Shown here: positions 1-64,000 of the stretch, piece by piece
Position numbering within the stretch: position 1 is the stretch's first letter
How the letters are laid out: every line of letters starts with the position of its first letter
IMG/VR virus record: IMGVR_UViG_3300013132_005385
Location: 1-64,000 of that record
DNA length: 64,000 bases
Direction: 5' to 3' (one strand)
Source: a virus
The notes under the pieces: model-generated
The model's input: the letters and a program-made list of their open reading frames with translations, nothing else
Databases searched by the model: none
Told to the model about the DNA's origin: nothing
Position numbers and translations under genes: made by a program

Positions 1-1
1 C

Positions 2-3000
2 TGAGGGAAGGTCCGAATTTAAAGTCGTGTATAATCTCCAACTTTTTTCAGAAGCGCAATAAAATAAAAGCCCATTCTGTCCAGGAGATCCATACTCAGT
101 GCATGCAATAAAGAGATCATTTGTCGATGGATTTTCTTCCATGAGATTGAAATCTACTATGGACGATGAGAGCACAGTGTTACCTGCGTTATCAGTAAAA
201 TCCCCAATATTATAAACTAAATTCTGACTGGAGTCTCTTTCATCCCAGTAAACCAATGGTGTTCCTGTTCCTTTGATCCCTATGTACCTTGATCCATTTT
301 CGGTGATCTCTATAAATGATGTGGACATTCCATTAGATGGCAGAGGACTATTGGTGCTATCAAATGCGTCCATATTGAGTCCATCAAATCTAACCAGATC
401 AGTTCCAGATATCCAGATATCTCCATTTAAGTCCCATGCCAAGGAGTATGGAATTCCTGATGATGGCGAAGAGACTGCAAACGGAACTGTGAAATGTGAA
501 TATCCAACATTTCTAGGACCAGGAATTGTTGATAAATCAGGCGAAATAGAATTTCCTGCAACATCGAAATTAAAAGGAAGCTCTGAATAGTTTCTGATTA
601 TGTACTCGAATTTGGATATTCCGGAATCATTCGAAGCATTAAGCTGGTCTGCAGCTTCTTTTAGATCCAAATAGGTGTTAGGTGGGGAATCTGTCTCTCC
701 AAGAATTATTCCCTCTGTATCCTTACCCACTTTTATTCTGTCTCCGTATTGCAGGGAATACATATTAAATCCGCCCAGCCAATCGTTGTGATAGTCATAC
801 ATGTCCCAAGTGTGAGCATAAGCTCCATCAAATTGAAAATCTTCAAAGACGTCCCAGCATAATTTTTTAGTTCCCCAGTATGATGCGTTAACCGTGGGAG
901 GTGCAGTTGTAAAATCGTATGCAACATACTCATCTTTTGAATTTTCTCCCCCTGAGAATGACACATTCGCTGAATATGATGAAATACATCCCGATGTTGT
1001 AATAGTAAGGATTTTACCATTCCAGGTAGATCCCGTGTCATTTGGAGCTCTCACTATTAAAGTTTTAGCCCCTGTATTGATTGTTGAATCTATTAATTGA
1101 TAAACTGTATAGTCTGGATATGTTACCAATGAATTTATTGCCTGATAAATCAGGGAAGAAACTGAATTAAGACTTCCGTCAAAATTCACATTAGTTATTT
1201 CTACACCATCCGCCTGTATGGTTATGTTGCCCGGTCCGTAAACGTATCCTCCCACAATAGCGGTGTTAATTAATTGTGGTATAGTAAAAATAGTGGGACT
1301 AACGATTGACGAAACTGGAAATAGTCCATATGGATTTCCTAGAGGATCGTATATCCAAACATTCTGTCCGGTAGAATATCCATGAGGGGTTGTTGTTTGT
1401 ACCTCCGCAGGCATACCAGGTGAAGGACTTACAATTTGCACAATACTAAATGAAATTGCTGTATAGTCAAAACCTGCTGTTGCTCTTATTTCAGGCTTAG
1501 CCGTGAGAATTTCACAGTTTTGTCCCTCATTAAAATTATTAGAATATTCCGGAAAATTACTAATAAACTGGGATATTTCCTGATCTTTTTCTCTGTGTTC
1601 CACCGGCCAAATCCATTGGGACTCATAATCAGACCAGGAGAGAACGGTGTTGTTCCAATCGTACTTTTCCGACTCCCTAAATCTCGTTATTGTGTTTAGC
1701 TCTATATCCCTGGATTTTACCTCTATTATGGATTTTTGAATTCCCAATGATATTGAGTTCAAGGTGTCCCAGACTCGACACTGAACATCATATTTTCCAA
1801 CATAGGGTAGGAAGTGAGGAAGAATCTCAAGTTCATTAATTTTTCCCCTATATGTGAAATAGTAAGGTCGATCATCAGATTTAGAAATAGTCCATTCAAT
1901 TTCATAGAAATCTAGATACTTGATTTTGTCCCAAGAATACGATCCTCCCGGACTTGCAAAATTCTGATACCAATCAAAAATGTACGGGTCACTAAACACG
2001 TTTACTGGTGAAACATACCACGAGTTAAATGTCCCACTTCCCGATGTGTATATGATATTAATATCAATTTGACCCGTTATGGAGTTATATCCCCCTGAGA
2101 TCACATATCCCAGCATAAATTCAGTTCCCGATTGATTTTGCACTCGGACAAAAAGAATCTCGGAACCAACAGTGGAAAAATAATCTTGTCCGGTTGGAAT
2201 GAAGAAAGTCTGAAGCGAGGGAACCAAAGCGGGAATCGTGACACTGGTTGAAGATGACTGAACCGATAATGGATATCCTGGATAGGGTGAAACTGTGGAA
2301 GAGTAATTAGCAACACTTAGTGATGTTGCTGGATAAACAGGGTTTAATCCCTCCCAATCACCATTTATTTCATCCCAGGAAAGGTCGAATGTTGTATTAG
2401 TTAAAACTATAGGACATCCAGCAGGGAAAACATAATCATTGCCATTTTTGAATAATTTATATCCAGGCGGATCGTAATCGCCATCACCTAAAAATTTAGG
2501 CATCTTATCATATTCAACATCAATATAAAACTGCTTAATAGATTCAGAAAGTGAACTTATAGAAGGATATTGATATTCCTGAAATGATGAATAAGGCTCT
2601 ATTATATTTCCGTAATGGCTTAACTCTGGAGTCTCAGGTAATCCATCAATAACTGGGTACTGAAATATATTAGGATTATTTCTAAGATAAAAAGGTCTAA
2701 GGTCTTCAACGTATCCATTTTCGGGAAGAATGTCAAACTTTACTTCTATACCAAGCTTAACCTCATCTATTTTAAGCTCATCATTCCACGCCCTCGTTTT
2801 GTATATTCCAAAATAAACTCCTTCCCCTGTTATATCTATAATTCTAGCATTTAGTGGAAGGTAATCCCTCTTTAATCTTTCTTTAAGTCCAAAAAGTTTT
2901 AAAAGAACCTCCTCCGGAGAAAACATAAAGGCATTCTCAACTTCTGGGTACCCATATTGATCTTCAGATCCATCTTCTTTAGTTCTATTTATGTCATAGA

Positions 3001-4048
3001 ATAGTCCAAAAAGGGATGTTTTTTTATATGATACACTTGGAAATATTTCCTCATATTTCTCTTTAAGTCCATAGGTTCCGTCTTTCTTTTTTCCATAGAT
3101 TTCTATCTGTTTGTACTTCCTATGGTTTTCATCCTCAAGAATATTCTGGATGGATTGCACAGACTTCTGATTACCATATTTTTTAAGAAAATTTTTATTC
3201 TGTTGTAATGGTGTAAGAGTTTTTCCCTCGTCTGCTTTTAGATTTAGCCAGTACTCTTTTATTCTTAAATCATAATATCCAAAAAATCTTATTGCATTAA
3301 TAAGGGACTTATAAGATCCTAAATAAGAATATATCTTATCGCCTTCTAATAGTAATTCTTTTCTTTTCTCGTTAATCTTTAACCAGTCAGGAAGTCCCTC
3401 TTTAGGATCAGTTTCCCTTAATAATTTGGAATCATCTGCAGTGAATTTTCTTCCAAAATTAGATAACAGTACAGAAAATCTATCATCCTCTCCCTCGACT
3501 TCACCATGAAAATCTATAACAAGTATTGTTTTAATATTGGTTAAGTCACTGCAGTCTTCCAGAATAAGCCTTCTGTCATAAATTCCCTCCTCTGATGATC
3601 TCAAAGCCACATTAATTTGGGCAGTGGATGAATTTATAAGACCAGTTATTCTAATCCCATCTGGAGTGGAAAAAGACTCAGATGGATCCTCATCAGGATA
3701 GATGTTTATCACATCAATATTATTAAGTACAGGGCTATCCAGATCCGGATCTATAGAAAGATCGTAAGTGAAAATTATATCAGAGACGTCTTTTTTTCCA
3801 TCGTATATAGAATCCCATCTGGCTCTCCATTCGCTTGTGCTGGGAACTGCGGGCGTATTATGGGGAAAACCATACACCAGATTCGCAGATAGATCGTAAA
3901 ACTTTTCCAGAACAAAAATGTGTTCTATCTCAAAGAGTTCCTCTGAGACTTTAGGAAAAAGAACGGTACCTTCCCAATAATCTCCATTCCATGTGAGATT
4001 ATACTGCTCCCCTTTTTTATTAAAGAATAAAAGATTTTGATATGGCAT
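2..4048 (-). CDS. Large baseplate wedge-type structural protein (gp7-like) with C-terminal beta-propeller-like repeats; runs off the left edge of the window
   Basis: Absent from the ORF track because it is truncated. ATG at 4048 overlaps the upstream stop (TAATG) and reads MPYQNLLFFNKKGEQYNLTWNGDYWEG... It contains LLEGDKIYSYLGSYKSLINAIRFFGYYDLRIKEYWLNL (wedge-like GSxxxxxxxxxFFG) and ends at the edge in SWRLYTTLNSDLPS (propeller-blade-like). Segments spot-translated, not every codon checked. Lies downstream of gp25/gp6-like genes. Confidence 0.7.
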   Translation of the reverse strand, partial: MPYQNLLFFNKKGEQYNLTWNGDYWEGTVLFPKVSEELFEIEHIFVLEKFYDLSANLVYGFPHNTPAVPSTSEWRARWDSIYDGKKDVSDIIFTYDLSIDPDLDSPVLNNIDVINIYPDEDPSESFSTPDGIRITGLINSSTAQINVALRSSEEGIYDRRLILEDCSDLTNIKTILVIDFHGEVEGEDDRFSVLLSNFGRKFTADDSKLLRETDPKEGLPDWLKINEKRKELLLEGDKIYSYLGSYKSLINAIRFFGYYDLRIKEYWLNLKADEGKTLTPLQQNKNFLKKYGNQKSVQSIQNILEDENHRKYKQIEIYGKKKDGTYGLKEKYEEIFPSVSYKKTSLFGLFYDINRTKEDGSEDQYGYPEVENAFMFSPEEVLLKLFGLKERLKRDYLPLNARIIDITGEGVYFGIYKTRAWNDELKIDEVKLGIEVKFDILPENGYVEDLRPFYLRNNPNIFQYPVIDGLPETPELSHYGNIIEPYSSFQEYQYPSISSLSESIKQFYIDVEYDKMPKFLGDGDYDPPGYKLFKNGNDYVFPAGCPIVLTNTTFDLSWDEINGDWEGLNPVYPATSLSVANYSSTVSPYPGYPLSVQSSSTSVTIPALVPSLQTFFIPTGQDYFSTVGSEILFVRVQNQSGTEFMLGYVISGGYNSITGQIDINIIYTSGSGTFNSWYVSPVNVFSDPYIFDWYQNFASPGGSYSWDKIKYLDFYEIEWTISKSDDRPYYFTYRGKINELEILPHFLPYVGKYDVQCRVWDTLNSISLGIQKSIIEVKSRDIELNTITRFRESEKYDWNNTVLSWSDYESQWIWPVEHREKDQEISQFISNFPEYSNNFNEGQNCEILTAKPEIRATAGFDYTAISFSIVQIVSPSPGMPAEVQTTTPHGYSTGQNVWIYDPLGNPYGLFPVSSIVSPTIFTIPQLINTAIVGGYVYGPGNITIQADGVEITNVNFDGSLNSVSSLIYQAINSLVTYPDYTVYQLIDSTINTGAKTLIVRAPNDTGSTWNGKILTITTSGCISSYSANVSFSGGENSKDEYVAYDFTTAPPTVNASYWGTKKLCWDVFEDFQFDGAYAHTWDMYDYHNDWLGGFNMYSLQYGDRIKVGKDTEGIILGETDSPPNTYLDLKEAADQLNASNDSGISKFEYIIRNYSELPFNFDVAGNSISPDLSTIPGPRNVGYSHFTVPFAVSSPSSGIPYSLAWDLNGDIWISGTDLVRFDGLNMDAFDSTNSPLPSNGMSTSFIEITENGSRYIGIKGTGTPLVYWDERDSSQNLVYNIGDFTDNAGNTVLSSSIVDFNLMEENPSTNDLFIACTEYGSPGQNGLLFYCASEKSWRLYTTLNSDLPS

Positions 4049-4296
4049 TATCTGACGTACTTGTTATTTTTAGGAACTGTATAGTTTATATAGTTCTTGA
4101 TGTATTTGGTAGTTTCAAAAATCTGATAAACTACAGCTTCTATGCTGGCTAGTATATCACTTCTGTCCTCATCTCCATTTAAAACCTGCGTTGATAAGGT
4201 GTTCTCAAATATTTTACCTTCATAGTCAAACCCTTTGTTTAGCCTAACATCATTTTGAGAATGTATAAAATCATATATGCTCTTTTTAGCTGCCAT
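4048..4296 (-). CDS. Small hypothetical protein in baseplate operon
   Basis: 82 aa ORF tightly coupled to both neighbours. Confidence 0.6.
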   Translation of the reverse strand: MAAKKSIYDFIHSQNDVRLNKGFDYEGKIFENTLSTQVLNGDEDRSDILASIEAVVYQIFETTKYIKNYINYTVPKNNKYVR

Positions 4297-4299
4297 GTC

Positions 4300-5994
4300 T
4301 TACTTGTTTTTTAGCGCATTTTTATTAAACTGATTAACCTGAGTATTGTGAGTTTGAGGTACTATTCCTCTAATATCTATATTGATTGAAGAAAGATTAT
4401 TCATATCTGCTCCTAAATCATAATAAATACGATTTCTATCTTCCCACCCTCCAGATATTATCACTATCTCGTCTTTCTGCATAATAATATCACCGAAATC
4501 ATCAAAACCCACCTCTTCTGCGCTTGCATTTTCTTTTTTGACTTTCTCGTTATTTTCTCCAACAAAATATAAAGAAACTGAGTCAACCCCGGAAACACTT
4601 TCTATGATGGCGATTAAGTCAGATCTAGGTATTTTATCTCTTCTTCTGATTGATAAAAAGTAATCGCTCATTAATGAAACAACCTCCGCTTTAATCGTTT
4701 CAGGATTATATCCTTCAAACATAGTTAGAACTATATTTACCACATATCTGCTAATAACCGGATCTAATATCTTTACTTCGGTGGTGACAACCATTTGACC
4801 ACTTTCATCCAAAAGATTTATGATGCTTTCCCTCTGTGAATTAGTTAGCTTGAATTCGCTCAATCCAATATCAAAATATGTTTCATTTGACTTTAATTTC
4901 TGGTTGATGTCCGGTACCAATATCAAATAAATTATATTATCATCGTCTAAATAATCATCATTAAATGTGGTAAATGCTTCTATGATTGAAAAAGCACCAA
5001 ATTTCTCAAAGAAAGTAATGTAATTATCAGGATTAGCAAGAACGAAGCTTCTCGATGTTTTTGGCGCTAATATTCTCGTCAGATCGATTGGCTCTTGGCT
5101 TGCTCCTAATTGAGGTGCAATAGTACATTGTATTGCTAAAGAGTCCTTGAGAGTAACCGTATTTCCAAAAAGATCAGTTCCATCCGATGTAAATTCCATA
5201 AGAGCAAGATATGCGTCGCTAACATTAACATTTCCCACGGACCCCGTCGATTCTATATAGTTAACTTCTATGATAGATCCGAGTTGAGGAGCTCTACCAA
5301 AATTGAAATTACCGAAGAAAATATCTATCCCCGATATCAACGAGTTTTTAACAATGTAGCTGTTGGAATTACGGGGCATATCATATAGAGATTCGTATCT
5401 TTTCCATTTTTGTCCATTGACTAAAACCTCAACCTCAAAATTCTCTATATTAGATGTTCCTCTTGAAGAAACATTATAACTCTGAAGAAATCTTCCGGTC
5501 CCGGTAAACTGCTGGGTTTTTCTAACGCCCTCTATAATGGTAGCAGTTATTTTGGAAGAGTTATTTAGGTTTATTCTGACATAATCTGAGGTCAGCTTAA
5601 TAATATAATTTGATCCATTATTTAAGCATTTAAGTTCCGAGTAATTGGGCAGAAGAACTGCTCCCCCTCTAATATCATCAAAATTTTTACCATTCCATGA
5701 TATTTCTATTTCGCCTTTTGCTGATATTGCTCTGGAAGCCGTGTGTCCCGCCAAAGCTGCTAATCCATAGACCGAAGCTTCCCTAGTCGCCTGATTTATG
5801 TTAAGCTCCGATATTGAGTCCTCTATAAAAAACAGAACTAACTGGACTAAATTTTCCAGGACGAAGATGATTTGTCCCCAAACCGATGCAACCGTGAAAA
5901 GTTGGGCAGATTGTGCATACCTATTCTGAACAAGAGTTAGGGTTTCGGATAGTAGCTCCGATATTTTTGCCTTATTTTTAGATAAAAAATCCAT
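4300..5994 (-). CDS. Baseplate wedge subunit (T4 gp6-like / baseplate J-like)
   Basis: ATREASVYGLAALAGH, IFFGNFNFGRAP, YIESTGSVGNV and LANPDNY motifs typical of gp6-like proteins. Start moved to MDFLSK (5994), just after the gp25-like stop. Confidence 0.8.
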   Translation of the reverse strand: MDFLSKNKAKISELLSETLTLVQNRYAQSAQLFTVASVWGQIIFVLENLVQLVLFFIEDSISELNINQATREASVYGLAALAGHTASRAISAKGEIEISWNGKNFDDIRGGAVLLPNYSELKCLNNGSNYIIKLTSDYVRINLNNSSKITATIIEGVRKTQQFTGTGRFLQSYNVSSRGTSNIENFEVEVLVNGQKWKRYESLYDMPRNSNSYIVKNSLISGIDIFFGNFNFGRAPQLGSIIEVNYIESTGSVGNVNVSDAYLALMEFTSDGTDLFGNTVTLKDSLAIQCTIAPQLGASQEPIDLTRILAPKTSRSFVLANPDNYITFFEKFGAFSIIEAFTTFNDDYLDDDNIIYLILVPDINQKLKSNETYFDIGLSEFKLTNSQRESIINLLDESGQMVVTTEVKILDPVISRYVVNIVLTMFEGYNPETIKAEVVSLMSDYFLSIRRRDKIPRSDLIAIIESVSGVDSVSLYFVGENNEKVKKENASAEEVGFDDFGDIIMQKDEIVIISGGWEDRNRIYYDLGADMNNLSSINIDIRGIVPQTHNTQVNQFNKNALKNK

Positions 5995-5996
5995 TC

Positions 5997-6368
5997 TTAT
6001 ATTATTTTTATTCCTAGTATTGGGTTTCCTTTTATAGCAAAATCTATAACGCAAGCATCCCTGTAATCTCCCTTAAAGAATCCCACCTTAAAATCCACTT
6101 GAAATGTCGATCTCGACAAGGGAACATATGTCATTAACTGCATTGCTATAGCTTGTTCAAGAGACGACTGATCCACTTCAAAATCAAAGATTAAAGATTC
6201 TAAGTCTATACCAAAATAAGGATCTCCCAGAACCTGTCCAGGTTTGGTGAGCATCACATTCTTGATCATACCAATAAGGATTTCGATCTCGTTGTTAGTC
6301 TCGAGATATCCCGGAGTATAATTAGGATCGTCCGGATTTCTTGGATATATTTCTACCATTCTAGCCAT
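5997..6368 (-). CDS. Baseplate wedge gp25-like (GPW/gp25) protein
   Basis: IKNVMLTKPGQVLGDPYFGIDLESLIF matches the gp25 TxxGExxxxPxFG motif; directly upstream of the gp6-like gene. Confidence 0.85.
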   Translation of the reverse strand: MARMVEIYPRNPDDPNYTPGYLETNNEIEILIGMIKNVMLTKPGQVLGDPYFGIDLESLIFDFEVDQSSLEQAIAMQLMTYVPLSRSTFQVDFKVGFFKGDYRDACVIDFAIKGNPILGIKII

Positions 6369-6376
6369 AGCTCTCT

Positions 6377-6384
6377 TATATATT
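6377..6384 (-). promoter_or_regulatory. Putative late promoter AATATATA
   Basis: 8 nt upstream of the gp25-like ATG; motif recurs before about 10 genes. Confidence 0.6.
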
Positions 6385-6439
6385 TGTTTTATTTAGAGAG
6401 CACTTATTTTAATGAAAGAAACCAATAACCTCGTTTGAA

Positions 6440-7504
6440 TTAGTTTAAACGAGGAGCAACGTGCTGTAGATCAAGTTCATCCAATAGGGTTTTAGCAGCC
6501 AGTCTTTGAATTTTAAGAACCATGCTGGAAGACACATTGAATTCCTGTGGCCTACTTGTAATATATGTTGCTGAATTGATAAGGTCAAAAGAATTTATTC
6601 CGGAATCTGCGGTGGAAAGCCATCTGTCAGATTTTTCAATGAAATCTTCTCCATATGACTTAACCAGGCGCGAAATTGAAAATCCCCCCTGTTCACCTCC
6701 CGGATTTATCGATAGCATTCTTGAAATCTCTGTTGATTCAGATTCTTCTAAAAGATTTCTGAATCTCATAAACTCTCTCACACTAGCATTATTCTGTTTC
6801 AGTCTTACTATGCCAACTTTTATATCATCTACTATAGTATAATCGGTGGTTCCAAGCTTCATCTGAAATGCTTTTTTTGGGCAATTTCCGTGAGAAATAG
6901 AATACTTGTTAGTTTTTACTGGTCTTACCATCCCGTTAGTACATATTACCCTTTCCATGTATGGCTCTAACATAACACCAAATGGATCTATGGTAACTGA
7001 ATGTCCGGTCTTCCAAACCTCGCCATATGGTAATTCGTGCGAACTATCATTTGTAAATTGAAGCACCAGCTTACCCTCACTAAAAACGGATGAGCTTAGA
7101 TTGACCTTTCTATCAGTTATCTGCGAAACAGAATTGGCTAGGGATTTACCAGTTTCATGATATACATTGGAATTATATACGGAAGAGACAGTTCTAACTT
7201 TCCTAATAATTCCATCATCAACATACATGGCCAATTCTTGATCAGAAAACATCCCGCAAAGAGACGATTTAACATCATCCCAGTTTTCCATGTTCGGACC
7301 GACTTTTCTAATAAATCCTTTTTTTATCTGCATGTTTTCTAGAAGATGTCTTGCAGCATCATCATCAACAGGGACTCCCGTAATGTGAACTTTACCATTA
7401 ATAATATCTAATGACTTACCGGATTCGAATTGAACGCTACGTCCAGCTGCTTTGCTAATAGCATCTATTATCTGTCCTGCAACTTCAAAATTCTTGTAAC
7501 TCAT
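6440..7504 (-). CDS. DUF932/DUF945-like protein
   Basis: ERVICTNGMV resembles the conserved RLVCxNG motif of DUF932. Confidence 0.5.
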   Translation of the reverse strand: MSYKNFEVAGQIIDAISKAAGRSVQFESGKSLDIINGKVHITGVPVDDDAARHLLENMQIKKGFIRKVGPNMENWDDVKSSLCGMFSDQELAMYVDDGIIRKVRTVSSVYNSNVYHETGKSLANSVSQITDRKVNLSSSVFSEGKLVLQFTNDSSHELPYGEVWKTGHSVTIDPFGVMLEPYMERVICTNGMVRPVKTNKYSISHGNCPKKAFQMKLGTTDYTIVDDIKVGIVRLKQNNASVREFMRFRNLLEESESTEISRMLSINPGGEQGGFSISRLVKSYGEDFIEKSDRWLSTADSGINSFDLINSATYITSRPQEFNVSSSMVLKIQRLAAKTLLDELDLQHVAPRLN

Positions 7505-7525
7505 ATTACAGAATCTGTATATTTT

Positions 7526-8302
7526 TTAATTCCATTGAAGGAAATAGCTTGGAGTATTCTCGTCTTTAATCTGAGCTAACACCTCAGCCTTCTCAGTTGT
7601 TCCTAAAGACTGTATGTTATTATAATTGATTCTAACCCCACCTGGAAGATTATATTCAAACATTCCTAAAAGACGTCCAATATTGATCTTGGCTTCGGCC
7701 AAGACATATCTCACGAAGAGTTCGTCATCATATAGTGATTCCTCAGGAATGTCGATAAAAGCCCTTATTCCAACATCTTTTCCGATAAGCTGAAAATTTT
7801 GGCTTCCGGTTCCAGCAGACGATCTCGATGGATCTCTTCCGAGTATCGTTAATCTCTTTGTATTTTTGTTATAGTTGAACGCAAACGTCTCTAAAAGGTA
7901 AGCCTTGGCTAGGTCAAAGAAAGAGTATAAAACTGTCCTATAAACTAAATTATCACCGACGAATGGAGATAACATAAGCTCAGATCCTAGAAGTTTAGAA
8001 TCACCGAAGTCTCTATCCGGGGTTCCTGTCAGACCGCTGGACTGTACTTCTCTTACATCATAGACAGATCTGACACAATCAGGAAGTTGTATCTGACGAG
8101 TTGCAGCAAAAGAAGGGGAAAGAAATAATTCTCTACCAAGAACGAATATTTTCTCTTCCACAGCATATTGGTAATTATCATACATAAAAGCCCGAGCTCT
8201 TTTGATGATCCTTTTAATTTCCTGCTCATTAAGATTATAAGGTAAAGCACATGAGTGTGAAAGCTCGTCCTTTACTTCCTGTATGAGTTGCTGTTCCGTC
8301 AT
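7526..8302 (-). CDS. Neck / head-tail connector protein (T4 gp13-like)
   Basis: RYVLAEAKINIGRLLGMFEYNLPGGVRINY resembles the gp13 C-terminal KxxWGxxLxKFxxxLPGGV motif. Confidence 0.7.
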   Translation of the reverse strand: MTEQQLIQEVKDELSHSCALPYNLNEQEIKRIIKRARAFMYDNYQYAVEEKIFVLGRELFLSPSFAATRQIQLPDCVRSVYDVREVQSSGLTGTPDRDFGDSKLLGSELMLSPFVGDNLVYRTVLYSFFDLAKAYLLETFAFNYNKNTKRLTILGRDPSRSSAGTGSQNFQLIGKDVGIRAFIDIPEESLYDDELFVRYVLAEAKINIGRLLGMFEYNLPGGVRINYNNIQSLGTTEKAEVLAQIKDENTPSYFLQWN

Positions 8303-9753
8303 TTTCTAAGATTATTTATCGGTCCCATTGCTCCGGGAATTCCGGTTGGTTTAGAATTTAAGTTCCTAAACATAGCACCCTGAGGTTTTTTAGCATCCTG
8401 GTAATTTCTATCTTTAAATTCCTGGGATATCTGTATTCCACTTTTCTTCTTTCCATCTGGTTTTTCCTCTACTATTTCCGTCTCGTCAGAAATAAAAGCA
8501 AGTTGGCCAATAAAACCAGATCTAATTATTCCTCCATTAACAGAGCAGTTAATTTCTTTTTCCCCGTTATCTATGTAAGAATCATTTATATCGTTTGTGA
8601 ATCTTAATTCACATTTAGAGAGCTTGCTCTTTGAGATCTTGTTATTCGTAATCACGTCACAATTTTCAAGATTTCCGCTTTCTATTTCACATCCAAAGAG
8701 TCTGCAATTGTATATGTTTCCCGCGATCTTACATTCAATTAGATCCATGTCTCTTAATAAATATGCCTTAGTGGTTTCGGCATCTTTAAGCTGAAATCTA
8801 GTGAGCTGCGTGTCATAATTCAGATATCCCTTAGTTATTTCATTTTCAACTATGACATCGTAAAGGACTTCCCTAATTTGGTTGAAATATGATTTGATGA
8901 TTTGTTGATCGGATTTGAGATCAACTAAAACACTAAGGCCCTGAAAATTCTTAAAAAATAATTCAGGTTCAACAAACGATGAAGACTCCTTGTAGATGTC
9001 ATTTAAGGATTTCTCAAGTTTGGAAGCCTCTGTCGGGGTAAACTCCTCATTAAAGAGAAGAACCTGGTGTGTATAGGAAACTATGTGATCCATAACTTCC
9101 TTGATTTGAATATACTTTCTTTGATAGTCCTTTCCTCCCAAGTATCTCACCTCAAAATATCCATCCTTAAGCTTAGTGAAATTAATTCCATTATTTTTTT
9201 CGGCAGGAACTTTATATTGGTTCTTATCAATATATGAAAGTTTACCCGGAGATAAAAACTTATTCGCAGGTACAACCTTTTTGATTGATTTAGCGTATAG
9301 AGAACCTTTTCTATTTGGAAACCTTTCCCAAATATAATCCTCATCAAAACCAAGTACGAATTTTAACAAATTGAGGGATTCTATACTAGGAAGGCTTGGG
9401 TATACGTCTTTATCAAAGCTAACTCCAAACTGAAATGCACATTTACTATCAGTATACCCATTTTCTTCTATCCATCTCAGTATTCTTATTAGGATAGGTA
9501 TAGCCTCAAAATAAGGAAGAGGACCCGTGATGAGTTCAGTCATCTTGGATCCTCCAGAATAATCAGGTTCTATTTTAAATTGTTCTCTTGTGGGAATAAA
9601 TCTCGAATGGTACTTTTTAAATACCCTAATCTTTTTTCCTATCTGTGGGGAAAGCTGCTCAGCGATCTCCTTTTTTGTGAAATGGGAATAGAATTCGAAT
9701 TCCATCCCAATCAGACAGGAACTAAAGAAATTATTGGCTAGTAGATTTTCCAA
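8299..9753 (-). CDS. Putative amidoligase (COOH-NH2 ligase type) family protein, possibly degenerate
   Basis: GMEFEF, EPDYS, TELITGP, INF and FEVRYLGG motifs; the usual CGxHxH reads KCAFQFGVS. Confidence 0.65.
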   Translation of the reverse strand: MENLLANNFFSSCLIGMEFEFYSHFTKKEIAEQLSPQIGKKIRVFKKYHSRFIPTREQFKIEPDYSGGSKMTELITGPLPYFEAIPILIRILRWIEENGYTDSKCAFQFGVSFDKDVYPSLPSIESLNLLKFVLGFDEDYIWERFPNRKGSLYAKSIKKVVPANKFLSPGKLSYIDKNQYKVPAEKNNGINFTKLKDGYFEVRYLGGKDYQRKYIQIKEVMDHIVSYTHQVLLFNEEFTPTEASKLEKSLNDIYKESSSFVEPELFFKNFQGLSVLVDLKSDQQIIKSYFNQIREVLYDVIVENEITKGYLNYDTQLTRFQLKDAETTKAYLLRDMDLIECKIAGNIYNCRLFGCEIESGNLENCDVITNNKISKSKLSKCELRFTNDINDSYIDNGEKEINCSVNGGIIRSGFIGQLAFISDETEIVEEKPDGKKKSGIQISQEFKDRNYQDAKKPQGAMFRNLNSKPTGIPGAMGPINNLRK

Positions 9754-10858
9754 TTTCGGCCTCTCTCAGATGTATTTTGAGAGTTGATGTATCAACGCTC
9801 AAAACCGAGCAAGATACCTCTTGTCCCGGAGAATATTCATTGACAGGCTCGAGTAGCTCTTCCCTTTCTATGAGTCCATTAAATCCATTTTCTAATTTAA
9901 CAAACACACCAAAGGTCTTAACTTTACTAACCTGTCCTTTATATATTTTATTTTCTCCAGGTTCCACCGAAATGTCCTTCATTTCTTGTAGAAATTTGTT
10001 TTTCTGAGAGGGTTCGTTTAGTGTTAATCCTATTCTGGATGGGTTTTTAATATCAGAGACCCAGAATTCAATAGAAGTCCCGGGGCTTAGTAAAGATGTG
10101 TCCCCGTTAACTTGATCCGTAGGAATTAAACCCGTGTATATCTCGTCCCATTCAACAAAAAGTCCCAAGCTCTCTGCATATCCAGTAACAACACCATTAT
10201 ATTTTTCGGTAAATGATAGTTCTTGTACTTTTTCAAATATAATTTTTTTGAGGTATTTCTTAAACGAAACCACAAAAATATCTCTCTTTTCATCATACAT
10301 TTCAACCATGACGTTAATCTTCTTACCAAGATATGAAGAAAAATCCATAATTCTGTTGGCTGCCGCAAGACTACCTGGAAGGAAACATCTAACACCAGAA
10401 AGATTAACCATAAATCCTCCGTTACATAGGGACTCTATTTTTGCACTGAAAGCAACATTATTGGTTTCTAAAGCTTTTCCAAGCTCCTTCTTGACTGATT
10501 GTTCGTGTCCCGCTGAAAGTGACCCAAAATAAGTTCCGGTCTTATCCTTTAATACCACTATATCAATAACATCGCCTATGTTAAGGTCATACTCTGTATA
10601 TCCCAAGTTTCTAATAGATCTTAGTTCTTTCTCCAAGTTTATTACTATGGATTGACCCATGGATGATTCGCAAACTGCAACCCCATTGTTTATATGATCA
10701 ACTCTGACTCTTACGGTGCTTCCGCTGTCAAATTCCTTACCGTTGTGATAATTTCCTTCGGGGAAAGATCTTGAGAAACTCTCGTTATAGAGTTCATCGA
10801 GTAACGATCTTTCTTCTGAGGTGTAGTCATCGCAGGTATAATTCTTTTTTCTTGCCAT
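9731..10858 (-). CDS. rpsA: Ribosomal protein S1-like protein (about 4 S1/OB domains)
   Basis: GGFMVNLSGVRCFLPGSL, LGLFVEWDEIYTGLIP and YKGQVSKVKTFGVFVKLENGFNGLI are S1-domain signatures. Confidence 0.85.
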   Translation of the reverse strand: MARKKNYTCDDYTSEERSLLDELYNESFSRSFPEGNYHNGKEFDSGSTVRVRVDHINNGVAVCESSMGQSIVINLEKELRSIRNLGYTEYDLNIGDVIDIVVLKDKTGTYFGSLSAGHEQSVKKELGKALETNNVAFSAKIESLCNGGFMVNLSGVRCFLPGSLAAANRIMDFSSYLGKKINVMVEMYDEKRDIFVVSFKKYLKKIIFEKVQELSFTEKYNGVVTGYAESLGLFVEWDEIYTGLIPTDQVNGDTSLLSPGTSIEFWVSDIKNPSRIGLTLNEPSQKNKFLQEMKDISVEPGENKIYKGQVSKVKTFGVFVKLENGFNGLIEREELLEPVNEYSPGQEVSCSVLSVDTSTLKIHLREAEIGKSTSQ

Positions 10859-10889
10859 TTTTTTTAATTTAATAAACTTATTGTTCTTC

Positions 10890-10920
10890 TTTTTATCCTG
10901 AAATGTGGAAAGAATTTCAA
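10890..10920 (-). promoter_or_regulatory. Putative bipartite promoter TTGAAA-N19-TAAAAA
   Basis: Upstream of the S1-like gene; same 19-nt spacing at three other sites. Confidence 0.45.
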
Positions 10921-10926
10921 CTATTG

Positions 10927-13900
10927 TCAGAATTTTTTATAGTCCTCATTAAAAGCTTTTTGAAGCTCCGATGGAAGTTCCGGGATAGGATAAACAGGAT
11001 CTGCGGTTCCAAAACAAAACTTAAATAGTCCAGAAACGTCAGCTGCACTCCTTAAAAATTCATCCAAGTAAACCACAAAATAAGCATTTTTTAAGGAGAG
11101 TCTTTTCCAATCTGGTAAATCGTCAGAAAGTGCTATTGGACTAAGGAGATTAATCACATGCCTTCCTAATAGGGGAATAATAGGCCATGGAATGTAACTT
11201 AATATTTTTGAAGCAACCTCTATGACTGGATTAATTATCATATCAGCCAGAGGTATTTTTGGCGATCCCATCCAGTTTTTCCACAATAAGCTTAGAGGTA
11301 ATCTCGCTGGGGGAGGAGCACCAAGAGACATAACTGCCATTTCAGCTATTCCAGTGGGCCTTGCTGGGGGTATTACAGGTATTTGGGTAGCTGAGAGGAA
11401 AGAAGGTATAGCTCCATTAGGATCTGTAGCCTTATTAAGTATCTTTCTGGTTATTTTTACTATATCCTGTGAATTAAGATTCATAAATTTAGGTGAATCT
11501 ATATCATTAATCTCCGGCATTATGGTCTCAATGCTATTCTCGACAAATTCTTCTATGAAGCTGGACAGAAAAGATTTTATTACACTTCCGGGTATAGTAA
11601 TCCTTGGAATTCCGCCCGCAAGGAGAGTTTGCGAAATCTGATCCTGTTTGGGTGGAAAAACCTGAGGGAACTCAAACATCATAAATGCAGTTCCGTAACT
11701 TATACAAGCGGGCTCTAAGCATCCAAACAGCCCCTGAGGATGTGGATATTTGGATATTAAAGGCTCCTCCCTGTCTATTATATCTTTGGGAGAAAGTATA
11801 GGAATAGTAGCAGTAATTATGTTCTGGTTAGTGGGTTCTTTTACTGCTTTTTCCACCGCTATTGGATTATTTTTCGTGGCCTTGCCTAAACCCATTTTTT
11901 TAGCCAGAAGCTTTTTAAAATCTTTAACTCTCATCACTACCGCAGAAGAAGGAATATTAAGAATTTCTTGTGCGTTATTTTCTACTGCTCCTGGTATAGA
12001 TGAAATTATAGTGGTAAGCTCCGGTGTGATGTTTCTCGTGTATTCCGCGAAATCATTTCTCTCCAATTCTATTCCCGCGACCCCGGCCATAATTCTAAGG
12101 TACATCGCCTCTAATTGGGGATCTGGAAATGTCTTAAATTTTAATGTTCCTGGTGCTCCGTCGGTTATTTTAAATTCGGGAAAATTAAATATACCGGTAT
12201 AATTAGCGGAGGACACCAATGAAAATGCTCCCTCCCTTAGTCTTTTACTAATTGATTTTTTATTCCCCTTCATTATTTTATGAGATGTCACTGCCATTTG
12301 AGTTTTAACCTGAGCAACAAGAGAAATAAATTCATCTCTGGACATCTGCTGAGGATCACCAGGGAATAAAATAAGTACAGAATTTGAATTGGTTAAATTT
12401 CTATTTATGGGGTACAATAAGGGGTTAAGTCCTATCCTCATTTCTCTAAGAACAGATTTCATCTCACTTCTTAAATTAACAAACTTGGGGCATTCAGTTG
12501 GACTTAAATCTTTCGCTATGTTCTCCCTATTGGCCTTAAAATTAAGAGCGCTCGGAATACCAAATTTAAGTTTATCCTTATCCTTTGGAAAATAGATATC
12601 TCTAGGAGATGGCATTTTCTTATCAAAGAATTCCTTTATTGTTTTAGATAAGGCATCTTTTCTAGCATTTATTATTTGATCTATCTCTTCCTGCGGGATT
12701 TTATCTATGGGCTTTTCATCATCATATAATGCTGCTCTTTTTTTATACTCCTTCTGATTTTGGTCTATTAAATTTTTAATTTCCTTCTCTTTTTCCTGAG
12801 CTCCATTAAGAATACTTGTGTTTTTAAGAGGCTCTACTCTGTCCATAATCTTATTGATATTGGAATTCATTTCACCCATAATATTTTTTGGGGTATCCAA
12901 TATTTCTTTTCCGAATCCGGGAAGAGGAATTAGCTTGTCTGGTATACCATGAGTTATTTTTTCTTTTAACTTTTGGAGAATGTCCATTATTTTAGGATCG
13001 GATTTTCTTGGAATAAATCTTGGCCCCCTAATTCCGGTCAGAAATAGAGAAGTTCCAAAAAGATTTTCTTTAAGATAAACCAGAGGGGTAGGCATGAACC
13101 CTCCTATAAAAGGAATAAAAATAACAAGTATACCAAGTCCAAAAGGCAGCGGTATAACTATAGGATCTATTATGGTCCATATCATAGGAAGAGGAATCCT
13201 GAGGTATGGTAATCCATCGATCGGGTTAACAGCTGGAGATATCGGGATGAATGCAGGTGGGATATATCCCACTGGCCAATATCTAAATCCAAATCTAACA
13301 GATGGTCCTGGGGTTAAAAAGAAATTAACATCTTCGACCGGTGGAATTCCATTAGGATACGGCAAAAGTCCTAAAAGAGTGGCTTTTTTACAGAATTCTT
13401 TCCACCAGCAAACCTGGTAAATTGTAGGACAATCCGATGATCCCGAAGAAGACTGTAGATAATTATCCTTCTGGAAGTCACTTCCCGCGGGTCCACAACA
13501 GGGAGGGGGGCAAGAAGGGCTTCTTCTAGGAAATGGAGCAGGAGCTTGTCCTCCCGGTGCAGGAGCCCCTCCTGAACATGACACATTGAAGTCATTTTTA
13601 AGTTTTTCAGGAGATGTAGCATTATTCAGTTCATTGATTTTCGTTCCTATAAAAATCAAAAGATCCTCAACCTCATTCATCTTTGATCTAATTGAGTTTC
13701 TTCTGGATTGAATATATTGGGTTAAATCAAAGTCTTCAGGTTCTTCAGCGCCGGATATTGCTAATGATGCAATTGAAACGCATAATGCAGCAGCAGACCT
13801 TCCAGACGAAATTATAGAATTTATTCTGGGCTCTATTAAAGCATTATAAGTTTGTTGATATCTCTCATCCCATTTGCTCTTATAATTTCCCCAAAAATCA

Positions 13901-15651
13901 AGAAAATTAGAATTAGGTTCACCGTCAGGATTAAAAGACGATGGTTTGAGTTTGGAAGGATCTCTTGCATCATTATCTCCTCTTTCTTCTGGGGTAAAAA
14001 ATAGCCACGGAAGTGCGGATTTTTCAATTAGCTGTCCATATAAAAATCCCCTCTTAGATTGGATTTCAGAAATTATTTGGCTCTTTGATTTTGATGATCC
14101 CTGAACATCTCCGGCAAAATCATAAAAATCAGCAATCTCTGAAATTCCTCCAGCACCAGTGTGAATAAAATTCAAGGCTTTATTTACTCCATCGAAAAAA
14201 TTATTAGGTCTTCCAAATAATACTCCGTCTTGTTTGTATTCCTGTCCTATTTTTATTTTTTTCTTGTCAACCTTAATTACCTTGTTAGTGGCTTGGGATA
14301 TTCCTCCACTTAAATTTGGCATTTGAGGCTCGTCCACCTCTTCGTACGGAACATCATCTTGTCTTAATGTTGGATATGAAAATGTAAAATTTACAGTTCT
14401 GTTTGCATTTTCCAATGTTCCCTTAAATCTAACGGAGAATGAATTGAGTGATGATATGTAATTGAATATGGAGGAAGAATTAAATACAGAAAGAGGATTT
14501 CCCTGCTTATATTTGTTCCATTCCAAAAAAAGATCCTCATAATATCTGTCTATTATTCTATAATGAATATGAATTTCCTCAACCTGTTGTTCTAATTTTA
14601 TGAATCTTGATAAAAGATCGACATTGTTTATCAATTCTTTCTGTTTATTGGATACCTGATCTAAGCACTGATCTATTTGTCCTATAATATCAACTTCGGG
14701 CAGGGTAATGGGAGAAGCCTCTTTTTCCCTGGTTGGAAAATCAACAGGTTCGACGCATGTTTCCTCCTTGATTCTTTCGAGATCCTCTATATTAAACAAT
14801 GGTTCACCCGTTAAAGGGTCCTGAGGGTATGGAGGATCACAATCTCTTTCATCTATTAATGGTGGCTCGTCTATAGTAAAATCTCTTCCTGAATCTGGGT
14901 AGTCGCTATCGAGATCAGAGAATTCTCTTTCCTGTGCCTCTAGATCATCCGGGTAAATAGAGACATCATCAGGAAGCTCCCCCTCATTGGTGTCTTCATT
15001 TTCACACGGCTTTCTTCCTGATTTTCTTTTGGATAATATTTCTTTTATTTCCCTCGATGCTTCAGAAGCAGATTTTCCACTAGATTTTAAAGAAAAATGA
15101 ACGGGCTGATTGCCACTCATTATTATATCAAAAGAGATAGGTAGACCTAAAACATTTACGGTTCTGGATTTTTTATTGGCGTAATTAAAAGGTTTACCTA
15201 AAACGGATGGACTTATATTATCAAATATTTCCTCCTTAATTTCCTGTAAAATATCAGGGGAATCCGTCGCAATTTTTCTTTCGGCCTGTTTAGAATTGGT
15301 AAATCCTGATAGGGTTTTTCCAGGGTTCTTTTTCTCGTATATTTGCTTTAATATCTCAGAGTATAACTCATCCCCCTGCATTTTACAAGAAAGATCCTCA
15401 ACTTTTTCTATTGGTATAGATAAAGGCTTGGGCTTTAATGATTCAACCATTGCATTTATGGCGGTTTCAAATATTTCCGTTTCTTTTTGTATTTCTACTT
15501 CAGGATCAACGTCAGTAATTTCAGGAATTTGATAGTCAGGACCAAATATAGTCTTCAAAACGAATGAGTTGTTAAGCTGTGTTGGGTCGGCGCTTAACAA
15601 CGCTTCCATTATGGTATCAATAGATCCGTTTATTTTTGGCGGTTCGTTCAT
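10927..15651 (-). CDS. Large hypothetical (probable virion/tail-tip) protein, 1574 aa
   Basis: Directly downstream of the gp5-like gene; coiled-coil segments, Cys cluster (SCPPPCCG...CPTIYQVCWWKEFC), Pro-rich hydrophobic stretches. Confidence 0.55.
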   Translation of the reverse strand: MNEPPKINGSIDTIMEALLSADPTQLNNSFVLKTIFGPDYQIPEITDVDPEVEIQKETEIFETAINAMVESLKPKPLSIPIEKVEDLSCKMQGDELYSEILKQIYEKKNPGKTLSGFTNSKQAERKIATDSPDILQEIKEEIFDNISPSVLGKPFNYANKKSRTVNVLGLPISFDIIMSGNQPVHFSLKSSGKSASEASREIKEILSKRKSGRKPCENEDTNEGELPDDVSIYPDDLEAQEREFSDLDSDYPDSGRDFTIDEPPLIDERDCDPPYPQDPLTGEPLFNIEDLERIKEETCVEPVDFPTREKEASPITLPEVDIIGQIDQCLDQVSNKQKELINNVDLLSRFIKLEQQVEEIHIHYRIIDRYYEDLFLEWNKYKQGNPLSVFNSSSIFNYISSLNSFSVRFKGTLENANRTVNFTFSYPTLRQDDVPYEEVDEPQMPNLSGGISQATNKVIKVDKKKIKIGQEYKQDGVLFGRPNNFFDGVNKALNFIHTGAGGISEIADFYDFAGDVQGSSKSKSQIISEIQSKRGFLYGQLIEKSALPWLFFTPEERGDNDARDPSKLKPSSFNPDGEPNSNFLDFWGNYKSKWDERYQQTYNALIEPRINSIISSGRSAAALCVSIASLAISGAEEPEDFDLTQYIQSRRNSIRSKMNEVEDLLIFIGTKINELNNATSPEKLKNDFNVSCSGGAPAPGGQAPAPFPRRSPSCPPPCCGPAGSDFQKDNYLQSSSGSSDCPTIYQVCWWKEFCKKATLLGLLPYPNGIPPVEDVNFFLTPGPSVRFGFRYWPVGYIPPAFIPISPAVNPIDGLPYLRIPLPMIWTIIDPIVIPLPFGLGILVIFIPFIGGFMPTPLVYLKENLFGTSLFLTGIRGPRFIPRKSDPKIMDILQKLKEKITHGIPDKLIPLPGFGKEILDTPKNIMGEMNSNINKIMDRVEPLKNTSILNGAQEKEKEIKNLIDQNQKEYKKRAALYDDEKPIDKIPQEEIDQIINARKDALSKTIKEFFDKKMPSPRDIYFPKDKDKLKFGIPSALNFKANRENIAKDLSPTECPKFVNLRSEMKSVLREMRIGLNPLLYPINRNLTNSNSVLILFPGDPQQMSRDEFISLVAQVKTQMAVTSHKIMKGNKKSISKRLREGAFSLVSSANYTGIFNFPEFKITDGAPGTLKFKTFPDPQLEAMYLRIMAGVAGIELERNDFAEYTRNITPELTTIISSIPGAVENNAQEILNIPSSAVVMRVKDFKKLLAKKMGLGKATKNNPIAVEKAVKEPTNQNIITATIPILSPKDIIDREEPLISKYPHPQGLFGCLEPACISYGTAFMMFEFPQVFPPKQDQISQTLLAGGIPRITIPGSVIKSFLSSFIEEFVENSIETIMPEINDIDSPKFMNLNSQDIVKITRKILNKATDPNGAIPSFLSATQIPVIPPARPTGIAEMAVMSLGAPPPARLPLSLLWKNWMGSPKIPLADMIINPVIEVASKILSYIPWPIIPLLGRHVINLLSPIALSDDLPDWKRLSLKNAYFVVYLDEFLRSAADVSGLFKFCFGTADPVYPIPELPSELQKAFNEDYKKF

Positions 15652-15655
15652 TTAA

Positions 15656-16519
15656 TTAAAATACGCAGCTACCATCATCTATAGTGGCATCTGGGTTAAA
15701 GTTTTTAGCATCAGGATCTGTACATCCATAAATATCGTTTTCCCTTGTTACCCTGACAGTCTTGCTGGTTGACAAGGATTCATACAATGAAGCTAGCGTG
15801 GAATTAACACCAGGGGTTGCAGGCTGCTTTGAATCAACTGCTGACGAAAGCTTCTTTAAAAAGTCCCAAAGTGGTTCGGCACAAATAGCAGAGAAAACTG
15901 GGTTGTGACCCAGATTAGTAGTTTTACCGTCAACATGAACCTCTTCAGAGGAATATTTAATTTTATTGACACCTACTGCGTTAATCTCCTGGTCCGCATA
16001 TTTAGTAATTACTCCCCCACGAAATTCCATTGCACTAGTATCTTCTGCATGGGATATTAAAATTGAATTGTCATTTCTTATTATTATTCTAGATTCCTTA
16101 AGATCTATAACCAACCCCTTTTCAACGGTGTAATATATTTTTAGTTTCTCTATCCCGTCATAGATTAAAGAATGAGCACCATCATAGCTTCTACTTATCT
16201 CGGTAACTAAGTCGGGGGAAAGCTCCTGAATAGCTTTATATTCAGGGCTATAATAGTTTTTATTGTTGAATTGGACATGCACAACAGATCCTAATTTTGG
16301 AATAGAAACTCTTCCACTTCCTCCCCCGTCTCCATACGACATTTCGAATCTTTGATGAGCCCACGGAATTTCTTTATCATTAAGATCATCAAATACTCCA
16401 AAAACTTTAACCTTGGCCCTGCCCTTAAATTCGGGGTCCTTGTTATCAACAACAACGCCTAAATAATGTGTTACTTCAGCATTGGATTTTTTAAGATTTT
16501 CTCTGGTTACTAGTGCCAT
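15656..16519 (-). CDS. Baseplate central spike (T4 gp5 N-terminal OB-fold / gpV-like)
   Basis: YLGVVVDNKDPEFKGRAKVKVFG...IPWA...IPKLGSVVHVQF is the gp5 OB-fold signature. Confidence 0.85.
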   Translation of the reverse strand: MALVTRENLKKSNAEVTHYLGVVVDNKDPEFKGRAKVKVFGVFDDLNDKEIPWAHQRFEMSYGDGGGSGRVSIPKLGSVVHVQFNNKNYYSPEYKAIQELSPDLVTEISRSYDGAHSLIYDGIEKLKIYYTVEKGLVIDLKESRIIIRNDNSILISHAEDTSAMEFRGGVITKYADQEINAVGVNKIKYSSEEVHVDGKTTNLGHNPVFSAICAEPLWDFLKKLSSAVDSKQPATPGVNSTLASLYESLSTSKTVRVTRENDIYGCTDPDAKNFNPDATIDDGSCVF

Positions 16520-16538
16520 ATAGATTATACAGGATTTA

Positions 16539-19502
16539 TCAGATCAAGTTCCCAAATTGATCAGTGGTAGGATAAACCCTTCCCAGCTGTTTTTGAGTAG
16601 TCTGCGGTTCCTGTATATACTCATCCCCGTTACTATCCATATAATTTCTCTCTGGAGGACCTAATGATTCACCGGGTACCTTCGGGTAAACATCTCCTAG
16701 TGTCGACGGGTTTTGCGAAGCATTTATGGATGATGTTCCGGATTGTACGCTGTTGTTATAAACTGGATCCTTAGATGCTAATGGATCGGGGGGCGGAACA
16801 CTATTTTGTGTGTAATTCAATTCTCTTGGAAGCCTACTTCTGGTAGTTATGCTTCCGGGTAATGAATTATCCATATAAACATCCTCGTTTGGCTCTGGGT
16901 ATATTCTATCTGGTACCCCAAGATTTACTCCTGGGTTATTTTCATATTCATCACCTCCTGAAGGTGGATATGTTCTATTAGGTAGACCCAGATCCCGTCC
17001 AGGGACGTCGCTATATTCATCCAGAGAAGGCTGCGGATAGATTCTATTTGGGGCACCTAAATCTGTTCCTGGAACATTAGTATATTCATCACCTCCTGAA
17101 GGTGGATATGTTCTATTAGGTAGACCCAAATCTTGACCGGGTGTGTCTGGGTATTCATCCAATATTGGCTGTGGATAAATTCTATTCGGAACTCCTAAAT
17201 CAGATCCTGGAACATTAGAATATTCATCTCCCCCTGCGGCTGGATAAGCTCTGTTAGGTAGACCCAAATCTTGACCAGGTGTGTCTGGGTATTCATCTCC
17301 ATTTGGCTGTGGATATACTCTGCCAGGGGTTCCTAAATCTTGACCCGGAACATCTGGAAATTCGTCACCATTCACGGGTGGATATGATCTATTAGGAAGC
17401 CCAAGGTCTGATCCAGGAACATCCAAATATTCATCCCCGTTTGGTGTGCTATAAACTCTTCCAGGTACGCCTAACTCCTGTCCAGGAACATTAGAGTATT
17501 CATCCCCATTTGCCGGGGGGTAAGCTCTATTAGGAAGTCCAAGGTCTGATCCAGGAACATCCGGATACGAATCAGAATTAACGGGCGTATAAACTCTTCC
17601 AGGAACACCCAGATCTGCTCCAGGTACTCCGCTGTATTGATCATCATTATTCGTTTGGTATGTCCTATCGGGAAGTCCCAGATCGGATCCAGGAACATTT
17701 CCATAAACATCGTCCGTCGGCTGAACATAAACTCTTCCGGGTAGGCCTAAATCCTGTCCGGGAACCGTACTATATTGGTCGTTATTATTAGATGGATATG
17801 ATCTATTAGGAAGTCCTAGATCAGATCCAGGAACGTTTCCATAAACATCATTAGGACCAAGGGATCCTGAAGGAGCTCCTGGACCAAGAACATTACCAAG
17901 ATTCTGAGCTGGGTTTTCAGGTACAGTTAAATACACATCTTCATTAACTCTTGGGTACTGTCTTTGCCCTGGTCCTCCCAATCCAGTAGATTGGGGATCA
18001 GCTTTTTTAAACGGATTTGGTATTCCAGACTTTAGTGAATTTACCAAACTGAAAGCATCGTTAGTTGCTTGAGCTAACTGGGAAGGCTGAAATCCGTATA
18101 TGTTTCCCAAAAGTTTAGACTCTATAAACGAAACGGCTTCATTTTTAATGGTCGCCACTGTGTTAGTAACGAAATTTGAAGCAAGCTGAGCAAAATAATC
18201 TCCTGCACTAGGTTTATCATCAAAAGTTAATTTTTCAAGACCCGATGTTAAATCATAATCCATCGCAGTATAATTTTCAACCCCTCCCCAGGTGTCGCTT
18301 ATGATCATGCCCTTGATTCCATTATCGTCCTTATATTCATTCAATTCTGTGAATTGCAATTTATAATCTTTAACCCTTCCCACTTGGATTTTAAATGACG
18401 TTGAAACCATTTGTCCTCCGGTGTTATTGATTGTATCGAAAGATGGATATGTTGAATCAAAATCAAATTCACATTGATCAAGCTGATAAATGTATACATA
18501 GGGCTGTAGATTATAAAGTCCCGATTGGACATCACCTGGTCCTCCAGCTTTTAAGTCCGGTCTAGTAGATCTGTTAAGAAATTTTTCTGTGCTGTCAAGC
18601 AATCCAGTCTGTGAATTAAAATCAGATAAAACATTGGCCACTTTTGCCACTGCAGGCACGGAAAATGGATTTAAAACATCACTCATATTAAAATCCAATT
18701 GAATATTTCTCATCTCCGTTACAACGATCCACATTCTAAATTTTCTTAGGTTTTCGGGGAGCATCACTCTATGGTGGGTATAATCATAAACTGCTTTTCT
18801 ATATAGTTCAGCAAGTGCAGAAACCCTCATATCGATAGATTCCAAACAATTTATAGTGAGTTCTCCAGCTCTCTGCGGTTTTCCAGCAGCTTTCCCATAT
18901 CTAGGTATCGAAGATGCAACTAAATTGTTTAGCCCGGAAACGGTTTGAAAATACCATGGAGAATTTTTATTCAAATACTCTATCCCGTTACCAAAAGCTT
19001 TAAGCATTTGATATCTTTTTTCGGATCTAGTTCTTAAGAAAGCTTGTGCGCCTAAATAGCCAACACCCCCCTGCATATTAAAAAGATTTCTTCTTCCGTT
19101 TTCAGATTTTAATTTTGATCCATAGAAGAAATCAGTATTTGTTTTATATGCTCCATCGACGTTTAATTGATAATCAACAAATAGATTTTTTGATCCCATT
19201 TCTCTGGATAATTGCTGTTTGATTCTATCAGCCATATCGTCATCCCCTCCTACTCCTTCCATTTTTTTAAATAGTGGAGATATAGGAAGAAATGTTTCTT
19301 CCTCCAATAGACTGGAATTTCCAAAATCAAAAATAAATCTGAAAGAGATATATGTGGGGTCCTCTTTTTTTCCAGATCTAGTTGTTTTTAGTCCCTTAAG
19401 AAATTTTTCCCTCTGAAAGTCTATCTTCCTGTCAAGTGCAGATTCGTCAGGAACTAATCTATTTTTAAGGCCAGAGCCTAATTCGCTTCCAAAGTTTGCC
19501 AT
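16539..19502 (-). CDS. Baseplate/tail-tube-initiator-like protein with C-terminal 23-aa tandem repeats
   Basis: N-terminal half has a tube-like LTINCLESIDMRVSALAELYRK segment; lies between hub and spike genes. Confidence 0.5.
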   Translation of the reverse strand: MANFGSELGSGLKNRLVPDESALDRKIDFQREKFLKGLKTTRSGKKEDPTYISFRFIFDFGNSSLLEEETFLPISPLFKKMEGVGGDDDMADRIKQQLSREMGSKNLFVDYQLNVDGAYKTNTDFFYGSKLKSENGRRNLFNMQGGVGYLGAQAFLRTRSEKRYQMLKAFGNGIEYLNKNSPWYFQTVSGLNNLVASSIPRYGKAAGKPQRAGELTINCLESIDMRVSALAELYRKAVYDYTHHRVMLPENLRKFRMWIVVTEMRNIQLDFNMSDVLNPFSVPAVAKVANVLSDFNSQTGLLDSTEKFLNRSTRPDLKAGGPGDVQSGLYNLQPYVYIYQLDQCEFDFDSTYPSFDTINNTGGQMVSTSFKIQVGRVKDYKLQFTELNEYKDDNGIKGMIISDTWGGVENYTAMDYDLTSGLEKLTFDDKPSAGDYFAQLASNFVTNTVATIKNEAVSFIESKLLGNIYGFQPSQLAQATNDAFSLVNSLKSGIPNPFKKADPQSTGLGGPGQRQYPRVNEDVYLTVPENPAQNLGNVLGPGAPSGSLGPNDVYGNVPGSDLGLPNRSYPSNNNDQYSTVPGQDLGLPGRVYVQPTDDVYGNVPGSDLGLPDRTYQTNNDDQYSGVPGADLGVPGRVYTPVNSDSYPDVPGSDLGLPNRAYPPANGDEYSNVPGQELGVPGRVYSTPNGDEYLDVPGSDLGLPNRSYPPVNGDEFPDVPGQDLGTPGRVYPQPNGDEYPDTPGQDLGLPNRAYPAAGGDEYSNVPGSDLGVPNRIYPQPILDEYPDTPGQDLGLPNRTYPPSGGDEYTNVPGTDLGAPNRIYPQPSLDEYSDVPGRDLGLPNRTYPPSGGDEYENNPGVNLGVPDRIYPEPNEDVYMDNSLPGSITTRSRLPRELNYTQNSVPPPDPLASKDPVYNNSVQSGTSSINASQNPSTLGDVYPKVPGESLGPPERNYMDSNGDEYIQEPQTTQKQLGRVYPTTDQFGNLI
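16884..17849 (-). repeat. 14 x 69-bp (23-aa) coding tandem repeat D(E/V/Q)YxxVPGxDLG(L/V)PxRxYP
   Basis: Counted directly from translation; exact 23-aa period; degenerate copies flank the array. Confidence 0.95.
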
Positions 19503-19504
19503 TT

Positions 19505-21034
19505 TTATTCTTCGTTAATTCCGTCTAGAATGTCGGGATCCGATGCAAGACCAGCATTCAATGACCATTCTTTTTTTCCAAGTACTAATGTTTGATATAT
19601 TCCCTCGCTTTTTCTATAATTTATTTCGATTCCCAAAACAACATAATTTCCAGAGAGAAAGAGATTATTTTTTCTCGACTCCGAATCCTTCATAGAATTT
19701 GCAACCGGATCTTTACTAAAAGAATTTTTAGAGTCCGCAGTGACAGTGGAACTTCCCTCGTGAACTATGTTTACCACAATATTTTGTCCTCTATATATGA
19801 AAGGAGTCCATGCTCTGTTTTTTATCTTCAATAGCATTTTATAATTATCATTCTTATTCAGAATGTTTTGAACCATTGCCTGTTGGATGTTTTCATGAGC
19901 ATTTTCGTGGTAAACAGTACCAATGTATGTTTTTTTGATTTCCTCCTTGTAAATGTCTTCACCCAATCTTCCTTTGTTTATAGTTGCTCTTGCACCCAAT
20001 CTTTTATTTGTTATGCTTTCTATTGGATAGGTAACAAATTTATTTTTAGGCTTATCAGATTCAAGCTTAGAATCATAAAACTGTATATTTTGAAAGTATC
20101 CAAGGTCATTGTTAATTCTTCCCGCATTATGTTCCACAGAGAAAGCGGTAATAAATGTTGGGTATTTTTTAAAATTATTGGAATTAGAAAACATCAGGGG
20201 AAAGTCTCCTTCAAATGGTTTAGTTCCGCCCATAATAGATTTATTTTCATCTACCCCATAGGGAAGCTTTAAAGTCTCCATCTCGTTTTTATCATCGAAT
20301 TGCTTTCTCATATTGACAAAGTTCAGATTATAATATTGATCTATCCAGCAGTCGAAATAATCCTCGTCAGAAAGCCAAGAAGCATTAGATACATTTTTTA
20401 TAAATGAATAGTAGTCAAGGTTGGGGGAAATCCAAGTCATCTGGTCTGATGTTTTCTTCTCGTTACATGCAAATCCTAACCCCAGATCATTAGATATTTG
20501 TAATAAAGCATCGTATGAAGAACCGTTTATAGCCTTACAGATATGCTTGTATATTTTGGGAATTCTCGTTTCTCCCCTAATAGTAAAACTTATATATTTT
20601 CCAGTTGACCCGTCACTATCATTTCCTCCCAAATTACTAGAAAAGGTAGAAATTACCTCGGTAACTATAAAGTCCATTCTGATTGGCTTATATTCCTCTC
20701 CTAGTGCTCTTATATACAGCGAAATTATATCTCCGTCTTTGGGATATGATGTATAAATAAATCTTTCATCCAACGTCTGAAATCTAAATATAATAGTGGG
20801 TAAAAAAGTGCTTAGATCAAGAGTAAATGTTTGTATTCCGCTAACAAAAATATTATTTATTTTAATCAGCGGTTGATCCAATCCAGATGAGTTTTTCTGT
20901 GTGTTATTGGAAGCAAGATCTTGTTCCCCCTGATCCCCTTCCCCTTTGGATGTGTTGACTGTGGAGAGTTCATCCAATATTATTTCAGGCTTGGTGATTT
21001 GCAGTATGGTCTTATTTAGATTTATGTCCGCCAT
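19505..21034 (-). CDS. Baseplate hub protein (gp27-like), putative
   Basis: SSYDALLQISNDLGLGF, WIDQYYNLNFVN and SGNYVVLGIEINY (hub-like GxYxV); sits between gp53-like and gp5-like genes. Confidence 0.55.
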   Translation of the reverse strand: MADINLNKTILQITKPEIILDELSTVNTSKGEGDQGEQDLASNNTQKNSSGLDQPLIKINNIFVSGIQTFTLDLSTFLPTIIFRFQTLDERFIYTSYPKDGDIISLYIRALGEEYKPIRMDFIVTEVISTFSSNLGGNDSDGSTGKYISFTIRGETRIPKIYKHICKAINGSSYDALLQISNDLGLGFACNEKKTSDQMTWISPNLDYYSFIKNVSNASWLSDEDYFDCWIDQYYNLNFVNMRKQFDDKNEMETLKLPYGVDENKSIMGGTKPFEGDFPLMFSNSNNFKKYPTFITAFSVEHNAGRINNDLGYFQNIQFYDSKLESDKPKNKFVTYPIESITNKRLGARATINKGRLGEDIYKEEIKKTYIGTVYHENAHENIQQAMVQNILNKNDNYKMLLKIKNRAWTPFIYRGQNIVVNIVHEGSSTVTADSKNSFSKDPVANSMKDSESRKNNLFLSGNYVVLGIEINYRKSEGIYQTLVLGKKEWSLNAGLASDPDILDGINEE

Positions 21035-21627
21035 TATCTAAAAATGTTTTTTTGAGCTAATTTAGATTTCAATTGGGTCAAAGATACGTTTCTATTGGAT
21101 TTAGTTCGACATTGACCTATATCAGGGCCAAAAATTAATTTGCCATCCCCAATTTGTATTTGTTGCTCTCCATCCGCAAGAATATTAGGAGGTAAAGCTT
21201 GAGCTGCATTGGATATATTTTTTGAGTTTAAATACTCCAATCTATCATTACTGATCTTAGATATCTTATCTTGTAGCTCCTTTCTAAAAGTCTTGGATTT
21301 ATTGTTCTCCTTAATTCTTCCGCTATTGGAAAGATCAGTAACTGTTTGATCTCCCGGTATTGCTAATATTTCTCCTCTTTCCAAACTTAATGGATTGGAG
21401 ATATTATTGATTTTCAGCATTGTTCCCAGGCTTGCTTGGGATTTCATATAAAGAAGAGCAACCAAATCTGCTCTCATCTCGGTTTCTTCAGTCACTAGAG
21501 CTATGGATCTGAGGGTAAATCTAACTCTTCTTGGATCCCATTCAGCGGGAACAAGGTCTATCATTTTAGCACCAGTTCTTGGATCTATTCTCTCTAGTTT
21601 TTTTTCTATGATATCTATACCTAACAT
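21034..21627 (-). CDS. Baseplate wedge gp53-like (LysM-like) protein
   Basis: RADLVALLYM...LKINNISNPLSLERGEILAIP matches the gp53 RxDxxAxxxY...NxIxNP pattern. Confidence 0.7.
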   Translation of the reverse strand: MLGIDIIEKKLERIDPRTGAKMIDLVPAEWDPRRVRFTLRSIALVTEETEMRADLVALLYMKSQASLGTMLKINNISNPLSLERGEILAIPGDQTVTDLSNSGRIKENNKSKTFRKELQDKISKISNDRLEYLNSKNISNAAQALPPNILADGEQQIQIGDGKLIFGPDIGQCRTKSNRNVSLTQLKSKLAQKNIFR

Positions 21628-21642
21628 CTTTTAATTTTTTTA

Positions 21643-23493
21643 TTAATTACCAGGAAGATTTTCACCCGCAATTTGTCCCTGAACAACAGAAAGGGTTCCG
21701 TTTCCAGTTTTTCCTTCGGCAGTGATTTCAGCAAGGGATTTTCCGGTGATATCCTGGAATGCTCTAAGAGCTTCTTCCGATGTCGGGAGATTACCAAGGT
21801 ACATCCTTCCATTTCCCCTATTAAGCTGGGACTCAAAGTCTCCTTTGTGTCTTTGCCTAGCGTGTTGCATTTGGAAAGTTGCTTTAAATCCTATCGGGAA
21901 ATCATCAGGACCTAATGTTTCATCAAAATCTATAGTGACACTGGAGCAAATTAGATTTCCGACCATTGCAATTGGATTCAAAGGATTTCCCACAACCATA
22001 TGCCAATCTCCGGTTGGATATCCGCTTAACATCATAGGTTTAAAGTAGATTGTTCTTAGAAACTGGTCCGAAATAAAAACAGAAAGGGATTTCATAAATT
22101 TAGAATTAGGATCAACCCCTTTGGATGGATCCTCTATAAATCTTTTCAAGTCATCTGCAGCCTCCTTGGCGTATTTTTCAAACTCCTGTAGTCTATTCAC
22201 CGTATTTTGGCTTAGTACACCGCTGACCGCTTCCCTAATATATTGTAATGGATTTGTTAGAAGTTTAGCGTACCCCTCTCCTCCTCCAGGAAATCCGATT
22301 CCCACATTGGTCTGTTCAAGCCTAACCTCAGGAGATAAAAAGGTGCCATAATCTGATCCTAGCACTAAAATATTGGTCATTAAATCCAGAAATAAAAGCT
22401 TGGTGTTCATCTGACCAACGGAGGTTAAATTGTAATCAAACGCAAGAGTAAATGTCTCCATACCTCCGCTAAATCCTCTTCCTCTAACCATCATTTTATC
22501 TACAGTATTAAGATTAACAAATATTTTTTTAGATAACGGTCCACCAGCACTCGTTTCAAGATCTAGAAAGAATCTTCTCAATCTGTTAATCTGCCTCTCC
22601 GGATTCTCCAATGTTCCTAAAATTTTATCTATATCAGATGATGCCTGGGCAAGAGGATCAGAAAGTGCAGATTTTAAAACGTCTCCAAATGGTGTATTCA
22701 TTAATCCTATGTCACCCGTTTTCATGTTAAGCATGTCGGGCTGACTTTCTGGATTAAAATTTAAACCAGTGGTAAATTTTAATATTCCTCCTAGAGTGTT
22801 TCCCGTTCCCTCGCCAAAGTATGTTACAGCTTGGGCAACGGGTAAAGCTACGTTCAGTTCCCCTTTATCACTTATGATTTTTTGGATATGGTCTTTGGGT
22901 CCTTGATCCATAGACACGCTTTGTCCCGAAACATCAACTCTAAGATTTGATGTTGGAACTCTTAATGAGTCTAAAACAGGACTTGGAAATCTTCTTAAAG
23001 TAATCATTCTATTATTAGGAATAACACCATAATGCTTGCAAAATATAAAGTCCTTAACATTATAAGGCTGGGATCTATATTGGCTGTTCTGAAAGTCCAT
23101 AAATGCTGGAACCCCTTGTGAATTAGGTTCAGAAACAGCTTTGATGATATTAGCAGCAGTGGGATTTCTAGAAATTGCCGGGGTTATAATTCTGGCTGCG
23201 CTGGTTGTTTCGGATTTATGATATCTGACTCCGCTTTTTCCAAGAACATAATAAGCAAAAAGTCCAGTCAGTGGATTATTAGCTGAAGAAGCTTCATAAA
23301 ACAAACTTTTAGGAAGTTTATCTCTTTCACTAAGCTCAAATGTGCCAAAAACTTTATCACCAGCATTCTGAAAAGTAGGAGAATTAGTAGATTGTATTCC
23401 AGGTTCAATTACTGATCCTCCAGATCCAGCATTTGATACCGAAGGTGGATTTAATACCTGTCCCGTTTGATTTACTGGATTTTCGCCTGCCAT
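21643..23493 (-). CDS. Putative baseplate/tail-tube junction protein
   Basis: First gene of the baseplate-hub operon, behind a late motif; C-terminal NLICSSVTIDFD...FPIGFKATF resembles tube-like folds (gp48-like). Confidence 0.45.
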   Translation of the reverse strand: MAGENPVNQTGQVLNPPSVSNAGSGGSVIEPGIQSTNSPTFQNAGDKVFGTFELSERDKLPKSLFYEASSANNPLTGLFAYYVLGKSGVRYHKSETTSAARIITPAISRNPTAANIIKAVSEPNSQGVPAFMDFQNSQYRSQPYNVKDFIFCKHYGVIPNNRMITLRRFPSPVLDSLRVPTSNLRVDVSGQSVSMDQGPKDHIQKIISDKGELNVALPVAQAVTYFGEGTGNTLGGILKFTTGLNFNPESQPDMLNMKTGDIGLMNTPFGDVLKSALSDPLAQASSDIDKILGTLENPERQINRLRRFFLDLETSAGGPLSKKIFVNLNTVDKMMVRGRGFSGGMETFTLAFDYNLTSVGQMNTKLLFLDLMTNILVLGSDYGTFLSPEVRLEQTNVGIGFPGGGEGYAKLLTNPLQYIREAVSGVLSQNTVNRLQEFEKYAKEAADDLKRFIEDPSKGVDPNSKFMKSLSVFISDQFLRTIYFKPMMLSGYPTGDWHMVVGNPLNPIAMVGNLICSSVTIDFDETLGPDDFPIGFKATFQMQHARQRHKGDFESQLNRGNGRMYLGNLPTSEEALRAFQDITGKSLAEITAEGKTGNGTLSVVQGQIAGENLPGN

Positions 23494-23511
23494 CTAATAA
23501 AACCTTTCTTT

Positions 23512-23519
23512 TATATATT
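23512..23519 (-). promoter_or_regulatory. Putative late promoter AATATATA
   Basis: Intergenic, upstream of baseplate operon. Confidence 0.6.
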
Positions 23520-23528
23520 TAGATTCGA

Positions 23529-23843
23529 TTACTGGACGTAAATGAACTCCAGATTGTCTCTCTCAAAATGTATAGAAAGATTTTTTCCTAAATTCCTGAT
23601 GGATGCCTGAGTGGAATCAGTAAATATCATGCAAACGTACTCTTCTTTGCACTTTTTTGATGTGTAGGATGCTATTTTTTTATTTACCCACTCCACAAAG
23701 ATCCATTCCCTTACGGGGTTCATTTCTTTATGGGTAAATCCGTTTGCTTCAAACCAACTATTCACATCGATAAGATAAGTAGGACCCGAATTGGGATTCA
23801 GGCTTTTCATCGATTCTATTGATTTGACAACATATACGGTCAT
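23529..23843 (-). CDS. Hypothetical protein
   Basis: 104 aa ORF in co-directional operon. Confidence 0.6.
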   Translation of the reverse strand: MTVYVVKSIESMKSLNPNSGPTYLIDVNSWFEANGFTHKEMNPVREWIFVEWVNKKIASYTSKKCKEEYVCMIFTDSTQASIRNLGKNLSIHFERDNLEFIYVQ

Positions 23844-23850
23844 CCAGATA

Positions 23851-24033
23851 TTAATCGTTTTGTTTTTCGGAGTTTTGGTTCGCCTGACGTGTTAAATGCT
23901 GTAGATGCAACATTTCTCCATATTCTTTAGCCCTTCTGGTTCTTTCCAGTGTTTGATTCAGGGTTTCTTTTTTTCCAAGAAGTCCCATTTGTTTGGCCAG
24001 CTTTCTTCTTTCTCTTCTAGATTGAGATTGCAT
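23851..24033 (-). CDS. Small basic hypothetical protein
   Basis: 60 aa, SRRERRKLAK N-terminus, operonic spacing. Confidence 0.55.
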   Translation of the reverse strand: MQSQSRRERRKLAKQMGLLGKKETLNQTLERTRRAKEYGEMLHLQHLTRQANQNSEKQND

Positions 24034-24038
24034 ATAAA

Positions 24039-24569
24039 TTAAAAATTATTCTTGAAGTGTTTAATAAAAAGGGTAGACACTAAAGCATCGTCCAATGATA
24101 AAGCATCTGAAACGCTCAGCATTTCAAAATTTGTGTCTCTCTCGTTTTCTGAACCGTCAGTTGTTTTTTCTTCTTTTGCTAGTCCGGTCACATCAACAGA
24201 AAAACATGGATTAGGGGTTGAGATCATCTTTGATGTGTAGATGTTACCTAAAAACTTCCATCTTTTAACATCTTCTGCCGATATTCCAGATTCTTCTTTT
24301 AGTTCTCTTATAGCAGTTTGTAAAATATTGGCATCATGATCATCTGGGGATCCAGTAATTAGGGTTTTTGTTATCCCTCCTGGTCTTGCTGAGCTAATTT
24401 CAGATATTATACCAATCATAGTTGGATTTGAATCTTCGTCCATGATATATGGCATGATCACAACAGAAGGCTCTCTCTGCTCTAAATAAATAGATCCGTT
24501 GTTCTCAATTACATTGAGATATCCATTACTGTGAATCGTCTTCTTGGATTGATTGTCTATTGTCTGCAT
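24039..24569 (-). CDS. NUDIX hydrolase
   Basis: Nudix box variant GSPDDHDANILQTAIRELKEESGI. Confidence 0.85.
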   Translation of the reverse strand: MQTIDNQSKKTIHSNGYLNVIENNGSIYLEQREPSVVIMPYIMDEDSNPTMIGIISEISSARPGGITKTLITGSPDDHDANILQTAIRELKEESGISAEDVKRWKFLGNIYTSKMISTPNPCFSVDVTGLAKEEKTTDGSENERDTNFEMLSVSDALSLDDALVSTLFIKHFKNNF

Positions 24570-25173
24570 TCTTCTTATATATCTCCCTAATATTTTTTCT
24601 TAGGGCCTCCTTAATTAGTTCCAAATCCATATCATCAACCACAAAATTTATTATTTCTTTTTCAGCATCTTCAAAAGAACTATTCAGAACATCATATAAA
24701 CTTTTTGGAGGAAGATTAAGTTTCAATTTAAAATTCACATCAACCCAGTTGGGCTTCTGCTTTTGTAACAGGGATCTAATAGGAGAATCTATTATATACT
24801 GAGAATTCCCGGATGTATCGTCTATCAATTGTATATTTCGGCTTCTTCTGGAAGTTTCCCTTTCTCCAGGCGGATTTAATTCTCTTTCCCTGATTTCCCT
24901 GGCTTCGCTTCCATCCAATCTGAGCATAAACTCATCAATAATGGAGTAGTTTATTCTGGACCCATCTGTGAAATAAACCCAGAATATTCCTGTGGTTTCA
25001 TCGAATATAACATCTTGAAGATCAGTTATTGATCCTTTCTGCTCCCCTTTTAACCATTTAAAAGAAAATCCCTGGAGATCTTCTTTAGCCTTAATTAAAT
25101 CTTGGTTTATCGCTTCAATTTGTTCTTCCATATTATTGCTTTTTTTTAGAAGATTTTTTATCCATTTTATCAT
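24526..25173 (-). CDS. Hypothetical protein
   Basis: 215 aa ORF overlapping neighbours; start could be MEEQIE. Confidence 0.6.
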   Translation of the reverse strand: MIKWIKNLLKKSNNMEEQIEAINQDLIKAKEDLQGFSFKWLKGEQKGSITDLQDVIFDETTGIFWVYFTDGSRINYSIIDEFMLRLDGSEAREIRERELNPPGERETSRRSRNIQLIDDTSGNSQYIIDSPIRSLLQKQKPNWVDVNFKLKLNLPPKSLYDVLNSSFEDAEKEIINFVVDDMDLELIKEALRKNIREIYKKNADNRQSIQEDDSQ

Positions 25174-25420
25174 TATCTTCTATTATTTTAATTTCAGTGA
25201 ATCCGTCATTGGAATGGTAGCTAAGGTGGTCCTCGAGATCCTTCTCAATAATCCAGTGCTCCTCTTTTTTCTCTTTACCCTTGCCCTTTGGTATTATTCT
25301 TTCCCATATAATTATGTTATCCATAATCGGGTCAGGATGTCTATAAAATCTGTGATATGATTTCATAGATGTTCCTGGGGCTCTAACCTCTATAATTTGT
25401 CCATATTGCAACTTTTCCAT
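25133..25420 (-). CDS. Hypothetical protein
   Basis: 95 aa, first gene after a putative promoter. Confidence 0.55.
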   Translation of the reverse strand: MEKLQYGQIIEVRAPGTSMKSYHRFYRHPDPIMDNIIIWERIIPKGKGKEKKEEHWIIEKDLEDHLSYHSNDGFTEIKIIEDNDKMDKKSSKKKQ

Positions 25421-25430
25421 TTTACTCTAT

Positions 25431-25461
25431 TTTATAGGGCAAATATATGGGATTATTTCAA
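25431..25461 (-). promoter_or_regulatory. Putative promoter TTGAAA-N19-TATAAA (also contains TATATTTG)
   Basis: Read directly; TAnnTTTG is the Bacteroidota -7 consensus. Confidence 0.45.
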
Positions 25462-26162
25462 ATTCCATTTATCACTAAAAATTTTTCTTCTCCGTATGTT
25501 ATTCTATCGAGCTCTTCTCTGTTTTCTATAACAACCTCAGTTGTTCTTCCAAGTGTATTACTATGATGCTCAACTATGGAATTAGTCACAAGAAAATGAT
25601 TGATCCCCTTTTTATTTAAAGTCATTACATAATCATTGTCGCTATACCAATGTGTGTATCTTTCATCCAAATCCCCTATAATATCGTAAATTTTTCTTTT
25701 CTGTACTATACACCAGCCGGATATAGTTTCACGAATAACAAGTCCCGCATAAATACCGGTATTGATCCCGATTCCAATTTTAGGCTGGGTCATAGGACAA
25801 ATCGGGTAAAAAGACATAAAATCAGGATTGGAATCTCCAAATTCCATTATATTAGAGATCCAATTCTCCTTAAAGATCAGGTCGTTATTACAAAGAGCAA
25901 CATATTCCGATTTTCCATGTTTTCTGCCAAAATTTAAAAATTTATGGTAACTATATGGCATTGGAGATTTTAAAGTCTCTATATTTTCATACTGAGTAAA
26001 CTCTCTCTTCCAATCTATGCCCTCCTGAGATTCAACCACTATTGCATTAATATTGACATCAGATTCGGATTTAAAAAGGGAATCCAAACAATTACGGGTC
26101 AGACTAAAACATTCATCGTTCTTTGCGTAACTGACTATGATAACGTCTACATTTCTCATCAT
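25458..26162 (-). CDS. Glycosyltransferase family 2
   Basis: VDVIIVSY, NFGRKHGKSEYVALCNNDL, IGDLDERYTHWYSDND. Confidence 0.85.
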   Translation of the reverse strand: MMRNVDVIIVSYAKNDECFSLTRNCLDSLFKSESDVNINAIVVESQEGIDWKREFTQYENIETLKSPMPYSYHKFLNFGRKHGKSEYVALCNNDLIFKENWISNIMEFGDSNPDFMSFYPICPMTQPKIGIGINTGIYAGLVIRETISGWCIVQKRKIYDIIGDLDERYTHWYSDNDYVMTLNKKGINHFLVTNSIVEHHSNTLGRTTEVVIENREELDRITYGEEKFLVINGI

Positions 26163-26965
26163 GATTGGTATGCGTCTCTGATTCTAGAGGATTGTTCAAG
26201 AAAAGGTCCAAGCCTATCCAACTGCAGAATTGATTCGCTGTCGGATGCGGACATAGATGGAACTGGATGGACTTCAACAAATATTCCGTCTGCACCTGTT
26301 GCCATAGCAAAATTCATCATAGTTGAGACTAGGTCAGGATCTCCTCCTGTTGTACCAGAGCTTCTGTTAGGTTTTTGAAGACTGTGGGTGCAGTCAATAA
26401 TGACCTTAGTGCCAATTGATCTTTTTATTCTGGGTACCACAGTGGCGTCGACTATTAATTCATTATATCCAAACGTTGTTCCTCTTTCACAGATCATATC
26501 TCCAATACCTCCAAAAGCCCTATATTTTTCAATCACATGAGCACACGATTCAGGCGAAAGGAATTGTCCTTTCTTGATATTTGTTGGTTTGCCAGATTGG
26601 GCACAAGCTTTAATCAATTCAGTCTGTCTGCATAAAAAAGCAGGGATTTGGAGATGTGTGACGTACGGATCTACTAATTCAACATCAGTGGTTTCATGCA
26701 CATCGGTCATCACAGGAATCTGATATTTTTTACCTATTTCATGTAGAATGCGCAGTGCTTCTCTCTCGTCTATGCCGGTAAAGCTCTTAGAAGATGTTCG
26801 GTTAGCCTTCTTATAGCTTCCCTTAAAAATGAGATCGAATCCGAATTGATTGGATTTTTTAATCAGATATTCTGCAATGATTGAAGAGGTGAAATAATCC
26901 TCAATCACACATGGACCTGCTATTAAAATTTTAGCCTCTTGAGACCTCGCCGAGATATCCTCCAT
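26159..26965 (-). CDS. kdsA: 3-deoxy-8-phosphooctulonate (Kdo-8P) synthase
   Basis: IAGPCVIE, KANRTS, QIPAFLCRQT, NIKKGQFL, ERGTTFGY, DCTHSLQ and EVHP motifs. Confidence 0.95.
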   Translation of the reverse strand: MEDISARSQEAKILIAGPCVIEDYFTSSIIAEYLIKKSNQFGFDLIFKGSYKKANRTSSKSFTGIDEREALRILHEIGKKYQIPVMTDVHETTDVELVDPYVTHLQIPAFLCRQTELIKACAQSGKPTNIKKGQFLSPESCAHVIEKYRAFGGIGDMICERGTTFGYNELIVDATVVPRIKRSIGTKVIIDCTHSLQKPNRSSGTTGGDPDLVSTMMNFAMATGADGIFVEVHPVPSMSASDSESILQLDRLGPFLEQSSRIRDAYQS

Positions 26966-27515
26966 GGTGAAATTTGCTATATTGTTCTTTAGTGAATTTT
27001 CTTTTTTCTATGAGTCCTGCAACTATCATATCACAGATCACTGACATACACGTGGTTGATGTTGTTGGGGTTAATCCTAAAGGACACACTTCCTCAACTG
27101 GCCCAAACTGAACGACTTCGGCGCACTTAATTTCAAAATGATAACTCCTATTTCCAACTATGGCAACAATCAGATTTTTATATTCAAGGTTTTGCTGGAT
27201 TAGCTCCACCAGCTGAATTATTTCGGTGGTTTTTCCTGAGTTTGAAAATACAAACACTATATCACCTGGCTGAATAATTCCAAGATCCCCATGCTGTGCT
27301 TCTGAAGGGTGCATGAAGGATGCAGATATTCCGGTTGAACATAAAGTTGTTGCAAAAGCATGTGCGACCTGTCCAGCCTTTCCCATACCAGAAGTTATTA
27401 TTCTAGTTCTCTGGGTCATTCTTAAATCCAGCCAGTGCACTAGTTCGTCTATTCTTCTGACTGGTATCTTACTTATTGCATCAATTTCTTTCTGAATTAT
27501 CTCGTGGTAGTTCAT
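26931..27515 (-). CDS. kdsD: Arabinose-5-phosphate isomerase (SIS domain only, no CBS)
   Basis: GMGKAG, HPSEAQHGDLG, SNSGKT, PLGLTPTTSTT, FHHGGYLG. Confidence 0.9.
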   Translation of the reverse strand: MNYHEIIQKEIDAISKIPVRRIDELVHWLDLRMTQRTRIITSGMGKAGQVAHAFATTLCSTGISASFMHPSEAQHGDLGIIQPGDIVFVFSNSGKTTEIIQLVELIQQNLEYKNLIVAIVGNRSYHFEIKCAEVVQFGPVEEVCPLGLTPTTSTTCMSVICDMIVAGLIEKRKFTKEQYSKFHHGGYLGEVSRG

Positions 27516-28522
27516 GCTTTTCTTTTATTAATTTGAAAATCAATCATCTCCTTTAGAATATCATATATCGTCATTTTAGATTCCCAGCCTAGATCATTCA
27601 GGGCTTTTGTGGAATCGCCGATTAAAAGGTCGACTTCCGCGGGCCTAAAATATTTTGGATCTATTGATATTATTGTTTTTCCCTGGTATAAGCATATTTC
27701 TGTAGCACCTTCTCCCTCCCATTCGATGTCCATACCTAATAAGAAAGCAGTTTTGTTCACTATTTCCCTAACAGTGTGGGTTTTTCCAGTGGATAGAACA
27801 TAATCTTCAGGGGTTTCCCTCTGTAGCATTCTCCACATACCTTCGACATATTCTCTGGCGTGTCCAATATCCCTCTGCGCATCAAGATTGCCCAGCTGGA
27901 ATGAATCCAATAGTCCAAGAGAAACATCGACCATGGAATCAACTATTTTCTTCTCCATGAAGTTTTCACCTCTTCTGGGTGAAGTGTGATTAAACAGAAT
28001 TCCATTACAAGCAAAAAGACCGTAGGATTCTTTATAATTCTTGATAATCCAATATCCATAGAGTTTTGCAACTCCGTAAGGGGATCTGGGATAGAATGGG
28101 GTCTTCTCCGTCTGGGGAACCTCCTGAACCATCCCGAAAAGTTCAGATGTTGAAGCCTGATACAATTTAGTTTTTGGGGAATGAGTTTTAATAGCCTCTA
28201 GAATATTTAGTGTTCCTATTGCATCAACCTGTCCAGTATAATATGGAATCTCAAAAGAGATCTTCACATGACTCTGTGCAGCTAAATTATATAATTCATC
28301 AGGTTGTAAATTGGAGACAAGATTGGATATGCTTACAGGATCCGTAATATCTGCATAGTGCCAATAAAAATTGGGATGTTCTCTAAGATGATCTATTCTC
28401 CATGTATTAAATGATGACGATCTACGAATTGTACCATGAACCTCGTAGCCTTTTTTAAGGAGAAGTTCCGCTAAATAACTACCATCCTGACCGTTAATTC
28501 CCGTGACTAAAGCTACTTTCAT
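27512..28522 (-). CDS. gmd: GDP-mannose 4,6-dehydratase
   Basis: MKVALVTGINGQDGSYLAE, NLAAQSHV, YPRSPYGVAK; start moved to 28522. Confidence 0.97.
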   Translation of the reverse strand: MKVALVTGINGQDGSYLAELLLKKGYEVHGTIRRSSSFNTWRIDHLREHPNFYWHYADITDPVSISNLVSNLQPDELYNLAAQSHVKISFEIPYYTGQVDAIGTLNILEAIKTHSPKTKLYQASTSELFGMVQEVPQTEKTPFYPRSPYGVAKLYGYWIIKNYKESYGLFACNGILFNHTSPRRGENFMEKKIVDSMVDVSLGLLDSFQLGNLDAQRDIGHAREYVEGMWRMLQRETPEDYVLSTGKTHTVREIVNKTAFLLGMDIEWEGEGATEICLYQGKTIISIDPKYFRPAEVDLLIGDSTKALNDLGWESKMTIYDILKEMIDFQINKRKA

Positions 28523-29435
28523 ACATTTTTTTATAGAATTCATATGTGCTTTTAATTCCGTTTTCCAAAGAAATTTTTGGAAACCATCCGGTGGAAAATA
28601 TTCTACTAACATCCATAACCTTTCTCATTGTTCCGTCGGGATATGCAGGGTTAAATCTAATGCTGCCTTCATATCCGATTATTTCCTGGATTTTATATGC
28701 TAACTCTCTAATCGAAATGTCCTCGCCAGGACCAACATTGATTATTTCAGATCCTGAGTAATTTTCGGAGAGAAATATTAGGGCATCCGCTAAATCATCA
28801 ACATGTAGAAATTCTCTCATTGGCGTTCCTGTGCCCCAAATTTCAACTTCAGGTGATCCTGAGATTTTTGCCTCATGAAATTTTCGGATTAAAGCGGGGA
28901 AAACATGACTAGTATTAAGATCGAAATTATCTCCAGGTCCATATAAATTAGATGGCATTACTGAGATAAAGTCGCATCCATATTGTTGATTGTATGATTG
29001 ACACATTTTTATTCCAGCAATCTTGGCAATTGCGTAAGCATCATTTGTGGTTTCTAATGGTCCAGTTAAAAGGTATTCCTCCTTGATAGGTTGGGGACAT
29101 TCGCGAGGATAAATGCAAGACGATCCAAGAAATACCAATTTTTTGATTTCGTATCTATGACAGGCTTCTATGACATTAGTCTGTATACGAAGATTCTGTG
29201 TGATGTAGTCAGCCTTATAGTCATTGTTAGCCTTAATTCCACCAACTTTTGCTGCACAAAGAAATACCAGATCTGGCCTAAAATTTCTGAAATATTCGAA
29301 GACCCTTTCCCTCTTGGTTAGATCCAAATCATTTCTAACCGGATGGAGAATCTCATGATTGGACCTTGTATTTTTATATTTTGCGAGTAGATTTGATCCA
29401 ACTAAACCCCTAGATCCTAAAATTAATGTCCTCAT
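28494..29435 (-). CDS. fcl: GDP-L-fucose synthase
   Basis: GSRGLVG, AAKVGGI, FLGSSCIYP, YAIAK, SNLYGPGDNF, WGTGTPMREFLHVDDLA. Confidence 0.97.
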   Translation of the reverse strand: MRTLILGSRGLVGSNLLAKYKNTRSNHEILHPVRNDLDLTKRERVFEYFRNFRPDLVFLCAAKVGGIKANNDYKADYITQNLRIQTNVIEACHRYEIKKLVFLGSSCIYPRECPQPIKEEYLLTGPLETTNDAYAIAKIAGIKMCQSYNQQYGCDFISVMPSNLYGPGDNFDLNTSHVFPALIRKFHEAKISGSPEVEIWGTGTPMREFLHVDDLADALIFLSENYSGSEIINVGPGEDISIRELAYKIQEIIGYEGSIRFNPAYPDGTMRKVMDVSRIFSTGWFPKISLENGIKSTYEFYKKMYESSFSHGN

Positions 29436-30210
29436 ACATCTTAATTAAAATTTCATCCGGGATTATTATACTCTCGTCTTTTTTTCCAATATCAATTGTC
29501 ATTTTGGGTAGATCTGGACTGCTGGCAACTATAATCCCGTCACAACAATACGTGTTATCTAGATCCACTTCGGATATGATGTGATAATTATTATTCAGCA
29601 ATCTATCTATACAAGAATAATGTATTTGATTGGAATGCGTTGATATAAAAAAATAGTCTATAATACATTTTTTCATTGAATCCATGGATCCATCTAACAT
29701 CTCTACTTCATTTCCTTGTATATCCGAATGTAGTATATCAACTCTTTCTATTTTTTGTTCATTTAAAAATTTATCTATAATTATCCCATCTTTGCCAACA
29801 TGTGAATTAACGAAATTTCCTTTAAAATGATTAAGATCAAAGTTTCTTATACCACTTTCTATTTCTTCTTTGCCAGGTTCTATCATTATAGATTTTCCCT
29901 TGTTAAATTTTTTCAAAAAAAGCATTGAATAAAAAGCCCAATAAGATCCCAGTTCTATCATTATAGGATTTTCTTTCTTAATATTTTCTAGTATAACGGA
30001 AAAAAGATACTCCTCCTGCGGCTCATGAACCCCCCTGTTTAATAAAAATATCTCAGAGAATTCATCATAGTAACAATTCTTGTATACCTTTAATCCATTA
30101 TACATATGGACTATATCTTTCTCGCAGAATCCGGATATTTTATCCCTTACAATCTTTTTATTTATAGGGTCCGAAATAATCTCCTTAAATCTGTTAAAAT
30201 AAGCATTCAT
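29410..30210 (-). CDS. FkbM-like SAM-dependent methyltransferase
   Basis: MIELGSYWAFYS, DILHSDIQGNE. Confidence 0.75.
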   Translation of the reverse strand: MNAYFNRFKEIISDPINKKIVRDKISGFCEKDIVHMYNGLKVYKNCYYDEFSEIFLLNRGVHEPQEEYLFSVILENIKKENPIMIELGSYWAFYSMLFLKKFNKGKSIMIEPGKEEIESGIRNFDLNHFKGNFVNSHVGKDGIIIDKFLNEQKIERVDILHSDIQGNEVEMLDGSMDSMKKCIIDYFFISTHSNQIHYSCIDRLLNNNYHIISEVDLDNTYCCDGIIVASSPDLPKMTIDIGKKDESIIIPDEILIKMYEDINFRI

Positions 30211-30837
30211 CTAATATGAAGGATATTTGGCATAAATTAAATTTATAGAATTCTTATGAATAAGTTCTAGAGAATAATTTTTGCAATAATCACTAAAAAA
30301 TATTTCTCTTTCGGGCTCAGAATTCCATTCAATACAAACGATCCACGTTTTTTCTAAATTTATATGGGGAAGTATAATTTCGTCCATTCCTTCTGCATCC
30401 ATGCTGATGAAATCAAAATTAATATCGGTAAATGGGTACTTTTTAACAGCGACATCTATTACTTCCCATTTTTCGTCTCCCCATCTTTTTGTTTCTTTTT
30501 CTAATATTGTAGATAAAAGTCCAGTGTCGTTGGATGATAGGTGGCTCCCGTTGCAATACATTTTAGAAATTCCATCTATATCTCCTATTGCAAAATTAAA
30601 AAGCATGTGGTTCTCTGGATAGAGTAGGCTAAGTTTTTTATAACATGCTGGGTTCGGTTCAATGAAATATCCGGTTATATCCGGATATTTAACAATCAAT
30701 GCCCGGGAATTAGATATCGTTTCGCCGTCATTTGCTCCTATATCTAATATTTTATTAGAAAGAAATTGTGGATATTTATTTTTTAGCTCCTCATAAAATT
30801 TAAGGATAATCTCATCTTCGTCTAATTGGCTGTACAT
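30211..30837 (-). CDS. FkbM-family methyltransferase
   Basis: MYSQLDED, LDIGANDG..SNS, IEPN, DFISMDAEGMD. Confidence 0.85.
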   Translation of the reverse strand: MYSQLDEDEIILKFYEELKNKYPQFLSNKILDIGANDGETISNSRALIVKYPDITGYFIEPNPACYKKLSLLYPENHMLFNFAIGDIDGISKMYCNGSHLSSNDTGLLSTILEKETKRWGDEKWEVIDVAVKKYPFTDINFDFISMDAEGMDEIILPHINLEKTWIVCIEWNSEPEREIFFSDYCKNYSLELIHKNSINLIYAKYPSY

Positions 30838-30843
30838 AATTTA

Positions 30844-31500
30844 TTAAATTTTTATTATTCCCATACCACACGTATTACCGTAGATGAAATCTTCGCTTTT
30901 ATGGGTATTTTTGATTTCATTCCAAAATTGGACAACACCAGGTGCACCTATCGATGCTATATCATGAAATATCATAATACCATCCTTATTAAGAAGAGGA
31001 ATAGAATTTATATAATCAGATTTTACACCTTCGTAACTATGATCCCCATCTATAAATATAACGTCATATTTTGTTTTACATCCTAATAAATATTGATCGG
31101 AATTCATATTAAAAAATTTTACATCCTCTATATCTTTAGATAGAAAATCTTTTATAAATTCTATCTCTTCTATTTTCTGTCCTATTGCTTGATAGTAAGA
31201 AAGATTATCTACAGCATGACTTACCAGTAAAGATTTTTTATTTATATGGGAAAAGGTCATCCATGATCCGCCGTTTCCTATTCCAATCTCTAAATAAGAC
31301 TTAGGCTGTTTCTCCAGTATTTTTAGAATCACATTAGAATACTCCTCCGGAACTTGCTGAAGTTTAAGATCCCCTGATTTTTCACATTTAAAATAATCCT
31401 TGTTGGAAGATCCCGCTTTATTTCTTACCCAATCAATTAGAAATTCAGAATTAATATTTTCTGGAATCTCATTTAAGATATTTACACATTTCTGATTCAT
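30844..31500 (-). CDS. Class I SAM methyltransferase (Methyltransf_24-like)
   Basis: YLEIGIGNGGS, DVIFIDGDHSYEGVKSD, GIMIFHD. Confidence 0.88.
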   Translation of the reverse strand: MNQKCVNILNEIPENINSEFLIDWVRNKAGSSNKDYFKCEKSGDLKLQQVPEEYSNVILKILEKQPKSYLEIGIGNGGSWMTFSHINKKSLLVSHAVDNLSYYQAIGQKIEEIEFIKDFLSKDIEDVKFFNMNSDQYLLGCKTKYDVIFIDGDHSYEGVKSDYINSIPLLNKDGIMIFHDIASIGAPGVVQFWNEIKNTHKSEDFIYGNTCGMGIIKI

Positions 31501-31504
31501 ATTT

Positions 31505-32263
31505 TTAATTTTTTATTAGATGCTGATATTTTTCGATATTGTTAATTATGTATTCAGGAAAAGATTCATCTATTTCAACTATGTGGTATTTAATATAATC
31601 TCTTCCAAATATATCTTTAAGATCGTCTACATTTTTTTCTATAGTAGCGTTGTTAATCTTCTCTGGGTCATTCATATCTTGGTGAGCATAAGCATCTACT
31701 TTATCCTTGATTTTTTGAGCCCCTCCTAAAAAACTCCAGTGCCATCCAGCATCTCTTATTATTGTTTTTTGCATGCCAGCACAGGCTCTCATTCTATAAG
31801 TTTCTATTTTTTTTAATTCGCTAATTTTAAACATAGAAACAATTTGAAAATCTATACTTTGTTTACAATTAAGATAATAGTAATATCCCTTAGTTTCTAT
31901 GATAGCTGGTAATTCCTCGGTAAAGGTGACTTTTCTATAGTCCGGTATTTCGTCGCAATCAGCAAGAATCATTATATCATTATTCGAGAAATTGGATAAA
32001 ACATATCTACCTAAACTATTTCTCGATTCAAACTCGTTGTGCCAAGCACTTGTGCCACAATTATATTCTACTATTTTTATTCTATCCCTGTATTTAGAAA
32101 ATCTACTTTCTAAATTTTCACTTAGATATAAGGGTTTATCCTTGCCAGAAAATGTTTTTCTGGATTCACTTATCACCCAATAATCAATATAAGGAGAAGT
32201 TATCTCCAGTCTAATTTCTAATAAATCCAGTTCATTGAAAAAAGGGAAACATTCTATTTTCAT
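31505..32263 (-). CDS. Glycosyltransferase family 17-like (beta-1,4-GlcNAc transferase)
   Basis: FFNELDLLEIRL, ESRKTFSGKDKPL, DCDEIP, AGWHWSFLGG, AYAH. Confidence 0.85.
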   Translation of the reverse strand: MKIECFPFFNELDLLEIRLEITSPYIDYWVISESRKTFSGKDKPLYLSENLESRFSKYRDRIKIVEYNCGTSAWHNEFESRNSLGRYVLSNFSNNDIMILADCDEIPDYRKVTFTEELPAIIETKGYYYYLNCKQSIDFQIVSMFKISELKKIETYRMRACAGMQKTIIRDAGWHWSFLGGAQKIKDKVDAYAHQDMNDPEKINNATIEKNVDDLKDIFGRDYIKYHIVEIDESFPEYIINNIEKYQHLIKN

Positions 32264-32264
32264 A

Positions 32265-32924
32265 TTATTTACAATTATTTATATAATTAACAGCGTTATC
32301 CAAAAGTGATTTTGCATGGAAGCCAAAACAATTATTTATATTATGCTGATCGTCGAGGGGAAATTCTATTGCAAATTTTCTAGCAACTTCCACTGGAGCT
32401 ATCTTTATGCCTTGGGATTCGAGAATATGTCTATTAGTACAAACTAGGTAGGTGTCTTCATTAGACATAGTTCTTGGAAGTTTACTGGAGGCTTCTAAAA
32501 ACTTTTTGCTTCTCAAAGAGAATCCGCCGTTTCCAACCTGTTGTCCCTCCTTGGGCCACCCGATATAAAGAGGCCATGGGGCTCCAATATAATCATAATC
32601 ATAAAAAGAATCTTCCCATAGATATGGATTTAGAATAAATCCATCATCTTGAAAAACAAGACAGTAATCACTATCTATGTGATTATTTAATTCGGTAACG
32701 CAAAAATTGGAGTATTGTCCAATTCCCATTGGATCTATTAAGGTATTTTTAATTCCATCAATATTAAGATCAAATGTAGTAAAAACTTTTACATCATAGA
32801 AATTTACCCGGTTAATCATAAAATCAATGATTTTTTGGTATCTTAGGGTTCTTTCAGAATCTTCTATCCTGCCATCCAAGCAGAATAGTGTTACATTACT
32901 AAGATCTATTTTTGAGAAATCCAT
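32265..32924 (-). CDS. DUF5672-like putative glycosyltransferase
   Basis: FQDDGFI, YDYIGAPW, VGNGGFSLRS, NED, FGFH. Confidence 0.8.
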   Translation of the reverse strand: MDFSKIDLSNVTLFCLDGRIEDSERTLRYQKIIDFMINRVNFYDVKVFTTFDLNIDGIKNTLIDPMGIGQYSNFCVTELNNHIDSDYCLVFQDDGFILNPYLWEDSFYDYDYIGAPWPLYIGWPKEGQQVGNGGFSLRSKKFLEASSKLPRTMSNEDTYLVCTNRHILESQGIKIAPVEVARKFAIEFPLDDQHNINNCFGFHAKSLLDNAVNYINNCK

Positions 32925-33628
32925 TCTATTATTTTTTTAGGAACTTCCCCTCTAAAATCCTCGGGGGATAGATCAAAATTATTCTGCAATCTGCCTTTAA
33001 AAACATCCATTCCTCTATAAAAAGTAGATTGATTTTTATCATCAATGGCATCCTTATCGTGATAAAGCTTAGTATAATGAAGATGAGCAAATTCCACATC
33101 TGATGCCTCAACAACACATCCTAAAATACTGGCAACGCATGTGAGTTCGGTATCACAGAACATATGTTCATAGGATGGATTATATATGTAGGGAAAGCTA
33201 TCAAGATATTCCCTCGAAAATATAGGCATTGTGATAAGGTCATTACTCATCCCATCCGATGTTTTAATTACATATTTTCCCGACAATTCAGAAGCAATAT
33301 CTCTCAGTTTATCATCCCAGTATTCAAAGCAATCTGTATCATCGGAAAAAACCAAAATTAAATCTCCATCTATATGTGGTTTAATAGAATTTATAGCCTC
33401 TACCGTACATGTATTAGGATTAATTACTACATCGATTCTCGTATTATATTCAACTGATAATTTATCCATTAACTCCAAATATTGATTAGTGGTAGGATCG
33501 CTGTTATCTATGGATATAATCACTCTTATAGATTCCGTGTTATTTGCATTTTCCAGCCATTTCTTAACAACCCTATACATTCTTACGGGCCTTTGCCTGG
33601 ATGCAGCAACTATGTTTATTTTAATCAT
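32906..33628 (-). CDS. GT-A fold glycosyltransferase
   Basis: SRQRP, VEAIN, FSDD, YEHMFCDTEL, HLHY. Confidence 0.7.
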   Translation of the reverse strand: MIKINIVAASRQRPVRMYRVVKKWLENANNTESIRVIISIDNSDPTTNQYLELMDKLSVEYNTRIDVVINPNTCTVEAINSIKPHIDGDLILVFSDDTDCFEYWDDKLRDIASELSGKYVIKTSDGMSNDLITMPIFSREYLDSFPYIYNPSYEHMFCDTELTCVASILGCVVEASDVEFAHLHYTKLYHDKDAIDDKNQSTFYRGMDVFKGRLQNNFDLSPEDFRGEVPKKIIEWISQK

Positions 33629-34466
33629 AATTTTTCACTTTATTAAAAATCAAAGAATCCGCAGAATGTAATTTAGTAACAATCTCCAGGTTTTCCCTGA
33701 TATATTCGATTTTTGAATCGTAAAGATCTTTATTGAGAAGACTCAAATTAAAATTATCACTCCATTTAATTATTCCGTTAATATTAAAGTCTTCCTCTAT
33801 TTTATCAGTTCCCCAGTATATCGGAATTACACCCAAAGCAAAGCAATCGGTTATTTTTTCGGTATAATACTTATCAATTTTTGCATTCTCAAAAACTATA
33901 GAGAACATATACGGAGCAAGGGCTTCTTCCTTGGATCTCCACCAGTCTCCGTTAGGCCCTATTCCCGTTCCTATCCTTGTAGTTCCAGCTGCTCCCCCAA
34001 AAACATCTGCAGAATTTTTTAATCTCGATGCTATCTCCAGTCTTTTTTTATGCCCCGTGGTCATATTCTTGGAGCTGGCTATCATTGAGCAAATCCTACT
34101 CTTCTCTGGTATTCTATAATTTTCCGGTCTAGTCCAAGGAAGATTAGAGCCAGGAGGATTAAAGATAAAAAAGCTAGGATCCCTAGATATGATCTCGTGA
34201 TCACAGGTAAAAATAGCAGTATAATGATTTTTATATCTTGGGTAATTATGTATTAGATCATTTTTAAGAGATGGAAGGACCTCAGAAGATTCGCAGAACC
34301 ATCCAAAATTACCTCTGGCTGGACCTGTGTGATTCGTCATATTATTATCAATCCATACCGTTGCTATTCCTTCTCCTTTTGACCATTCAAAATTGCTAGG
34401 TTTAAAAGATGAGCAGGACGAGTACTCAACAGGAAATGGAGACCACGTTGTTTTTAGTTTATTCAT
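33621..34466 (-). CDS. Glycosyltransferase family 10-like (fucosyltransferase)
   Basis: YMFSIVFEN...YYTEKITDCFALGVIPIYWG is the GT10 motif. Confidence 0.85.
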   Translation of the reverse strand: MNKLKTTWSPFPVEYSSCSSFKPSNFEWSKGEGIATVWIDNNMTNHTGPARGNFGWFCESSEVLPSLKNDLIHNYPRYKNHYTAIFTCDHEIISRDPSFFIFNPPGSNLPWTRPENYRIPEKSRICSMIASSKNMTTGHKKRLEIASRLKNSADVFGGAAGTTRIGTGIGPNGDWWRSKEEALAPYMFSIVFENAKIDKYYTEKITDCFALGVIPIYWGTDKIEEDFNINGIIKWSDNFNLSLLNKDLYDSKIEYIRENLEIVTKLHSADSLIFNKVKNYD

Positions 34467-35293
34467 ACGATTATAAAATCTTTATTAGTGTAATTAAATG
34501 GGCGATGGGGATTAAGTTCCTTCATTATATTCATTATAGATCTCTTATTAGGGGCTTCTGAATTGATATTTTCTAAAAATCTTCCATTATGAAAATCAGA
34601 TCCGCTAAGTTTAATTTTGACAGTGGATCTAAATTGGGGTATTATTGAATGCTTTATGGCATCATGATCTAATTCCGGCTGTCCAGTTTCAACTTTTTCT
34701 GTGCAATGATCAGCCCATGCAGTTATAACTCTAAAAGCTTCACTAGTGTTTCTTATAAATATAGGGGATGCAACAAATCCATTTATATCGTTAGTATACG
34801 ACACAAGACCAAGATCAAATTCATCTGATAAATTACAAAAGGAAGCTAGGGATTCTTTTAAATTTGTGTCTCCGTCCACCCAAACAACGTCTTTTGAATA
34901 TTTTTTGATTATCTCTTGTATGAAAACGGGTTTGTAACAGCAATTCTGAAAATATTCCCTATCTGATTCATATTGTCTAATTAGATAATTTAATCCAAAA
35001 AAATGAACTTTTCTTACCAGTTCTGTTATGCGGGAGGAATAGAAATTTGATCCTATAGGATCAGATATAAATGATATGATCATAGGTCCATCATTGTCTA
35101 TCCTACTCCATTCATTCAATATATTTCTATCCCTTGAATTTTTTAAGGGCGGAAATAAACTCATGTTTTCTTTTTTATTTGTTAAGGAATTTGGGAGTTC
35201 ATTATTTGGGACGTTAGAAATATTTCTGTGATTTTTATTTGAAATTTCCCTGGTTACCCTCATTCTTCTTCTTGATTCAAAATCCATAATCAT
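34463..35293 (-). CDS. Nucleotide-diphospho-sugar transferase-like glycosyltransferase
   Basis: YKPVFI, VVWVDGD, ELDHD; paralog of the next gene. Confidence 0.7.
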   Translation of the reverse strand: MIMDFESRRRMRVTREISNKNHRNISNVPNNELPNSLTNKKENMSLFPPLKNSRDRNILNEWSRIDNDGPMIISFISDPIGSNFYSSRITELVRKVHFFGLNYLIRQYESDREYFQNCCYKPVFIQEIIKKYSKDVVWVDGDTNLKESLASFCNLSDEFDLGLVSYTNDINGFVASPIFIRNTSEAFRVITAWADHCTEKVETGQPELDHDAIKHSIIPQFRSTVKIKLSGSDFHNGRFLENINSEAPNKRSIMNIMKELNPHRPFNYTNKDFIIV

Positions 35294-35918
35294 TAATGTT
35301 TAATTTGTTAAAATTTAAGCTTCTAGAACTATTTTTATTAATTACCACTCTCATCTGGACATCTTTATCGGGAATTCTTGATATTCCATTCATAATAATA
35401 GATCCATCCGTATAGTCTATATACCTCTCCCCGCTACCAAGGATCTGCGCGGAAATTTTTCCAGCATATTTAGGCATGATCTCATACTTTAGAACGTCAT
35501 GATCGAAATCTATTTCTCCTCCTCTAATTTTACTAGAACACACATCGCCCCAATCTTTTAGAAATTCCAAACACTTGCCATTATACTTGAATCCCAATGG
35601 TGATGCCTTTATTCCATTTATTTCACCTGTGTGAGAGGCAAAAAGAATATCAGAGTCCCACTTTTTTAGATTATTGGGAGCTGAGAAAATTTGTGTATCA
35701 ACATCTATCCAAACAACGTCTCTATTAAACTCCATGATTTTTTCAAGTATGTATAGGGGCTTATAAAGAGTGTTCTTCCAGTATGCACCTAAATCCTTTA
35801 CATTTTCAATATGAATATTTAAACCTAATGATTCACATGATTTTTTTAGTGATTCTGATGCTGTCTTATAATATTGGTTCCCAGTATAATAAGAGATGCA
35901 AATAGCATTATTCTCCAT
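35277..35918 (-). CDS. Nucleotide-diphospho-sugar transferase-like glycosyltransferase
   Basis: SYYT, YKPLYI, VVWIDVD, DFDHD. Confidence 0.7.
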   Translation of the reverse strand: MENNAICISYYTGNQYYKTASESLKKSCESLGLNIHIENVKDLGAYWKNTLYKPLYILEKIMEFNRDVVWIDVDTQIFSAPNNLKKWDSDILFASHTGEINGIKASPLGFKYNGKCLEFLKDWGDVCSSKIRGGEIDFDHDVLKYEIMPKYAGKISAQILGSGERYIDYTDGSIIMNGISRIPDKDVQMRVVINKNSSRSLNFNKLNINDYGF

Positions 35919-36165
35919 CGATAATAGTTTTTAAATATTCATCCAAGCTCATCTCAGCTCCCATGAATAGAACTCTATGTAGCATTTCTCCCCTGTCCAT
36001 CATTTCGGGTGTAGTGACATCAATTAGTCTTGGAAAAGCTGATATATCTATAAGATATTGATTTATATCAGACAAAATTGATTTTCTGGTATCATCATTA
36101 TTAGTCTCGAAGGCATAACCACTTAGTATGTCATTGATGTCCTGATAAATTTTAAATTTTTCCAT
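35908..36165 (-). CDS. Small protein resembling a tail-sheath C-terminal domain
   Basis: FETNNDDTRKSILSDINQYL...TTPEMMDRG resembles sheath FEPNxxxTRxxI...YL...NTPExID.G. Confidence 0.45.
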   Translation of the reverse strand: MEKFKIYQDINDILSGYAFETNNDDTRKSILSDINQYLIDISAFPRLIDVTTPEMMDRGEMLHRVLFMGAEMSLDEYLKTIIDGE

Positions 36166-36180
36166 TATATTGGTTTTTTA

Positions 36181-36912
36181 TTATAGTCCTAATCTTCTGA
36201 AAAGATCCCCGCAAATTTCCCTATTGTTTGAAAGGGGTCTGGGAATATGACAGTCAATATAATCATATGGATTATAATCACCCTTCGGCCAGATAGCCTT
36301 ATCCAGTCTCCTAGTAGCATATTTTTCTTCGATCCAGCCCCTTTCAAGATGTTTGATTTGTATACCCGGTTTAATTCTGGATTGGTTATAAAAAAACTTT
36401 TGATCCGTACCAAACCTGATATTCATTCTCATTAATCTCCTGAGAAAAACCTTATGATCCGAATCACTAAGATCCAGCAAATCAGTAAAACTCCGTGGAT
36501 CACCAGCGAGATAACACATGGGGTACTGTGGATTAGTTCTGTACCATCTATATTGAATAACATCAGAGCTGTATGACACTATACCCCTATCTCCTATCTG
36601 GCTCGCACCATTTTCATAATACTCCCGAGATATAGGAAGCATATCCATATCTGAAATGATAAAAGGTGCATCTAATATTCTTGCACCCCAAAATCTTATG
36701 CACTGAGCTTGTTGGGCAATATTCCATTCTGGGATCGATTCCAGATAAATTGTTCTACCATATTCCGTCACATTTTGGGAAGGACCTTGGGAATCAATAT
36801 AAATTAGAACTGGTTCTATTCCAAGCTTCTGCCACATAGCTGCCACATAGGGCCAAAAATCCAGATACTCGGGATTAGCATTAGAACTCACTACGGCGTA
36901 CTTAATCTTCAT
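36181..36912 (-). CDS. Putative glycosyltransferase
   Basis: YLDFWP, IISDMDMLP (DxD), FGTDQ, YIDCHIPRP; within glycan island. Confidence 0.6.
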   Translation of the reverse strand: MKIKYAVVSSNANPEYLDFWPYVAAMWQKLGIEPVLIYIDSQGPSQNVTEYGRTIYLESIPEWNIAQQAQCIRFWGARILDAPFIISDMDMLPISREYYENGASQIGDRGIVSYSSDVIQYRWYRTNPQYPMCYLAGDPRSFTDLLDLSDSDHKVFLRRLMRMNIRFGTDQKFFYNQSRIKPGIQIKHLERGWIEEKYATRRLDKAIWPKGDYNPYDYIDCHIPRPLSNNREICGDLFRRLGL

Positions 36913-37523
36913 CTACGGATTATATTTCTGGCAGGTCTTTTATGAACGTTACGGCTCTCCTGAAAGTGTTCTATGATAGGTTTAAGCCCAGGGTACATAT
37001 TTCGTGTGTGATCGAAGATATAAGTGTACTCCGGAGGAAGATTACAATAAACTAGATCTGGATTCTCCCGAACAGCAGTTTGCATGTGTTTTTGCTCCCA
37101 TGTTTCGGGCTTAGATCTCTCGGCGGGTATTTTTGAGTTGATCTCTATCCACCTTTTTACCAGTGACACAGTCTTAAGATTGTTTCTTAAAAAAATTGTC
37201 CCTGATAATGCTTCGTCCTTTCTCCATCTAAAATCTTCCGTCCTATATGCTATATCACAATCTAGAGAATTAAAAAGATCTGGAAAGCTTCTAAAGGCAG
37301 CGTCAACATCCACATAGACTAAATTTTGATCTAGCTTCTCGAGACACTCCAGAATGAAATGTGCTTTATAATGTGTGTTCTTTTCCCAGCTTCCAAGGTC
37401 TCCTATGGGTTTAATGTAATGCGGAATTGAAAAGTTTTGGAGAGATTCCCGTAGTCTACCAGCTAAACTTTGGTAGTTTGAGTTTTGGGTGTAATAAGCT
37501 ATAACTAAAAATTGGGGGCTCAC
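36909..37523 (-). CDS. Nucleotide-diphospho-sugar transferase-like glycosyltransferase
   Basis: AYYT, WEKNTHYKAHFI, VYVDVDA, LPPEY, IEHFQESR; GTG start. Confidence 0.75.
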   Translation of the reverse strand: MSPQFLVIAYYTQNSNYQSLAGRLRESLQNFSIPHYIKPIGDLGSWEKNTHYKAHFILECLEKLDQNLVYVDVDAAFRSFPDLFNSLDCDIAYRTEDFRWRKDEALSGTIFLRNNLKTVSLVKRWIEINSKIPAERSKPETWEQKHMQTAVRENPDLVYCNLPPEYTYIFDHTRNMYPGLKPIIEHFQESRNVHKRPARNIIRR

Positions 37524-37573
37524 AAGTAATATATTATATAATAGAATTCATCCCCGGGATTTACTTCGTAAAA

Positions 37574-37604
37574 ATTTTAGTCTGCCCTGGGTGGAAAGTT
37601 TCAG
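37574..37604 (-). promoter_or_regulatory. Putative promoter CTGAAA-N19-TAAAAT driving the glycan operon
   Basis: Same 19-nt spacing as 10890 and 25431; in the divergent intergenic region. Confidence 0.45.
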
Positions 37605-37677
37605 TTTCTTGAAAATTTTTTTTAGAAAGAAATAAAACCGCTCTTTCTATATATAATACGTATCATCCTAATGAACA

Positions 37678-38406
37678 ATGAAAATACTAAAGCCTTATTG
37701 GTTTCTAGAGAAGCCGGTCGATAAAGAACACAAATATTATGTGTTAATGGCTTATTTGCAATCCATTGAAAAGGACTTCTCCAATGGAGAATATGTTAAA
37801 CAGCTAACTAATGTACTTAGAATTCAAAAGGATCTTTGGAGCTTTAAGAACAAGGGTGTGCTATCAGTGAAATCAAATTCACATTTAACCGAAAGGGAAT
37901 TGGAAAAAACCCACGATCTCATAGATGATTTTTTACTTTCAGATGAAAGAGATGAAATAATAGAGGAGTCATTATCCACTATAGAAAAGTTTCTAGGAAA
38001 ACATGACTCAGTAATTAGAGAATATGATCAAATGGTAGAGGTAACTCATTCAGGATCTATAAATCAGACATGGGATAGGGGATTTCTCATTATCAGAAAA
38101 AACCTGGAGAGTATGCTTAGAATATTTTCTTGGAGTTTTTCTATTATTAAGATAGACGGGAATGAAAGCGTAGCCCTATTAATGACCGAGCTTCTTGATC
38201 CTGTGTGTGGATTTACCGAGGATGACAGAGAAGTTAAGAAGTTTTTAATACAGAATTTAAAATCTTCTATAATTAGTCCCAATGATGCTATTCTTTTTGG
38301 AAAAATCACTGAAGAGCTAGAACTGGATCTTGGTGTGGATCTATCCAAAGAAAAAGCTGTTGATATAATAGTGAAAAACTATAAGAAATCAATCGATCTC
38401 CTTTAG
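37678..38406 (+). CDS. Hypothetical protein
   Basis: 242 aa; TATATATA at 37648-37655 upstream. Confidence 0.65.
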   Translation: MKILKPYWFLEKPVDKEHKYYVLMAYLQSIEKDFSNGEYVKQLTNVLRIQKDLWSFKNKGVLSVKSNSHLTERELEKTHDLIDDFLLSDERDEIIEESLSTIEKFLGKHDSVIREYDQMVEVTHSGSINQTWDRGFLIIRKNLESMLRIFSWSFSIIKIDGNESVALLMTELLDPVCGFTEDDREVKKFLIQNLKSSIISPNDAILFGKITEELELDLGVDLSKEKAVDIIVKNYKKSIDLL

Positions 38407-38931
38407 CAGTAGGAATTTTTCTAAATTTTCCCCCTCAATACCGAAGCTCCCTGGATTGAACTGATCAATCTTAAAGATTAGACTTTCTTCTTCCCCTCCC
38501 GCTTCTGTTGTCACAACCTCTATCTTAGTTTTCTTTCTGTTTATGTAAAAGTCGCACGATTTACCATCCGGCGAAATGTGGTCTCTAAGAAATAAAAAAG
38601 ATCCGCTAGGCATTTCTATCAATTCTGGAGCTCCCCCCGTTTCTATTACTTTTTCCACCTTAGATATAAATTCTTTTAGTGCTGTTGAATCTAGATCCCT
38701 TATCGAAGAAGCACCAAACGATTCTGCATATTTACTTATTATCTGAGAGATCATTTTCTTTATTTGTGGGGTTTTATCTCCATAAAAATGAATGTCATTT
38801 ATCAGATCATCTATAAAATATCCATCCCTAAGATCTTTCTTAGCAAATTTGAATGATATGGACTCCTTAAATTTTGACCCTGCACTGGAGCTTTCCAAAA
38901 TAAATTTTGAGAAGTTGGAGATTCTATTCAT
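38389..38931 (-). CDS. Hypothetical protein with capsid-targeting-like N-terminus
   Basis: MNRISNFSKFILES. Confidence 0.6.
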   Translation of the reverse strand: MNRISNFSKFILESSSAGSKFKESISFKFAKKDLRDGYFIDDLINDIHFYGDKTPQIKKMISQIISKYAESFGASSIRDLDSTALKEFISKVEKVIETGGAPELIEMPSGSFLFLRDHISPDGKSCDFYINRKKTKIEVVTTEAGGEEESLIFKIDQFNPGSFGIEGENLEKFLLLKEID

Positions 38932-39340
38932 GATTTGATTTCTTTTTTTGTAATTTTTGCGCCTCGGTATATGAAGAAAATCTAAAATCTTGAATATTCA
39001 GCGGCATTTCTATTTGTTCTAATAAATCTGGACCAAATTCAGGCCTATCCAAATTAGATATTCTGATTAAATTGGGATCAAATGCTGGCTCATAGGGCTT
39101 ACATTCCACTAATATTTCATCCTCTAGAGTTGAAAAAAATAGGCCATTTTTTAGAATAAAAAGATAATCTCCCAGATTTGCTGAAATTTTATTCCATACG
39201 GGTCTAAGAATTTTATATCCTCTATAAACAAAAGTTGTATCCTCATCACCTGTTCTTATCCACACATCAGTTTTGTGTGTGAATTTGTAATAGGATGGAG
39301 ATTCATAGGATTCCCCCGATAGCGATGAAAAATTACTCAT
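38924..39340 (-). CDS. Hypothetical protein
   Basis: 138 aa; AATATATA 5 nt before ATG. Confidence 0.6.
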   Translation of the reverse strand: MSNFSSLSGESYESPSYYKFTHKTDVWIRTGDEDTTFVYRGYKILRPVWNKISANLGDYLFILKNGLFFSTLEDEILVECKPYEPAFDPNLIRISNLDRPEFGPDLLEQIEMPLNIQDFRFSSYTEAQKLQKKKSNHE

Positions 39341-39345
39341 TAGGA

Positions 39346-39385
39346 TATATATTCAATGACAGAATCTGTTAAATAGATATATATA
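39346..39385. promoter_or_regulatory. Divergent pair of putative late promoters (AATATATA on -, GATATATA on +)
   Basis: 39346-39353 (-) and 39376-39383 (+) in a 52-bp divergent gap. Confidence 0.6.
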
Positions 39386-39392
39386 AAGACAA

Positions 39393-40115
39393 ATGATAGA
39401 AATAATCAAATTTGAGGAATTTAGATCAAAAAACGCTCCTATAGACAGGGAGGTTTTTGAACATCAGGTCGAGTTCATAGAAAGCGAGATCAGAAGAATG
39501 CGCAGGGAGGGATTAAGTGCAGATGAAATTAACGAAAACGTATTTTCCGATATTCTTTCCGGACTAGGAGGGGGTTTTTCCGATATTGTTAAGGATTACG
39601 TTATAGATTGGGCAGCTCAAAAAATGGGAGTCCAAACCCATGACGAAGCTGGTCAACCAACCATATTTTATCAGATGATACGTAATATCATAGAAAAAAT
39701 GGAATGGACCAAAATAGGATCGTATTTCGGAAAAGGATCATGTTCTCATTGGGCTAAAGCTATCGTTTTGGGTCTTGCTGATACCATAGAAGAAAAAGCC
39801 ATAGCTGCTATTCTTGGTGCTTTAGGTATGCAAATAGATGAAAGGGGGGGATTAGCTACAACACTAGCATTGTCTATAAGACAAGGATTACAGAACGCGG
39901 TTAATAACACAGATTTCATGAAGAATATAGAAAAAATGATATCAGGTAAATTGTGTGGAGCTAATTTTGGTGACATACTAAGTGGTATAACCAGATCTGA
40001 TCAAGATAAAGTGACTGACCAGATTCAGAGAGCTGCAGAAGATGACCCAAATATACTTAAAAAAGTAGCAACATCCGGGATAATGGATGTATTAACAAAA
40101 ACAGTTGCACCATGA
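39393..40115 (+). CDS. Putative internal virion protein
   Basis: MIEIIKFEEF N-terminus, INE site followed by an amphipathic helix, late motif upstream. Confidence 0.55.
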   Translation: MIEIIKFEEFRSKNAPIDREVFEHQVEFIESEIRRMRREGLSADEINENVFSDILSGLGGGFSDIVKDYVIDWAAQKMGVQTHDEAGQPTIFYQMIRNIIEKMEWTKIGSYFGKGSCSHWAKAIVLGLADTIEEKAIAAILGALGMQIDERGGLATTLALSIRQGLQNAVNNTDFMKNIEKMISGKLCGANFGDILSGITRSDQDKVTDQIQRAAEDDPNILKKVATSGIMDVLTKTVAP

Positions 40116-40363
40116 ACGTAAAAAACGTAAAAAAAAGAGAAATTCTAGATTACAAGCAATTCATTAAGGTTGCTTCGGATCCATTCAATAAACAAAACTT
40201 GAGCAAGGAGGACAGAACGGGTTTTAATAAAATTAAACCGGAAAAGCCATATGCTTATGTTGGATTTCAAGACCCTATATTTAATAAGGTATCAAAAATA
40301 GATTATCCAGGGAAAGGAGCTACAGAAAGCGGGATCACTGCTGAATTTGGAACTAGCGAATAA
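40112..40363 (+). CDS. Small hypothetical protein (CTS-like ILDYKQFI)
   Basis: ATGA overlap with previous gene. Confidence 0.55.
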   Translation: MNVKNVKKREILDYKQFIKVASDPFNKQNLSKEDRTGFNKIKPEKPYAYVGFQDPIFNKVSKIDYPGKGATESGITAEFGTSE

Positions 40364-40379
40364 AAAATAAAAAATAAAA

Positions 40380-40979
40380 ATGGGAACTAAAATATTATCA
40401 TGGGAGGAATTCAGTAAGGAAAAAAAACAGCCTGATGTACCTCTTTTTAGCGACGATAACATGGCTAAAATACCTACTGAAGAAATCGATGGAATTGAAG
40501 AGGAGGAGGACGAGGATGCCATAGATTCTGAAGAAGTAAAGACGTTAAAGAATCAAACCGATGTCCAATCGGACGAGGACGATACTGAGGAAGAAGATAC
40601 TGAGGAAGAAGATACTGAGGAAGAAGATACTGAAGAGGAAGACGAGGACGATACTGAGGAGGAAGATACTGAGGAAGAAGATACTGAAGAGGAAGACGAG
40701 GACGATACTGAGGAAGAAGACGATACTGAGGAAGAAGACGAGGACGATACTGAGGAAGAAGATACTGAGGAAGAAGACGAGGACGATACTGAGGAAGAAG
40801 ATACTGAGGAAGAAGATACTGAAGAGGAAGACGAGGACGATACTGAGGAAGAAGATACTGAAGAGGAAGACGAGGACGATACTGAGGAAGAAGACGAGGA
40901 CGACCAGACCGAAGATGAAGATAGCGCGGAATCTACGGAGGAGCCAGTGGTAATAAGATTTGATACCTTTTTAGATTAA
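40380..40979 (+). CDS. Highly acidic low-complexity protein
   Basis: MGTKILSWEEF N-terminus, long (DTEEE/DEDD)n tract, C-terminal VVIRFDTFLD. Confidence 0.75.
   Translation: MGTKILSWEEFSKEKKQPDVPLFSDDNMAKIPTEEIDGIEEEEDEDAIDSEEVKTLKNQTDVQSDEDDTEEEDTEEEDTEEEDTEEEDEDDTEEEDTEEEDTEEEDEDDTEEEDDTEEEDEDDTEEEDTEEEDEDDTEEEDTEEEDTEEEDEDDTEEEDTEEEDEDDTEEEDEDDQTEDEDSAESTEEPVVIRFDTFLD
40570..40920 (+). repeat. Coding tandem repeat GATACTGAGGAAGAA with GACGAGGAC inserts
   Basis: Read directly in sequence. Confidence 0.95.
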
Positions 40980-40999
40980 AAAAATAAATATCGGCAGGA

Positions 41000-41024
41000 A
41001 AAAGCCTACCCTCGGTAGGCTTTT
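41000..41024 (+). terminator. Rho-independent terminator
   Basis: AAAAGCCTACC-CTC-GGTAGGCTTTT followed by ATTTTG. Confidence 0.8.
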
Positions 41025-41048
41025 ATTTTGTTTGCGAATATATACATT

Positions 41049-42533
41049 ATGCCTATAGAACAGTTATCGGATTTTAAATTTAAGGGAATAAAGGGTAAGG
41101 AAAAAATGCCAACCGTTATAATACTAACGGGTAGACTTGGCAAAAATGGAAAAGCCCCAACTACCGATAAGATAGCAAAAATTTGCGAGTCTAAAGGAGC
41201 TCCTTGTATAATAGTGAATTCTGAAAAGGGAGTGGTTGAAAAAACACAGAGCGGAATAGTTTTGGTTGGAAATAAGAACGAGAAGCTCAGAGAAATATAT
41301 CTAGATAACACTGTGGTTCTAGCCAGAAGAACAGCCATAAACAATAATGCCTCCAAGACATTTTTTAAAAAATTGGAAGAATTAGGACTTCCGTGCGTTA
41401 ATACATACGATGCGGTCAATCTTTGTGAGGATAAATTACAAACCACAAGGGCATTACAAAGAAACAAGATCCCTGTACCCAAAACAGCCTTGGTTTCTGG
41501 AGAAGATGATATTGACAAATCAGTTAAGGAGGTAGGAGGAAAATTCCCGATTGTTTGTAAATTTATCTCCGGTACTAAAGGTATTGGAGTATTCAGCGTT
41601 GATTCAAGACCTAGCTTAGTTTCTACCCTTCAAGCAATGTGGAATTTATCTCCATCAACGGAGATAGTTATGCAAGAGAAGATAGAAGCTGATTATGACC
41701 TTAGAATACATGTTTTAGGAACAAGTGATGGAATGGGAGGCAGAGAATATAAAGTTATTGCCGCTATGAAAAGATTAAAAATAGAGGGTGATTTTAGAAC
41801 TAATTTTTCATTAGGCGGAGAAATAGAAGCTGTTGAGCTTGACAAAAAAACAAAAAAGATAGCAATAGAATCAGCTAAGGCAGTCGGCTGTCTTTGGGCA
41901 GGAGTTGATATCATTATAGATAAAAATACTGGAGATCCATATGTTCTAGAAGTTAACTCTTCCCCTGGAACGGATGGCATAGAAAAAGCCACGGGGATGA
42001 ATATTAGCCAAATTATTGCCGACTTTTTGGCTAATAAAGATAACTGGCTAAAACCTAAAAAAATTAGCGGATTTAGAGAAATAGTAACGATCCCGGGTGT
42101 TGGAAGCTTTGTAGCAAAACTAGACACCGGAAACGGAGCAGCGTCATGTTCCTTGCATGCTGATACTGTTGATGAAGAAGATGGATACCTAATATGGAGC
42201 ATGGGGGGAGAAACATATAGAAATAAAATACTAGGAACCTCAAGAGCTGAAGTTGGAAAAAATCTTCATATTAGGCCAATCATATCTTTAGATGTTGAAT
42301 TTAATGGTGCCAATTATAGAAAAATAAGATTCTCTTTGGTCGATAGAACAGAAAAGAGTACCCCTGTACTATTAAACAGAGATTTTATGTCTCTCGCAGG
42401 AATAGTAGTTGATCCCTCAGAAGATTTTATATTAACAGATCGTCCCGATGGATATTCGCCAAAAGACGCCAAGGGTAATCCAAAAGCAGGAGTTGTTATG
42501 GGAGACGACTCAGATGAGGATAATGACAATTAA
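41049..42533 (+). CDS. rimK: RimK-family ATP-grasp ligase fused to a C-terminal RimB-like retropepsin protease
   Basis: CEDKLQT, IPVPKT, FPIVCK..GTKGIGV, DLRIHV, GDFRTNFSLGG, AGVDI, LEVNSSPG; C-terminal AKLDTGN...SLHA...RP...FSLVDR...PVLLNRDF. Start moved to ATG 41049 after the late motif (41037-41044). Confidence 0.9.
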   Translation: MPIEQLSDFKFKGIKGKEKMPTVIILTGRLGKNGKAPTTDKIAKICESKGAPCIIVNSEKGVVEKTQSGIVLVGNKNEKLREIYLDNTVVLARRTAINNNASKTFFKKLEELGLPCVNTYDAVNLCEDKLQTTRALQRNKIPVPKTALVSGEDDIDKSVKEVGGKFPIVCKFISGTKGIGVFSVDSRPSLVSTLQAMWNLSPSTEIVMQEKIEADYDLRIHVLGTSDGMGGREYKVIAAMKRLKIEGDFRTNFSLGGEIEAVELDKKTKKIAIESAKAVGCLWAGVDIIIDKNTGDPYVLEVNSSPGTDGIEKATGMNISQIIADFLANKDNWLKPKKISGFREIVTIPGVGSFVAKLDTGNGAASCSLHADTVDEEDGYLIWSMGGETYRNKILGTSRAEVGKNLHIRPIISLDVEFNGANYRKIRFSLVDRTEKSTPVLLNRDFMSLAGIVVDPSEDFILTDRPDGYSPKDAKGNPKAGVVMGDDSDEDNDN

Positions 42534-43933
42534 GAAAGGAAGATATCCACTGCTTTTTTTCTATAGTCCATAGGATCTTCCACTATTTTAGAATTTTTAA
42601 GGGCAAGTTTTTTTCTATCAATAACACAATCGGGCACCAATCCTCTGAAAGTGTCTTTAAGAATCTTTTTATTTTTTCTTTCTTCAAAAGGCAGAGACAT
42701 TGCAAATCTCACAATGTCCAGATTTAAAAAAGGATTTCTAAGCTCTAGAGTGTGCGCCATTGAAAGTTTATCCAGTCTTGGAAGATGATAATATGTCAGT
42801 TCGTGAAATATATCGGATAATTGGGAGTCATACTCATTTATCCTTCTATATCCTCCAAACAGTTCGTCTGCACCGTCACCTGAAATGACTATTCTAGTCT
42901 TTGATCCTTTTTTAATAGCATCAAATAGATGATATTGGGGAATAACGCTACCAAGATCTACTGGACTTTCATTCCATTTCCGATAGACCTCTTTCAAAAA
43001 GTCTAAATTATTTGCATCATCTGTGTCCATTGAATATTTTAGCCTATGTGATGATATTTCCCAGTAATTTTCACACGCTTTTATGTGCTCCTCGTCTTCT
43101 CCATTTTCTATTGAATAGAATTGAACGTCTGCACCTAGCTTGAGAAGCAATCCACCAATTATAGATGAATCCAGGCCTCCAGACAGAAGAAGAGAAGTTG
43201 GATAGTTTTTAGAGAGAAGTCTTGCCCTTGTTGCAGACTCTAATTTCTCCCAAAGCCAGTCCATTTTAGCTTCGTAGTTTTCAAACTCTATGTCGAAGGC
43301 GCTAAAATTGTAATATAGCGCGCTTTTATGGGTAAATGATGGATTATCCAAGTTCCAATAAACAAATGTGTTATTGGGCAGTTTAGCGATGTTTTTGAAG
43401 GGGGTTTCATCCGATACCAAGTAGCCACTTTTTAAAACTCCGCTGATGAAGGCCCCATTAGAAATTTCATCCCCTTTTAATAGGCCTTTTATCTCTGAGC
43501 AGACTGATCCGTCGCTACTTTTATAAAGGGATTTTTTACCTAGCGGATCGGTGAAGGCATAGACATCTTTAGTTTTTGTGTCAACCAAAACAATCGCCCA
43601 AAATCCGTCCCACGAACAGATATGTGGCTTAAATATTGCCTCAAACATGGGTAATCCCCCAAAATGAAAATTTGAAAACAACTTTTGTAAATATTCAGTG
43701 TCCGAATCATATCCCGAAGGGTAATTAAATATCTCCCCATTAAAAAGCATATACCTGTTTTCCCCGATTGGAACTGGCTGAGACCATCCATCTCCATCTA
43801 GAGTCTGTATAGGAAGTCTATGATGACACATGGTTATTCCATTTTCCCTGATAGTCTTATGCTCAATACCTCTATGGGAGATAGATTTTATTTGGCTCTC
43901 GGAAAGGTCTTTTCCTATTAAGATCCCGCACAT
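42530..43933 (-). CDS. asnB: Asparagine synthetase B-like glutamine amidotransferase
   Basis: N-terminal MCGI, HRG, HHRLPI, FNGEIFNY, DPLGKKSLY, LLSGGLDSS, SGDGADELFGGY, RLDKLSMAHTLELRNPFL. Confidence 0.9.
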   Translation of the reverse strand: MCGILIGKDLSESQIKSISHRGIEHKTIRENGITMCHHRLPIQTLDGDGWSQPVPIGENRYMLFNGEIFNYPSGYDSDTEYLQKLFSNFHFGGLPMFEAIFKPHICSWDGFWAIVLVDTKTKDVYAFTDPLGKKSLYKSSDGSVCSEIKGLLKGDEISNGAFISGVLKSGYLVSDETPFKNIAKLPNNTFVYWNLDNPSFTHKSALYYNFSAFDIEFENYEAKMDWLWEKLESATRARLLSKNYPTSLLLSGGLDSSIIGGLLLKLGADVQFYSIENGEDEEHIKACENYWEISSHRLKYSMDTDDANNLDFLKEVYRKWNESPVDLGSVIPQYHLFDAIKKGSKTRIVISGDGADELFGGYRRINEYDSQLSDIFHELTYYHLPRLDKLSMAHTLELRNPFLNLDIVRFAMSLPFEERKNKKILKDTFRGLVPDCVIDRKKLALKNSKIVEDPMDYRKKAVDIFLS

Positions 43934-44481
43934 ATTAATTTATCAATTAGTTTTAGAAAATTTTCTTCGGATTGCGGGTCGAAGTGATTGCTGAATTGGT
44001 GTACTCTGATTCCCGCATCCGACATATAATCGGAAACCTTTTCAAATATTGAAAGCTCCTTTAGCCTTTCCTCGTTGTTTTCTAAATGATCCCAATGATC
44101 TTTATTTTTTCTAAATTTCATCGGAACATCCGATTTGATCAATATGATATCCACATCGTCAAATAATCCGCTAGAGATCATAAAATCTATTTCTGAGAAA
44201 ACATGGGCGTAGCTTACTCTTTCCTGATATATTCCCCATACCTCGTTGGTTAATATACCTCGATCTACTATCAGATTGTTTCCGAGGAATCCCTTAGAAT
44301 AGAGCTGATGCAGCATTATTTCCTTTCCCAGACCTAAAGAATGTGTTGTTTTTCCGTTAGTGGGAAGATTAAGCCCGCCATAAACTCCAGTAAAATCAAA
44401 CTTGAATTTTGACTGTGTAATTTTATCGGAAAGATGGGTTTTTCCTGAATTTCTTGGTCCTTCTAAAAGAATAAGGGGCAT
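43918..44481 (-). CDS. P-loop nucleotide (dNMP/thymidylate-like) kinase
   Basis: ILLEGPRNSGKT and IVDRG motifs. Confidence 0.7.
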   Translation of the reverse strand: MPLILLEGPRNSGKTHLSDKITQSKFKFDFTGVYGGLNLPTNGKTTHSLGLGKEIMLHQLYSKGFLGNNLIVDRGILTNEVWGIYQERVSYAHVFSEIDFMISSGLFDDVDIILIKSDVPMKFRKNKDHWDHLENNEERLKELSIFEKVSDYMSDAGIRVHQFSNHFDPQSEENFLKLIDKLICAGS

Positions 44482-44535
44482 AATCCTATTTTATGATTAT
44501 ACCCCAAATTTAATAAAAATTCCGAATTTATTATC

Positions 44536-46734
44536 TTATAATGATTGGGAAAACTTTTTAATTACTTTTTTGATCTCTTCTGTGTTTGTCCATTCATCAG
44601 ATAGATCATCAAAAAGATTGCTTGACTTTCCTTTAGAGTTTAAAAAACTTTTATATCCGCTGGCGAGTAGCTTAATCTCTTCTGGCTTCCATTTTAAAAG
44701 CTCGTTATATAGCTTTTTATCTCTAAAGCTTGAACCATAAATATCCCTGTAAAGAGCGGTTATTTTTTTAGCATACTTATCGGGAGTTATTTTAGAAGCT
44801 AAGACTGAAAGCTTATCTGTTGATCCATCATTGCCTTTAAAAGAGTCATTTTCAGTGTCATAATATCCCATAACTTTGTCCCATAATCTGAGAGCCACCC
44901 CATTTTCATAGAATCTCAATCCTGGACAAGTTGCTATGGCCATATTTGTTCCTCCGTTATAGCCTTCGTTCTTTTTAACACCCTTTATTTTAACCAATTC
45001 CTGAACCTTTTTCTCTCTGTTGAAATCGCCTTTAACTTTGTTTACTGCGTCCTCAACGGCTTTTTTAATATCATCCGATGATATTTTTTTATCCGTTCCT
45101 GACTCTTTAGCAGCGGACTTTACTTCACCTTTGTTGACCTCTTCTGTTTTTCCTCTTGATCCCCCAGATTCTACAGTTTTCTTGAAAGCATCTCCATTAA
45201 AAGCTTCTAGGATTCCTTTATTTAACCTTTCAAAATCTCTAAAAGTAAGGACAGGAGATTTAGATTCCGTGAGTTTTTCGGTCTCTATTTTGTTTACTAA
45301 TTCTGCAGTTATGTCGGAAGATGAGTCTTTTAAATCAAATCCCGCCTTTAACCCTTGTATAATTCCAGCAGTAGACGATCCAAAAAGTCCATCCGCTCCA
45401 TATTTAGAAAATTTCTTCCAAATATCTGTTTCTGTTACCGCCTTTACATTTTTAAATTTGTTCAATATCAATTTTTGAAAAGCCTCAACATCTGGATTTT
45501 TCTTTCCGCCGGATTCTGATCTTTTAATTGGTTTTTTAAGATCTATTTCGGATTTAGTCTCCTTCTTTTCTCCCTCTCCTTCTTTCTTGGATGCTTCTGC
45601 TGCTTTTAGGATCTCCTCTGTTGCTGCTCCCCTTTCCTCATCGCCCTTATTTTTTAATTCCACTGCCTTGGAAAGAATCTCAGCCACTTTGGAATACTTA
45701 AGACTTTTAAGATAATTTATTCTTTCGTCTTTTATTTTGGAATCAAAATTGGATGAGCTCTCTTCAAGTTCCGATTTAATCTCAGTGTAAAGATCATTAT
45801 ATTTAGAGATAAGATCATCATCTTTGATCTTTCTTCCGTCTTCTTTTCTAGTTGTTTTTGCATCATTCATAAGCTCATTAGCTCTGTTAAGAAGCTGCTT
45901 GAATTTCTCCTCGTATTGACCTGGAGTTTTTAACTCCGGAGATGCTGAACTGTAGGTAGCTGCCTGATCTATTTTTGATTGAATTTGCGAGATCATGGTC
46001 TTACAGTTGTTTATAAAAGAAACCATATTTCCTTTCTTAGAAAATCTCTCCGCCCTTTTGCTCTCCAACGATTCAATAATAAATAATGACTCTTTTACCT
46101 CGCCTTTATTGGAAGAAAGAATCTTGATGGTTTCATCTAAAATGGATGCTATCTTATCACCTAAGAACTTCTTGGTTGATTCCGAGTCAAATTTATCGGG
46201 ATCTTGTTTTTTGAGCTCGTCTAGTGCCTGCTTATAAAGATCCATAGAAAGTTCATAGTTCTTAAAAGCCTGTTCAAATCCCTTACCCCCCGGATCCTTT
46301 ATTGCTCCCGCAAGAAAGTCTGTAAAAGCATTAGAGATCTTATCCATCACCGATTTTGGTGCTGAATCTGACTTAAGTCCCTGTAAAGCTGCATTAAATT
46401 TTGAACTAAACTCATCTTTAAATTTACCAGCAGGAAAAGAAACAACTGTAGATGTCATTATTGCATATGCACCAAAGATGATTTCGCTTAGAATTTTCTC
46501 CAAATCACTAATTTTCTTCTCGGCGGGTGCGGTAGAAGTTTTGGTTGTCTCTTCCTTTTTAGCCGTGGAGTCTCCTGGTTTTGCTGCTGTTTCTGGCTTA
46601 GCAGGATCAGCAGGCTTTTTCTCTGCCCCCGCTGCTTCCTGTTCATTCAAAGATGAATTCAAAGTCTGATATCTTTGAGCCTTTTCAAGAAGCTGATTAA
46701 ATAGCGGGTTTTGTATAAGATCTTGTTTTCTCAT
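44536..46734 (-). CDS. Large putative internal/ejection protein with peptidoglycan-binding-like domain
   Basis: DVEAFQK...GADGLFGSSTAG resembles PG_binding_1; multiple LNE/IIE/LTE/ILE sites. Confidence 0.55.
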   Translation of the reverse strand: MRKQDLIQNPLFNQLLEKAQRYQTLNSSLNEQEAAGAEKKPADPAKPETAAKPGDSTAKKEETTKTSTAPAEKKISDLEKILSEIIFGAYAIMTSTVVSFPAGKFKDEFSSKFNAALQGLKSDSAPKSVMDKISNAFTDFLAGAIKDPGGKGFEQAFKNYELSMDLYKQALDELKKQDPDKFDSESTKKFLGDKIASILDETIKILSSNKGEVKESLFIIESLESKRAERFSKKGNMVSFINNCKTMISQIQSKIDQAATYSSASPELKTPGQYEEKFKQLLNRANELMNDAKTTRKEDGRKIKDDDLISKYNDLYTEIKSELEESSSNFDSKIKDERINYLKSLKYSKVAEILSKAVELKNKGDEERGAATEEILKAAEASKKEGEGEKKETKSEIDLKKPIKRSESGGKKNPDVEAFQKLILNKFKNVKAVTETDIWKKFSKYGADGLFGSSTAGIIQGLKAGFDLKDSSSDITAELVNKIETEKLTESKSPVLTFRDFERLNKGILEAFNGDAFKKTVESGGSRGKTEEVNKGEVKSAAKESGTDKKISSDDIKKAVEDAVNKVKGDFNREKKVQELVKIKGVKKNEGYNGGTNMAIATCPGLRFYENGVALRLWDKVMGYYDTENDSFKGNDGSTDKLSVLASKITPDKYAKKITALYRDIYGSSFRDKKLYNELLKWKPEEIKLLASGYKSFLNSKGKSSNLFDDLSDEWTNTEEIKKVIKKFSQSL

Positions 46735-46745
46735 TTTTTTATTTT

Positions 46746-46997
46746 TTATTTTTTTTCCAGGTCCTCCATTTTTTTAACGGCCACAGATTTTTTTTGGAGT
46801 GCAGCTACTTTCTTTTGTAGTTCCATAGCTTGTTGACGCAAAGACTCTGATTGGGTTATTTCTTTCTTATTGACTCTGTCTTTAAGATAAGAAACAGCAA
46901 GATCGGCTTTAGATATTTCCTTATCTATATTTTGGATCTCGAGGTCTATCGATGATTCCTCGTTCAGTAAAAAATCATTAATTCTCTTGAGCTGCAT
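46746..46997 (-). CDS. Small coiled-coil putative internal virion protein
   Basis: MQLKRINDFLLNEE N-terminus. Confidence 0.55.
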   Translation of the reverse strand: MQLKRINDFLLNEESSIDLEIQNIDKEISKADLAVSYLKDRVNKKEITQSESLRQQAMELQKKVAALQKKSVAVKKMEDLEKK

Positions 46998-47817
46998 ACT
47001 TTCTTTTACTTACTTTTTCTACCCTATATATCTTATCCCTAGTATCTTTGTGCTCCTTTCTATATGAGGATTCTATTTCTCTAATCTCCTTCCTAATGAC
47101 AGATTCAGCATACACATCATCTTCCTTTCTAGCTCTTGTCAATTGTTTTCTAAGGTTTAGAGTTGCATTGTCCATTAGCTTTTGAAGAGACCAGGTGTAT
47201 TTCTTTAGTGATCTCTCAAGGGAATCTAGTTCCCTGGTGGAGATGCTTTGTATGTGTGATTCAAATTCTCCGGTAGACATAGATAAAACTCTTTCAACCT
47301 CAGGATCAACATCTATAGGGGATGAATCAGGTAAGGAGTAAATAGATGAATCATCCTTCATTTTTTTATCCGCTATTGCGGTCATTCTTTCTAGGTCAGA
47401 TGTCAATTTTCTAAGCGTTTCATCCGATTCATATCCCTTTGATTTTTTTAGGGTCTCTTCGGCAGCTTCTATTTCTATTTTTGCCAATTTAGATTGGAAG
47501 TGACTTAGAAGATCCGATTTGTTTCCTATGATTTCATATGCTTCTTTTTTCAGATTCTCCGCCTCTCTATTCTTTGCTAGCTGATAATTACTAAGAGATT
47601 TTTTAAGCATCTCCACTTCAAAAGATGATTCTTCTCCCGATTTGTACAGGTCGAAAATTTCTTTTTTTATCTTACCTGACTCCTTAACAAAATCCATCCT
47701 GGATTCTTTAATTTTATTAAGTATAGAGTCCAATTTTGATTTTTTACCCATAATAGATGAGAACAATCCGCTTAGAATTCCCTCACTTACAAACTCTTCA
47801 AATCTGTATATCTTCAT
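46978..47817 (-). CDS. Coiled-coil putative internal virion protein
   Basis: MKIYRFEEFVSE/GILSGLFSSIMG. Confidence 0.6.
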   Translation of the reverse strand: MKIYRFEEFVSEGILSGLFSSIMGKKSKLDSILNKIKESRMDFVKESGKIKKEIFDLYKSGEESSFEVEMLKKSLSNYQLAKNREAENLKKEAYEIIGNKSDLLSHFQSKLAKIEIEAAEETLKKSKGYESDETLRKLTSDLERMTAIADKKMKDDSSIYSLPDSSPIDVDPEVERVLSMSTGEFESHIQSISTRELDSLERSLKKYTWSLQKLMDNATLNLRKQLTRARKEDDVYAESVIRKEIREIESSYRKEHKDTRDKIYRVEKVSKRKYAAQEN

Positions 47818-48797
47818 TATGATACTTTAACTTCCGTCATTTTAATTTTACCTCCGTCCTTGGCTTTAAGAAGAAATTTCACTACCTTTTGATTCTCCTC
47901 GTTAAGATCTAGAAATTTTTCGACCATATCTGGTGAATATTCTCCTCCTGATATTTCTTCCACAACTTGCTTGTGTAGGGAGTCCAATTTTTTAACTGCA
48001 TCTTCTATTTTTCCTCCCGATGTTTTTATCTGTTGGAATTTTTTAGTGAAAACAGACAACATATCATCACTTATAGGATGTATATTAGCTGCTTCTCTTT
48101 GAGCATCTTCCTCTGCTTTTTTAGCGAGCTCTCTTGATTTATCCACATCTTTACTTATCTTATCAAAATCAACACCAAAGAATTTTTCAAGCTGATCAAC
48201 ATCTTCTTTATACATCTTGCTGAGTTCCTTTGATTTATTATATCTGTCGATCTGAGTTTCTAAAACATCAGAAGCTCTCTGTACGTTGAAATACTTCTTT
48301 TTTCTGTTACTGTCCTTTGTTAGGGATTTAACCTTTTCTTCCAATGAATTAAATATGGTATCGTGGGTTTTTACGAGTTCTTTTAGGGTGTTATTTAGCA
48401 TTCTTCTGGAATCAGTTATTGCCTTTAGCATTTCATCTCTCTTTGGATTTGTGCTGTCTTTTTCAAGTGCTTTTTGCTTTTTTATCAACCCGTAAAAATC
48501 CTTGAATATAGTGAATTCTTCCTTATTAAACTTTAATTCCTGTTCTTTCATCTGGGTTAAGGCTGTCTTTAACTTGCTGATATCCCCACCAATTTTGCTG
48601 CTGATAAAATTTATGATGGAATCTTTTAATCCCTCATTAATTAAAGATAGCTCAGCTGCAAGGTCATCTGTGTTAGCTGATTCAAATAAAGGCCCCTGGT
48701 ACTTTCTTAGGACGTTAATTGCAGCTTTGATATCACCTTTACTTTCCATAAGGGCTTTTTCTGCTGCTTCAAATTTATCAAAGGAATCGATTATCAT
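47817..48797 (-). CDS. Coiled-coil putative internal virion protein (paralog of 46978..47817)
   Basis: MIIDSFDKF...LINE/GLKDSIINFISSKIGG; late motif upstream. Confidence 0.6.
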   Translation of the reverse strand: MIIDSFDKFEAAEKALMESKGDIKAAINVLRKYQGPLFESANTDDLAAELSLINEGLKDSIINFISSKIGGDISKLKTALTQMKEQELKFNKEEFTIFKDFYGLIKKQKALEKDSTNPKRDEMLKAITDSRRMLNNTLKELVKTHDTIFNSLEEKVKSLTKDSNRKKKYFNVQRASDVLETQIDRYNKSKELSKMYKEDVDQLEKFFGVDFDKISKDVDKSRELAKKAEEDAQREAANIHPISDDMLSVFTKKFQQIKTSGGKIEDAVKKLDSLHKQVVEEISGGEYSPDMVEKFLDLNEENQKVVKFLLKAKDGGKIKMTEVKVS

Positions 48798-48814
48798 TGT
48801 TTTTTTCTTTTATC

Positions 48815-48822
48815 TATATATC
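48815..48822 (-). promoter_or_regulatory. Putative late promoter GATATATA
   Basis: Between the capsid terminator and the next ATG. Confidence 0.65.
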
Positions 48823-48850
48823 CAAAAAATGGATAGTAAACCCAACAAAC

Positions 48851-48883
48851 AAAAAAGAGCCCTGAAAAATTCAGGGCTCTTTG
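48851..48883 (-). terminator. Rho-independent terminator after major capsid gene
   Basis: AAAGAGCCCTGAA-loop-TTCAGGGCTCTTT inverted repeat with T-tract on minus strand. Confidence 0.88.
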
Positions 48884-48903
48884 ATATACCGATTCTAATA
48901 AGA

Positions 48904-50625
48904 TTAGACGATACCACCAGTTGGCATTGAAACGTACAATGTCAAGTACATGGACTGTGGGTGGTGACCAGCCTCTACAAGCGCATATCTTGATTTGACA
49001 GCGATTTTTGGAGACATAGTACCTTCTGAGATAGTCTGGATAGATTCAGCCATCATGTAAGGCATGAATTTCAATCCTGGCTCATCATCAGCACCTTTTC
49101 TACCAACAAGCACTCTAGTGTCGTTGAAGTTCATGTTTTGATCAACATAAACGGTCATACCAGCAAGAGAACCTACAGGGTACAAAGTACCGTTGTTCTG
49201 AGTAAGAGTGTTAGTGAAAGGAGCGAAAGTGAACTGGCTGATATCTTGCAACGCAGACGCAACTTGTGAGTTGGTAACGATGAAGTTAGCAGGACCTCTT
49301 CTTCCTCTGTTAGCTACTACGTTAGCAGCTGCAAGGACTCTAGAGAACAATCTTCTTTGTAGAGTAGATTGGTTTTCGAAAGAAGTACCTGAAGGACCAG
49401 CTGGGATAGCCATTGTGAATCCAGTGTTGTCTTTTCCGATGTAAGCAGATGTAACAGAAGCACTACCAGACAACTGAAGATTAAGGTTAAGGTTTGTTCC
49501 CTCTGTGTTCTTAAACTCGTTGTGGTTTGACCAACCAAGTGCAAAAGCTCTTGAAAGGATGTGCTTGTTGATCGCCTGAGAAACCTCGTTAACGAGAGCG
49601 TTTTCGATCATAGAAACTACGTCAATACCGAATTGCTTGTTAAGGTCTTGGATTTGCTCAGTTGTTACAGAAGCAGCAACTTGGAAAGTACCAGCTTCTA
49701 CGAACTTAGTGAAAGTAGAAAGACCAAGTGACTTGTAGTAAGTGCTTTCTCCTATTCCTCTGCTCATTGGATCATAAACCTGAGTTCCGTCTACGTAAGG
49801 ACCTTGGAAATTAGCGGTATTGTTAACTCCAGCACCACTAAATCCTTGGATGTGATCTTCTAAGGTTTTAACCAATTGAGCAGCTGCAGATACGAAAGAT
49901 AATGCTGAACCTGTAGATCCAGAAGAAGCTGTAGTATCGTTATCCAGCGCGGCTCTAATTTCAGAGTTAGCAGTAACTGCATCAGCAATAGAATCGTTAT
50001 TTGTTAAAGCTGTAACTTTGAAGATAGGGAATCCGTCGATACGAGAATATCCTACGAATGCACCTTTAAGAGTTGGGTCTGTACCTGCGGTTGTTCCTGT
50101 TACGAAGATAACATATTGAGTACCAACAGTTAAAGTACCAAATACCGGAGATGCAGCAGATACTGGAACTTTGATTAAATCTGGGGAGTTCGCAGTGAAA
50201 GGTGAAGTTGTATCACTTCCTGTAAGTTTTCCACCTGCATAAACATAGTCAAGGTAGGAAAGAACTCCAGTTGGACCGCTCATAGGAATAACCGGAACGA
50301 TGTCAAAACCGATAGTTTTTGCAGCTACCTGAATAGCTAGAGGAAGAAGGGATGGGAATTTGTCGCCAGATCCAAGACCAGTTCCTGAATATGTTCCACC
50401 AGCGTAGAATCCAGCAGGACCTTGTCCAAGATTTCCGGCAGCAGTGATTGCGCCCATACCATTGAGTACGCCAAGAGAGTTATACGCTCCGGCAGACTCG
50501 TTAAGAGAGTGGAAGTGGCAGTAAGTTGAAAGCCATTCTACTTTACCTCTCTCAGTGAGACCTGTTTTGCTCTCGATTATCGGAGCCCAGGTTTCATAAA
50601 TTTCATGTTGATTAATTAGTTGCAT
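48904..50625 (-). CDS. Major capsid protein (T4 gp23-like)
   Basis: WAPIIE, DIVPVIPMSGPTG, EQIQDL..QFGIDV...LVNEVSQAINKHI, RGRRGPANFIV, FMPY, PKIAVKSRYAL; LNE cleavage site near residue 43. Confidence 0.95.
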   Translation of the reverse strand: MQLINQHEIYETWAPIIESKTGLTERGKVEWLSTYCHFHSLNESAGAYNSLGVLNGMGAITAAGNLGQGPAGFYAGGTYSGTGLGSGDKFPSLLPLAIQVAAKTIGFDIVPVIPMSGPTGVLSYLDYVYAGGKLTGSDTTSPFTANSPDLIKVPVSAASPVFGTLTVGTQYVIFVTGTTAGTDPTLKGAFVGYSRIDGFPIFKVTALTNNDSIADAVTANSEIRAALDNDTTASSGSTGSALSFVSAAAQLVKTLEDHIQGFSGAGVNNTANFQGPYVDGTQVYDPMSRGIGESTYYKSLGLSTFTKFVEAGTFQVAASVTTEQIQDLNKQFGIDVVSMIENALVNEVSQAINKHILSRAFALGWSNHNEFKNTEGTNLNLNLQLSGSASVTSAYIGKDNTGFTMAIPAGPSGTSFENQSTLQRRLFSRVLAAANVVANRGRRGPANFIVTNSQVASALQDISQFTFAPFTNTLTQNNGTLYPVGSLAGMTVYVDQNMNFNDTRVLVGRKGADDEPGLKFMPYMMAESIQTISEGTMSPKIAVKSRYALVEAGHHPQSMYLTLYVSMPTGGIV

Positions 50626-50637
50626 GATATTTTAGAG

Positions 50638-52638
50638 TTATTTTTTGAATTTCTTTTCCAATTCAGCTGCTATGTTTGTCAGATAATCTGATCCATAACC
50701 TTTAGCTGGCTGTGATTGGTTCTGAGATTCGTCTAATTTTTGAACGTTAGATGATTGGTTTCTAAATCCTCTAGTAGCCCAGAAGTTATTGATCTGATAA
50801 GGGGTTTCAAGTTTATAAAACTTGCTTTGAGCAATAACCGAAGCTTTTTGAGTTTGGTTTAAGCTTTCCCAAATTGGAACGATATCCTTTGGCATCATAT
50901 CTAGGAATTTTTCGCCAGATTTAACTTGTTCAGTTAGAGCGGATCCCATAATTTGAATTACATCCGTACCCGAATTGTAATTCTGCTCGTTTAGAGCCTT
51001 AACGACCTTGTGTTTTTCGGCCTCGTTGAGAGATAAAAATCCTTTTTTAGTCTGATCGTCGACCAGTTTTAGGAAAGAATATTTATTCTCATTTATGATC
51101 TCATCTGTTTTTTGTTTGTTAACAGATTCTATGAGTTGATCTACTTTTTCAGTTAATGAAGAGTAATCTCCAGAAAGTTTTGAGGTTCTTTTTCCTTCTT
51201 TAACAGATTCTGAAACCTCTTCAACCAAAGAATTTTCTTTGGACTTTTTACCTTTATTTAAAGATTCTGCTACATATTCAGTGAATCCTATATTAGTAGA
51301 AAGTTTTTCAGCTAAATAGTCAGAATAGGAAATAGTTCTATCAAGGTTTTCTGCGATATACTCAGAGTATGAAATGTTTTTGTCTAAGTTTTCAGCAAGA
51401 TACTCAGAGTATGAAATATTCTTATCAAGGTTTTCTGCGATATACTCAGAGTATGAAATGTTTTTGTCTAAGTTTTCAGCAAGATACTCAGTGTAGGAAA
51501 TATTTTGGTCTAAACTCTCAGCAAGATACTCAGAGTATGAAATATTTTTATCCAAGTTCTCAGCAAGGTATTTGCTATAAGAAATATTTTTATCTAAATT
51601 TTCTCCCAAATACTCAGAGTAGGAGATGTTATTATCTACGTGCTCTGCTATGTACTTAGAATACGAAATTGCCTTATCTAGGTTTTCAGCTAAATACTTG
51701 TTATATGATATGGATCCTTCTAGATTCTCAGCAAGATAATCACCATATTTAATAGCAGTTTCTAAATTTTCAGCAAGATAATCTGCGTATTTTTCTAGCT
51801 TCGCCACTCTCGCTGCTAACTTGGAATCTGTTCCTGCTTGTGAACTTTCGTTTAGTGGAGCAGTTTTTAATTTGGCAACCTGACTTTTGATACCCTCCAT
51901 TTCTTTTTTCAAAATGAGAGAATATTCATTAAGCTCTTCGGCTGTAACAAAATTTTGGTCCATATTTTTTGGTTTATTTGAGCTTTCTTTTAGTAGTTTC
52001 TCTATCTTTTCTACGTCTTTGATTCTATATATCTGAACGTTTGAATTTTTCTCCAGCCCCATGCTTTCATTGATATTGGAGAGAGACGATATAATAGAAG
52101 ATTCCATTGATCCTTGAAGAGCCTGCATTCCTAAGCTTTCATATACTCTTTCAAGTTCAGCTGCTTTTCCAAATCCGCCATCAGCAACAAGATCATAAGT
52201 AAAGATCTTTTTAATCTCTACCTTTTTATTCTCTTGTACTGATCCAGCTGCTCTGGATGAAATAGAGATAGGAATTCCTGCATCAACTAGGCTTTTAGCA
52301 ATTTTACCAGCAGGGGTATCGAGCAATTTCACTCTAATTCTTACTGTTCTGTCACCTTTGTTATATTTAAGATCCTGTACTATGTGTGAGATATTCTTAA
52401 GTGAAACATCGAATTCTTTAGGGTGATCCAATTCACCAACTAATCTTTTGGAATTAATTTTATCTTGAAGATATTCCATATGAGGAAGGTATTCTTGCTC
52501 CTCATATATTCTTCTGTTTTCGTTCTCTTTCCCAAAAACAGCAGCTACACCTTCAAGGATGTAATCTTTGCCGCTTTTTTTAGCAGTCAAATTAGAGCTT
52601 GACTTTTCGAGAATCAGTATGTAATCCTTATCTTTCAT
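50638..52638 (-). CDS. Prohead core protease (T4 gp21-like) fused to scaffold-like repeat domain
   Basis: LEGVAA..ENENRRIY, GELDHP, SH, LLDTPAG, ISSRAAGSV, TYDLVADGGF; long helical C-terminus. Confidence 0.92.
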   Translation of the reverse strand: MKDKDYILILEKSSSNLTAKKSGKDYILEGVAAVFGKENENRRIYEEQEYLPHMEYLQDKINSKRLVGELDHPKEFDVSLKNISHIVQDLKYNKGDRTVRIRVKLLDTPAGKIAKSLVDAGIPISISSRAAGSVQENKKVEIKKIFTYDLVADGGFGKAAELERVYESLGMQALQGSMESSIISSLSNINESMGLEKNSNVQIYRIKDVEKIEKLLKESSNKPKNMDQNFVTAEELNEYSLILKKEMEGIKSQVAKLKTAPLNESSQAGTDSKLAARVAKLEKYADYLAENLETAIKYGDYLAENLEGSISYNKYLAENLDKAISYSKYIAEHVDNNISYSEYLGENLDKNISYSKYLAENLDKNISYSEYLAESLDQNISYTEYLAENLDKNISYSEYIAENLDKNISYSEYLAENLDKNISYSEYIAENLDRTISYSDYLAEKLSTNIGFTEYVAESLNKGKKSKENSLVEEVSESVKEGKRTSKLSGDYSSLTEKVDQLIESVNKQKTDEIINENKYSFLKLVDDQTKKGFLSLNEAEKHKVVKALNEQNYNSGTDVIQIMGSALTEQVKSGEKFLDMMPKDIVPIWESLNQTQKASVIAQSKFYKLETPYQINNFWATRGFRNQSSNVQKLDESQNQSQPAKGYGSDYLTNIAAELEKKFKK
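51247..51792 (-). repeat. 13 x 42-bp (14-aa) coding repeat SYSEYLAENLDKNI
   Basis: Counted from translation. Confidence 0.95.
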
Positions 52639-52653
52639 TTTCTGTAATTAGAT

Positions 52654-52661
52654 TATATATC
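52654..52661 (-). promoter_or_regulatory. Putative late promoter GATATATA for protease-capsid operon
   Basis: 15 nt upstream of the protease ATG. Confidence 0.7.
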
Positions 52662-52692
52662 TTTAGATCTTTGGATTTCTTTCCTTAGATTA

Positions 52693-55083
52693 TTATTCTT
52701 CTGTTTCTTCTACTTCTCCGGATACCCCGTCAGTTAATTCTTCCATGGCCTCCGATAATTTTTCCAGATCTTCTTCCTTAAGATCCTTAATATTTTCTTC
52801 TACCTTAGAATTATTTTTATTAAGCATAGCCAATCCTTGTTTACAAGCATCCAGGGCGTTATCAAAATCTGCTGGACTGCCAGTTAAAGGATCTTTAGTT
52901 TTAAATCTAGGAAGAGCGGGAATTTCGTCCATGTCTGTTACGATATCTTTGAAGAATCCTGCTATACCTTCTTCGCCAACTATTCCCTGTATACTCGATT
53001 CTATCGATTCACCAGCATAGGTTTGAAAATTTTTCTTAATCTGACTCCATGCCGAAACTGCCTTACCGTCTCCATTGTCGGTATAAGTACCTCTACAAAG
53101 AACTAATGTAGACATTATTGCAAGGAGATCCTGTGATGATACCGTTCCTTTTAAACTGTTGGATAATCCCCTAGCCATAGCATTAACAGCAATATTTTCA
53201 ATATAGCCATTAAAGACTAAAACAGTAACCGGCTGTCTATCTGATCCTACCCATTTAGCTATTGTAGATCCACCTACAGCGCCAGAAGCGAGAGTAATAG
53301 CTCCAGCAGTAGTTCCTAAACTACCCGCTGCTCCAACTGCTCCTGCGAGACCGCTTGCCCCTAGAGAAGATGCTCCGAGTAGGGTTCCTCCAACAGGTAT
53401 AGCAATGCCAGCAGCTCCAGCAGTGACAATTACTGCACCAACTAGAATTCCAGCAACAATTGCTCCTTTAGAGAAATCCCCCCACCATTCACTCCAGCTT
53501 TCATCGTAATACACTGTATATGCACCATTTCTAACTGGCTTATATCCTTTCCAGATTATTTCCTCATTTTTCTTTTCCCCTTCCCCGCCTTCGTCTTTTT
53601 TAGCTTTGATACACTCGAGATCTATTTGTTCAGTTTCTATTGATTTATTCAAACACTCTTCAGGAATTTTATATCCTATAGTTTTGCTTTTATCCTCTTC
53701 CGCTACCAGTTTATATGACGGATTTTTTGAAATAGTTTGCGCAAATGAATCAAATCTTAGCACCGGAACTCCCTCGTTGAACTCAGCTTCAAATATTCTA
53801 TCTTTTAAATACTTATCAAATCCGATGGATTCTTTTGCTGCGCTGTCTATTGTTTTTATCTTTCTTTCGATGTCTTTTTCTTCCAGAGCCATAATGGAAT
53901 CATATCCGTCTTTGGTTAGATCTCCAACTAGACTGATGTCTTTGTTTTTATTGAGATATCCAAGAATTATATTTACACATTTGGATGTTCCCTTTCCATA
54001 TTTACCATCGGCTTTTCCTCTTGATTCTAGGAAAGTAGCAATTGCAGGAAATAACTCCATTATTTTAGTTTGAAGCTTTTGTACTTCTTCACACTTTGCT
54101 GATCCCACTCTAACAGGAAAAGTACATTTACCTGTCGGTGTTGGTGTTGGTGTTGGTTTTGTTTCGTCTTTAACTTCCGGTTTTGGAACCACAACAACAG
54201 GAATTGGCTGAGGTGTATAAGAGATCTCTGCTTTAGTTAGCAATAAATCTTTTATTCTTCTGTACTCTTTTTTCTGTCTGATTATTTCGTTAATTAATGA
54301 ATCAATCTTAACCTTATAATCTTTTCTTTTATATTGTGTTCCTCCTGCTGTAACTATCTTAAGTCCTTTCCTGTCTACCAGTTGAAGATTCTTGGCTTGA
54401 ACTAGTAGATCGTTTGCAGTTTTTTCAAATTTCTGAACCTGAGGATCCTCAGCCATTAATTTTGTGTATTTGTCTCTAGTGATTTCACCAGTGAATGCTA
54501 ATGCAGCATCCATCGCTTCTTTTGATCTATCAAAAGCAGGGCCTTCAAATTGACCAGACTCAACATTTGATTCCTCGCCTGTTTTACGATCCTGTTCGAG
54601 TATAGATGATTCTTTTATATTTGATATCTTGGTCTTCTTTAGATCGTTAGCCCTATTTTGAAGGTCAGCCTTAAAATTTCTGACCATTTCACCTATAGTT
54701 TGGCTAACTTTAGAAAATGCCTTTTCATCTTTCAGTATTGGCTCTAGAGGAATTAAATTTGATTCTATGAATTTTACGTTCTGCTCCGCATAATTTTTAT
54801 CGATCTTTCCTGATACAGCCAAGCTTTTTGCTGATTGCATTACGGAATTTTTAAACGATGCAAAATCCTTGGAAGATACAATTTTACTACCAACAAAAGA
54901 TTCAAATCCTTCCGGAGTTTTATATGCTTCCTCTTTTGAATCTAATACCATGGTGAATAGAGTACTAAGTGATGCAGTTAAATTCACTGCGGGATCCACT
55001 TTAGTGTCCTTCTCATAAAGTTTAGATGTTTTGAGCATGCTCTCAAATACTGGATTAGCCCCCTTGTAAATGTTTTGATTCAT
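52693..55083 (-). CDS. Large putative ejection protein with PG-binding-like domain and Gly/Ala-rich membrane segment
   Basis: GSAKCEEVQKLQ...ADGKYGKGT; hydrophobic GAIVAGILVGAVIVTAGAAGIAIPVGG; PT linker; N-terminus similar to 44536..46734. Confidence 0.6.
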   Translation of the reverse strand: MNQNIYKGANPVFESMLKTSKLYEKDTKVDPAVNLTASLSTLFTMVLDSKEEAYKTPEGFESFVGSKIVSSKDFASFKNSVMQSAKSLAVSGKIDKNYAEQNVKFIESNLIPLEPILKDEKAFSKVSQTIGEMVRNFKADLQNRANDLKKTKISNIKESSILEQDRKTGEESNVESGQFEGPAFDRSKEAMDAALAFTGEITRDKYTKLMAEDPQVQKFEKTANDLLVQAKNLQLVDRKGLKIVTAGGTQYKRKDYKVKIDSLINEIIRQKKEYRRIKDLLLTKAEISYTPQPIPVVVVPKPEVKDETKPTPTPTPTGKCTFPVRVGSAKCEEVQKLQTKIMELFPAIATFLESRGKADGKYGKGTSKCVNIILGYLNKNKDISLVGDLTKDGYDSIMALEEKDIERKIKTIDSAAKESIGFDKYLKDRIFEAEFNEGVPVLRFDSFAQTISKNPSYKLVAEEDKSKTIGYKIPEECLNKSIETEQIDLECIKAKKDEGGEGEKKNEEIIWKGYKPVRNGAYTVYYDESWSEWWGDFSKGAIVAGILVGAVIVTAGAAGIAIPVGGTLLGASSLGASGLAGAVGAAGSLGTTAGAITLASGAVGGSTIAKWVGSDRQPVTVLVFNGYIENIAVNAMARGLSNSLKGTVSSQDLLAIMSTLVLCRGTYTDNGDGKAVSAWSQIKKNFQTYAGESIESSIQGIVGEEGIAGFFKDIVTDMDEIPALPRFKTKDPLTGSPADFDNALDACKQGLAMLNKNNSKVEENIKDLKEEDLEKLSEAMEELTDGVSGEVEETEE

Positions 55084-55086
55084 GAT

Positions 55087-55848
55087 TTATTCATTATATA
55101 TTTTCGAATAGGCCTTAGAAATTAGATCTATTAGTTTTTCTATATATCCTTCATTCCTTAACTTTTTAAAGGCTAGATTTTCCACTGAAAATTCCCCGCT
55201 GTTAGCTAGTCCCTCTTTTCTTGATTTTAAAATTCTAGACTTTACCCTCTGCGTGTGATCATATAATTCCCTGGCTTCTTCCTCTGAGGATACTGATGTT
55301 GAAAGCTTATTTTCCAGTTCGTGTATATCATTTACGAAGCCATGAAATTTCACGTCAACGTCTCTGTAGTCTATTTGGGGATCTGTTGGTTTTGGGACTC
55401 TGATCCATTCATTACGTAGGAGTGAAAAAAGTCCAGAAGATGTGTGTGGTTCTTCTATATCCTGCACGTAAAGCTCAACGTCATGAGATCTGATAATCAC
55501 ATCATGCCTTAGATTCCAGATAAACCTCTGTCCATCTAATCCCTTTTTAACTAGTTCCACATTAGGATCTACCCTAGAAAAATCTATTAGAACGTGAATA
55601 TCAAGGTCTGAATATTTGGTCCAATTATAGTTTGCTAATGACCCCGTTAATTGTATATCAGCTATAGGAACATCGACTTTCATATCGCCAAAAAAATCTT
55701 TGGCTATTTCCAATAATTTTTTTCTTACCCCCTGGTCAAATTCGCCATCTTCAGTCCAGAAAGAAGAATTCAATTCTTTTTTATAGAATTCATCCCTGAC
55801 CTCTTCCTGTTCTATGATCCATGATTCTAATTTTGCTATATGTGACAA
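55087..55848 (-). CDS. Pol-beta superfamily nucleotidyltransferase
   Basis: LTGSLANYNWTKYSDLDIH (GS..DxD) and DVELYVQD; TTG start. Confidence 0.8.
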   Translation of the reverse strand: MSHIAKLESWIIEQEEVRDEFYKKELNSSFWTEDGEFDQGVRKKLLEIAKDFFGDMKVDVPIADIQLTGSLANYNWTKYSDLDIHVLIDFSRVDPNVELVKKGLDGQRFIWNLRHDVIIRSHDVELYVQDIEEPHTSSGLFSLLRNEWIRVPKPTDPQIDYRDVDVKFHGFVNDIHELENKLSTSVSSEEEARELYDHTQRVKSRILKSRKEGLANSGEFSVENLAFKKLRNEGYIEKLIDLISKAYSKIYNE

Positions 55849-55864
55849 TGCTGGAATTTTTTTC

Positions 55865-55872
55865 TATATATC
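55865..55872 (-). promoter_or_regulatory. Putative late promoter GATATATA
   Basis: Just after a terminator, before the nucleotidyltransferase. Confidence 0.65.
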
Positions 55873-55895
55873 CATATTGTCTAACCAAAGGCCGC

Positions 55896-55918
55896 AAAAA
55901 AAGCGGCAGAAGCCGCTT
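55896..55918 (-). terminator. Rho-independent terminator
   Basis: AAGCGGC-TTCT-GCCGCTT followed by T-tract on minus strand. Confidence 0.8.
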
Positions 55919-55939
55919 GATGTGAATACTGGGTGTAAA

Positions 55940-56638
55940 TTAAAAGCTCATTTTAAGAAAGCATTCCATCGTCACCCTTACGTCTCCCTCGCAGTATTTT
56001 TTAATTCCCTCAAAATTCTTATTGTTCCAAAATTCCCCATGTACCATTGCCCCGTTCATTTCGTCTTTAGGAGAGCTTACTCCTAGAACGCATGACATCA
56101 GATCCAGTGATGTGTATGTCTGACCCCAAGCTCCAAAGGAGAATATTTCTGCAATATCCAGAAATCCAGTTTCCCATGGTTTTTTACTCCAGACTTGAAT
56201 CAGAGACGATGGCTCTATACTATTAATTAGCATCCTTTTCCCTAGAGTGGGGATATCAAAGTTTTTGATGGTGTGTCCCCCCAGTCTCCATCCTTTTCCC
56301 CGGGAATTCTCTAACACCTTATTGGTCTTATTTAGAATATCCGACTCATCGTCAGAACAAAAAGAATTTATTCTAATGTTCATATTTTGATCAAAAGCTC
56401 CCATAGAAACACAAACGACCCTTGAGAATTCCGCATGTAGTGCTGATTTTTTAAGCCAAAATTCGTCATCGGATGAATTTTGATCCTCTGGAGAATTTTT
56501 TCTTAGCCATACGCTTCTTTTTAACCAAAGTTCGTATAGTCTTGGGTCTGATGCTTCTAGATCTCTTAATGTCTGATATGCACCCGTAGTCTCTATGTCA
56601 AAAAATAGAGTGGTTTGAAGATGTTGCTTCGTTATCAT
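55940..56638 (-). CDS. Predicted 3'-5' exonuclease related to PolB exonuclease domain
   Basis: FFDIET, LHAEFSRVVC, GHTIKNFDIP, YCEGDV (DEDDy). Confidence 0.88.
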   Translation of the reverse strand: MITKQHLQTTLFFDIETTGAYQTLRDLEASDPRLYELWLKRSVWLRKNSPEDQNSSDDEFWLKKSALHAEFSRVVCVSMGAFDQNMNIRINSFCSDDESDILNKTNKVLENSRGKGWRLGGHTIKNFDIPTLGKRMLINSIEPSSLIQVWSKKPWETGFLDIAEIFSFGAWGQTYTSLDLMSCVLGVSSPKDEMNGAMVHGEFWNNKNFEGIKKYCEGDVRVTMECFLKMSF

Positions 56639-56662
56639 TGATATATAAAATTAAAAATTACA

Positions 56663-56896
56663 ATGTCTGAATATTCTAAACTTGGATATAAAAACATATC
56701 CGCTCAAGATTCTATATCCAGGGGAGAGACTTTTGTTTCGGATACTCCTTCAGGTGATCAATTAACATATGGAAATTTTGTTAACCTTAAGAAGGTCGGA
56801 AACTGGGGAATGCCTGGACAAACTCTACAGAATATGAAAACAATAGAGGAGTTTTTAAAATCTGGAGAGATTGCGGGAAAGATAGTGGAAAAATAA
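56663..56896 (+). CDS. Small hypothetical protein with C-terminal CTS-like motif
   Basis: GATATATA at 56640-56647; NMKTIEEFLK. Confidence 0.55.
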   Translation: MSEYSKLGYKNISAQDSISRGETFVSDTPSGDQLTYGNFVNLKKVGNWGMPGQTLQNMKTIEEFLKSGEIAGKIVEK

Positions 56897-56897
56897 A

Positions 56898-57698
56898 TTA
56901 TTTTCTCCATTTTTTATCGATCCAAAATCTTCTTCCTGTCTTATCCACTATCCCAATCGCTCTATCTTTCCTTTGATAGAATTGGACCCAATCCTGGAAA
57001 GTATTCCACTTTTCTCCCTGTTGATCCTCGTAATTATACCAGTCCTTAAATTGCCCGCCTCCTAGAACATAGGCTTCCTGTGGTATTTGTTTACAGAGAT
57101 GAAAAAGCTCATCTCCATGTTTTTCTATATAGACACAAGCAGGCCAAGTGGGATCGCAATCTATTCTTCCCAGAATCTCTGCTCTAAGATAATTTCCTAT
57201 GCCATTAAACCATTTTTGATTCATGATTAGTTCTAATATTGGTTTTTTGAAATCCCTATTTGAGATGCTGGATATAATGTTACTGATAAACTCGGGATGT
57301 TCTTTAACTGGATCTGGACCTCTATCCTGACTCCAAGAATCTGACCATTTCCATCTTGCGAATCTTCTCACATCATGAAGACATAATGTTCCAGCGTTCG
57401 AAGAAAAAATTAAATGGGAGTGTTTTGGATAGATCTCGCCTGGAGCGACGAATGCCCAATTGGCTGACATTCCCATCATGAAAAACATCGAGAGATTTTT
57501 GCCTCCAAAATCAAAGGTCATTCTGAGTTCTTTTCCTCTGCTGTCAGCTTTAATCTTAAATTGTAAGTTTTCGTTGAGCGGGGAAAGATCTGTATTAGAC
57601 TTCTTTTCTTCGCTTTTTCTGGCAGATCTGTAATAGATCCCAGAGGATTTGGAGTTGATGAACTCCGACATAATTCTTATCTCTGATAGTTCGGGCAT
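56898..57698 (-). CDS. nei: Fpg/Nei-family DNA glycosylase, NEIL1-like (zincless finger)
   Basis: MPELSE catalytic N-terminus, RGKELR, GMS, DVRRFARW, H2TH NGIGNYLRAEIL, DKTGRRFW. Confidence 0.92.
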   Translation of the reverse strand: MPELSEIRIMSEFINSKSSGIYYRSARKSEEKKSNTDLSPLNENLQFKIKADSRGKELRMTFDFGGKNLSMFFMMGMSANWAFVAPGEIYPKHSHLIFSSNAGTLCLHDVRRFARWKWSDSWSQDRGPDPVKEHPEFISNIISSISNRDFKKPILELIMNQKWFNGIGNYLRAEILGRIDCDPTWPACVYIEKHGDELFHLCKQIPQEAYVLGGGQFKDWYNYEDQQGEKWNTFQDWVQFYQRKDRAIGIVDKTGRRFWIDKKWRK

Positions 57699-57731
57699 AG
57701 TAATTTTTTACCCAAATATAGATTAAAAAAA

Positions 57732-58511
57732 TTAAATTTTATCAGGATCCGGTAAACTATTATCAAAAATTATATCAAGATTTATCCCATATGGATTCAT
57801 TTCGTCTCTGGTTAGAGTGGTTCCATGTGGGAGATAAATGATCATAGGGGAAGTACCCTTTGGCCAGGAAGAAGCCGCTAGAAAGAGAGATTCTTTATAT
57901 GTCAAGCTTCCCTGGTTTGTTGGAAATGATGTGCTGCGAAAAATTATAGGGATTTTATTTGATGCTGTTACACCGGGTAGCAGATCCTTAACTGAAAAAA
58001 GACTTGGCTTATCATCATTAATCACGCAGATCCTATTCTTCAATGAGTCCGGAAGAAGATAATGGAATTCGCAAAATCTCTCCATAATACCTTTTCTATC
58101 ACCCTGTGCACTACCAATATGGATTATTAGGGGCGATACGAAATCGGAAGGAAGCTTAAGTAGATCCATCATTCCACCTATAAGTTTGATCTCGCTAACT
58201 GCCTTTTCCTCTGTATTGGTATCAGTGGTTGAAAAGTAGTTACCTGATTTAATATAGAATCCAATTCTAAATTTTAGATCCTCAATAAAATGATTTATTC
58301 TTTCGATTTCAGAATCCGACGGAATGAAAGATTTTTCAAAGTCCCAATCAGTGATCTCAAAAATAAAACATGTGTGTCCAGTGGGGATTAGCTCCTTGAT
58401 CTTATCACAGATCTCTCTGGTGAGATTGACGGGTTTAGACCTCGACGGCCTTTCCAGTCTGATAATTATTCCCGTCCTCGTTTTTATTCCGTTATAAATG
58501 TTTCCAAGCAT
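57732..58511 (-). CDS. UV-damage endonuclease (UvdE)-like protein, degenerate
   Basis: IIHIGSAQG, RICVINDDK, FSVKDLL, IPIIF; several metal ligands appear lost. Confidence 0.6.
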   Translation of the reverse strand: MLGNIYNGIKTRTGIIIRLERPSRSKPVNLTREICDKIKELIPTGHTCFIFEITDWDFEKSFIPSDSEIERINHFIEDLKFRIGFYIKSGNYFSTTDTNTEEKAVSEIKLIGGMMDLLKLPSDFVSPLIIHIGSAQGDRKGIMERFCEFHYLLPDSLKNRICVINDDKPSLFSVKDLLPGVTASNKIPIIFRSTSFPTNQGSLTYKESLFLAASSWPKGTSPMIIYLPHGTTLTRDEMNPYGINLDIIFDNSLPDPDKI

Positions 58512-58559
58512 TATTTTCCCTGTATAATACTTTCTATTGGAAAATTAATAAATGTTTCT

Positions 58560-59348
58560 CTAAAACGCTTTAAATTCGTCTATAGACATCTTAGGCCATG
58601 ATTCAATTGCACTCGATGGAGATAGGTTAGCTATTTTTATTCCCCTATTACTTAGCTCTCTCCCTAACTGGGCATATTCATCATCAATGAGTTTCGTATT
58701 TCTAGATAAAACATGGTTTCCTGTTTTTGAAAAGAAGTGATTTGGTGTGAAATCAACACCGACCAAACCAATCTTTGATGCCCCCAACTGGTAAGCAACT
58801 ATCACCGCCATATATGGGGAATTCATGGTGTAGTCAACTTTGCTTCTGTCATCTAAATTTAATTTTCCTCTGGATCCAAGGTTAATCTTTACTAATGATC
58901 TTCTATTGTTTAATACTCCAGGATCTATATGACTAAGAATAACCGGGGATTTTGATCTCGTGACCCATTCGAATCTTCCCCTAGAAAATGTTCTTTGGTG
59001 ATTAACAACAACCAAATAATTTGGCGTTAAAATTCTTTCAACATCATTAATCCCAACAACCAAAAAATCAGAGAAATCATTAAATTGGTTTAACGACTCC
59101 CCACACCCAGCAACTATAAAAGGTTTCCCCTTTTGCGAGTCTATATAATCTGGGGAAAAATTAGCCCCAATGTAAGTGTTTATGTTTTGTGTTTGTATTC
59201 TGCCTTCCAGTGGAACTAATGATTCATTTAAACCTTCTGTGGGAATTGAATCATTTTGAACTTCATTCTTTCTACCAAACAAGAATGAATTTCCTCTAAA
59301 TATCTCTTTGGAAATCTGCATTCTTCTTCTTTTCTCTTCTATATTCAT
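58560..59348 (-). CDS. DUF115/Maf-like (sialyltransferase-like fold) putative glycosyltransferase
   Basis: IVAGCGESLN, VVGIND, NSPYMAVIVAYQLGASKIGLVGVDF, HFF, IANLS. Confidence 0.65.
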   Translation of the reverse strand: MNIEEKRRRMQISKEIFRGNSFLFGRKNEVQNDSIPTEGLNESLVPLEGRIQTQNINTYIGANFSPDYIDSQKGKPFIVAGCGESLNQFNDFSDFLVVGINDVERILTPNYLVVVNHQRTFSRGRFEWVTRSKSPVILSHIDPGVLNNRRSLVKINLGSRGKLNLDDRSKVDYTMNSPYMAVIVAYQLGASKIGLVGVDFTPNHFFSKTGNHVLSRNTKLIDDEYAQLGRELSNRGIKIANLSPSSAIESWPKMSIDEFKAF

Positions 59349-60187
59349 TACTTGAAAAGGCTTAACATATTATAGACTTTTTCTCCGTAAGTATCCTTAG
59401 CTTCTCCATAAGAGATGGAGTTTTTTTCTGGAAATCTAGAGACTAGAATACTATATGCTCCCTTTTCATTTCTATTATGAAGGGTTGCTATCGACATAAG
59501 ATCCTTAATTAATGGCCCGCATTCATTCAGATCTGGATGATTATTAAAGAATGTTTCTATCTCCGTGGCCTTTATATGATCGATTAAATCTTTCCCGTGT
59601 GTAGGTTTTGATATGTGTATACAATCCCCCTTTAATTCGGTTTGGTAATCAGAATCTTCTTCAAGCTTTATGAAATACCCAGTCCCCATAGGACCGACTA
59701 TTCTACCATTTTGATCCTCGGATAACTCTGAGTCCCAATCTTTCGATTCCATTGATCCCCAAACTATTTTTCCACCGGAATACTTTGCGTTCTGAGCAAC
59801 CCTTTCCCCTGCAGTGATATTTGCTTTCATCGGGGACTTAATATTCCCAGTGTCCAGGTTAAATTCTATTGTTCCGGGGATTGTTTCGTAAACCTTTTTA
59901 GTTTTAACACTCTGAATTGTAACCAGTGAATATTTTCCATCCTCAGATATCTTAGCGGAAATAACTTGACCCAAAACTTTATTCTTAAGTCCTTTAACAT
60001 TAGCTTTCACATAGTCTCCATTTCTAAAAGCAGAATCTTTTATGTCCTTCGTGGGATCCACCGTGATTTCTGAACTTCTGGAAAGATCCCTATATGGATG
60101 ATAATTAACCTTGAAAACCCCATTAGAACTATTAAATGAGGATCCTGTTAGGGTTTGTGAAAAAAACTCATATAATCTCTTGATCAT
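59348..60187 (-). CDS. Hypothetical protein (CTS-like MIKRLYEF)
   Basis: 279 aa, translationally coupled. Confidence 0.6.
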   Translation of the reverse strand: MIKRLYEFFSQTLTGSSFNSSNGVFKVNYHPYRDLSRSSEITVDPTKDIKDSAFRNGDYVKANVKGLKNKVLGQVISAKISEDGKYSLVTIQSVKTKKVYETIPGTIEFNLDTGNIKSPMKANITAGERVAQNAKYSGGKIVWGSMESKDWDSELSEDQNGRIVGPMGTGYFIKLEEDSDYQTELKGDCIHISKPTHGKDLIDHIKATEIETFFNNHPDLNECGPLIKDLMSIATLHNRNEKGAYSILVSRFPEKNSISYGEAKDTYGEKVYNMLSLFK

Positions 60188-60190
60188 TTC

Positions 60191-60727
60191 TTAGTTCTTT
60201 TTTTTATATGAATCCATTAGATCCTTAATCTTTGAGGCCAACTCATAGTTCTCTTCCTTAATGGCTTCTTCCAGCCTCATATTCAAATCCTTCTGACTAT
60301 CCTGAGGAGATTCATTTTTTCTAATAGGTTCAACTCTTTCCTGTGAAATTGCTATGATTGGTGAAAATAAAATTTCTAGTACAGAATCATTTATGGGAAC
60401 GTATATTCTGTCTTCCTCGTGTACATCGTCATTTTCAGATTCCTCTGAAATATCAATTTCCCATTCCCCGTTAACCCATATGATGCTCCATGGTCCATAA
60501 TTTAATTCAGGGAGGTCATTATCTATGGCGTAATTTATTATGGCCAAAACCTCTTCCTTTATTAATTCACTAGACATTTTCTCTCCTTTGACAATCTTTT
60601 TTATTCCCGGAATTTTAGTTGGCTCTACACCAACGCTTCTCTTTAGCATTTTATAGATCTTTAGAACTAAGTCCCAATCAATAGAATCTATTACCCTGTC
60701 TACTAAAATCTTGTTTTTTGGATTCAT
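60191..60727 (-). CDS. Protein with C-terminal UVR (UvrB/UvrC) motif
   Basis: LNMRLEEAIKEENYELASKIKDLM. Confidence 0.7.
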   Translation of the reverse strand: MNPKNKILVDRVIDSIDWDLVLKIYKMLKRSVGVEPTKIPGIKKIVKGEKMSSELIKEEVLAIINYAIDNDLPELNYGPWSIIWVNGEWEIDISEESENDDVHEEDRIYVPINDSVLEILFSPIIAISQERVEPIRKNESPQDSQKDLNMRLEEAIKEENYELASKIKDLMDSYKKKN

Positions 60728-60739
60728 GCAATTGTTTTT

Positions 60740-63700
60740 TTATGCGTCTATATCATCGATCACAAGAGCCTCCGAATCGTCGAAGAATCTTAATCTCAAA
60801 GGTTGACCAGTTGAGTAATTCTTTTTATATATGGTACAGGAATAATCCTGATACACGTAGGTAGCTGGGGTGAAATCTATATTGCTAACTTGACATTCCG
60901 TAATATTATATTGGAAATTATTTAATATGATATTGCCATCTCCAGGAGATCCTGATCCAGCACCAAATAAATGCCTGATTGTGTTATTAGTGAAATTATC
61001 TTCTATTGAATTAAGATTAAAAAGCCCTCTAATTTCATTTTCTAAGAAATCATTTCCAATTGAATTGTGAGCAAAATCATTATCAATATAATTGGACGAA
61101 AATCCGCTTCCTATCCTATTATTGTAAAATGTCCCATATATTCTGTTATTATAGGCTCCGTCACCTATAATATTAAACTGCATCTCAAATTTAACTGTAT
61201 TTTCCCCTATTATGCCGAAGGAGTTATTTGCGGACAAACTTCCGAGATCATTCGAATAAGAAATGTTATAGAACACATTATTGGAGAGGAGAAATGTTCC
61301 GGAATTGAGAGCAAAAATTGAGTGGTTACCAATCTTATTATCCGCTGTTAAATATAGATTATTAAAAGTGGTAAATTCACTATATGATCCCGTGTTGTTG
61401 TCATATGAAAGTATATAATCACCAGTGGGAACTGCAGCATAATAATTTACCCCTGTTGATGCGTATGAATAATTATTCGACACCAAAGTTGCCGATGTGT
61501 TTGTTGTAATTAACGAGATCTTAAAGCTTAACCCCCCAACTAAAATTACGTCTCCATTAGAAAGTTCTGTTGTAAAAAGGGTTCCAACCCCAGTCAACGA
61601 TGTACCCGAAATGGTAACGGTGCCCGTTTTTACCGAACCTTGTGAGTAATTCTCATATCTTTTAAACTCAACACTTCGGTGATCATAATCCGTTCTGTTG
61701 CCAAGATCGTCTATTCTTTCTGTGATCCTGCCCTTCGCTGGAGCTCCCATAACCTCAGTTGTATTAAAGAATATGTCATATTTTAATTCGTCTGCTGGAT
61801 AAATTAAAGACCAAGCATTAGGAGCTAATGTGCTTCCGCTAGTTGCCAGCACACAAATAGGTTCAATCGATGATGTTTTCGTCGTAACTGATCCTTTTGG
61901 TGTGTATGTTAAAGAGCCATCGAAAGTAAAATCTGGCTGGTCGTAAACTGTCTGATAGTCGCTGATAACATATAACGTTCCCGGAGATAAAGATCCAGGA
62001 CTGGAAGTTATAGTATTGTATAAAGCGCTGTATGTGGTGACGATAATTCCTCCTAAGCTTCCTGGACCTGTCATACCTGTGGGTCCAGTGGGTCCGATGT
62101 TTCCTTGTAATGTAACTATTGAAATAGAAGTAGATCCAGATCCCTTAATTTCAATGTTGCTCCCAGATCCCACCGTGTAATCTACTCTAACCCAGAATCT
62201 TTCCCCCGCCTGTACATCTAATATTGCATTAGCTGTTATGACTTCGTCGGGTGTATATGATGCTTCAGACAGAATTGAATTATACCCTCTGAATCCATCA
62301 ACAGCCAATGGCCCTGATGTATTCTTCATTAAATCCGTTACGATTTTAGATTCCCCTCCTGTTACAGAATGTGTGACTGTAACCCTATATGAAATTAGGT
62401 ATCTTCCACTTTGAAGTATTTCCACGTATGTTCCAGTCTGTCCGGAATTGGTAAAGTTATTATATGAGTAATATGAACCATCTACTATTGGGTATGTGTC
62501 CAATAAAACCGGGGATGTTGATCCTGAAGATAGTGCAGGCTGAGATCCTAATCTATATCCATTAAATGAATATAAACTTGTGGGAATTCCTATAGGACCT
62601 GTGGGACCAATATTCCCGATAGGACCAATATCCCCAGTTGGTCCAGAATCACCTGTGGGACCAACACTCCCTGTTGGGCCTGTCTCTCCAGTAGATCCCG
62701 ATATTCCCGTAGGACCAGTAGCACCAGTAGTCCCTGTAGGTCCAAATATGGTGTAACCTGCATAAACCCACGAGGATGTTCCAGAATTCCACTGGTAAAC
62801 TTGTCCGTCGTTACCGTCTATATAAAGATCCCCGTCTATGCCCGAAAATATAGGCATACCAAATCCTGTGTATATCCCAGGTCCTTTATCTCCGGTTGGG
62901 CCTGTCTCTCCGGTGGCACCAAATCCAGTCATACCCGTGGGACCTGTTGATCCGGTAAACCCTGTTTGTCCTTGAGCTCCGGTAAACCCTGTTTGTCCTT
63001 GAGCTCCGGTAGGTCCAATAGTACCAACAGATCCTATTGGTCCTTGTGCTCCTGTTGGACCTGTTGATCCAGTAAAACCAGTAGTTCCTGCAGTTCCTGC
63101 TGCTCCGGTTGGTCCAGTTACCCCAGTAGCTCCAGTTGGCCCGGTTGGCCCAGTTGGCCCGGTTGACCCAGTTGTGCCAGTGTCGCCTGTGGGTCCTCCA
63201 GAAGGTCCAGTTGGACCTGTAAGTCCTGTAGCACCAGTTGATCCATTAGATCCAGTTGTTCCCGATAGAAAAGAAACCCAAGCATCAAATCCGTCTATGC
63301 CTCCAGAAAGACTTCCAGACGAGATGTTTGTTGACACAGTTCCCGTAATCAGTACAGCGTGTGAATTGGCAGATGCTCCTAAACCAGCATTTGCTATGAT
63401 GGTAACGGTGTTAAGAGAAAATGAGGCAAGACAGGGAACTGATAAATTTTGGAGAATATTAGTTACTAAAAGCTCCGCCGTGGTCACATTATCAATAGTC
63501 CAGGAAGCTGTTCCTGCTAAAACCGGACCTCCACCATTATCATAGTAAACCGATATGGTTTGTCCAGATGATCCCCCTGAATTAATATCAAATTGAAAAG
63601 TTGCCTTAGTCTCGCCAAAACTTAAATATCCTTGGTAGTCGTCGCCAGTAAATCTGACCTGTCCGACCAATCCAGGCTGAAGAGTTGGAAGAGGAGCAGT

Positions 63701-63913
63701 CCTATCCTCTATGAGTCTAAGTCTTCCCCCTGAATTTTTATTTCCAACCACGGCATGCCTGCCTATGAATATATCATTAATAAGGTTAATTCCCGATGCG
63801 AGAATTTCGCCATTATCTCCTTTAATCTCTATAGATGGATTTCCCGAGACCGGCAAATTAATAAGGTTTGCCTTAATAATGTTAGTGTTAAGCCTGCCCG
63901 TGGGAAAATTCAA
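60740..63913 (-). CDS. Collagen-like fibre protein (GXT repeats, BclA/C1q-like domain, C-terminal beta-helix-like repeats); start uncertain
   Basis: Long GPT/GAT tracts; [10 protein letters not shown] (C1q/TNF-like strand); NxIGxxFxxN repeats. Confidence 0.75.
62585..63262 (-). repeat. Collagen-like Gly-X-Thr coding repeats (two blocks)
   Basis: [10 protein letters not shown]... read from translation, interrupted by a DGDLYID..VYQW domain. Confidence 0.9.
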
Positions 63914-64000
63914 GGATTTATCCTGAATGCTTATTCCAAAAGCTTTATTTAGAATAGCAAATCCTTGTCTTAATTGATCAAAATTACTATTTGAAACCTG

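Follow-up and report, generated by a model that had tools for sequence, protein, structure and literature searches.

What use does a phage have for an enzyme that could both build and dismantle chains of glutamate, and why does the gene for that enzyme lie beside one for a protein made largely of Asp and Glu? The question is raised by a stretch of viral DNA of 64,000 nucleotides (positions 1 to 64,000 of IMG/VR record IMGVR_UViG_3300013132_005385), the whole of which we call the window. One polypeptide encoded there combines a RimK-family ATP-grasp alpha-L-glutamate ligase with a RimB/RloA-family retropepsin-like peptidase, and its gene lies in a conserved cassette directly after the gene for an extremely acidic repeat protein. 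The order of the domains, ligase and then protease, is the opposite of that described for RimBK, a bacterial hybrid. Little work has been done on protein polyglutamylation or free poly-alpha-glutamate in bacteria, and for phages our literature searches found nothing beyond annotation-level mentions of RimK in phage papers. A sequence-only reading of the window had proposed that the phage reversibly glutamylates host ribosomes or its own virion proteins. Our analysis supports that interpretation in part.

The longest reading of the fusion gene has a TTG start (41028..42533, + strand, 501 aa). The likely start is the ATG at 41049, which gives a protein of 494 aa (41049..42533, +) recognized by ORF call, profiles and folds; the same form is present in the protein database as P0001. 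Residues 1–16 are predicted to be disordered, the RimK part spans residues about 25–335 and the protease part follows at about 340–480. The RimK-type ATP-grasp domain (41427..42023, +; 136.6 bits at genome level) is evident from both sequence and fold. Pfam RimK (PF08443) matches residues 134–332 with E 6.1e-39 and 134 bits against a cut-off of 21, and the NCBIfam model rimK_fam (TIGR00768) scores 158.6 bits, above its cut-off of 143.4. The AF2 model of the fusion (pLDDT 85.8) retrieves in Foldseek the RimK structures of Pseudomonas and E. coli (7qys, 7qyr, 5zct and 4iwx; TM(target) 0.82–0.88). The motif DFRTN..LGG and residues D287, E301 and N303, which we take to be catalytic or metal-binding, line up with RimK in PDB alignments and are invariant in all 26 fusion homologues of alignment A1. 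The phage ligase is about 27% identical to RimK and has an N-terminal extension of about 25–30 aa that RimK lacks.

The S6--L-glutamate ligase proper targets the EE C-terminus of ribosomal protein S6. The equivalog model for that enzyme (NF007764) gives the phage fusion 116.6 bits, below its cut-off of 331. Those for MptN, CofF and LysX (111 bits against 276 for LysX) are likewise all far under their cut-offs, and the acceptor is not readable from sequence.

The second half is a PF05618 retropepsin-like peptidase domain (42060..42470, +; catalytic D-T-G at 42123–42131). Its Pfam match on the fusion reaches 26.5 bits against a gathering score of 27 and covers profile positions 79–135 only; at genome level the match is 24.5 bits, or 31 counting neighbours in frame. 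Sequence matches in the PDB (9g58, 9g59 and 2pma) include the AKLDTG stretch. Modelled by AF2 on its own (pLDDT 86.9), the C-domain resembles RloA2, Lpg0085 and RloA (9g59, 2pma and 9g58; TM(target) 0.72–0.79, E 5e-9 to 2e-7), RloA and RloA2 being its best structural matches and HIV-1 protease the next match after these three. The signature VAKLDTGNGA is encoded at 42111–42140 (AKLDTGNG at 42114–42137). Residues K357, D359-T-G-N-G, R409 and R433 are invariant in 26/26 sequences of A1; the catalytic DTG is also invariant in alignment A3, and DTGN is found in 78 of 79 related loci. K357, R409 and R433 align with K26, R94 and R117 of chain 9g58. Allowing for a numbering offset of +20, K357, D359, R409 and R433 would correspond to K46, D48, R114 and R137 of RloA, which touch octa-Glu in the model of its authors and whose mutants cleave less well (PMC12239564). 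The proposed fusion of RimK with a retropepsin-like protease carrying AKLDTG is real, with catalytic residues kept in both halves.

Pseudomonas RimK and RimB belong to the same two families, a RimK ligase and a PF05618 protease; they bind each other and jointly make and trim poly-alpha-Glu (PMC11957791, PMC7343187). RimB increases the ATPase activity of RimK about fourfold, and poly-alpha-Glu was detected only with RimK and RimB together (PMC11957791). Pseudomonas RimB and the phage protease half have the catalytic DTG and active-site Arg/Lys in common. The phage, however, has a single polypeptide and no RimA or c-di-GMP partner. By analogy with the published biochemistry, the attached protease would make the fusion an ATP-driven maker and trimmer of poly-alpha-L-glutamate, whose chains might be free or attached to the C-terminus of a protein.

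Bacteria too have these two domains in a natural fusion. This RimBK hybrid (Desulfotalea psychrophila DP2392), known chiefly from aquatic Flavobacteriales and Rhodobacterales, acts as a polyE protease and does not glutamylate S6 in vitro; its protease is N-terminal, whereas that of the phage fusion is C-terminal (PMC11957791). One candidate for a protease-first hybrid, in a Desulfobacula MAG (L101), was rejected as a stand-alone RimK-family gene in another context. We know of no fusion in the rlo system. That operon of Pseudomonas aeruginosa also combines a PF05618 protease (RloA) with an ATP-grasp protein (RloC) and has polyE specificity but, unlike the phage fusion, RloA is secreted and disulfide-stapled and shares its operon with the membrane protein RloB (PMC12239564).

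The acidic neighbour is as real as the fusion. Its gene (40380..40979, +) encodes 199 aa, 62% of them Asp or Glu (76 Glu and 47 Asp, with 24 Thr), and the DTEEE-type repeats described from sequence alone make up a variable core. The DNA encoding this core is tandemly repeated (40581..40915, +) with periods of 15, 24, 39 and 54 nt. The ends of the protein are conserved in homologues (N-terminal KILSWEEF and C-terminal VVIRFDTFLD; alignment A2). Searches of Pfam, NCBIfam and PHROG gave no family match.

Conserved linkage with acidic ORFs had been named beforehand as the decisive check, and linkage was found. Our loci were gathered by an alignment-based search, a single-sequence search having given one locus. 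Of the 79 related IMG/VR loci, 38 have an acidic ORF within three genes of the fusion, and no acidic ORF is found among the 879 genes that lie farther away in these loci (0/879); the loci are related, with 64–65 distinct fusion sequences and 35 distinct acidic proteins, and the counts are not independent events. The linkage takes three arrangements. In 13 of the 16 close loci the acidic gene immediately precedes the fusion gene on its strand; in 3 near-identical loci it lies some 1.1 kb upstream on the opposite strand, and in 22 more distant ones it is convergent with the fusion gene, two genes downstream. Across loci the acidic proteins have end motifs in common. No acidic neighbour within three genes was found in the other 41 of the 79 loci, nor in the two cultured phages that encode the full fusion, Pelagibacter phage Mosig and Yersinia phage YerA41.

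How might the two proteins be related? The acidic protein as encoded was rejected as a direct C-terminal acceptor for RimK, since 0/35 unique acidic neighbours end in Glu. A cut by the prohead protease could expose an EE end, but this idea is weakened by the lack of an [ILV]-x-E site ahead of the C-terminal motif in the window's acidic protein. The neighbour had also been put forward as a candidate protease substrate, and here the fit to measured specificities is poor. RimB requires 5–6 or more contiguous Glu and leaves Asp-rich or EEEDD tails uncut (PMC11957791), and RloA requires 8 or more Glu and leaves DDDDEEEDDD uncut (PMC12239564). The longest Glu run in the window's acidic protein is 4, and runs of at least 5 are present in just 16 of the 35 unique neighbours. 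The acidic neighbour is probably not the main substrate of the protease; with no Glu ends and few long Glu runs, an enzyme–substrate relation would need extra processing or a different specificity. A complex prediction that paired the fusion (A1) with the C-terminal 50 residues of the acidic protein (A2) gave no answer (score 0.00) and speaks neither for nor against binding.

LysX/ArgX is a RimK-family ligase whose acceptor is the C-terminal Glu of LysW, a small acidic carrier protein. The corresponding structures (3vpb and 3vpd) match the fusion model with a TM(target) of 0.85, but the phage acidic neighbour is a long repeat protein with no Glu end, and lysine or arginine pathway genes are absent here. 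Speculatively, the neighbour may serve the same polyanion function as the enzyme, as a processed primer or acceptor, as a pseudo-substrate regulator or as an encoded counterpart of polyglutamate. In the close clade the gene just 5′ of the acidic one (40112..40363, +) is conserved as well; its 83-aa product has a C-terminal Glu in 15 of 17 copies (the window plus 16 loci, L006–L020 and L027).

The fusion gene is split from the acidic gene by a terminator and carries its own promoter-like motif of the type found at virion genes. The terminator-like element is an intrinsic-type hairpin (41000..41034, +) with an 11-bp stem, a 3-nt loop and a T-rich tail, and close relatives show equivalent hairpins. 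After it comes a late-type promoter-like ATATATA (41038..41044, +; context GAATATATAC), 4 nt 5′ of the ATG at 41049. This heptamer lies ahead of 23 of the 126 genes called in the genome, a 12-fold enrichment consistent with the suggestion that the fusion gene has a late motif of its own. It precedes virion genes of the same phage and turns up in 45 of the 65 unique regions upstream of fusion homologues. This genome shows no excess of the T4 late promoter TATAAATA, with 7 copies observed against 9.15 expected.

The cassette adjoins the head module. Like T4, this phage has a T4-type capsid protein (Gp23, PF07068, 140.9 bits) and a prohead protease of the gp21 family (PF03420, 36.9 bits against a cut-off of 27). 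The internal proteins of T4 (IPI–III and Alt) offer a precedent for diverse enzymes that are put into the head and then ejected. T4 IPIII and IPII begin with MKTYQEFIAE; in PMC9026906, residues 4 and 7 of this tag are assigned to targeting and residues 8 and 10 to processing. A comparable pattern within the first 25 aa (aromatic-x-x-aromatic-[ILVM]-x(1-2)-E) is present in 37 of 64 unique fusion homologues, those of other clades than the window's, against a background of 67/1146 other N-termini and 33/4695 internal windows (0.7%). Mosig is an example, its fusion beginning with MQVQPFKNYLEEA. Neighbours of fusion homologues also have the T4-CTS-like tag at their N-termini. In the window's clade the fusion is without the pattern, reading ...LSDFKFKG or LLEKFVFKG and lacking an [ILV]-x-E site. 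The window's acidic protein fits in part (W8, F11 and E14 present, I/L absent), and a looser pattern is weakly enriched in this genome (6/126 N-termini against 2.0% of internal windows). The comparison with T4 has limits: its internal proteins are basic and the protein here is acidic, the window fusion has no canonical tag, and the tag here is a candidate by sequence.

A further link to the virion comes from YerA41, whose homologue gp066 is annotated as a 'structural protein', a label that in PMC7354516 denotes LC-MS/MS detection in purified particles. The particle proteome comprises 63 proteins. The genome annotation also places a ribonucleotide reductase subunit in the particle, so particle association is no proof of specific packaging.

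The promoter-like motif, the T4-type head genes, the CTS-like N-termini of homologues and the YerA41 annotation suggest that the enzyme is a late product, probably packaged in the head. If so, it could act in the next host from DNA entry onward. Our preferred reading, to which we assign a probability of about 45%, is that a late-made and probably packaged enzyme both makes and trims poly-alpha-glutamate and has a functional tie with the acidic protein. We consider improbable, though worth stating, a bolder form in which the capsid carries a polyglutamate factory together with an encoded polyanion, both ejected with the DNA, and chains are built before phage genes are expressed. Such chains, perhaps started from pieces of the acidic protein, might act as a DNA-like decoy, as a sink for cations or proteins, or as new tails on host proteins like S6. 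If the virion delivers the fusion, this would be an ejected effector of a new class, and a bacterial virus would have put a retropepsin-like protease to a new use. The family is large and linked to an unusual acidic protein, and its catalytic residues are strongly constrained. Relatives of the fusion are encoded in at least 588 IMG/VR stretches, 843 protein clusters are related to it at E ≤ 1e-5, and its presence in cultured Mosig and YerA41 makes the question directly testable.

Could the two genes instead be co-located head cargo, with the acidic protein an independent polyanion (a DNA mimic, an anti-defence decoy or part of a scaffold core) that has no biochemical link to the enzyme? The location beside the head module would agree with this, as would the terminator and separate promoter-like motif between the genes and the poor fit of the acidic proteins to known protease rules. 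Moreover, a similar end motif is found on non-acidic neighbours at 38389(-), MNRISNFSKFILES, and 46978(-), MKIYRFEEFVSEG. Yet within the 13-kb loci acidic ORFs occur only near the fusion, at the 38 against 0/879 noted above, and the linkage has outlived at least two rearrangements and the divergence of the fusion to about 40% identity. This persistence is hard to account for without a functional tie, and we judge the cargo explanation unlikely.

We consider it quite unlikely that the fusion is a writer and eraser that reversibly polyglutamylates host S6, or virion proteins ending in EE, and thereby reprograms translation. RimK is the nearest family by sequence and fold, but the S6 ligase equivalog score given above counts against this target. 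PHROG 2599 and cyanophage annotations do call the ATP-grasp part 'ribosomal protein S6 glutaminyl transferase'. The cyanophage genes (for example in S-RIM8 and S-RIM12) are 29–33% identical over 44–49% of the query and match the ligase part only, with no match to the protease part; a published discussion of this gene treats it solely as an annotated auxiliary metabolic gene. Virion delivery would allow immediate action on ribosomes, and RimB takes Glu off S6 (PMC11957791). With RimB present, however, net S6 glutamylation is prevented and free poly-alpha-Glu is made (PMC11957791), and the RimBK hybrid performs none; it is therefore not evident that a covalent fusion would serve to write and erase on ribosomes, and by the same analogy a stable modifier of S6 is the less likely role.

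The structural ORFs said to carry S6-like ends do terminate in ...EVEETEE and ...GINEE. Homologues of the 796-aa head ORF were found in 4 of 5 related records searched (a pattern search for its relatives found none); two of the four keep the EE end seen in the window, but the other two lose it and still keep the fusion. The supporting statement that the phage encodes S1 was too strong: the whole genome record contains a single S1/OB domain (PF00575, 37.6 bits; ORF 9731–10858) and no multi-domain ribosomal protein S1.

An asparagine-synthase-like amidotransferase gene (42530..43933, -; PF00733, 1.5e-35; TIGR01536 196 bits, under the cut-off of 267) is convergent with the fusion gene and is the first downstream gene in 16/16 close loci. 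The second conserved downstream gene of the close clade (43918..44481, -) encodes a 187-aa protein (MPLILLEGPRNSGK...) that we label P-loop-like by inspection of its sequence. Action of the ligase on a small molecule together with these two proteins, whether on a cofactor-like or peptide metabolite or in DNA or glycan modification, is very unlikely. In its favour, the RimK family includes MptN, CofF and LysX (matches of 97–132 bits), the two genes are downstream in 16/16 close loci, there are weak matches to the NAGGN 'trio' models TIGR03103 and TIGR03104 and a glycan-synthesis island lies at 24–37.5 kb, but the equivalog models are all far under cut-off, a peptidase with invariant predicted polyE-contact residues is fused in every member and the AsnB neighbour is lost in distant clades. 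The thymidine of YerA41 is heavily modified, but in PMC9023294 the modification is oligosaccharide-like and not Glu-based.

Megablast of positions 38000–46000 against the phage collection gave no match, and neither Pfam, NCBIfam nor PHROG matched the 240-aa, 83-aa and 187-aa neighbours or a 732-aa Lys/Glu-rich ORF. For the 240-aa protein, the Atlas returned just a viral 'hypothetical' cluster at 0.82, under the useful range. This protein of no known family (39393..40115, +; N-terminus MIEIIKFEEF) is encoded by the first gene of the + strand cassette, and ATATATA motifs are found upstream of it too.

Nearly all genes of the window lie on the minus strand; the exception is a short plus-strand cassette at 39393-42533. 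The source record has 119,741 bases and a CheckV completeness of 39%; its first 64 kb make up the window. Encoded in the cassette are a 240-aa protein (39393-40115, +), an 83-aa protein (40112-40363, +), a 199-aa acidic protein (40380-40979, +) and a ligase–protease fusion that ends at 42533 (+) and starts either at ATG 41049 (494 aa, the form present in the protein database) or at TTG 41028 (501 aa).

The sequence-only reading had described a RimK ligase fused to a retropepsin-like protease with the motif AKLDTG, and profiles, PDB matches and AF2 folds support both domains. Pfam RimK matches residues 134-332 (E 6.1e-39), and the whole ligase part passes the NCBIfam RimK-family model (158.6 bits, cut-off 143.4). 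The top PDB sequence matches of the fusion are Pseudomonas and E. coli RimK, and its AF2 model (26 homologues, pLDDT 85.8, residues 1-16 disordered) superposes on RimK structures with TM(target) 0.82-0.88. The last ~160 residues match Pfam PF05618 at 26.5 bits (cut-off 27) and PDB chains 9g58, 9g59 and 2pma; modelled separately (pLDDT 86.9), this part resembles RloA2, Lpg0085 and RloA (TM(target) 0.72-0.79), then HIV-1 protease. Among the invariant residues of the 26-sequence alignment are the ATP-grasp motifs and, in the protease, K357, D359-T-G-N-G, R409 and R433; DTGN is kept in 78 of 79 related loci. The invariant protease residues correspond to those holding octa-glutamate in the RloA model (9g58 alignment, numbering offset inferred), and mutating these reportedly impaired RloA cleavage (PMC12239564). 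Given this invariance of catalytic and polyglutamate-contact residues, both halves look active and the protease half looks tuned to acidic chains.

The same record carries, outside the window, a stand-alone PF05618 gene (G000:C1:108163-108666, -; L004:1486-1989). Its 167-aa product has the motif AKFDTGAKSSS and scores 33.8 bits against the cut-off of 27, so the phage has a free RimB/RloA-like protease besides the fused one.

The best-supported mechanism, to which we give a probability of about 0.45, is that the fusion is made late and probably packaged in the capsid, that it both synthesizes and trims poly-α-glutamate, and that it has a functional link to the acidic protein. The fusion is widespread: 843 protein-database clusters match at E ≤ 1e-5, the best 120 of them mostly ~490 aa and on contigs up to 453 kb, and an alignment-based IMG/VR scan found at least 588 coding stretches, from which 79 loci were kept. 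Among 31 matching cultured-phage records, both domains occur only in Pelagibacter phage Mosig (90% coverage) and Yersinia phages YerA41 and GN1 (74%); the other 28 match the ligase part only.

Synteny with acidic ORFs proved to be conserved. Of the 16 closest loci (54-89% identity), 13 have an acidic ORF on the same strand, 60-115 nt upstream of the fusion; the remaining three, mutually near-identical, have it ~1.1 kb upstream but on the opposite strand. A further 22, more distant loci (~40% identity) have a convergent acidic ORF (93-182 aa) two genes downstream of the fusion, and in 21 of them this ORF ends in [RK]V[LM][SRK][FY]x[DE][FY]. Altogether 38 of 79 loci have an acidic neighbour, versus 0 of 879 genes farther off in the same loci by the same criterion. 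By that criterion the other 41 loci, and likewise Mosig and YerA41, have no acidic neighbour. The 38 cases cannot be counted as independent, since the loci are related and yield 35 unique acidic proteins. Even so, the linkage persisted through rearrangement and deep divergence. In the distant clade (for example L028, L041, L052 and L057) a conserved 59-83-aa ORF ending ...LIRRDLGK(T/S)... directly follows the fusion, ahead of the convergent acidic ORF.

Of the 199 residues of the window's acidic protein, 76 are Glu, 47 Asp and 24 Thr, with no Glu run longer than 4; its coding DNA is built on tandem repeats of 15-54 nt. Its reading frame is the genuine one, judging by non-repeat ends (N-terminal M..KILS[FW]EEF, C-terminal VIRFD.F) that are kept in relatives with wholly different repeat cores. 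An A-rich leader (AATAAAAAATAAAA...) is common to 40355-40379 and 46735-46760, where it immediately precedes the start codons of, respectively, the acidic gene and a 732-aa Lys/Glu-rich ORF (44536-46734); neither gene is preceded by a Shine-Dalgarno-like sequence.

A terminator-like hairpin (41000-41024, 11-bp stem, T-rich tail) separates the acidic and fusion genes. The late motif ascribed to the fusion is consistent with the sequence: ATATATA is enriched 12-fold over expectation in front of genes across this genome (23 upstream regions), more than any other heptamer. One copy lies 4 nt before the fusion ATG; others stand ahead of the prohead protease, the portal-position ORF and ORFs of the tail/baseplate region. 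Among fusion homologues, 45 of 65 unique upstream regions contain the heptamer or a close variant, typically as GATATATA. We predict a late-type promoter.

The head genes of the phage encode a major capsid protein of the T4 type and a prohead protease of the gp21 family. In T4, whose IPIII and IPII begin MKTYQEFIAE, a 10-residue tag is reported to direct proteins to the prohead core, with residues 4 and 7 serving targeting and residues 8 and 10 processing (PMC9026906); such tags may allow T4-like phages to load varied proteins (PMC9026906; also PMC3012670 and PMC10229621). Fusion homologues of other clades have T4-tag-like N-termini (for example MKIIKSYEDFLNEAK or MKNRLAYFNEFVINEA; MQVQPFKNYLEEA in Mosig), as do many neighbours: the pattern fits 37 of 64 unique fusion N-termini versus 67 of 1146 other N-termini and 33 of 4695 internal windows. 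The YerA41 homologue, gp066, is annotated 'structural protein', a label reported to mean detection in purified particles by LC-MS/MS (PMC7354516). Against packaging, however, the tag is absent from the window's own clade, where the N-terminus reads LSDFKFKG or LLEKFVFKG, and a looser pattern fits just 6 of 126 N-termini in this genome versus a 2% background. Four small minus-strand ORFs between cassette and capsid gene (38389-38931, 46746-46997, 46978-47817 and 47817-48797) have T4 capsid-targeting-like starts (MNRISNFSKFILES, MQLKRINDFLLNEE, MKIYRFEEFVSEG, MIIDSFDKFEAAE) and no family matches, and are candidates for internal proteins of the head or for scaffold proteins.

That the fusion and the acidic protein are unrelated cargo packaged together is unlikely, if the least so of the alternatives.

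Enzymatic precedent bears on the polyglutamate reading. RimB is described as a retropepsin-like endopeptidase requiring about 5-6 contiguous Glu and stimulating RimK ATPase about fourfold; free poly-α-Glu (up to 28-36 residues) is reported only with RimK and RimB together, and S6 glutamylation is prevented with RimB present (PMC11957791). A natural hybrid, RimBK, is likewise reported to cut polyE and not to glutamylate S6 (PMC11957791). Its protease is N-terminal, whereas the phage fusion has the reverse order; a putative independent origin is likely. RloA reportedly requires at least 8 Glu and leaves DDDDEEEDDD uncut (PMC12239564).

The proposed writing and erasing on ribosomal S6 is rather improbable. 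The fusion's nearest structures are RimKs, and its ligase part falls far below cut-offs of the NCBIfam equivalog models for S6-Glu ligase, MptN, LysX and CofF. The S1 said to be encoded amounts to a single S1 domain in ORF 9731-10858. A small-molecule ligase acting with the conserved AsnB-like neighbour is the least probable reading.

As a direct acceptor the acidic protein is improbable, because none of 35 unique versions ends in Glu. Nor is it likely to be a canonical protease substrate, as had been suggested: just 16 of 35 contain a Glu run of at least 5. The S6-like EE terminus noted for the 796-aa head ORF (52693..55083) is kept in two of four relatives with a homologue (five records searched) and missing in the other two. 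The 83-aa protein encoded directly 5' of the acidic gene is a possible RimK-type acceptor: across the window and 16 close loci, 15 of its 17 copies have a C-terminal Glu (-TSE, -TE, -AE), the exceptions being L009 and L011.

A chromosomal homologue of 403 aa (L092:3470-4681, +) lies on a Flavobacteriales MAG contig between ORFs that by eye resemble malonyl-CoA-ACP transacylase and polyprenyl synthetase. It is 47% identical to the window fusion over the protease half, but the ligase half appears degenerate. Other Bacteroidota MAGs contain three similar matches. The L092 homologue may point to the host lineage or to a domesticated copy. Within the window, a sugar/glycan biosynthesis island (24039-37523, -) flanked by tail and head modules encodes a KdsA-like DAHP_synth_1 protein (172.9 bits), a SIS domain protein, GDP-mannose 4,6-dehydratase (448 bits), an epimerase/reductase, an FkbM methyltransferase, glycosyltransferases of families 2, 10 and 17 and a nucleotide-diphospho-sugar transferase.

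Follow-up and report, generated by a model that had tools for sequence, protein, structure and literature searches.

This locus raises the question of whether a tailed phage can encode a true relative of NEIL1, which is usually regarded as an animal enzyme, what such a protein would do for the phage and how it is related to its eukaryotic counterparts. The locus lies in the 64,000 nucleotides analysed here (the window; positions 1 to 64,000 of IMG/VR record IMGVR_UViG_3300013132_005385), in a 119.7-kb virus contig that covers about 39% of its genome. We consider it likely that the protein encoded here is a functional NEIL1-type bifunctional DNA glycosylase/AP lyase from an aquatic phage that is T4-like and probably jumbo, and that it is most likely part of a cassette for the repair of sunlight damage. 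The features on which this reading is based are collected in Table 1.

Table 1. Features at the glycosylase locus, in positions of the window.
Feature	Position	Strand	Basis
NEIL1-type Fpg/Nei DNA glycosylase/AP lyase (predicted)	56898..57698	-	ORF, PF01149, NEIL1 match, AF2 model
Codons of Pro2 and Glu3, predicted Schiff-base nucleophile and catalytic acid	57690..57695	-	Invariance
Lys56 in RGKEL, opposite human NEIL1 Lys54	57531..57533	-	HMMER alignment; invariant in both alignments
H2TH motif FNGIGNYLRAEIL, residues 164-176	57171..57209	-	Identical 13-residue string in human NEIL1
Zincless-finger beta-hairpin, residues 247-261	56916..56960	-	Strands 247-251 and 257-261 in AF2 model
UvdE-like UV-damage endonuclease, directly upstream, same orientation as glycosylase	57732..58511	-	PF03851, E 1.2e-13
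PolB-exonuclease-like 3'-5' exonuclease, downstream, same orientation as glycosylase	55940..56638	-	PF10108, E 1.5e-12
77-aa ORF filling the gap between glycosylase and exonuclease	56663..56896	+	ORF list

The glycosylase ORF encodes 266 residues, begins with MPELSE and occupies exactly the tabulated interval. All ten NEIL1 motifs that a preliminary description had named can be read in the translation, namely RGKELR (residues 54-59), GMS (76-78), P.H.HL.F (91-98), LC..D.RRF.RW (105-116), W...RGP (122-128), F..PI.E (150-156), the H2TH string FNGIGNYLRAEIL and D..GR..W (252-259), along with LC...P.E...LGG and F..W...Y. The same motifs line up when the protein is aligned with human NEIL1 by HMMER, in an alignment whose two stretches span residues 1-187 and 194-260 of the query, finger included, and the protein is therefore collinear with NEIL1 across the whole catalytic domain, as had been proposed.

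Database searches bore out the assignment, since sequence, profile and fold all ranked NEIL1 far above the other members of the Fpg/Nei family, mimivirus Nei1 included. Among solved proteins, human NEIL1 is the closest by a wide margin (phmmer against the PDB, E 1.9e-34, 122.6 bits) and accounts for every one of the best 15 distinct PDB sequences (E 1.9e-34 to 5.1e-33, about 118-123 bits), as against E 1.5e-8 (37.7 bits) for mimivirus Nei1, E 6.8e-6 or weaker for bacterial Fpg and 5.8e-3 for E. coli Nei, the bacterial Fpg/Nei proteins scoring at most 28.9 bits. Judged by these sequence scores, the match to NEIL1 is far beyond chance. Animal NEIL1 proteins matched the same query with E-values of 1e-34 to 1e-26. 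A profile of 23 family members gave 217 bits for NEIL1 (E 2.7e-63) against 72 bits for Fpg; L. lactis Fpg (5.9e-19), mimivirus Nei1 (6.2e-15) and E. coli Nei (6.4e-7) came next, followed by NEIL2 (1.7e-3) and NEIL3 (0.036). Among the domain models, PF01149 (N-terminal catalytic domain) covers residues 1-116 with 37.8 bits (cut-off 25.5). PF06831 (H2TH) stays under its cut-off of 34.7 with 23.1 bits, yet the 13-residue H2TH string is that of human NEIL1 and the helices are modelled with a pLDDT of 94-98. The NEIL1 DNA-binding domain PF09292 had no match in the query at E <= 1; many relatives carry it (27-67% of the members in the nearest Atlas clusters). The NCBIfam models for Fpg (equivalog TIGR00577, 63.3 against a cut-off of 203.3) and nei (NF007763, 30.6 against 252) were both far under threshold.

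The residues expected of such an enzyme are in place. Met1, Pro2 and Glu3 show no substitution in any of 23 family members or in any of the 18 rows of an alignment with animal NEIL1 and E. coli MutM and Nei, and the same holds for Lys56, Asn169 and Arg256; from the NEIL1 and Fpg literature, we take Pro2, Glu3 and Lys56 to be the catalytic residues. Asn169 lies opposite NEIL1 Asn176, and Gly166 and Gly168 are likewise invariant in both alignments. Arg256, in the hairpin, lies opposite NEIL1 Arg277, within the second HMMER stretch, which reaches residues 221-281 of NEIL1. The phage protein thus has in common with human and other animal NEIL1 (PDB 1TDH, 5ITX and the 6LW series) the Pro2/Glu3/Lys set and the void-filling Met, Arg and Phe positions (Met77, Arg111 and Phe113, opposite NEIL1 Met81, Arg118 and Phe120), and with human NEIL1 also the identical H2TH string and a zincless finger with its Arg. 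With bacterial Fpg/MutM and E. coli Nei it shares PF01149, the N-terminal PE, the H2TH motif and the loop motif GG..(K/R)D(F/W), but not their C4 zinc finger: in the phage protein, the CxxC...CxxC ligand positions of E. coli MutM and Nei are either missing or filled by residues other than Cys, and it therefore has no C4 finger, in agreement with the preliminary description, and its C-terminal third holds a single Cys. The AlphaFold (AF2) model has a pLDDT of 91.6 and a pTM of 0.88. In Foldseek, the best NEIL1 crystal structures reach TM 0.83-0.86 to this model, and among the 31 matches listed, down to rank 50, all are human NEIL1 (TM 0.77-0.86).

On the model of NEIL1, the enzyme is expected to flip out a base that is oxidised or ring-opened, and C1' would be attacked by the N-terminal proline Pro2, exposed once Met is removed, with Glu3 and Lys56 assisting. 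The backbone would then be cut via beta- or beta,delta-elimination, while the lesion strand would be gripped by the H2TH motif and by Arg256 of the zincless finger.

The gene belongs to a family of 1,111 homologous proteins. An alignment-based scan located it at 367 IMG/VR loci, while a pattern scan of IMG/VR from the single protein found no relative; the reading frames are intact throughout the viral loci examined. In the nearest Atlas clusters, few members have a record, and 63-100% of these are labelled viral. Against 50,697 deposited phage records, megablast with positions 50000-64000 of the window gave no match, and no close relative of the protein was found in them, the nine records that do match being all below 30% identity. 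The family is also present in a small-genome lineage of Marinimicrobia (SAR406), where the gene lies among ordinary metabolic genes of the chromosome; these carriers were found with 8-residue patterns of the query, which detect only genomes that share the exact strings. Three Marinimicrobia genomes were checked, and in each of them the sole member of the Fpg/Nei family is the NEIL1-like gene, which may therefore fill the role of Fpg there.

This last observation bears on whether a protein with the fold and clade of NEIL1 might nevertheless work as an Fpg, acting mainly on 8-oxoguanine and Fapy purines and not on the oxidised pyrimidines and hydantoins of the NEIL1 range. In length and motif, the loop that follows LGG in the phage protein (GGGQFKDW and then about 12 residues) resembles that of Fpg, which in E. 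coli MutM reads GGTTLKDF; animal NEIL1 has a shortened loop here, carrying Lys242. The substrate preference may therefore be Fpg-like too. This long loop, at residues 213-233, is the lowest-confidence part of the AF2 model (pLDDT 75-78). Moreover, the next best solved relatives of the profile after NEIL1 are bacterial Fpg and not Nei. All global measures nevertheless favour NEIL1, from the profile scores to the fold (TM 0.84-0.86) and the shortfall from the Fpg equivalog cut-off, and specificity is something that sequence cannot reveal; we therefore hold an Fpg-type function to be unlikely, and a NEIL1-type range of substrates is predicted.

The contig is that of a T4-like phage, probably a jumbo one. 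A Gp23 capsid protein (E 9.5e-41) and a prohead protease are encoded in the same window, 6 kb from the glycosylase and on the same strand, in a dense run of same-strand ORFs; no tRNA genes were found in the window. The gene directly upstream matches PF03851 with 51.4 bits (cut-off 24) over residues 66-193 only and falls under the equivalog cut-off of TIGR00629 (45.2 against 124.45), and we therefore describe it as a divergent UvdE-like TIM-barrel nuclease. Of 80 viral loci, 19 have a UvdE homologue immediately upstream of the NEIL1-like gene; the exonuclease homologue is present in 23 of the 80, abutting the NEIL1-like gene in 22 and lying about 5 kb off in one (L047). The 77-residue ORF in the gap between glycosylase and exonuclease had no Pfam match, and its homologues occupy the same gap, on the opposite strand, in five of the 80 loci. 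Two genes downstream of the glycosylase is a nucleotidyltransferase-fold protein (PF01909). The block of UvdE, NEIL1-like protein, exonuclease and nucleotidyltransferase is met again in 18-23 of the 80 independent viral loci. Elsewhere, an ATP-dependent DNA ligase, RNase HII, or a helicase with a type II topoisomerase subunit stands next to the NEIL1-like gene.

This recurrence speaks against an artefact, in which a eukaryotic or other cellular fragment would have been mis-assembled into a viral contig or misclassified as one. For a phage gene, the resemblance to animal proteins is unusually close, and IMG/VR contigs are computational predictions. The capsid and protease genes nearby on the same strand, the GC content of the gene (0.387, close to the 0.365 of the window) and its distance from animal NEIL1 all make such an origin scarcely credible: identity to animal NEIL1 is only 30-38%, and the protein is without the helical insert that follows the H2TH motif in NEIL1, without the insert in the N-terminal sandwich and without the extended disordered tail, which is a feature of the animal proteins (377-568 residues among those compared). 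The phage glycosylase is a minimal form, ending six residues past the finger in the alignment with the animal and E. coli proteins.

The occurrence of UvdE upstream in 19 and of the exonuclease in 23 of the 80 loci suggests a phage repair cassette for photodamage and oxidative damage, and these fractions indicate that the cassette is specific to a lineage and not a trait of the family. The glycosylase, the abutting UvdE and the nearby 3'-5' exonuclease most likely form a phage-borne set that would repair photoproducts and oxidised bases in the phage genome, independently of the host. A search of the 119.7-kb contig, about 39% of the genome, detected neither a 3'-phosphatase (PF08645) nor an ATP-dependent ligase (PF01068). 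Phages often repurpose nucleic-acid enzymes, and the gene might instead serve as a weapon or counter-defence tool that excises modified or host-specific bases, degrades host DNA or removes bases altered by a defence system. The nucleotidyltransferase-fold protein two genes away would fit such a role, as would the PHROGs entry of the family (phrog_21295), whose function is listed as unknown. We regard it as very improbable, given the strict conservation of the residues that a lesion-repair enzyme uses for catalysis and DNA binding, the repair or replication character of the neighbours (UvdE, exonuclease, ligase, RNase HII), and the position of the same enzyme among ordinary metabolic genes in Marinimicrobia.

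The phage protein, its short relatives and eukaryotic NEIL1 form one clade in all three trees (support 100, 100 and 99). The outgroup was composed of E. coli MutM and Nei, three phage Fpg and Marinimicrobia Fpg, whereas NEIL2, NEIL3, mimivirus Nei1 and Nei2 and plant Fpg were compared outside the trees, by their scores against PDB chains only. The phage protein accordingly does not branch with ordinary bacterial Fpg/Nei, which stand on the outgroup side of this branch. The eukaryotic sequences are a single clade. All three free trees drew this clade as nested within the phage diversity, but with a backbone support of 80-94, and a tree in which the 45 short forms were held as one clade had a log-likelihood 24.7 units higher (63-row set, p-AU 0.816). 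The AU test does not support the nesting; it slightly favours a sister relation between eukaryotic NEIL1 and the short forms, without establishing it. Of the earlier suggestion that the gene bears on the origin of NEIL1, the existence of a reservoir stands, both in phages (the 367 loci) and in bacteria (Marinimicrobia), while the transfer may have run in either direction.

A tentative scenario, which we think possible but doubtful, is that eukaryotic NEIL1 descends from the phage and bacterial zincless-finger clade: an early eukaryote, in the lineage to Holozoa and Amoebozoa, would have acquired it from a phage or a bacterium, and the inserts and the C-terminal tail would be later additions. 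The single clade formed by the eukaryotic sequences, the Fpg-like loop kept in the phage and shortened in eukaryotes, and the nesting in the free trees are consistent with such a descent. They do not amount to proof, since it is the sister relation to which the AU test gives a slight preference, without establishing it. The disordered tail is probably a eukaryotic addition and not a character that defines the clade.

Other virus-encoded enzymes of the family stand further away. Mimivirus Nei1 (MvNei1, L315; PDB 3A42, 3A45 and 3A46) is termed a 'viral NEIL1 ortholog' in a title cited by a phylogenetic paper (PMC3188539), which itself names the NEIL1 clade 'MeNeil1'. Like the phage protein, it is a viral Fpg/Nei enzyme with a zincless finger (PMC3188539), but its source is a giant virus of amoebae and not a tailed phage, and, by the phmmer scores of the phage query, the phage clade stands much closer to NEIL1 than MvNei1 does; with amphioxus NEIL1 as the query, MvNei1 was not among the matches at E <= 1e-3. 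No other viral 'ortholog' of NEIL1 is known from print. The Fpg proteins of cultured phages (Bacillus phages SP-10 and G, and Acinetobacter phage MD-2021a) are also phage-encoded glycosylases of the family, but they belong to the classical Fpg types; their identity to the query is 24-28%, and they group with bacterial Fpg in the outgroup. A full-text literature search, which extended to sources other than subscription journals and supplementary files, found no description of phage or bacterial NEIL1-type enzymes. The nearest known relatives of NEIL1 are proteins of 250-300 residues from tailed phages and a streamlined lineage of marine bacteria, a large, abundant and little-described set.

Small, tail-less natural versions of NEIL1 are now on hand for structural and mechanistic work, and the origin of eukaryotic NEIL1 becomes testable, given proper taxon sampling. 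If its descent from the phage and bacterial clade were true, a base-excision enzyme of humans would survive in its ancestral, minimal form in aquatic jumbo phages and in SAR406 bacteria. For the small-genome SAR406 lineage, our observations suggest the use of a NEIL1-type enzyme instead of Fpg, and aquatic phages, by the predicted activity of this protein, would carry a base-excision step of their own beside UvdE against the damage caused by sunlight.

All ten motifs by which the preliminary description had likened the predicted 266-aa phage glycosylase (N-terminus MPELSE) to human NEIL1 can be read in the ORF translation, where they face the same motifs of the human enzyme in the HMMER alignment; the observation was thereby confirmed, and its NEIL1 interpretation is supported by the searches described here. 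The GC content of the gene (0.387) is near that of the window (0.365). According to Pfam, the N-terminal 116 residues correspond to PF01149 (37.8 bits, cut-off 25.5), the H2TH match remains below threshold (23.1 against 34.7 bits) and PF09292 is not matched. None of the NCBIfam models was passed by the protein, and the PHROGs entry of the family, phrog_21295, is annotated as 'unknown function'.

In a phmmer-type single-sequence search of the PDB, the 15 best distinct sequences were human NEIL1 (E 1.9e-34 to 5.1e-33), aligned in two collinear stretches (query residues 1-187 and 194-260), followed by mimivirus Nei1 (1.5e-8), T. thermophilus MutM (6.8e-6) and E. coli Nei (5.8e-3); NEIL2 and NEIL3 were absent from these matches at E <= 1. 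The lead of NEIL1 over other Fpg/Nei proteins grew when a profile of 23 family members was run against the PDB: NEIL1 was matched at 2.7e-63 (217 bits), followed by L. lactis Fpg (5.9e-19, 72 bits), plant Fpg (4.8e-15), mimivirus Nei1 (6.2e-15), E. coli Nei (6.4e-7), mimivirus L720 (2.1e-5), NEIL2 (1.7e-3) and NEIL3 (0.036). In the reverse direction, the top match of amphioxus NEIL1 was human NEIL1 (3.8e-103), with bacterial MutM next (7.8e-6). Since mimivirus Nei1 was absent from these PDB matches at E <= 1e-3, the distance to NEIL1 is much smaller for the phage clade than for the enzyme published as a 'viral NEIL1 ortholog'. An AlphaFold2 model based on the 23-row alignment (mean pLDDT 91.6, pTM 0.88) was compared with the PDB using Foldseek, and the matches listed to rank 50 were all human NEIL1 (best E 4.3e-25, identity about 30%, TM 0.77-0.86, or 0.83-0.86 for full-length chains).

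Residues P2, E3, K56, M77, R111, F113, N169 and R256 of the phage protein align with P2, E3, K54, M81, R118, F120, N176 and R277 of human NEIL1, respectively, and are predicted to have the functional roles that the literature assigns to those residues. P2, E3, K56, N169 and R256 are kept in all 23 family members, and they do not vary either when the comparison is extended, in an 18-row alignment, to animals, protists and the E. coli proteins MutM and Nei. The lack of a C4 zinc finger, likewise proposed earlier, was borne out: a deletion and non-cysteine residues stand where MutM and Nei have CxxC...CxxC. R256 lies in a modelled beta-hairpin (247-251 and 257-261), and this C-terminal hairpin is, by alignment and model, a zincless finger. 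Compared with animal NEIL1, the phage protein is without a C-terminal tail and has neither the helical insert that follows the H2TH nor a further insert within the N-terminal sandwich. Its loop after LGG, GGGQFKDW, is long and resembles GGTTLKDF of E. coli MutM, whereas the loop of animal NEIL1 is shortened; this is the region of lowest confidence in the model (pLDDT 75-78). By sequence and model, the query is a genuine, conserved tailed-phage glycosylase of the zincless-finger NEIL1 type.

For the phylogeny, 395 of 438 family-HMM matches were kept; an ingroup row was admitted if its match began at HMM position <= 5 and ended at >= 255, the 11 outgroup rows stayed in at any coverage, and of long proteins only the matched part was used. 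The outgroup comprised E. coli MutM and Nei, three phage Fpg and up to six Marinimicrobia Fpg. Identity thinning gave sets of 177 rows (62% for unnamed and 80% for named sequences), 115 rows (47-60% for most groups, 70% for protists, three outgroup rows dropped) and 63 rows (41-50% for most groups, 60% for protists, without 13 named rows of odd composition or redundancy). The NEIL1-like clade was separated from the outgroup with support of 100 by FastTree (177 rows), and of 100 and 99 by quick IQ-TREE LG+C20 PMSF (115 and 63 rows); the eukaryote clade received 99 (41 rows), 98 (27 rows) and 89 (12 rows), respectively. Thus, the query does not branch with Fpg/Nei but forms a clade with eukaryotic NEIL1. 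In the 177-row FastTree it falls, with IMG/VR loci L011, L013 and L019, into a 10-row clade (support 99), and the Marinimicrobia sequence belongs to its wider group (support 94 with 177 rows and 92 with 63 rows, not starred).

In each of the three free trees the eukaryotes fall within the short phage and bacterial forms, but backbone support is 80-94 and the basal lineages vary between trees. In the AU test (63 rows), a tree holding the 45 short forms as one clade beat the free quick tree by 24.7 log-likelihood units (p-AU 0.816). The test thus lends no support to nesting, and a sister relation fits at least as well; transfer in either direction would be compatible with the trees and this test. 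On these comparisons, no known group stands nearer to eukaryotic NEIL1 than the large phage and marine-bacterial group to which the query belongs. Eukaryotic carriers include crustaceans, a copepod, sea urchins, a coral, a tardigrade, molluscs, amphioxus and tuatara, as well as the choanoflagellate Mylnosiga and the euglenid Ploeotia, so that NEIL1 is not confined to animals. Amoebozoan carriers are Mastigella, Pelomyxa, Echinamoeba, Amoeba, Pyxidicula, Rhizamoeba, Endostelium and Planoprotostelium. Their NEIL1-type proteins are often fused to a uracil-DNA glycosylase domain, which places two base-excision glycosylases in one chain; such PF03167 fusions (proteins P0229, P0289, P0297, P0298, P0299, P0302-P0305 and P0307) occur in Pelomyxa, Echinamoeba, Amoeba, Rhizamoeba and some metagenome proteins.

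In passages of one study, NEIL1 is treated as a metazoan clade, 'MeNeil1', and only mimivirus enzymes are mentioned as viral members (PMC3188539). Passages of a jumbo-phage survey mention UvdE and T4 endonuclease V, and the terms Fpg, MutM and formamidopyrimidine are absent from them (PMC7824862). A full-text search of openly accessible main articles brought up no account of a NEIL1-type enzyme from phages or bacteria. A collection of 5.8 billion proteins supplied 1,411 candidates, of which 1,111 reached E <= 1e-3. Lengths among the best 120 run from 196 to 304 aa; many of these carry PF09292, and the automatic annotation of JGI already names many of them 'endonuclease VIII-like 1', so the similarity to NEIL1 is visible in databases even if undiscussed. 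Representatives at 50% identity numbered 1,082 at E <= 1e-3, 339 at 1e-10 and 102 at 1e-30. Of 440 pattern matches in IMG/VR, 367 proved to carry a gene for a relative, and the nearest ESM Atlas clusters, in which few members have a record, are 63-100% viral, mostly Uroviricota.

A scan of species genomes with query-specific strings, which may have missed other carriers, found nine bacterial loci at 36-39% identity to the query, eight of them under a Marinimicrobia or Neomarinimicrobiota title and the ninth under 'uncultured bacterium'. Among an even sample of 301 genomes of the phylum, 11 gave a strong match (E 1e-68 to 1e-71), and each of these assemblies measures 0.7-1.0 Mb; one held a C-terminal fragment at a contig end, 39 had only weak matches (7e-17 to 2e-6) to ordinary Fpg, and 250 had none. 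Since the NEIL1-like gene was the sole PF01149 gene in all three carriers checked, the data suggest that it replaced classical Fpg in a small-genome Marinimicrobia (SAR406) lineage. Used as query, the Marinimicrobia protein retrieved its own tight group, 51-90% identical to it and including a 90% cluster of 1,181 sequences, and then the rest at about 41%. At locus L004 the neighbours are metabolic (PhoD-like phosphatases, flavin monooxygenase, fatty-acid hydroxylase, MerC) and not prophage genes.

Features of the window and of related loci, with occurrence among 80 viral loci (the best 80 of the 367 IMG/VR relatives)
Feature	Coordinates	Strand	Occurrence or remark
Collagen triple-helix repeat protein, 1,057 aa	60740-63913	-	21/80; PF01391, E 2.5e-20
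UVR-motif protein	60191-60727	-	19/80
Uncharacterised gene	59348-60187	-	19/80
Uncharacterised gene	58560-59348	-	15/80
UvdE-like endonuclease	57732-58511	-	19/80
NEIL1-like glycosylase	56898-57698	-	80/80
77-aa ORF	56663-56896	+	5/80, same place and orientation; fills glycosylase-exonuclease gap; no Pfam match
PolB-exo-like 3'-5' exonuclease	55940-56638	-	23/80
Nucleotidyltransferase-fold protein	55087-55848	-	18/80; PF01909, weak SidM_N-like match; two genes downstream of glycosylase
Very large ORFs (796-1,574 aa)	52693-55083	-	no Pfam match
	2-4048		no Pfam match
	10927-15651		no Pfam match
	16539-19502		no Pfam match
Short run of ORFs	37678-42533	+	breaks otherwise minus-strand genome
Marinimicrobia NEIL1-type gene	L004:5001-5783		further loci L002-L010, L094-L103
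ATP-dependent DNA ligase (viral)	L032:4483-5808		directly beside NEIL1-like gene
RNase HII (viral)	L047:4791-5420		directly beside NEIL1-like gene
Rad3-like helicase and type II topoisomerase subunit (viral)	L058:7255-10722		directly beside NEIL1-like gene

Within a few kb of the glycosylase gene, the source record (119,741 bp in IMG/VR, estimated about 39% complete) carries the genes of a Gp23-type major capsid protein (E 9.5e-41) and of a prohead protease, and nearly all large ORFs of the window lie on one strand. Since related contigs reach 219-318 kb, the source is probably a jumbo T4-like phage. No close DNA relative was found among deposited phage genomes, and only nine deposited phage records gave a protein match, all classical Fpg at 24-28% identity. 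The plus-strand run, within which a sharp positive GC and AT skew is seen at 40-42 kb, may mark a strand switch or module boundary. The collagen-repeat protein is probably a fibre or decoration protein, and the very large ORFs are presumably virion structural proteins; the 796-aa ORF has a Gly/Ala-rich, apparently membrane-like stretch.

The UvdE gene adjoins or overlaps the glycosylase start in 19 of the 19 loci that have it, and the exonuclease gene adjoins the glycosylase gene in 22 of 23. None of these neighbours was present in the eight Marinimicrobia loci examined. Three other viral loci surround the same enzyme with differing repair or replication neighbourhoods. Neither a PNK-type 3'-phosphatase nor an ATP-dependent ligase was found in the 119,741-bp record. 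Fungal UVDE reportedly processes AP sites and 3' blocks, and on such reports rests the proposed last step, in which the 3' end left by the lyase would be cleaned by the exonuclease or UvdE. Photoproducts would be taken by UvdE, and oxidised or ring-opened bases by the NEIL1-type enzyme. We infer that UvdE, the NEIL1-type enzyme and the exonuclease together most likely constitute a phage-borne cassette for the repair of sunlight damage.
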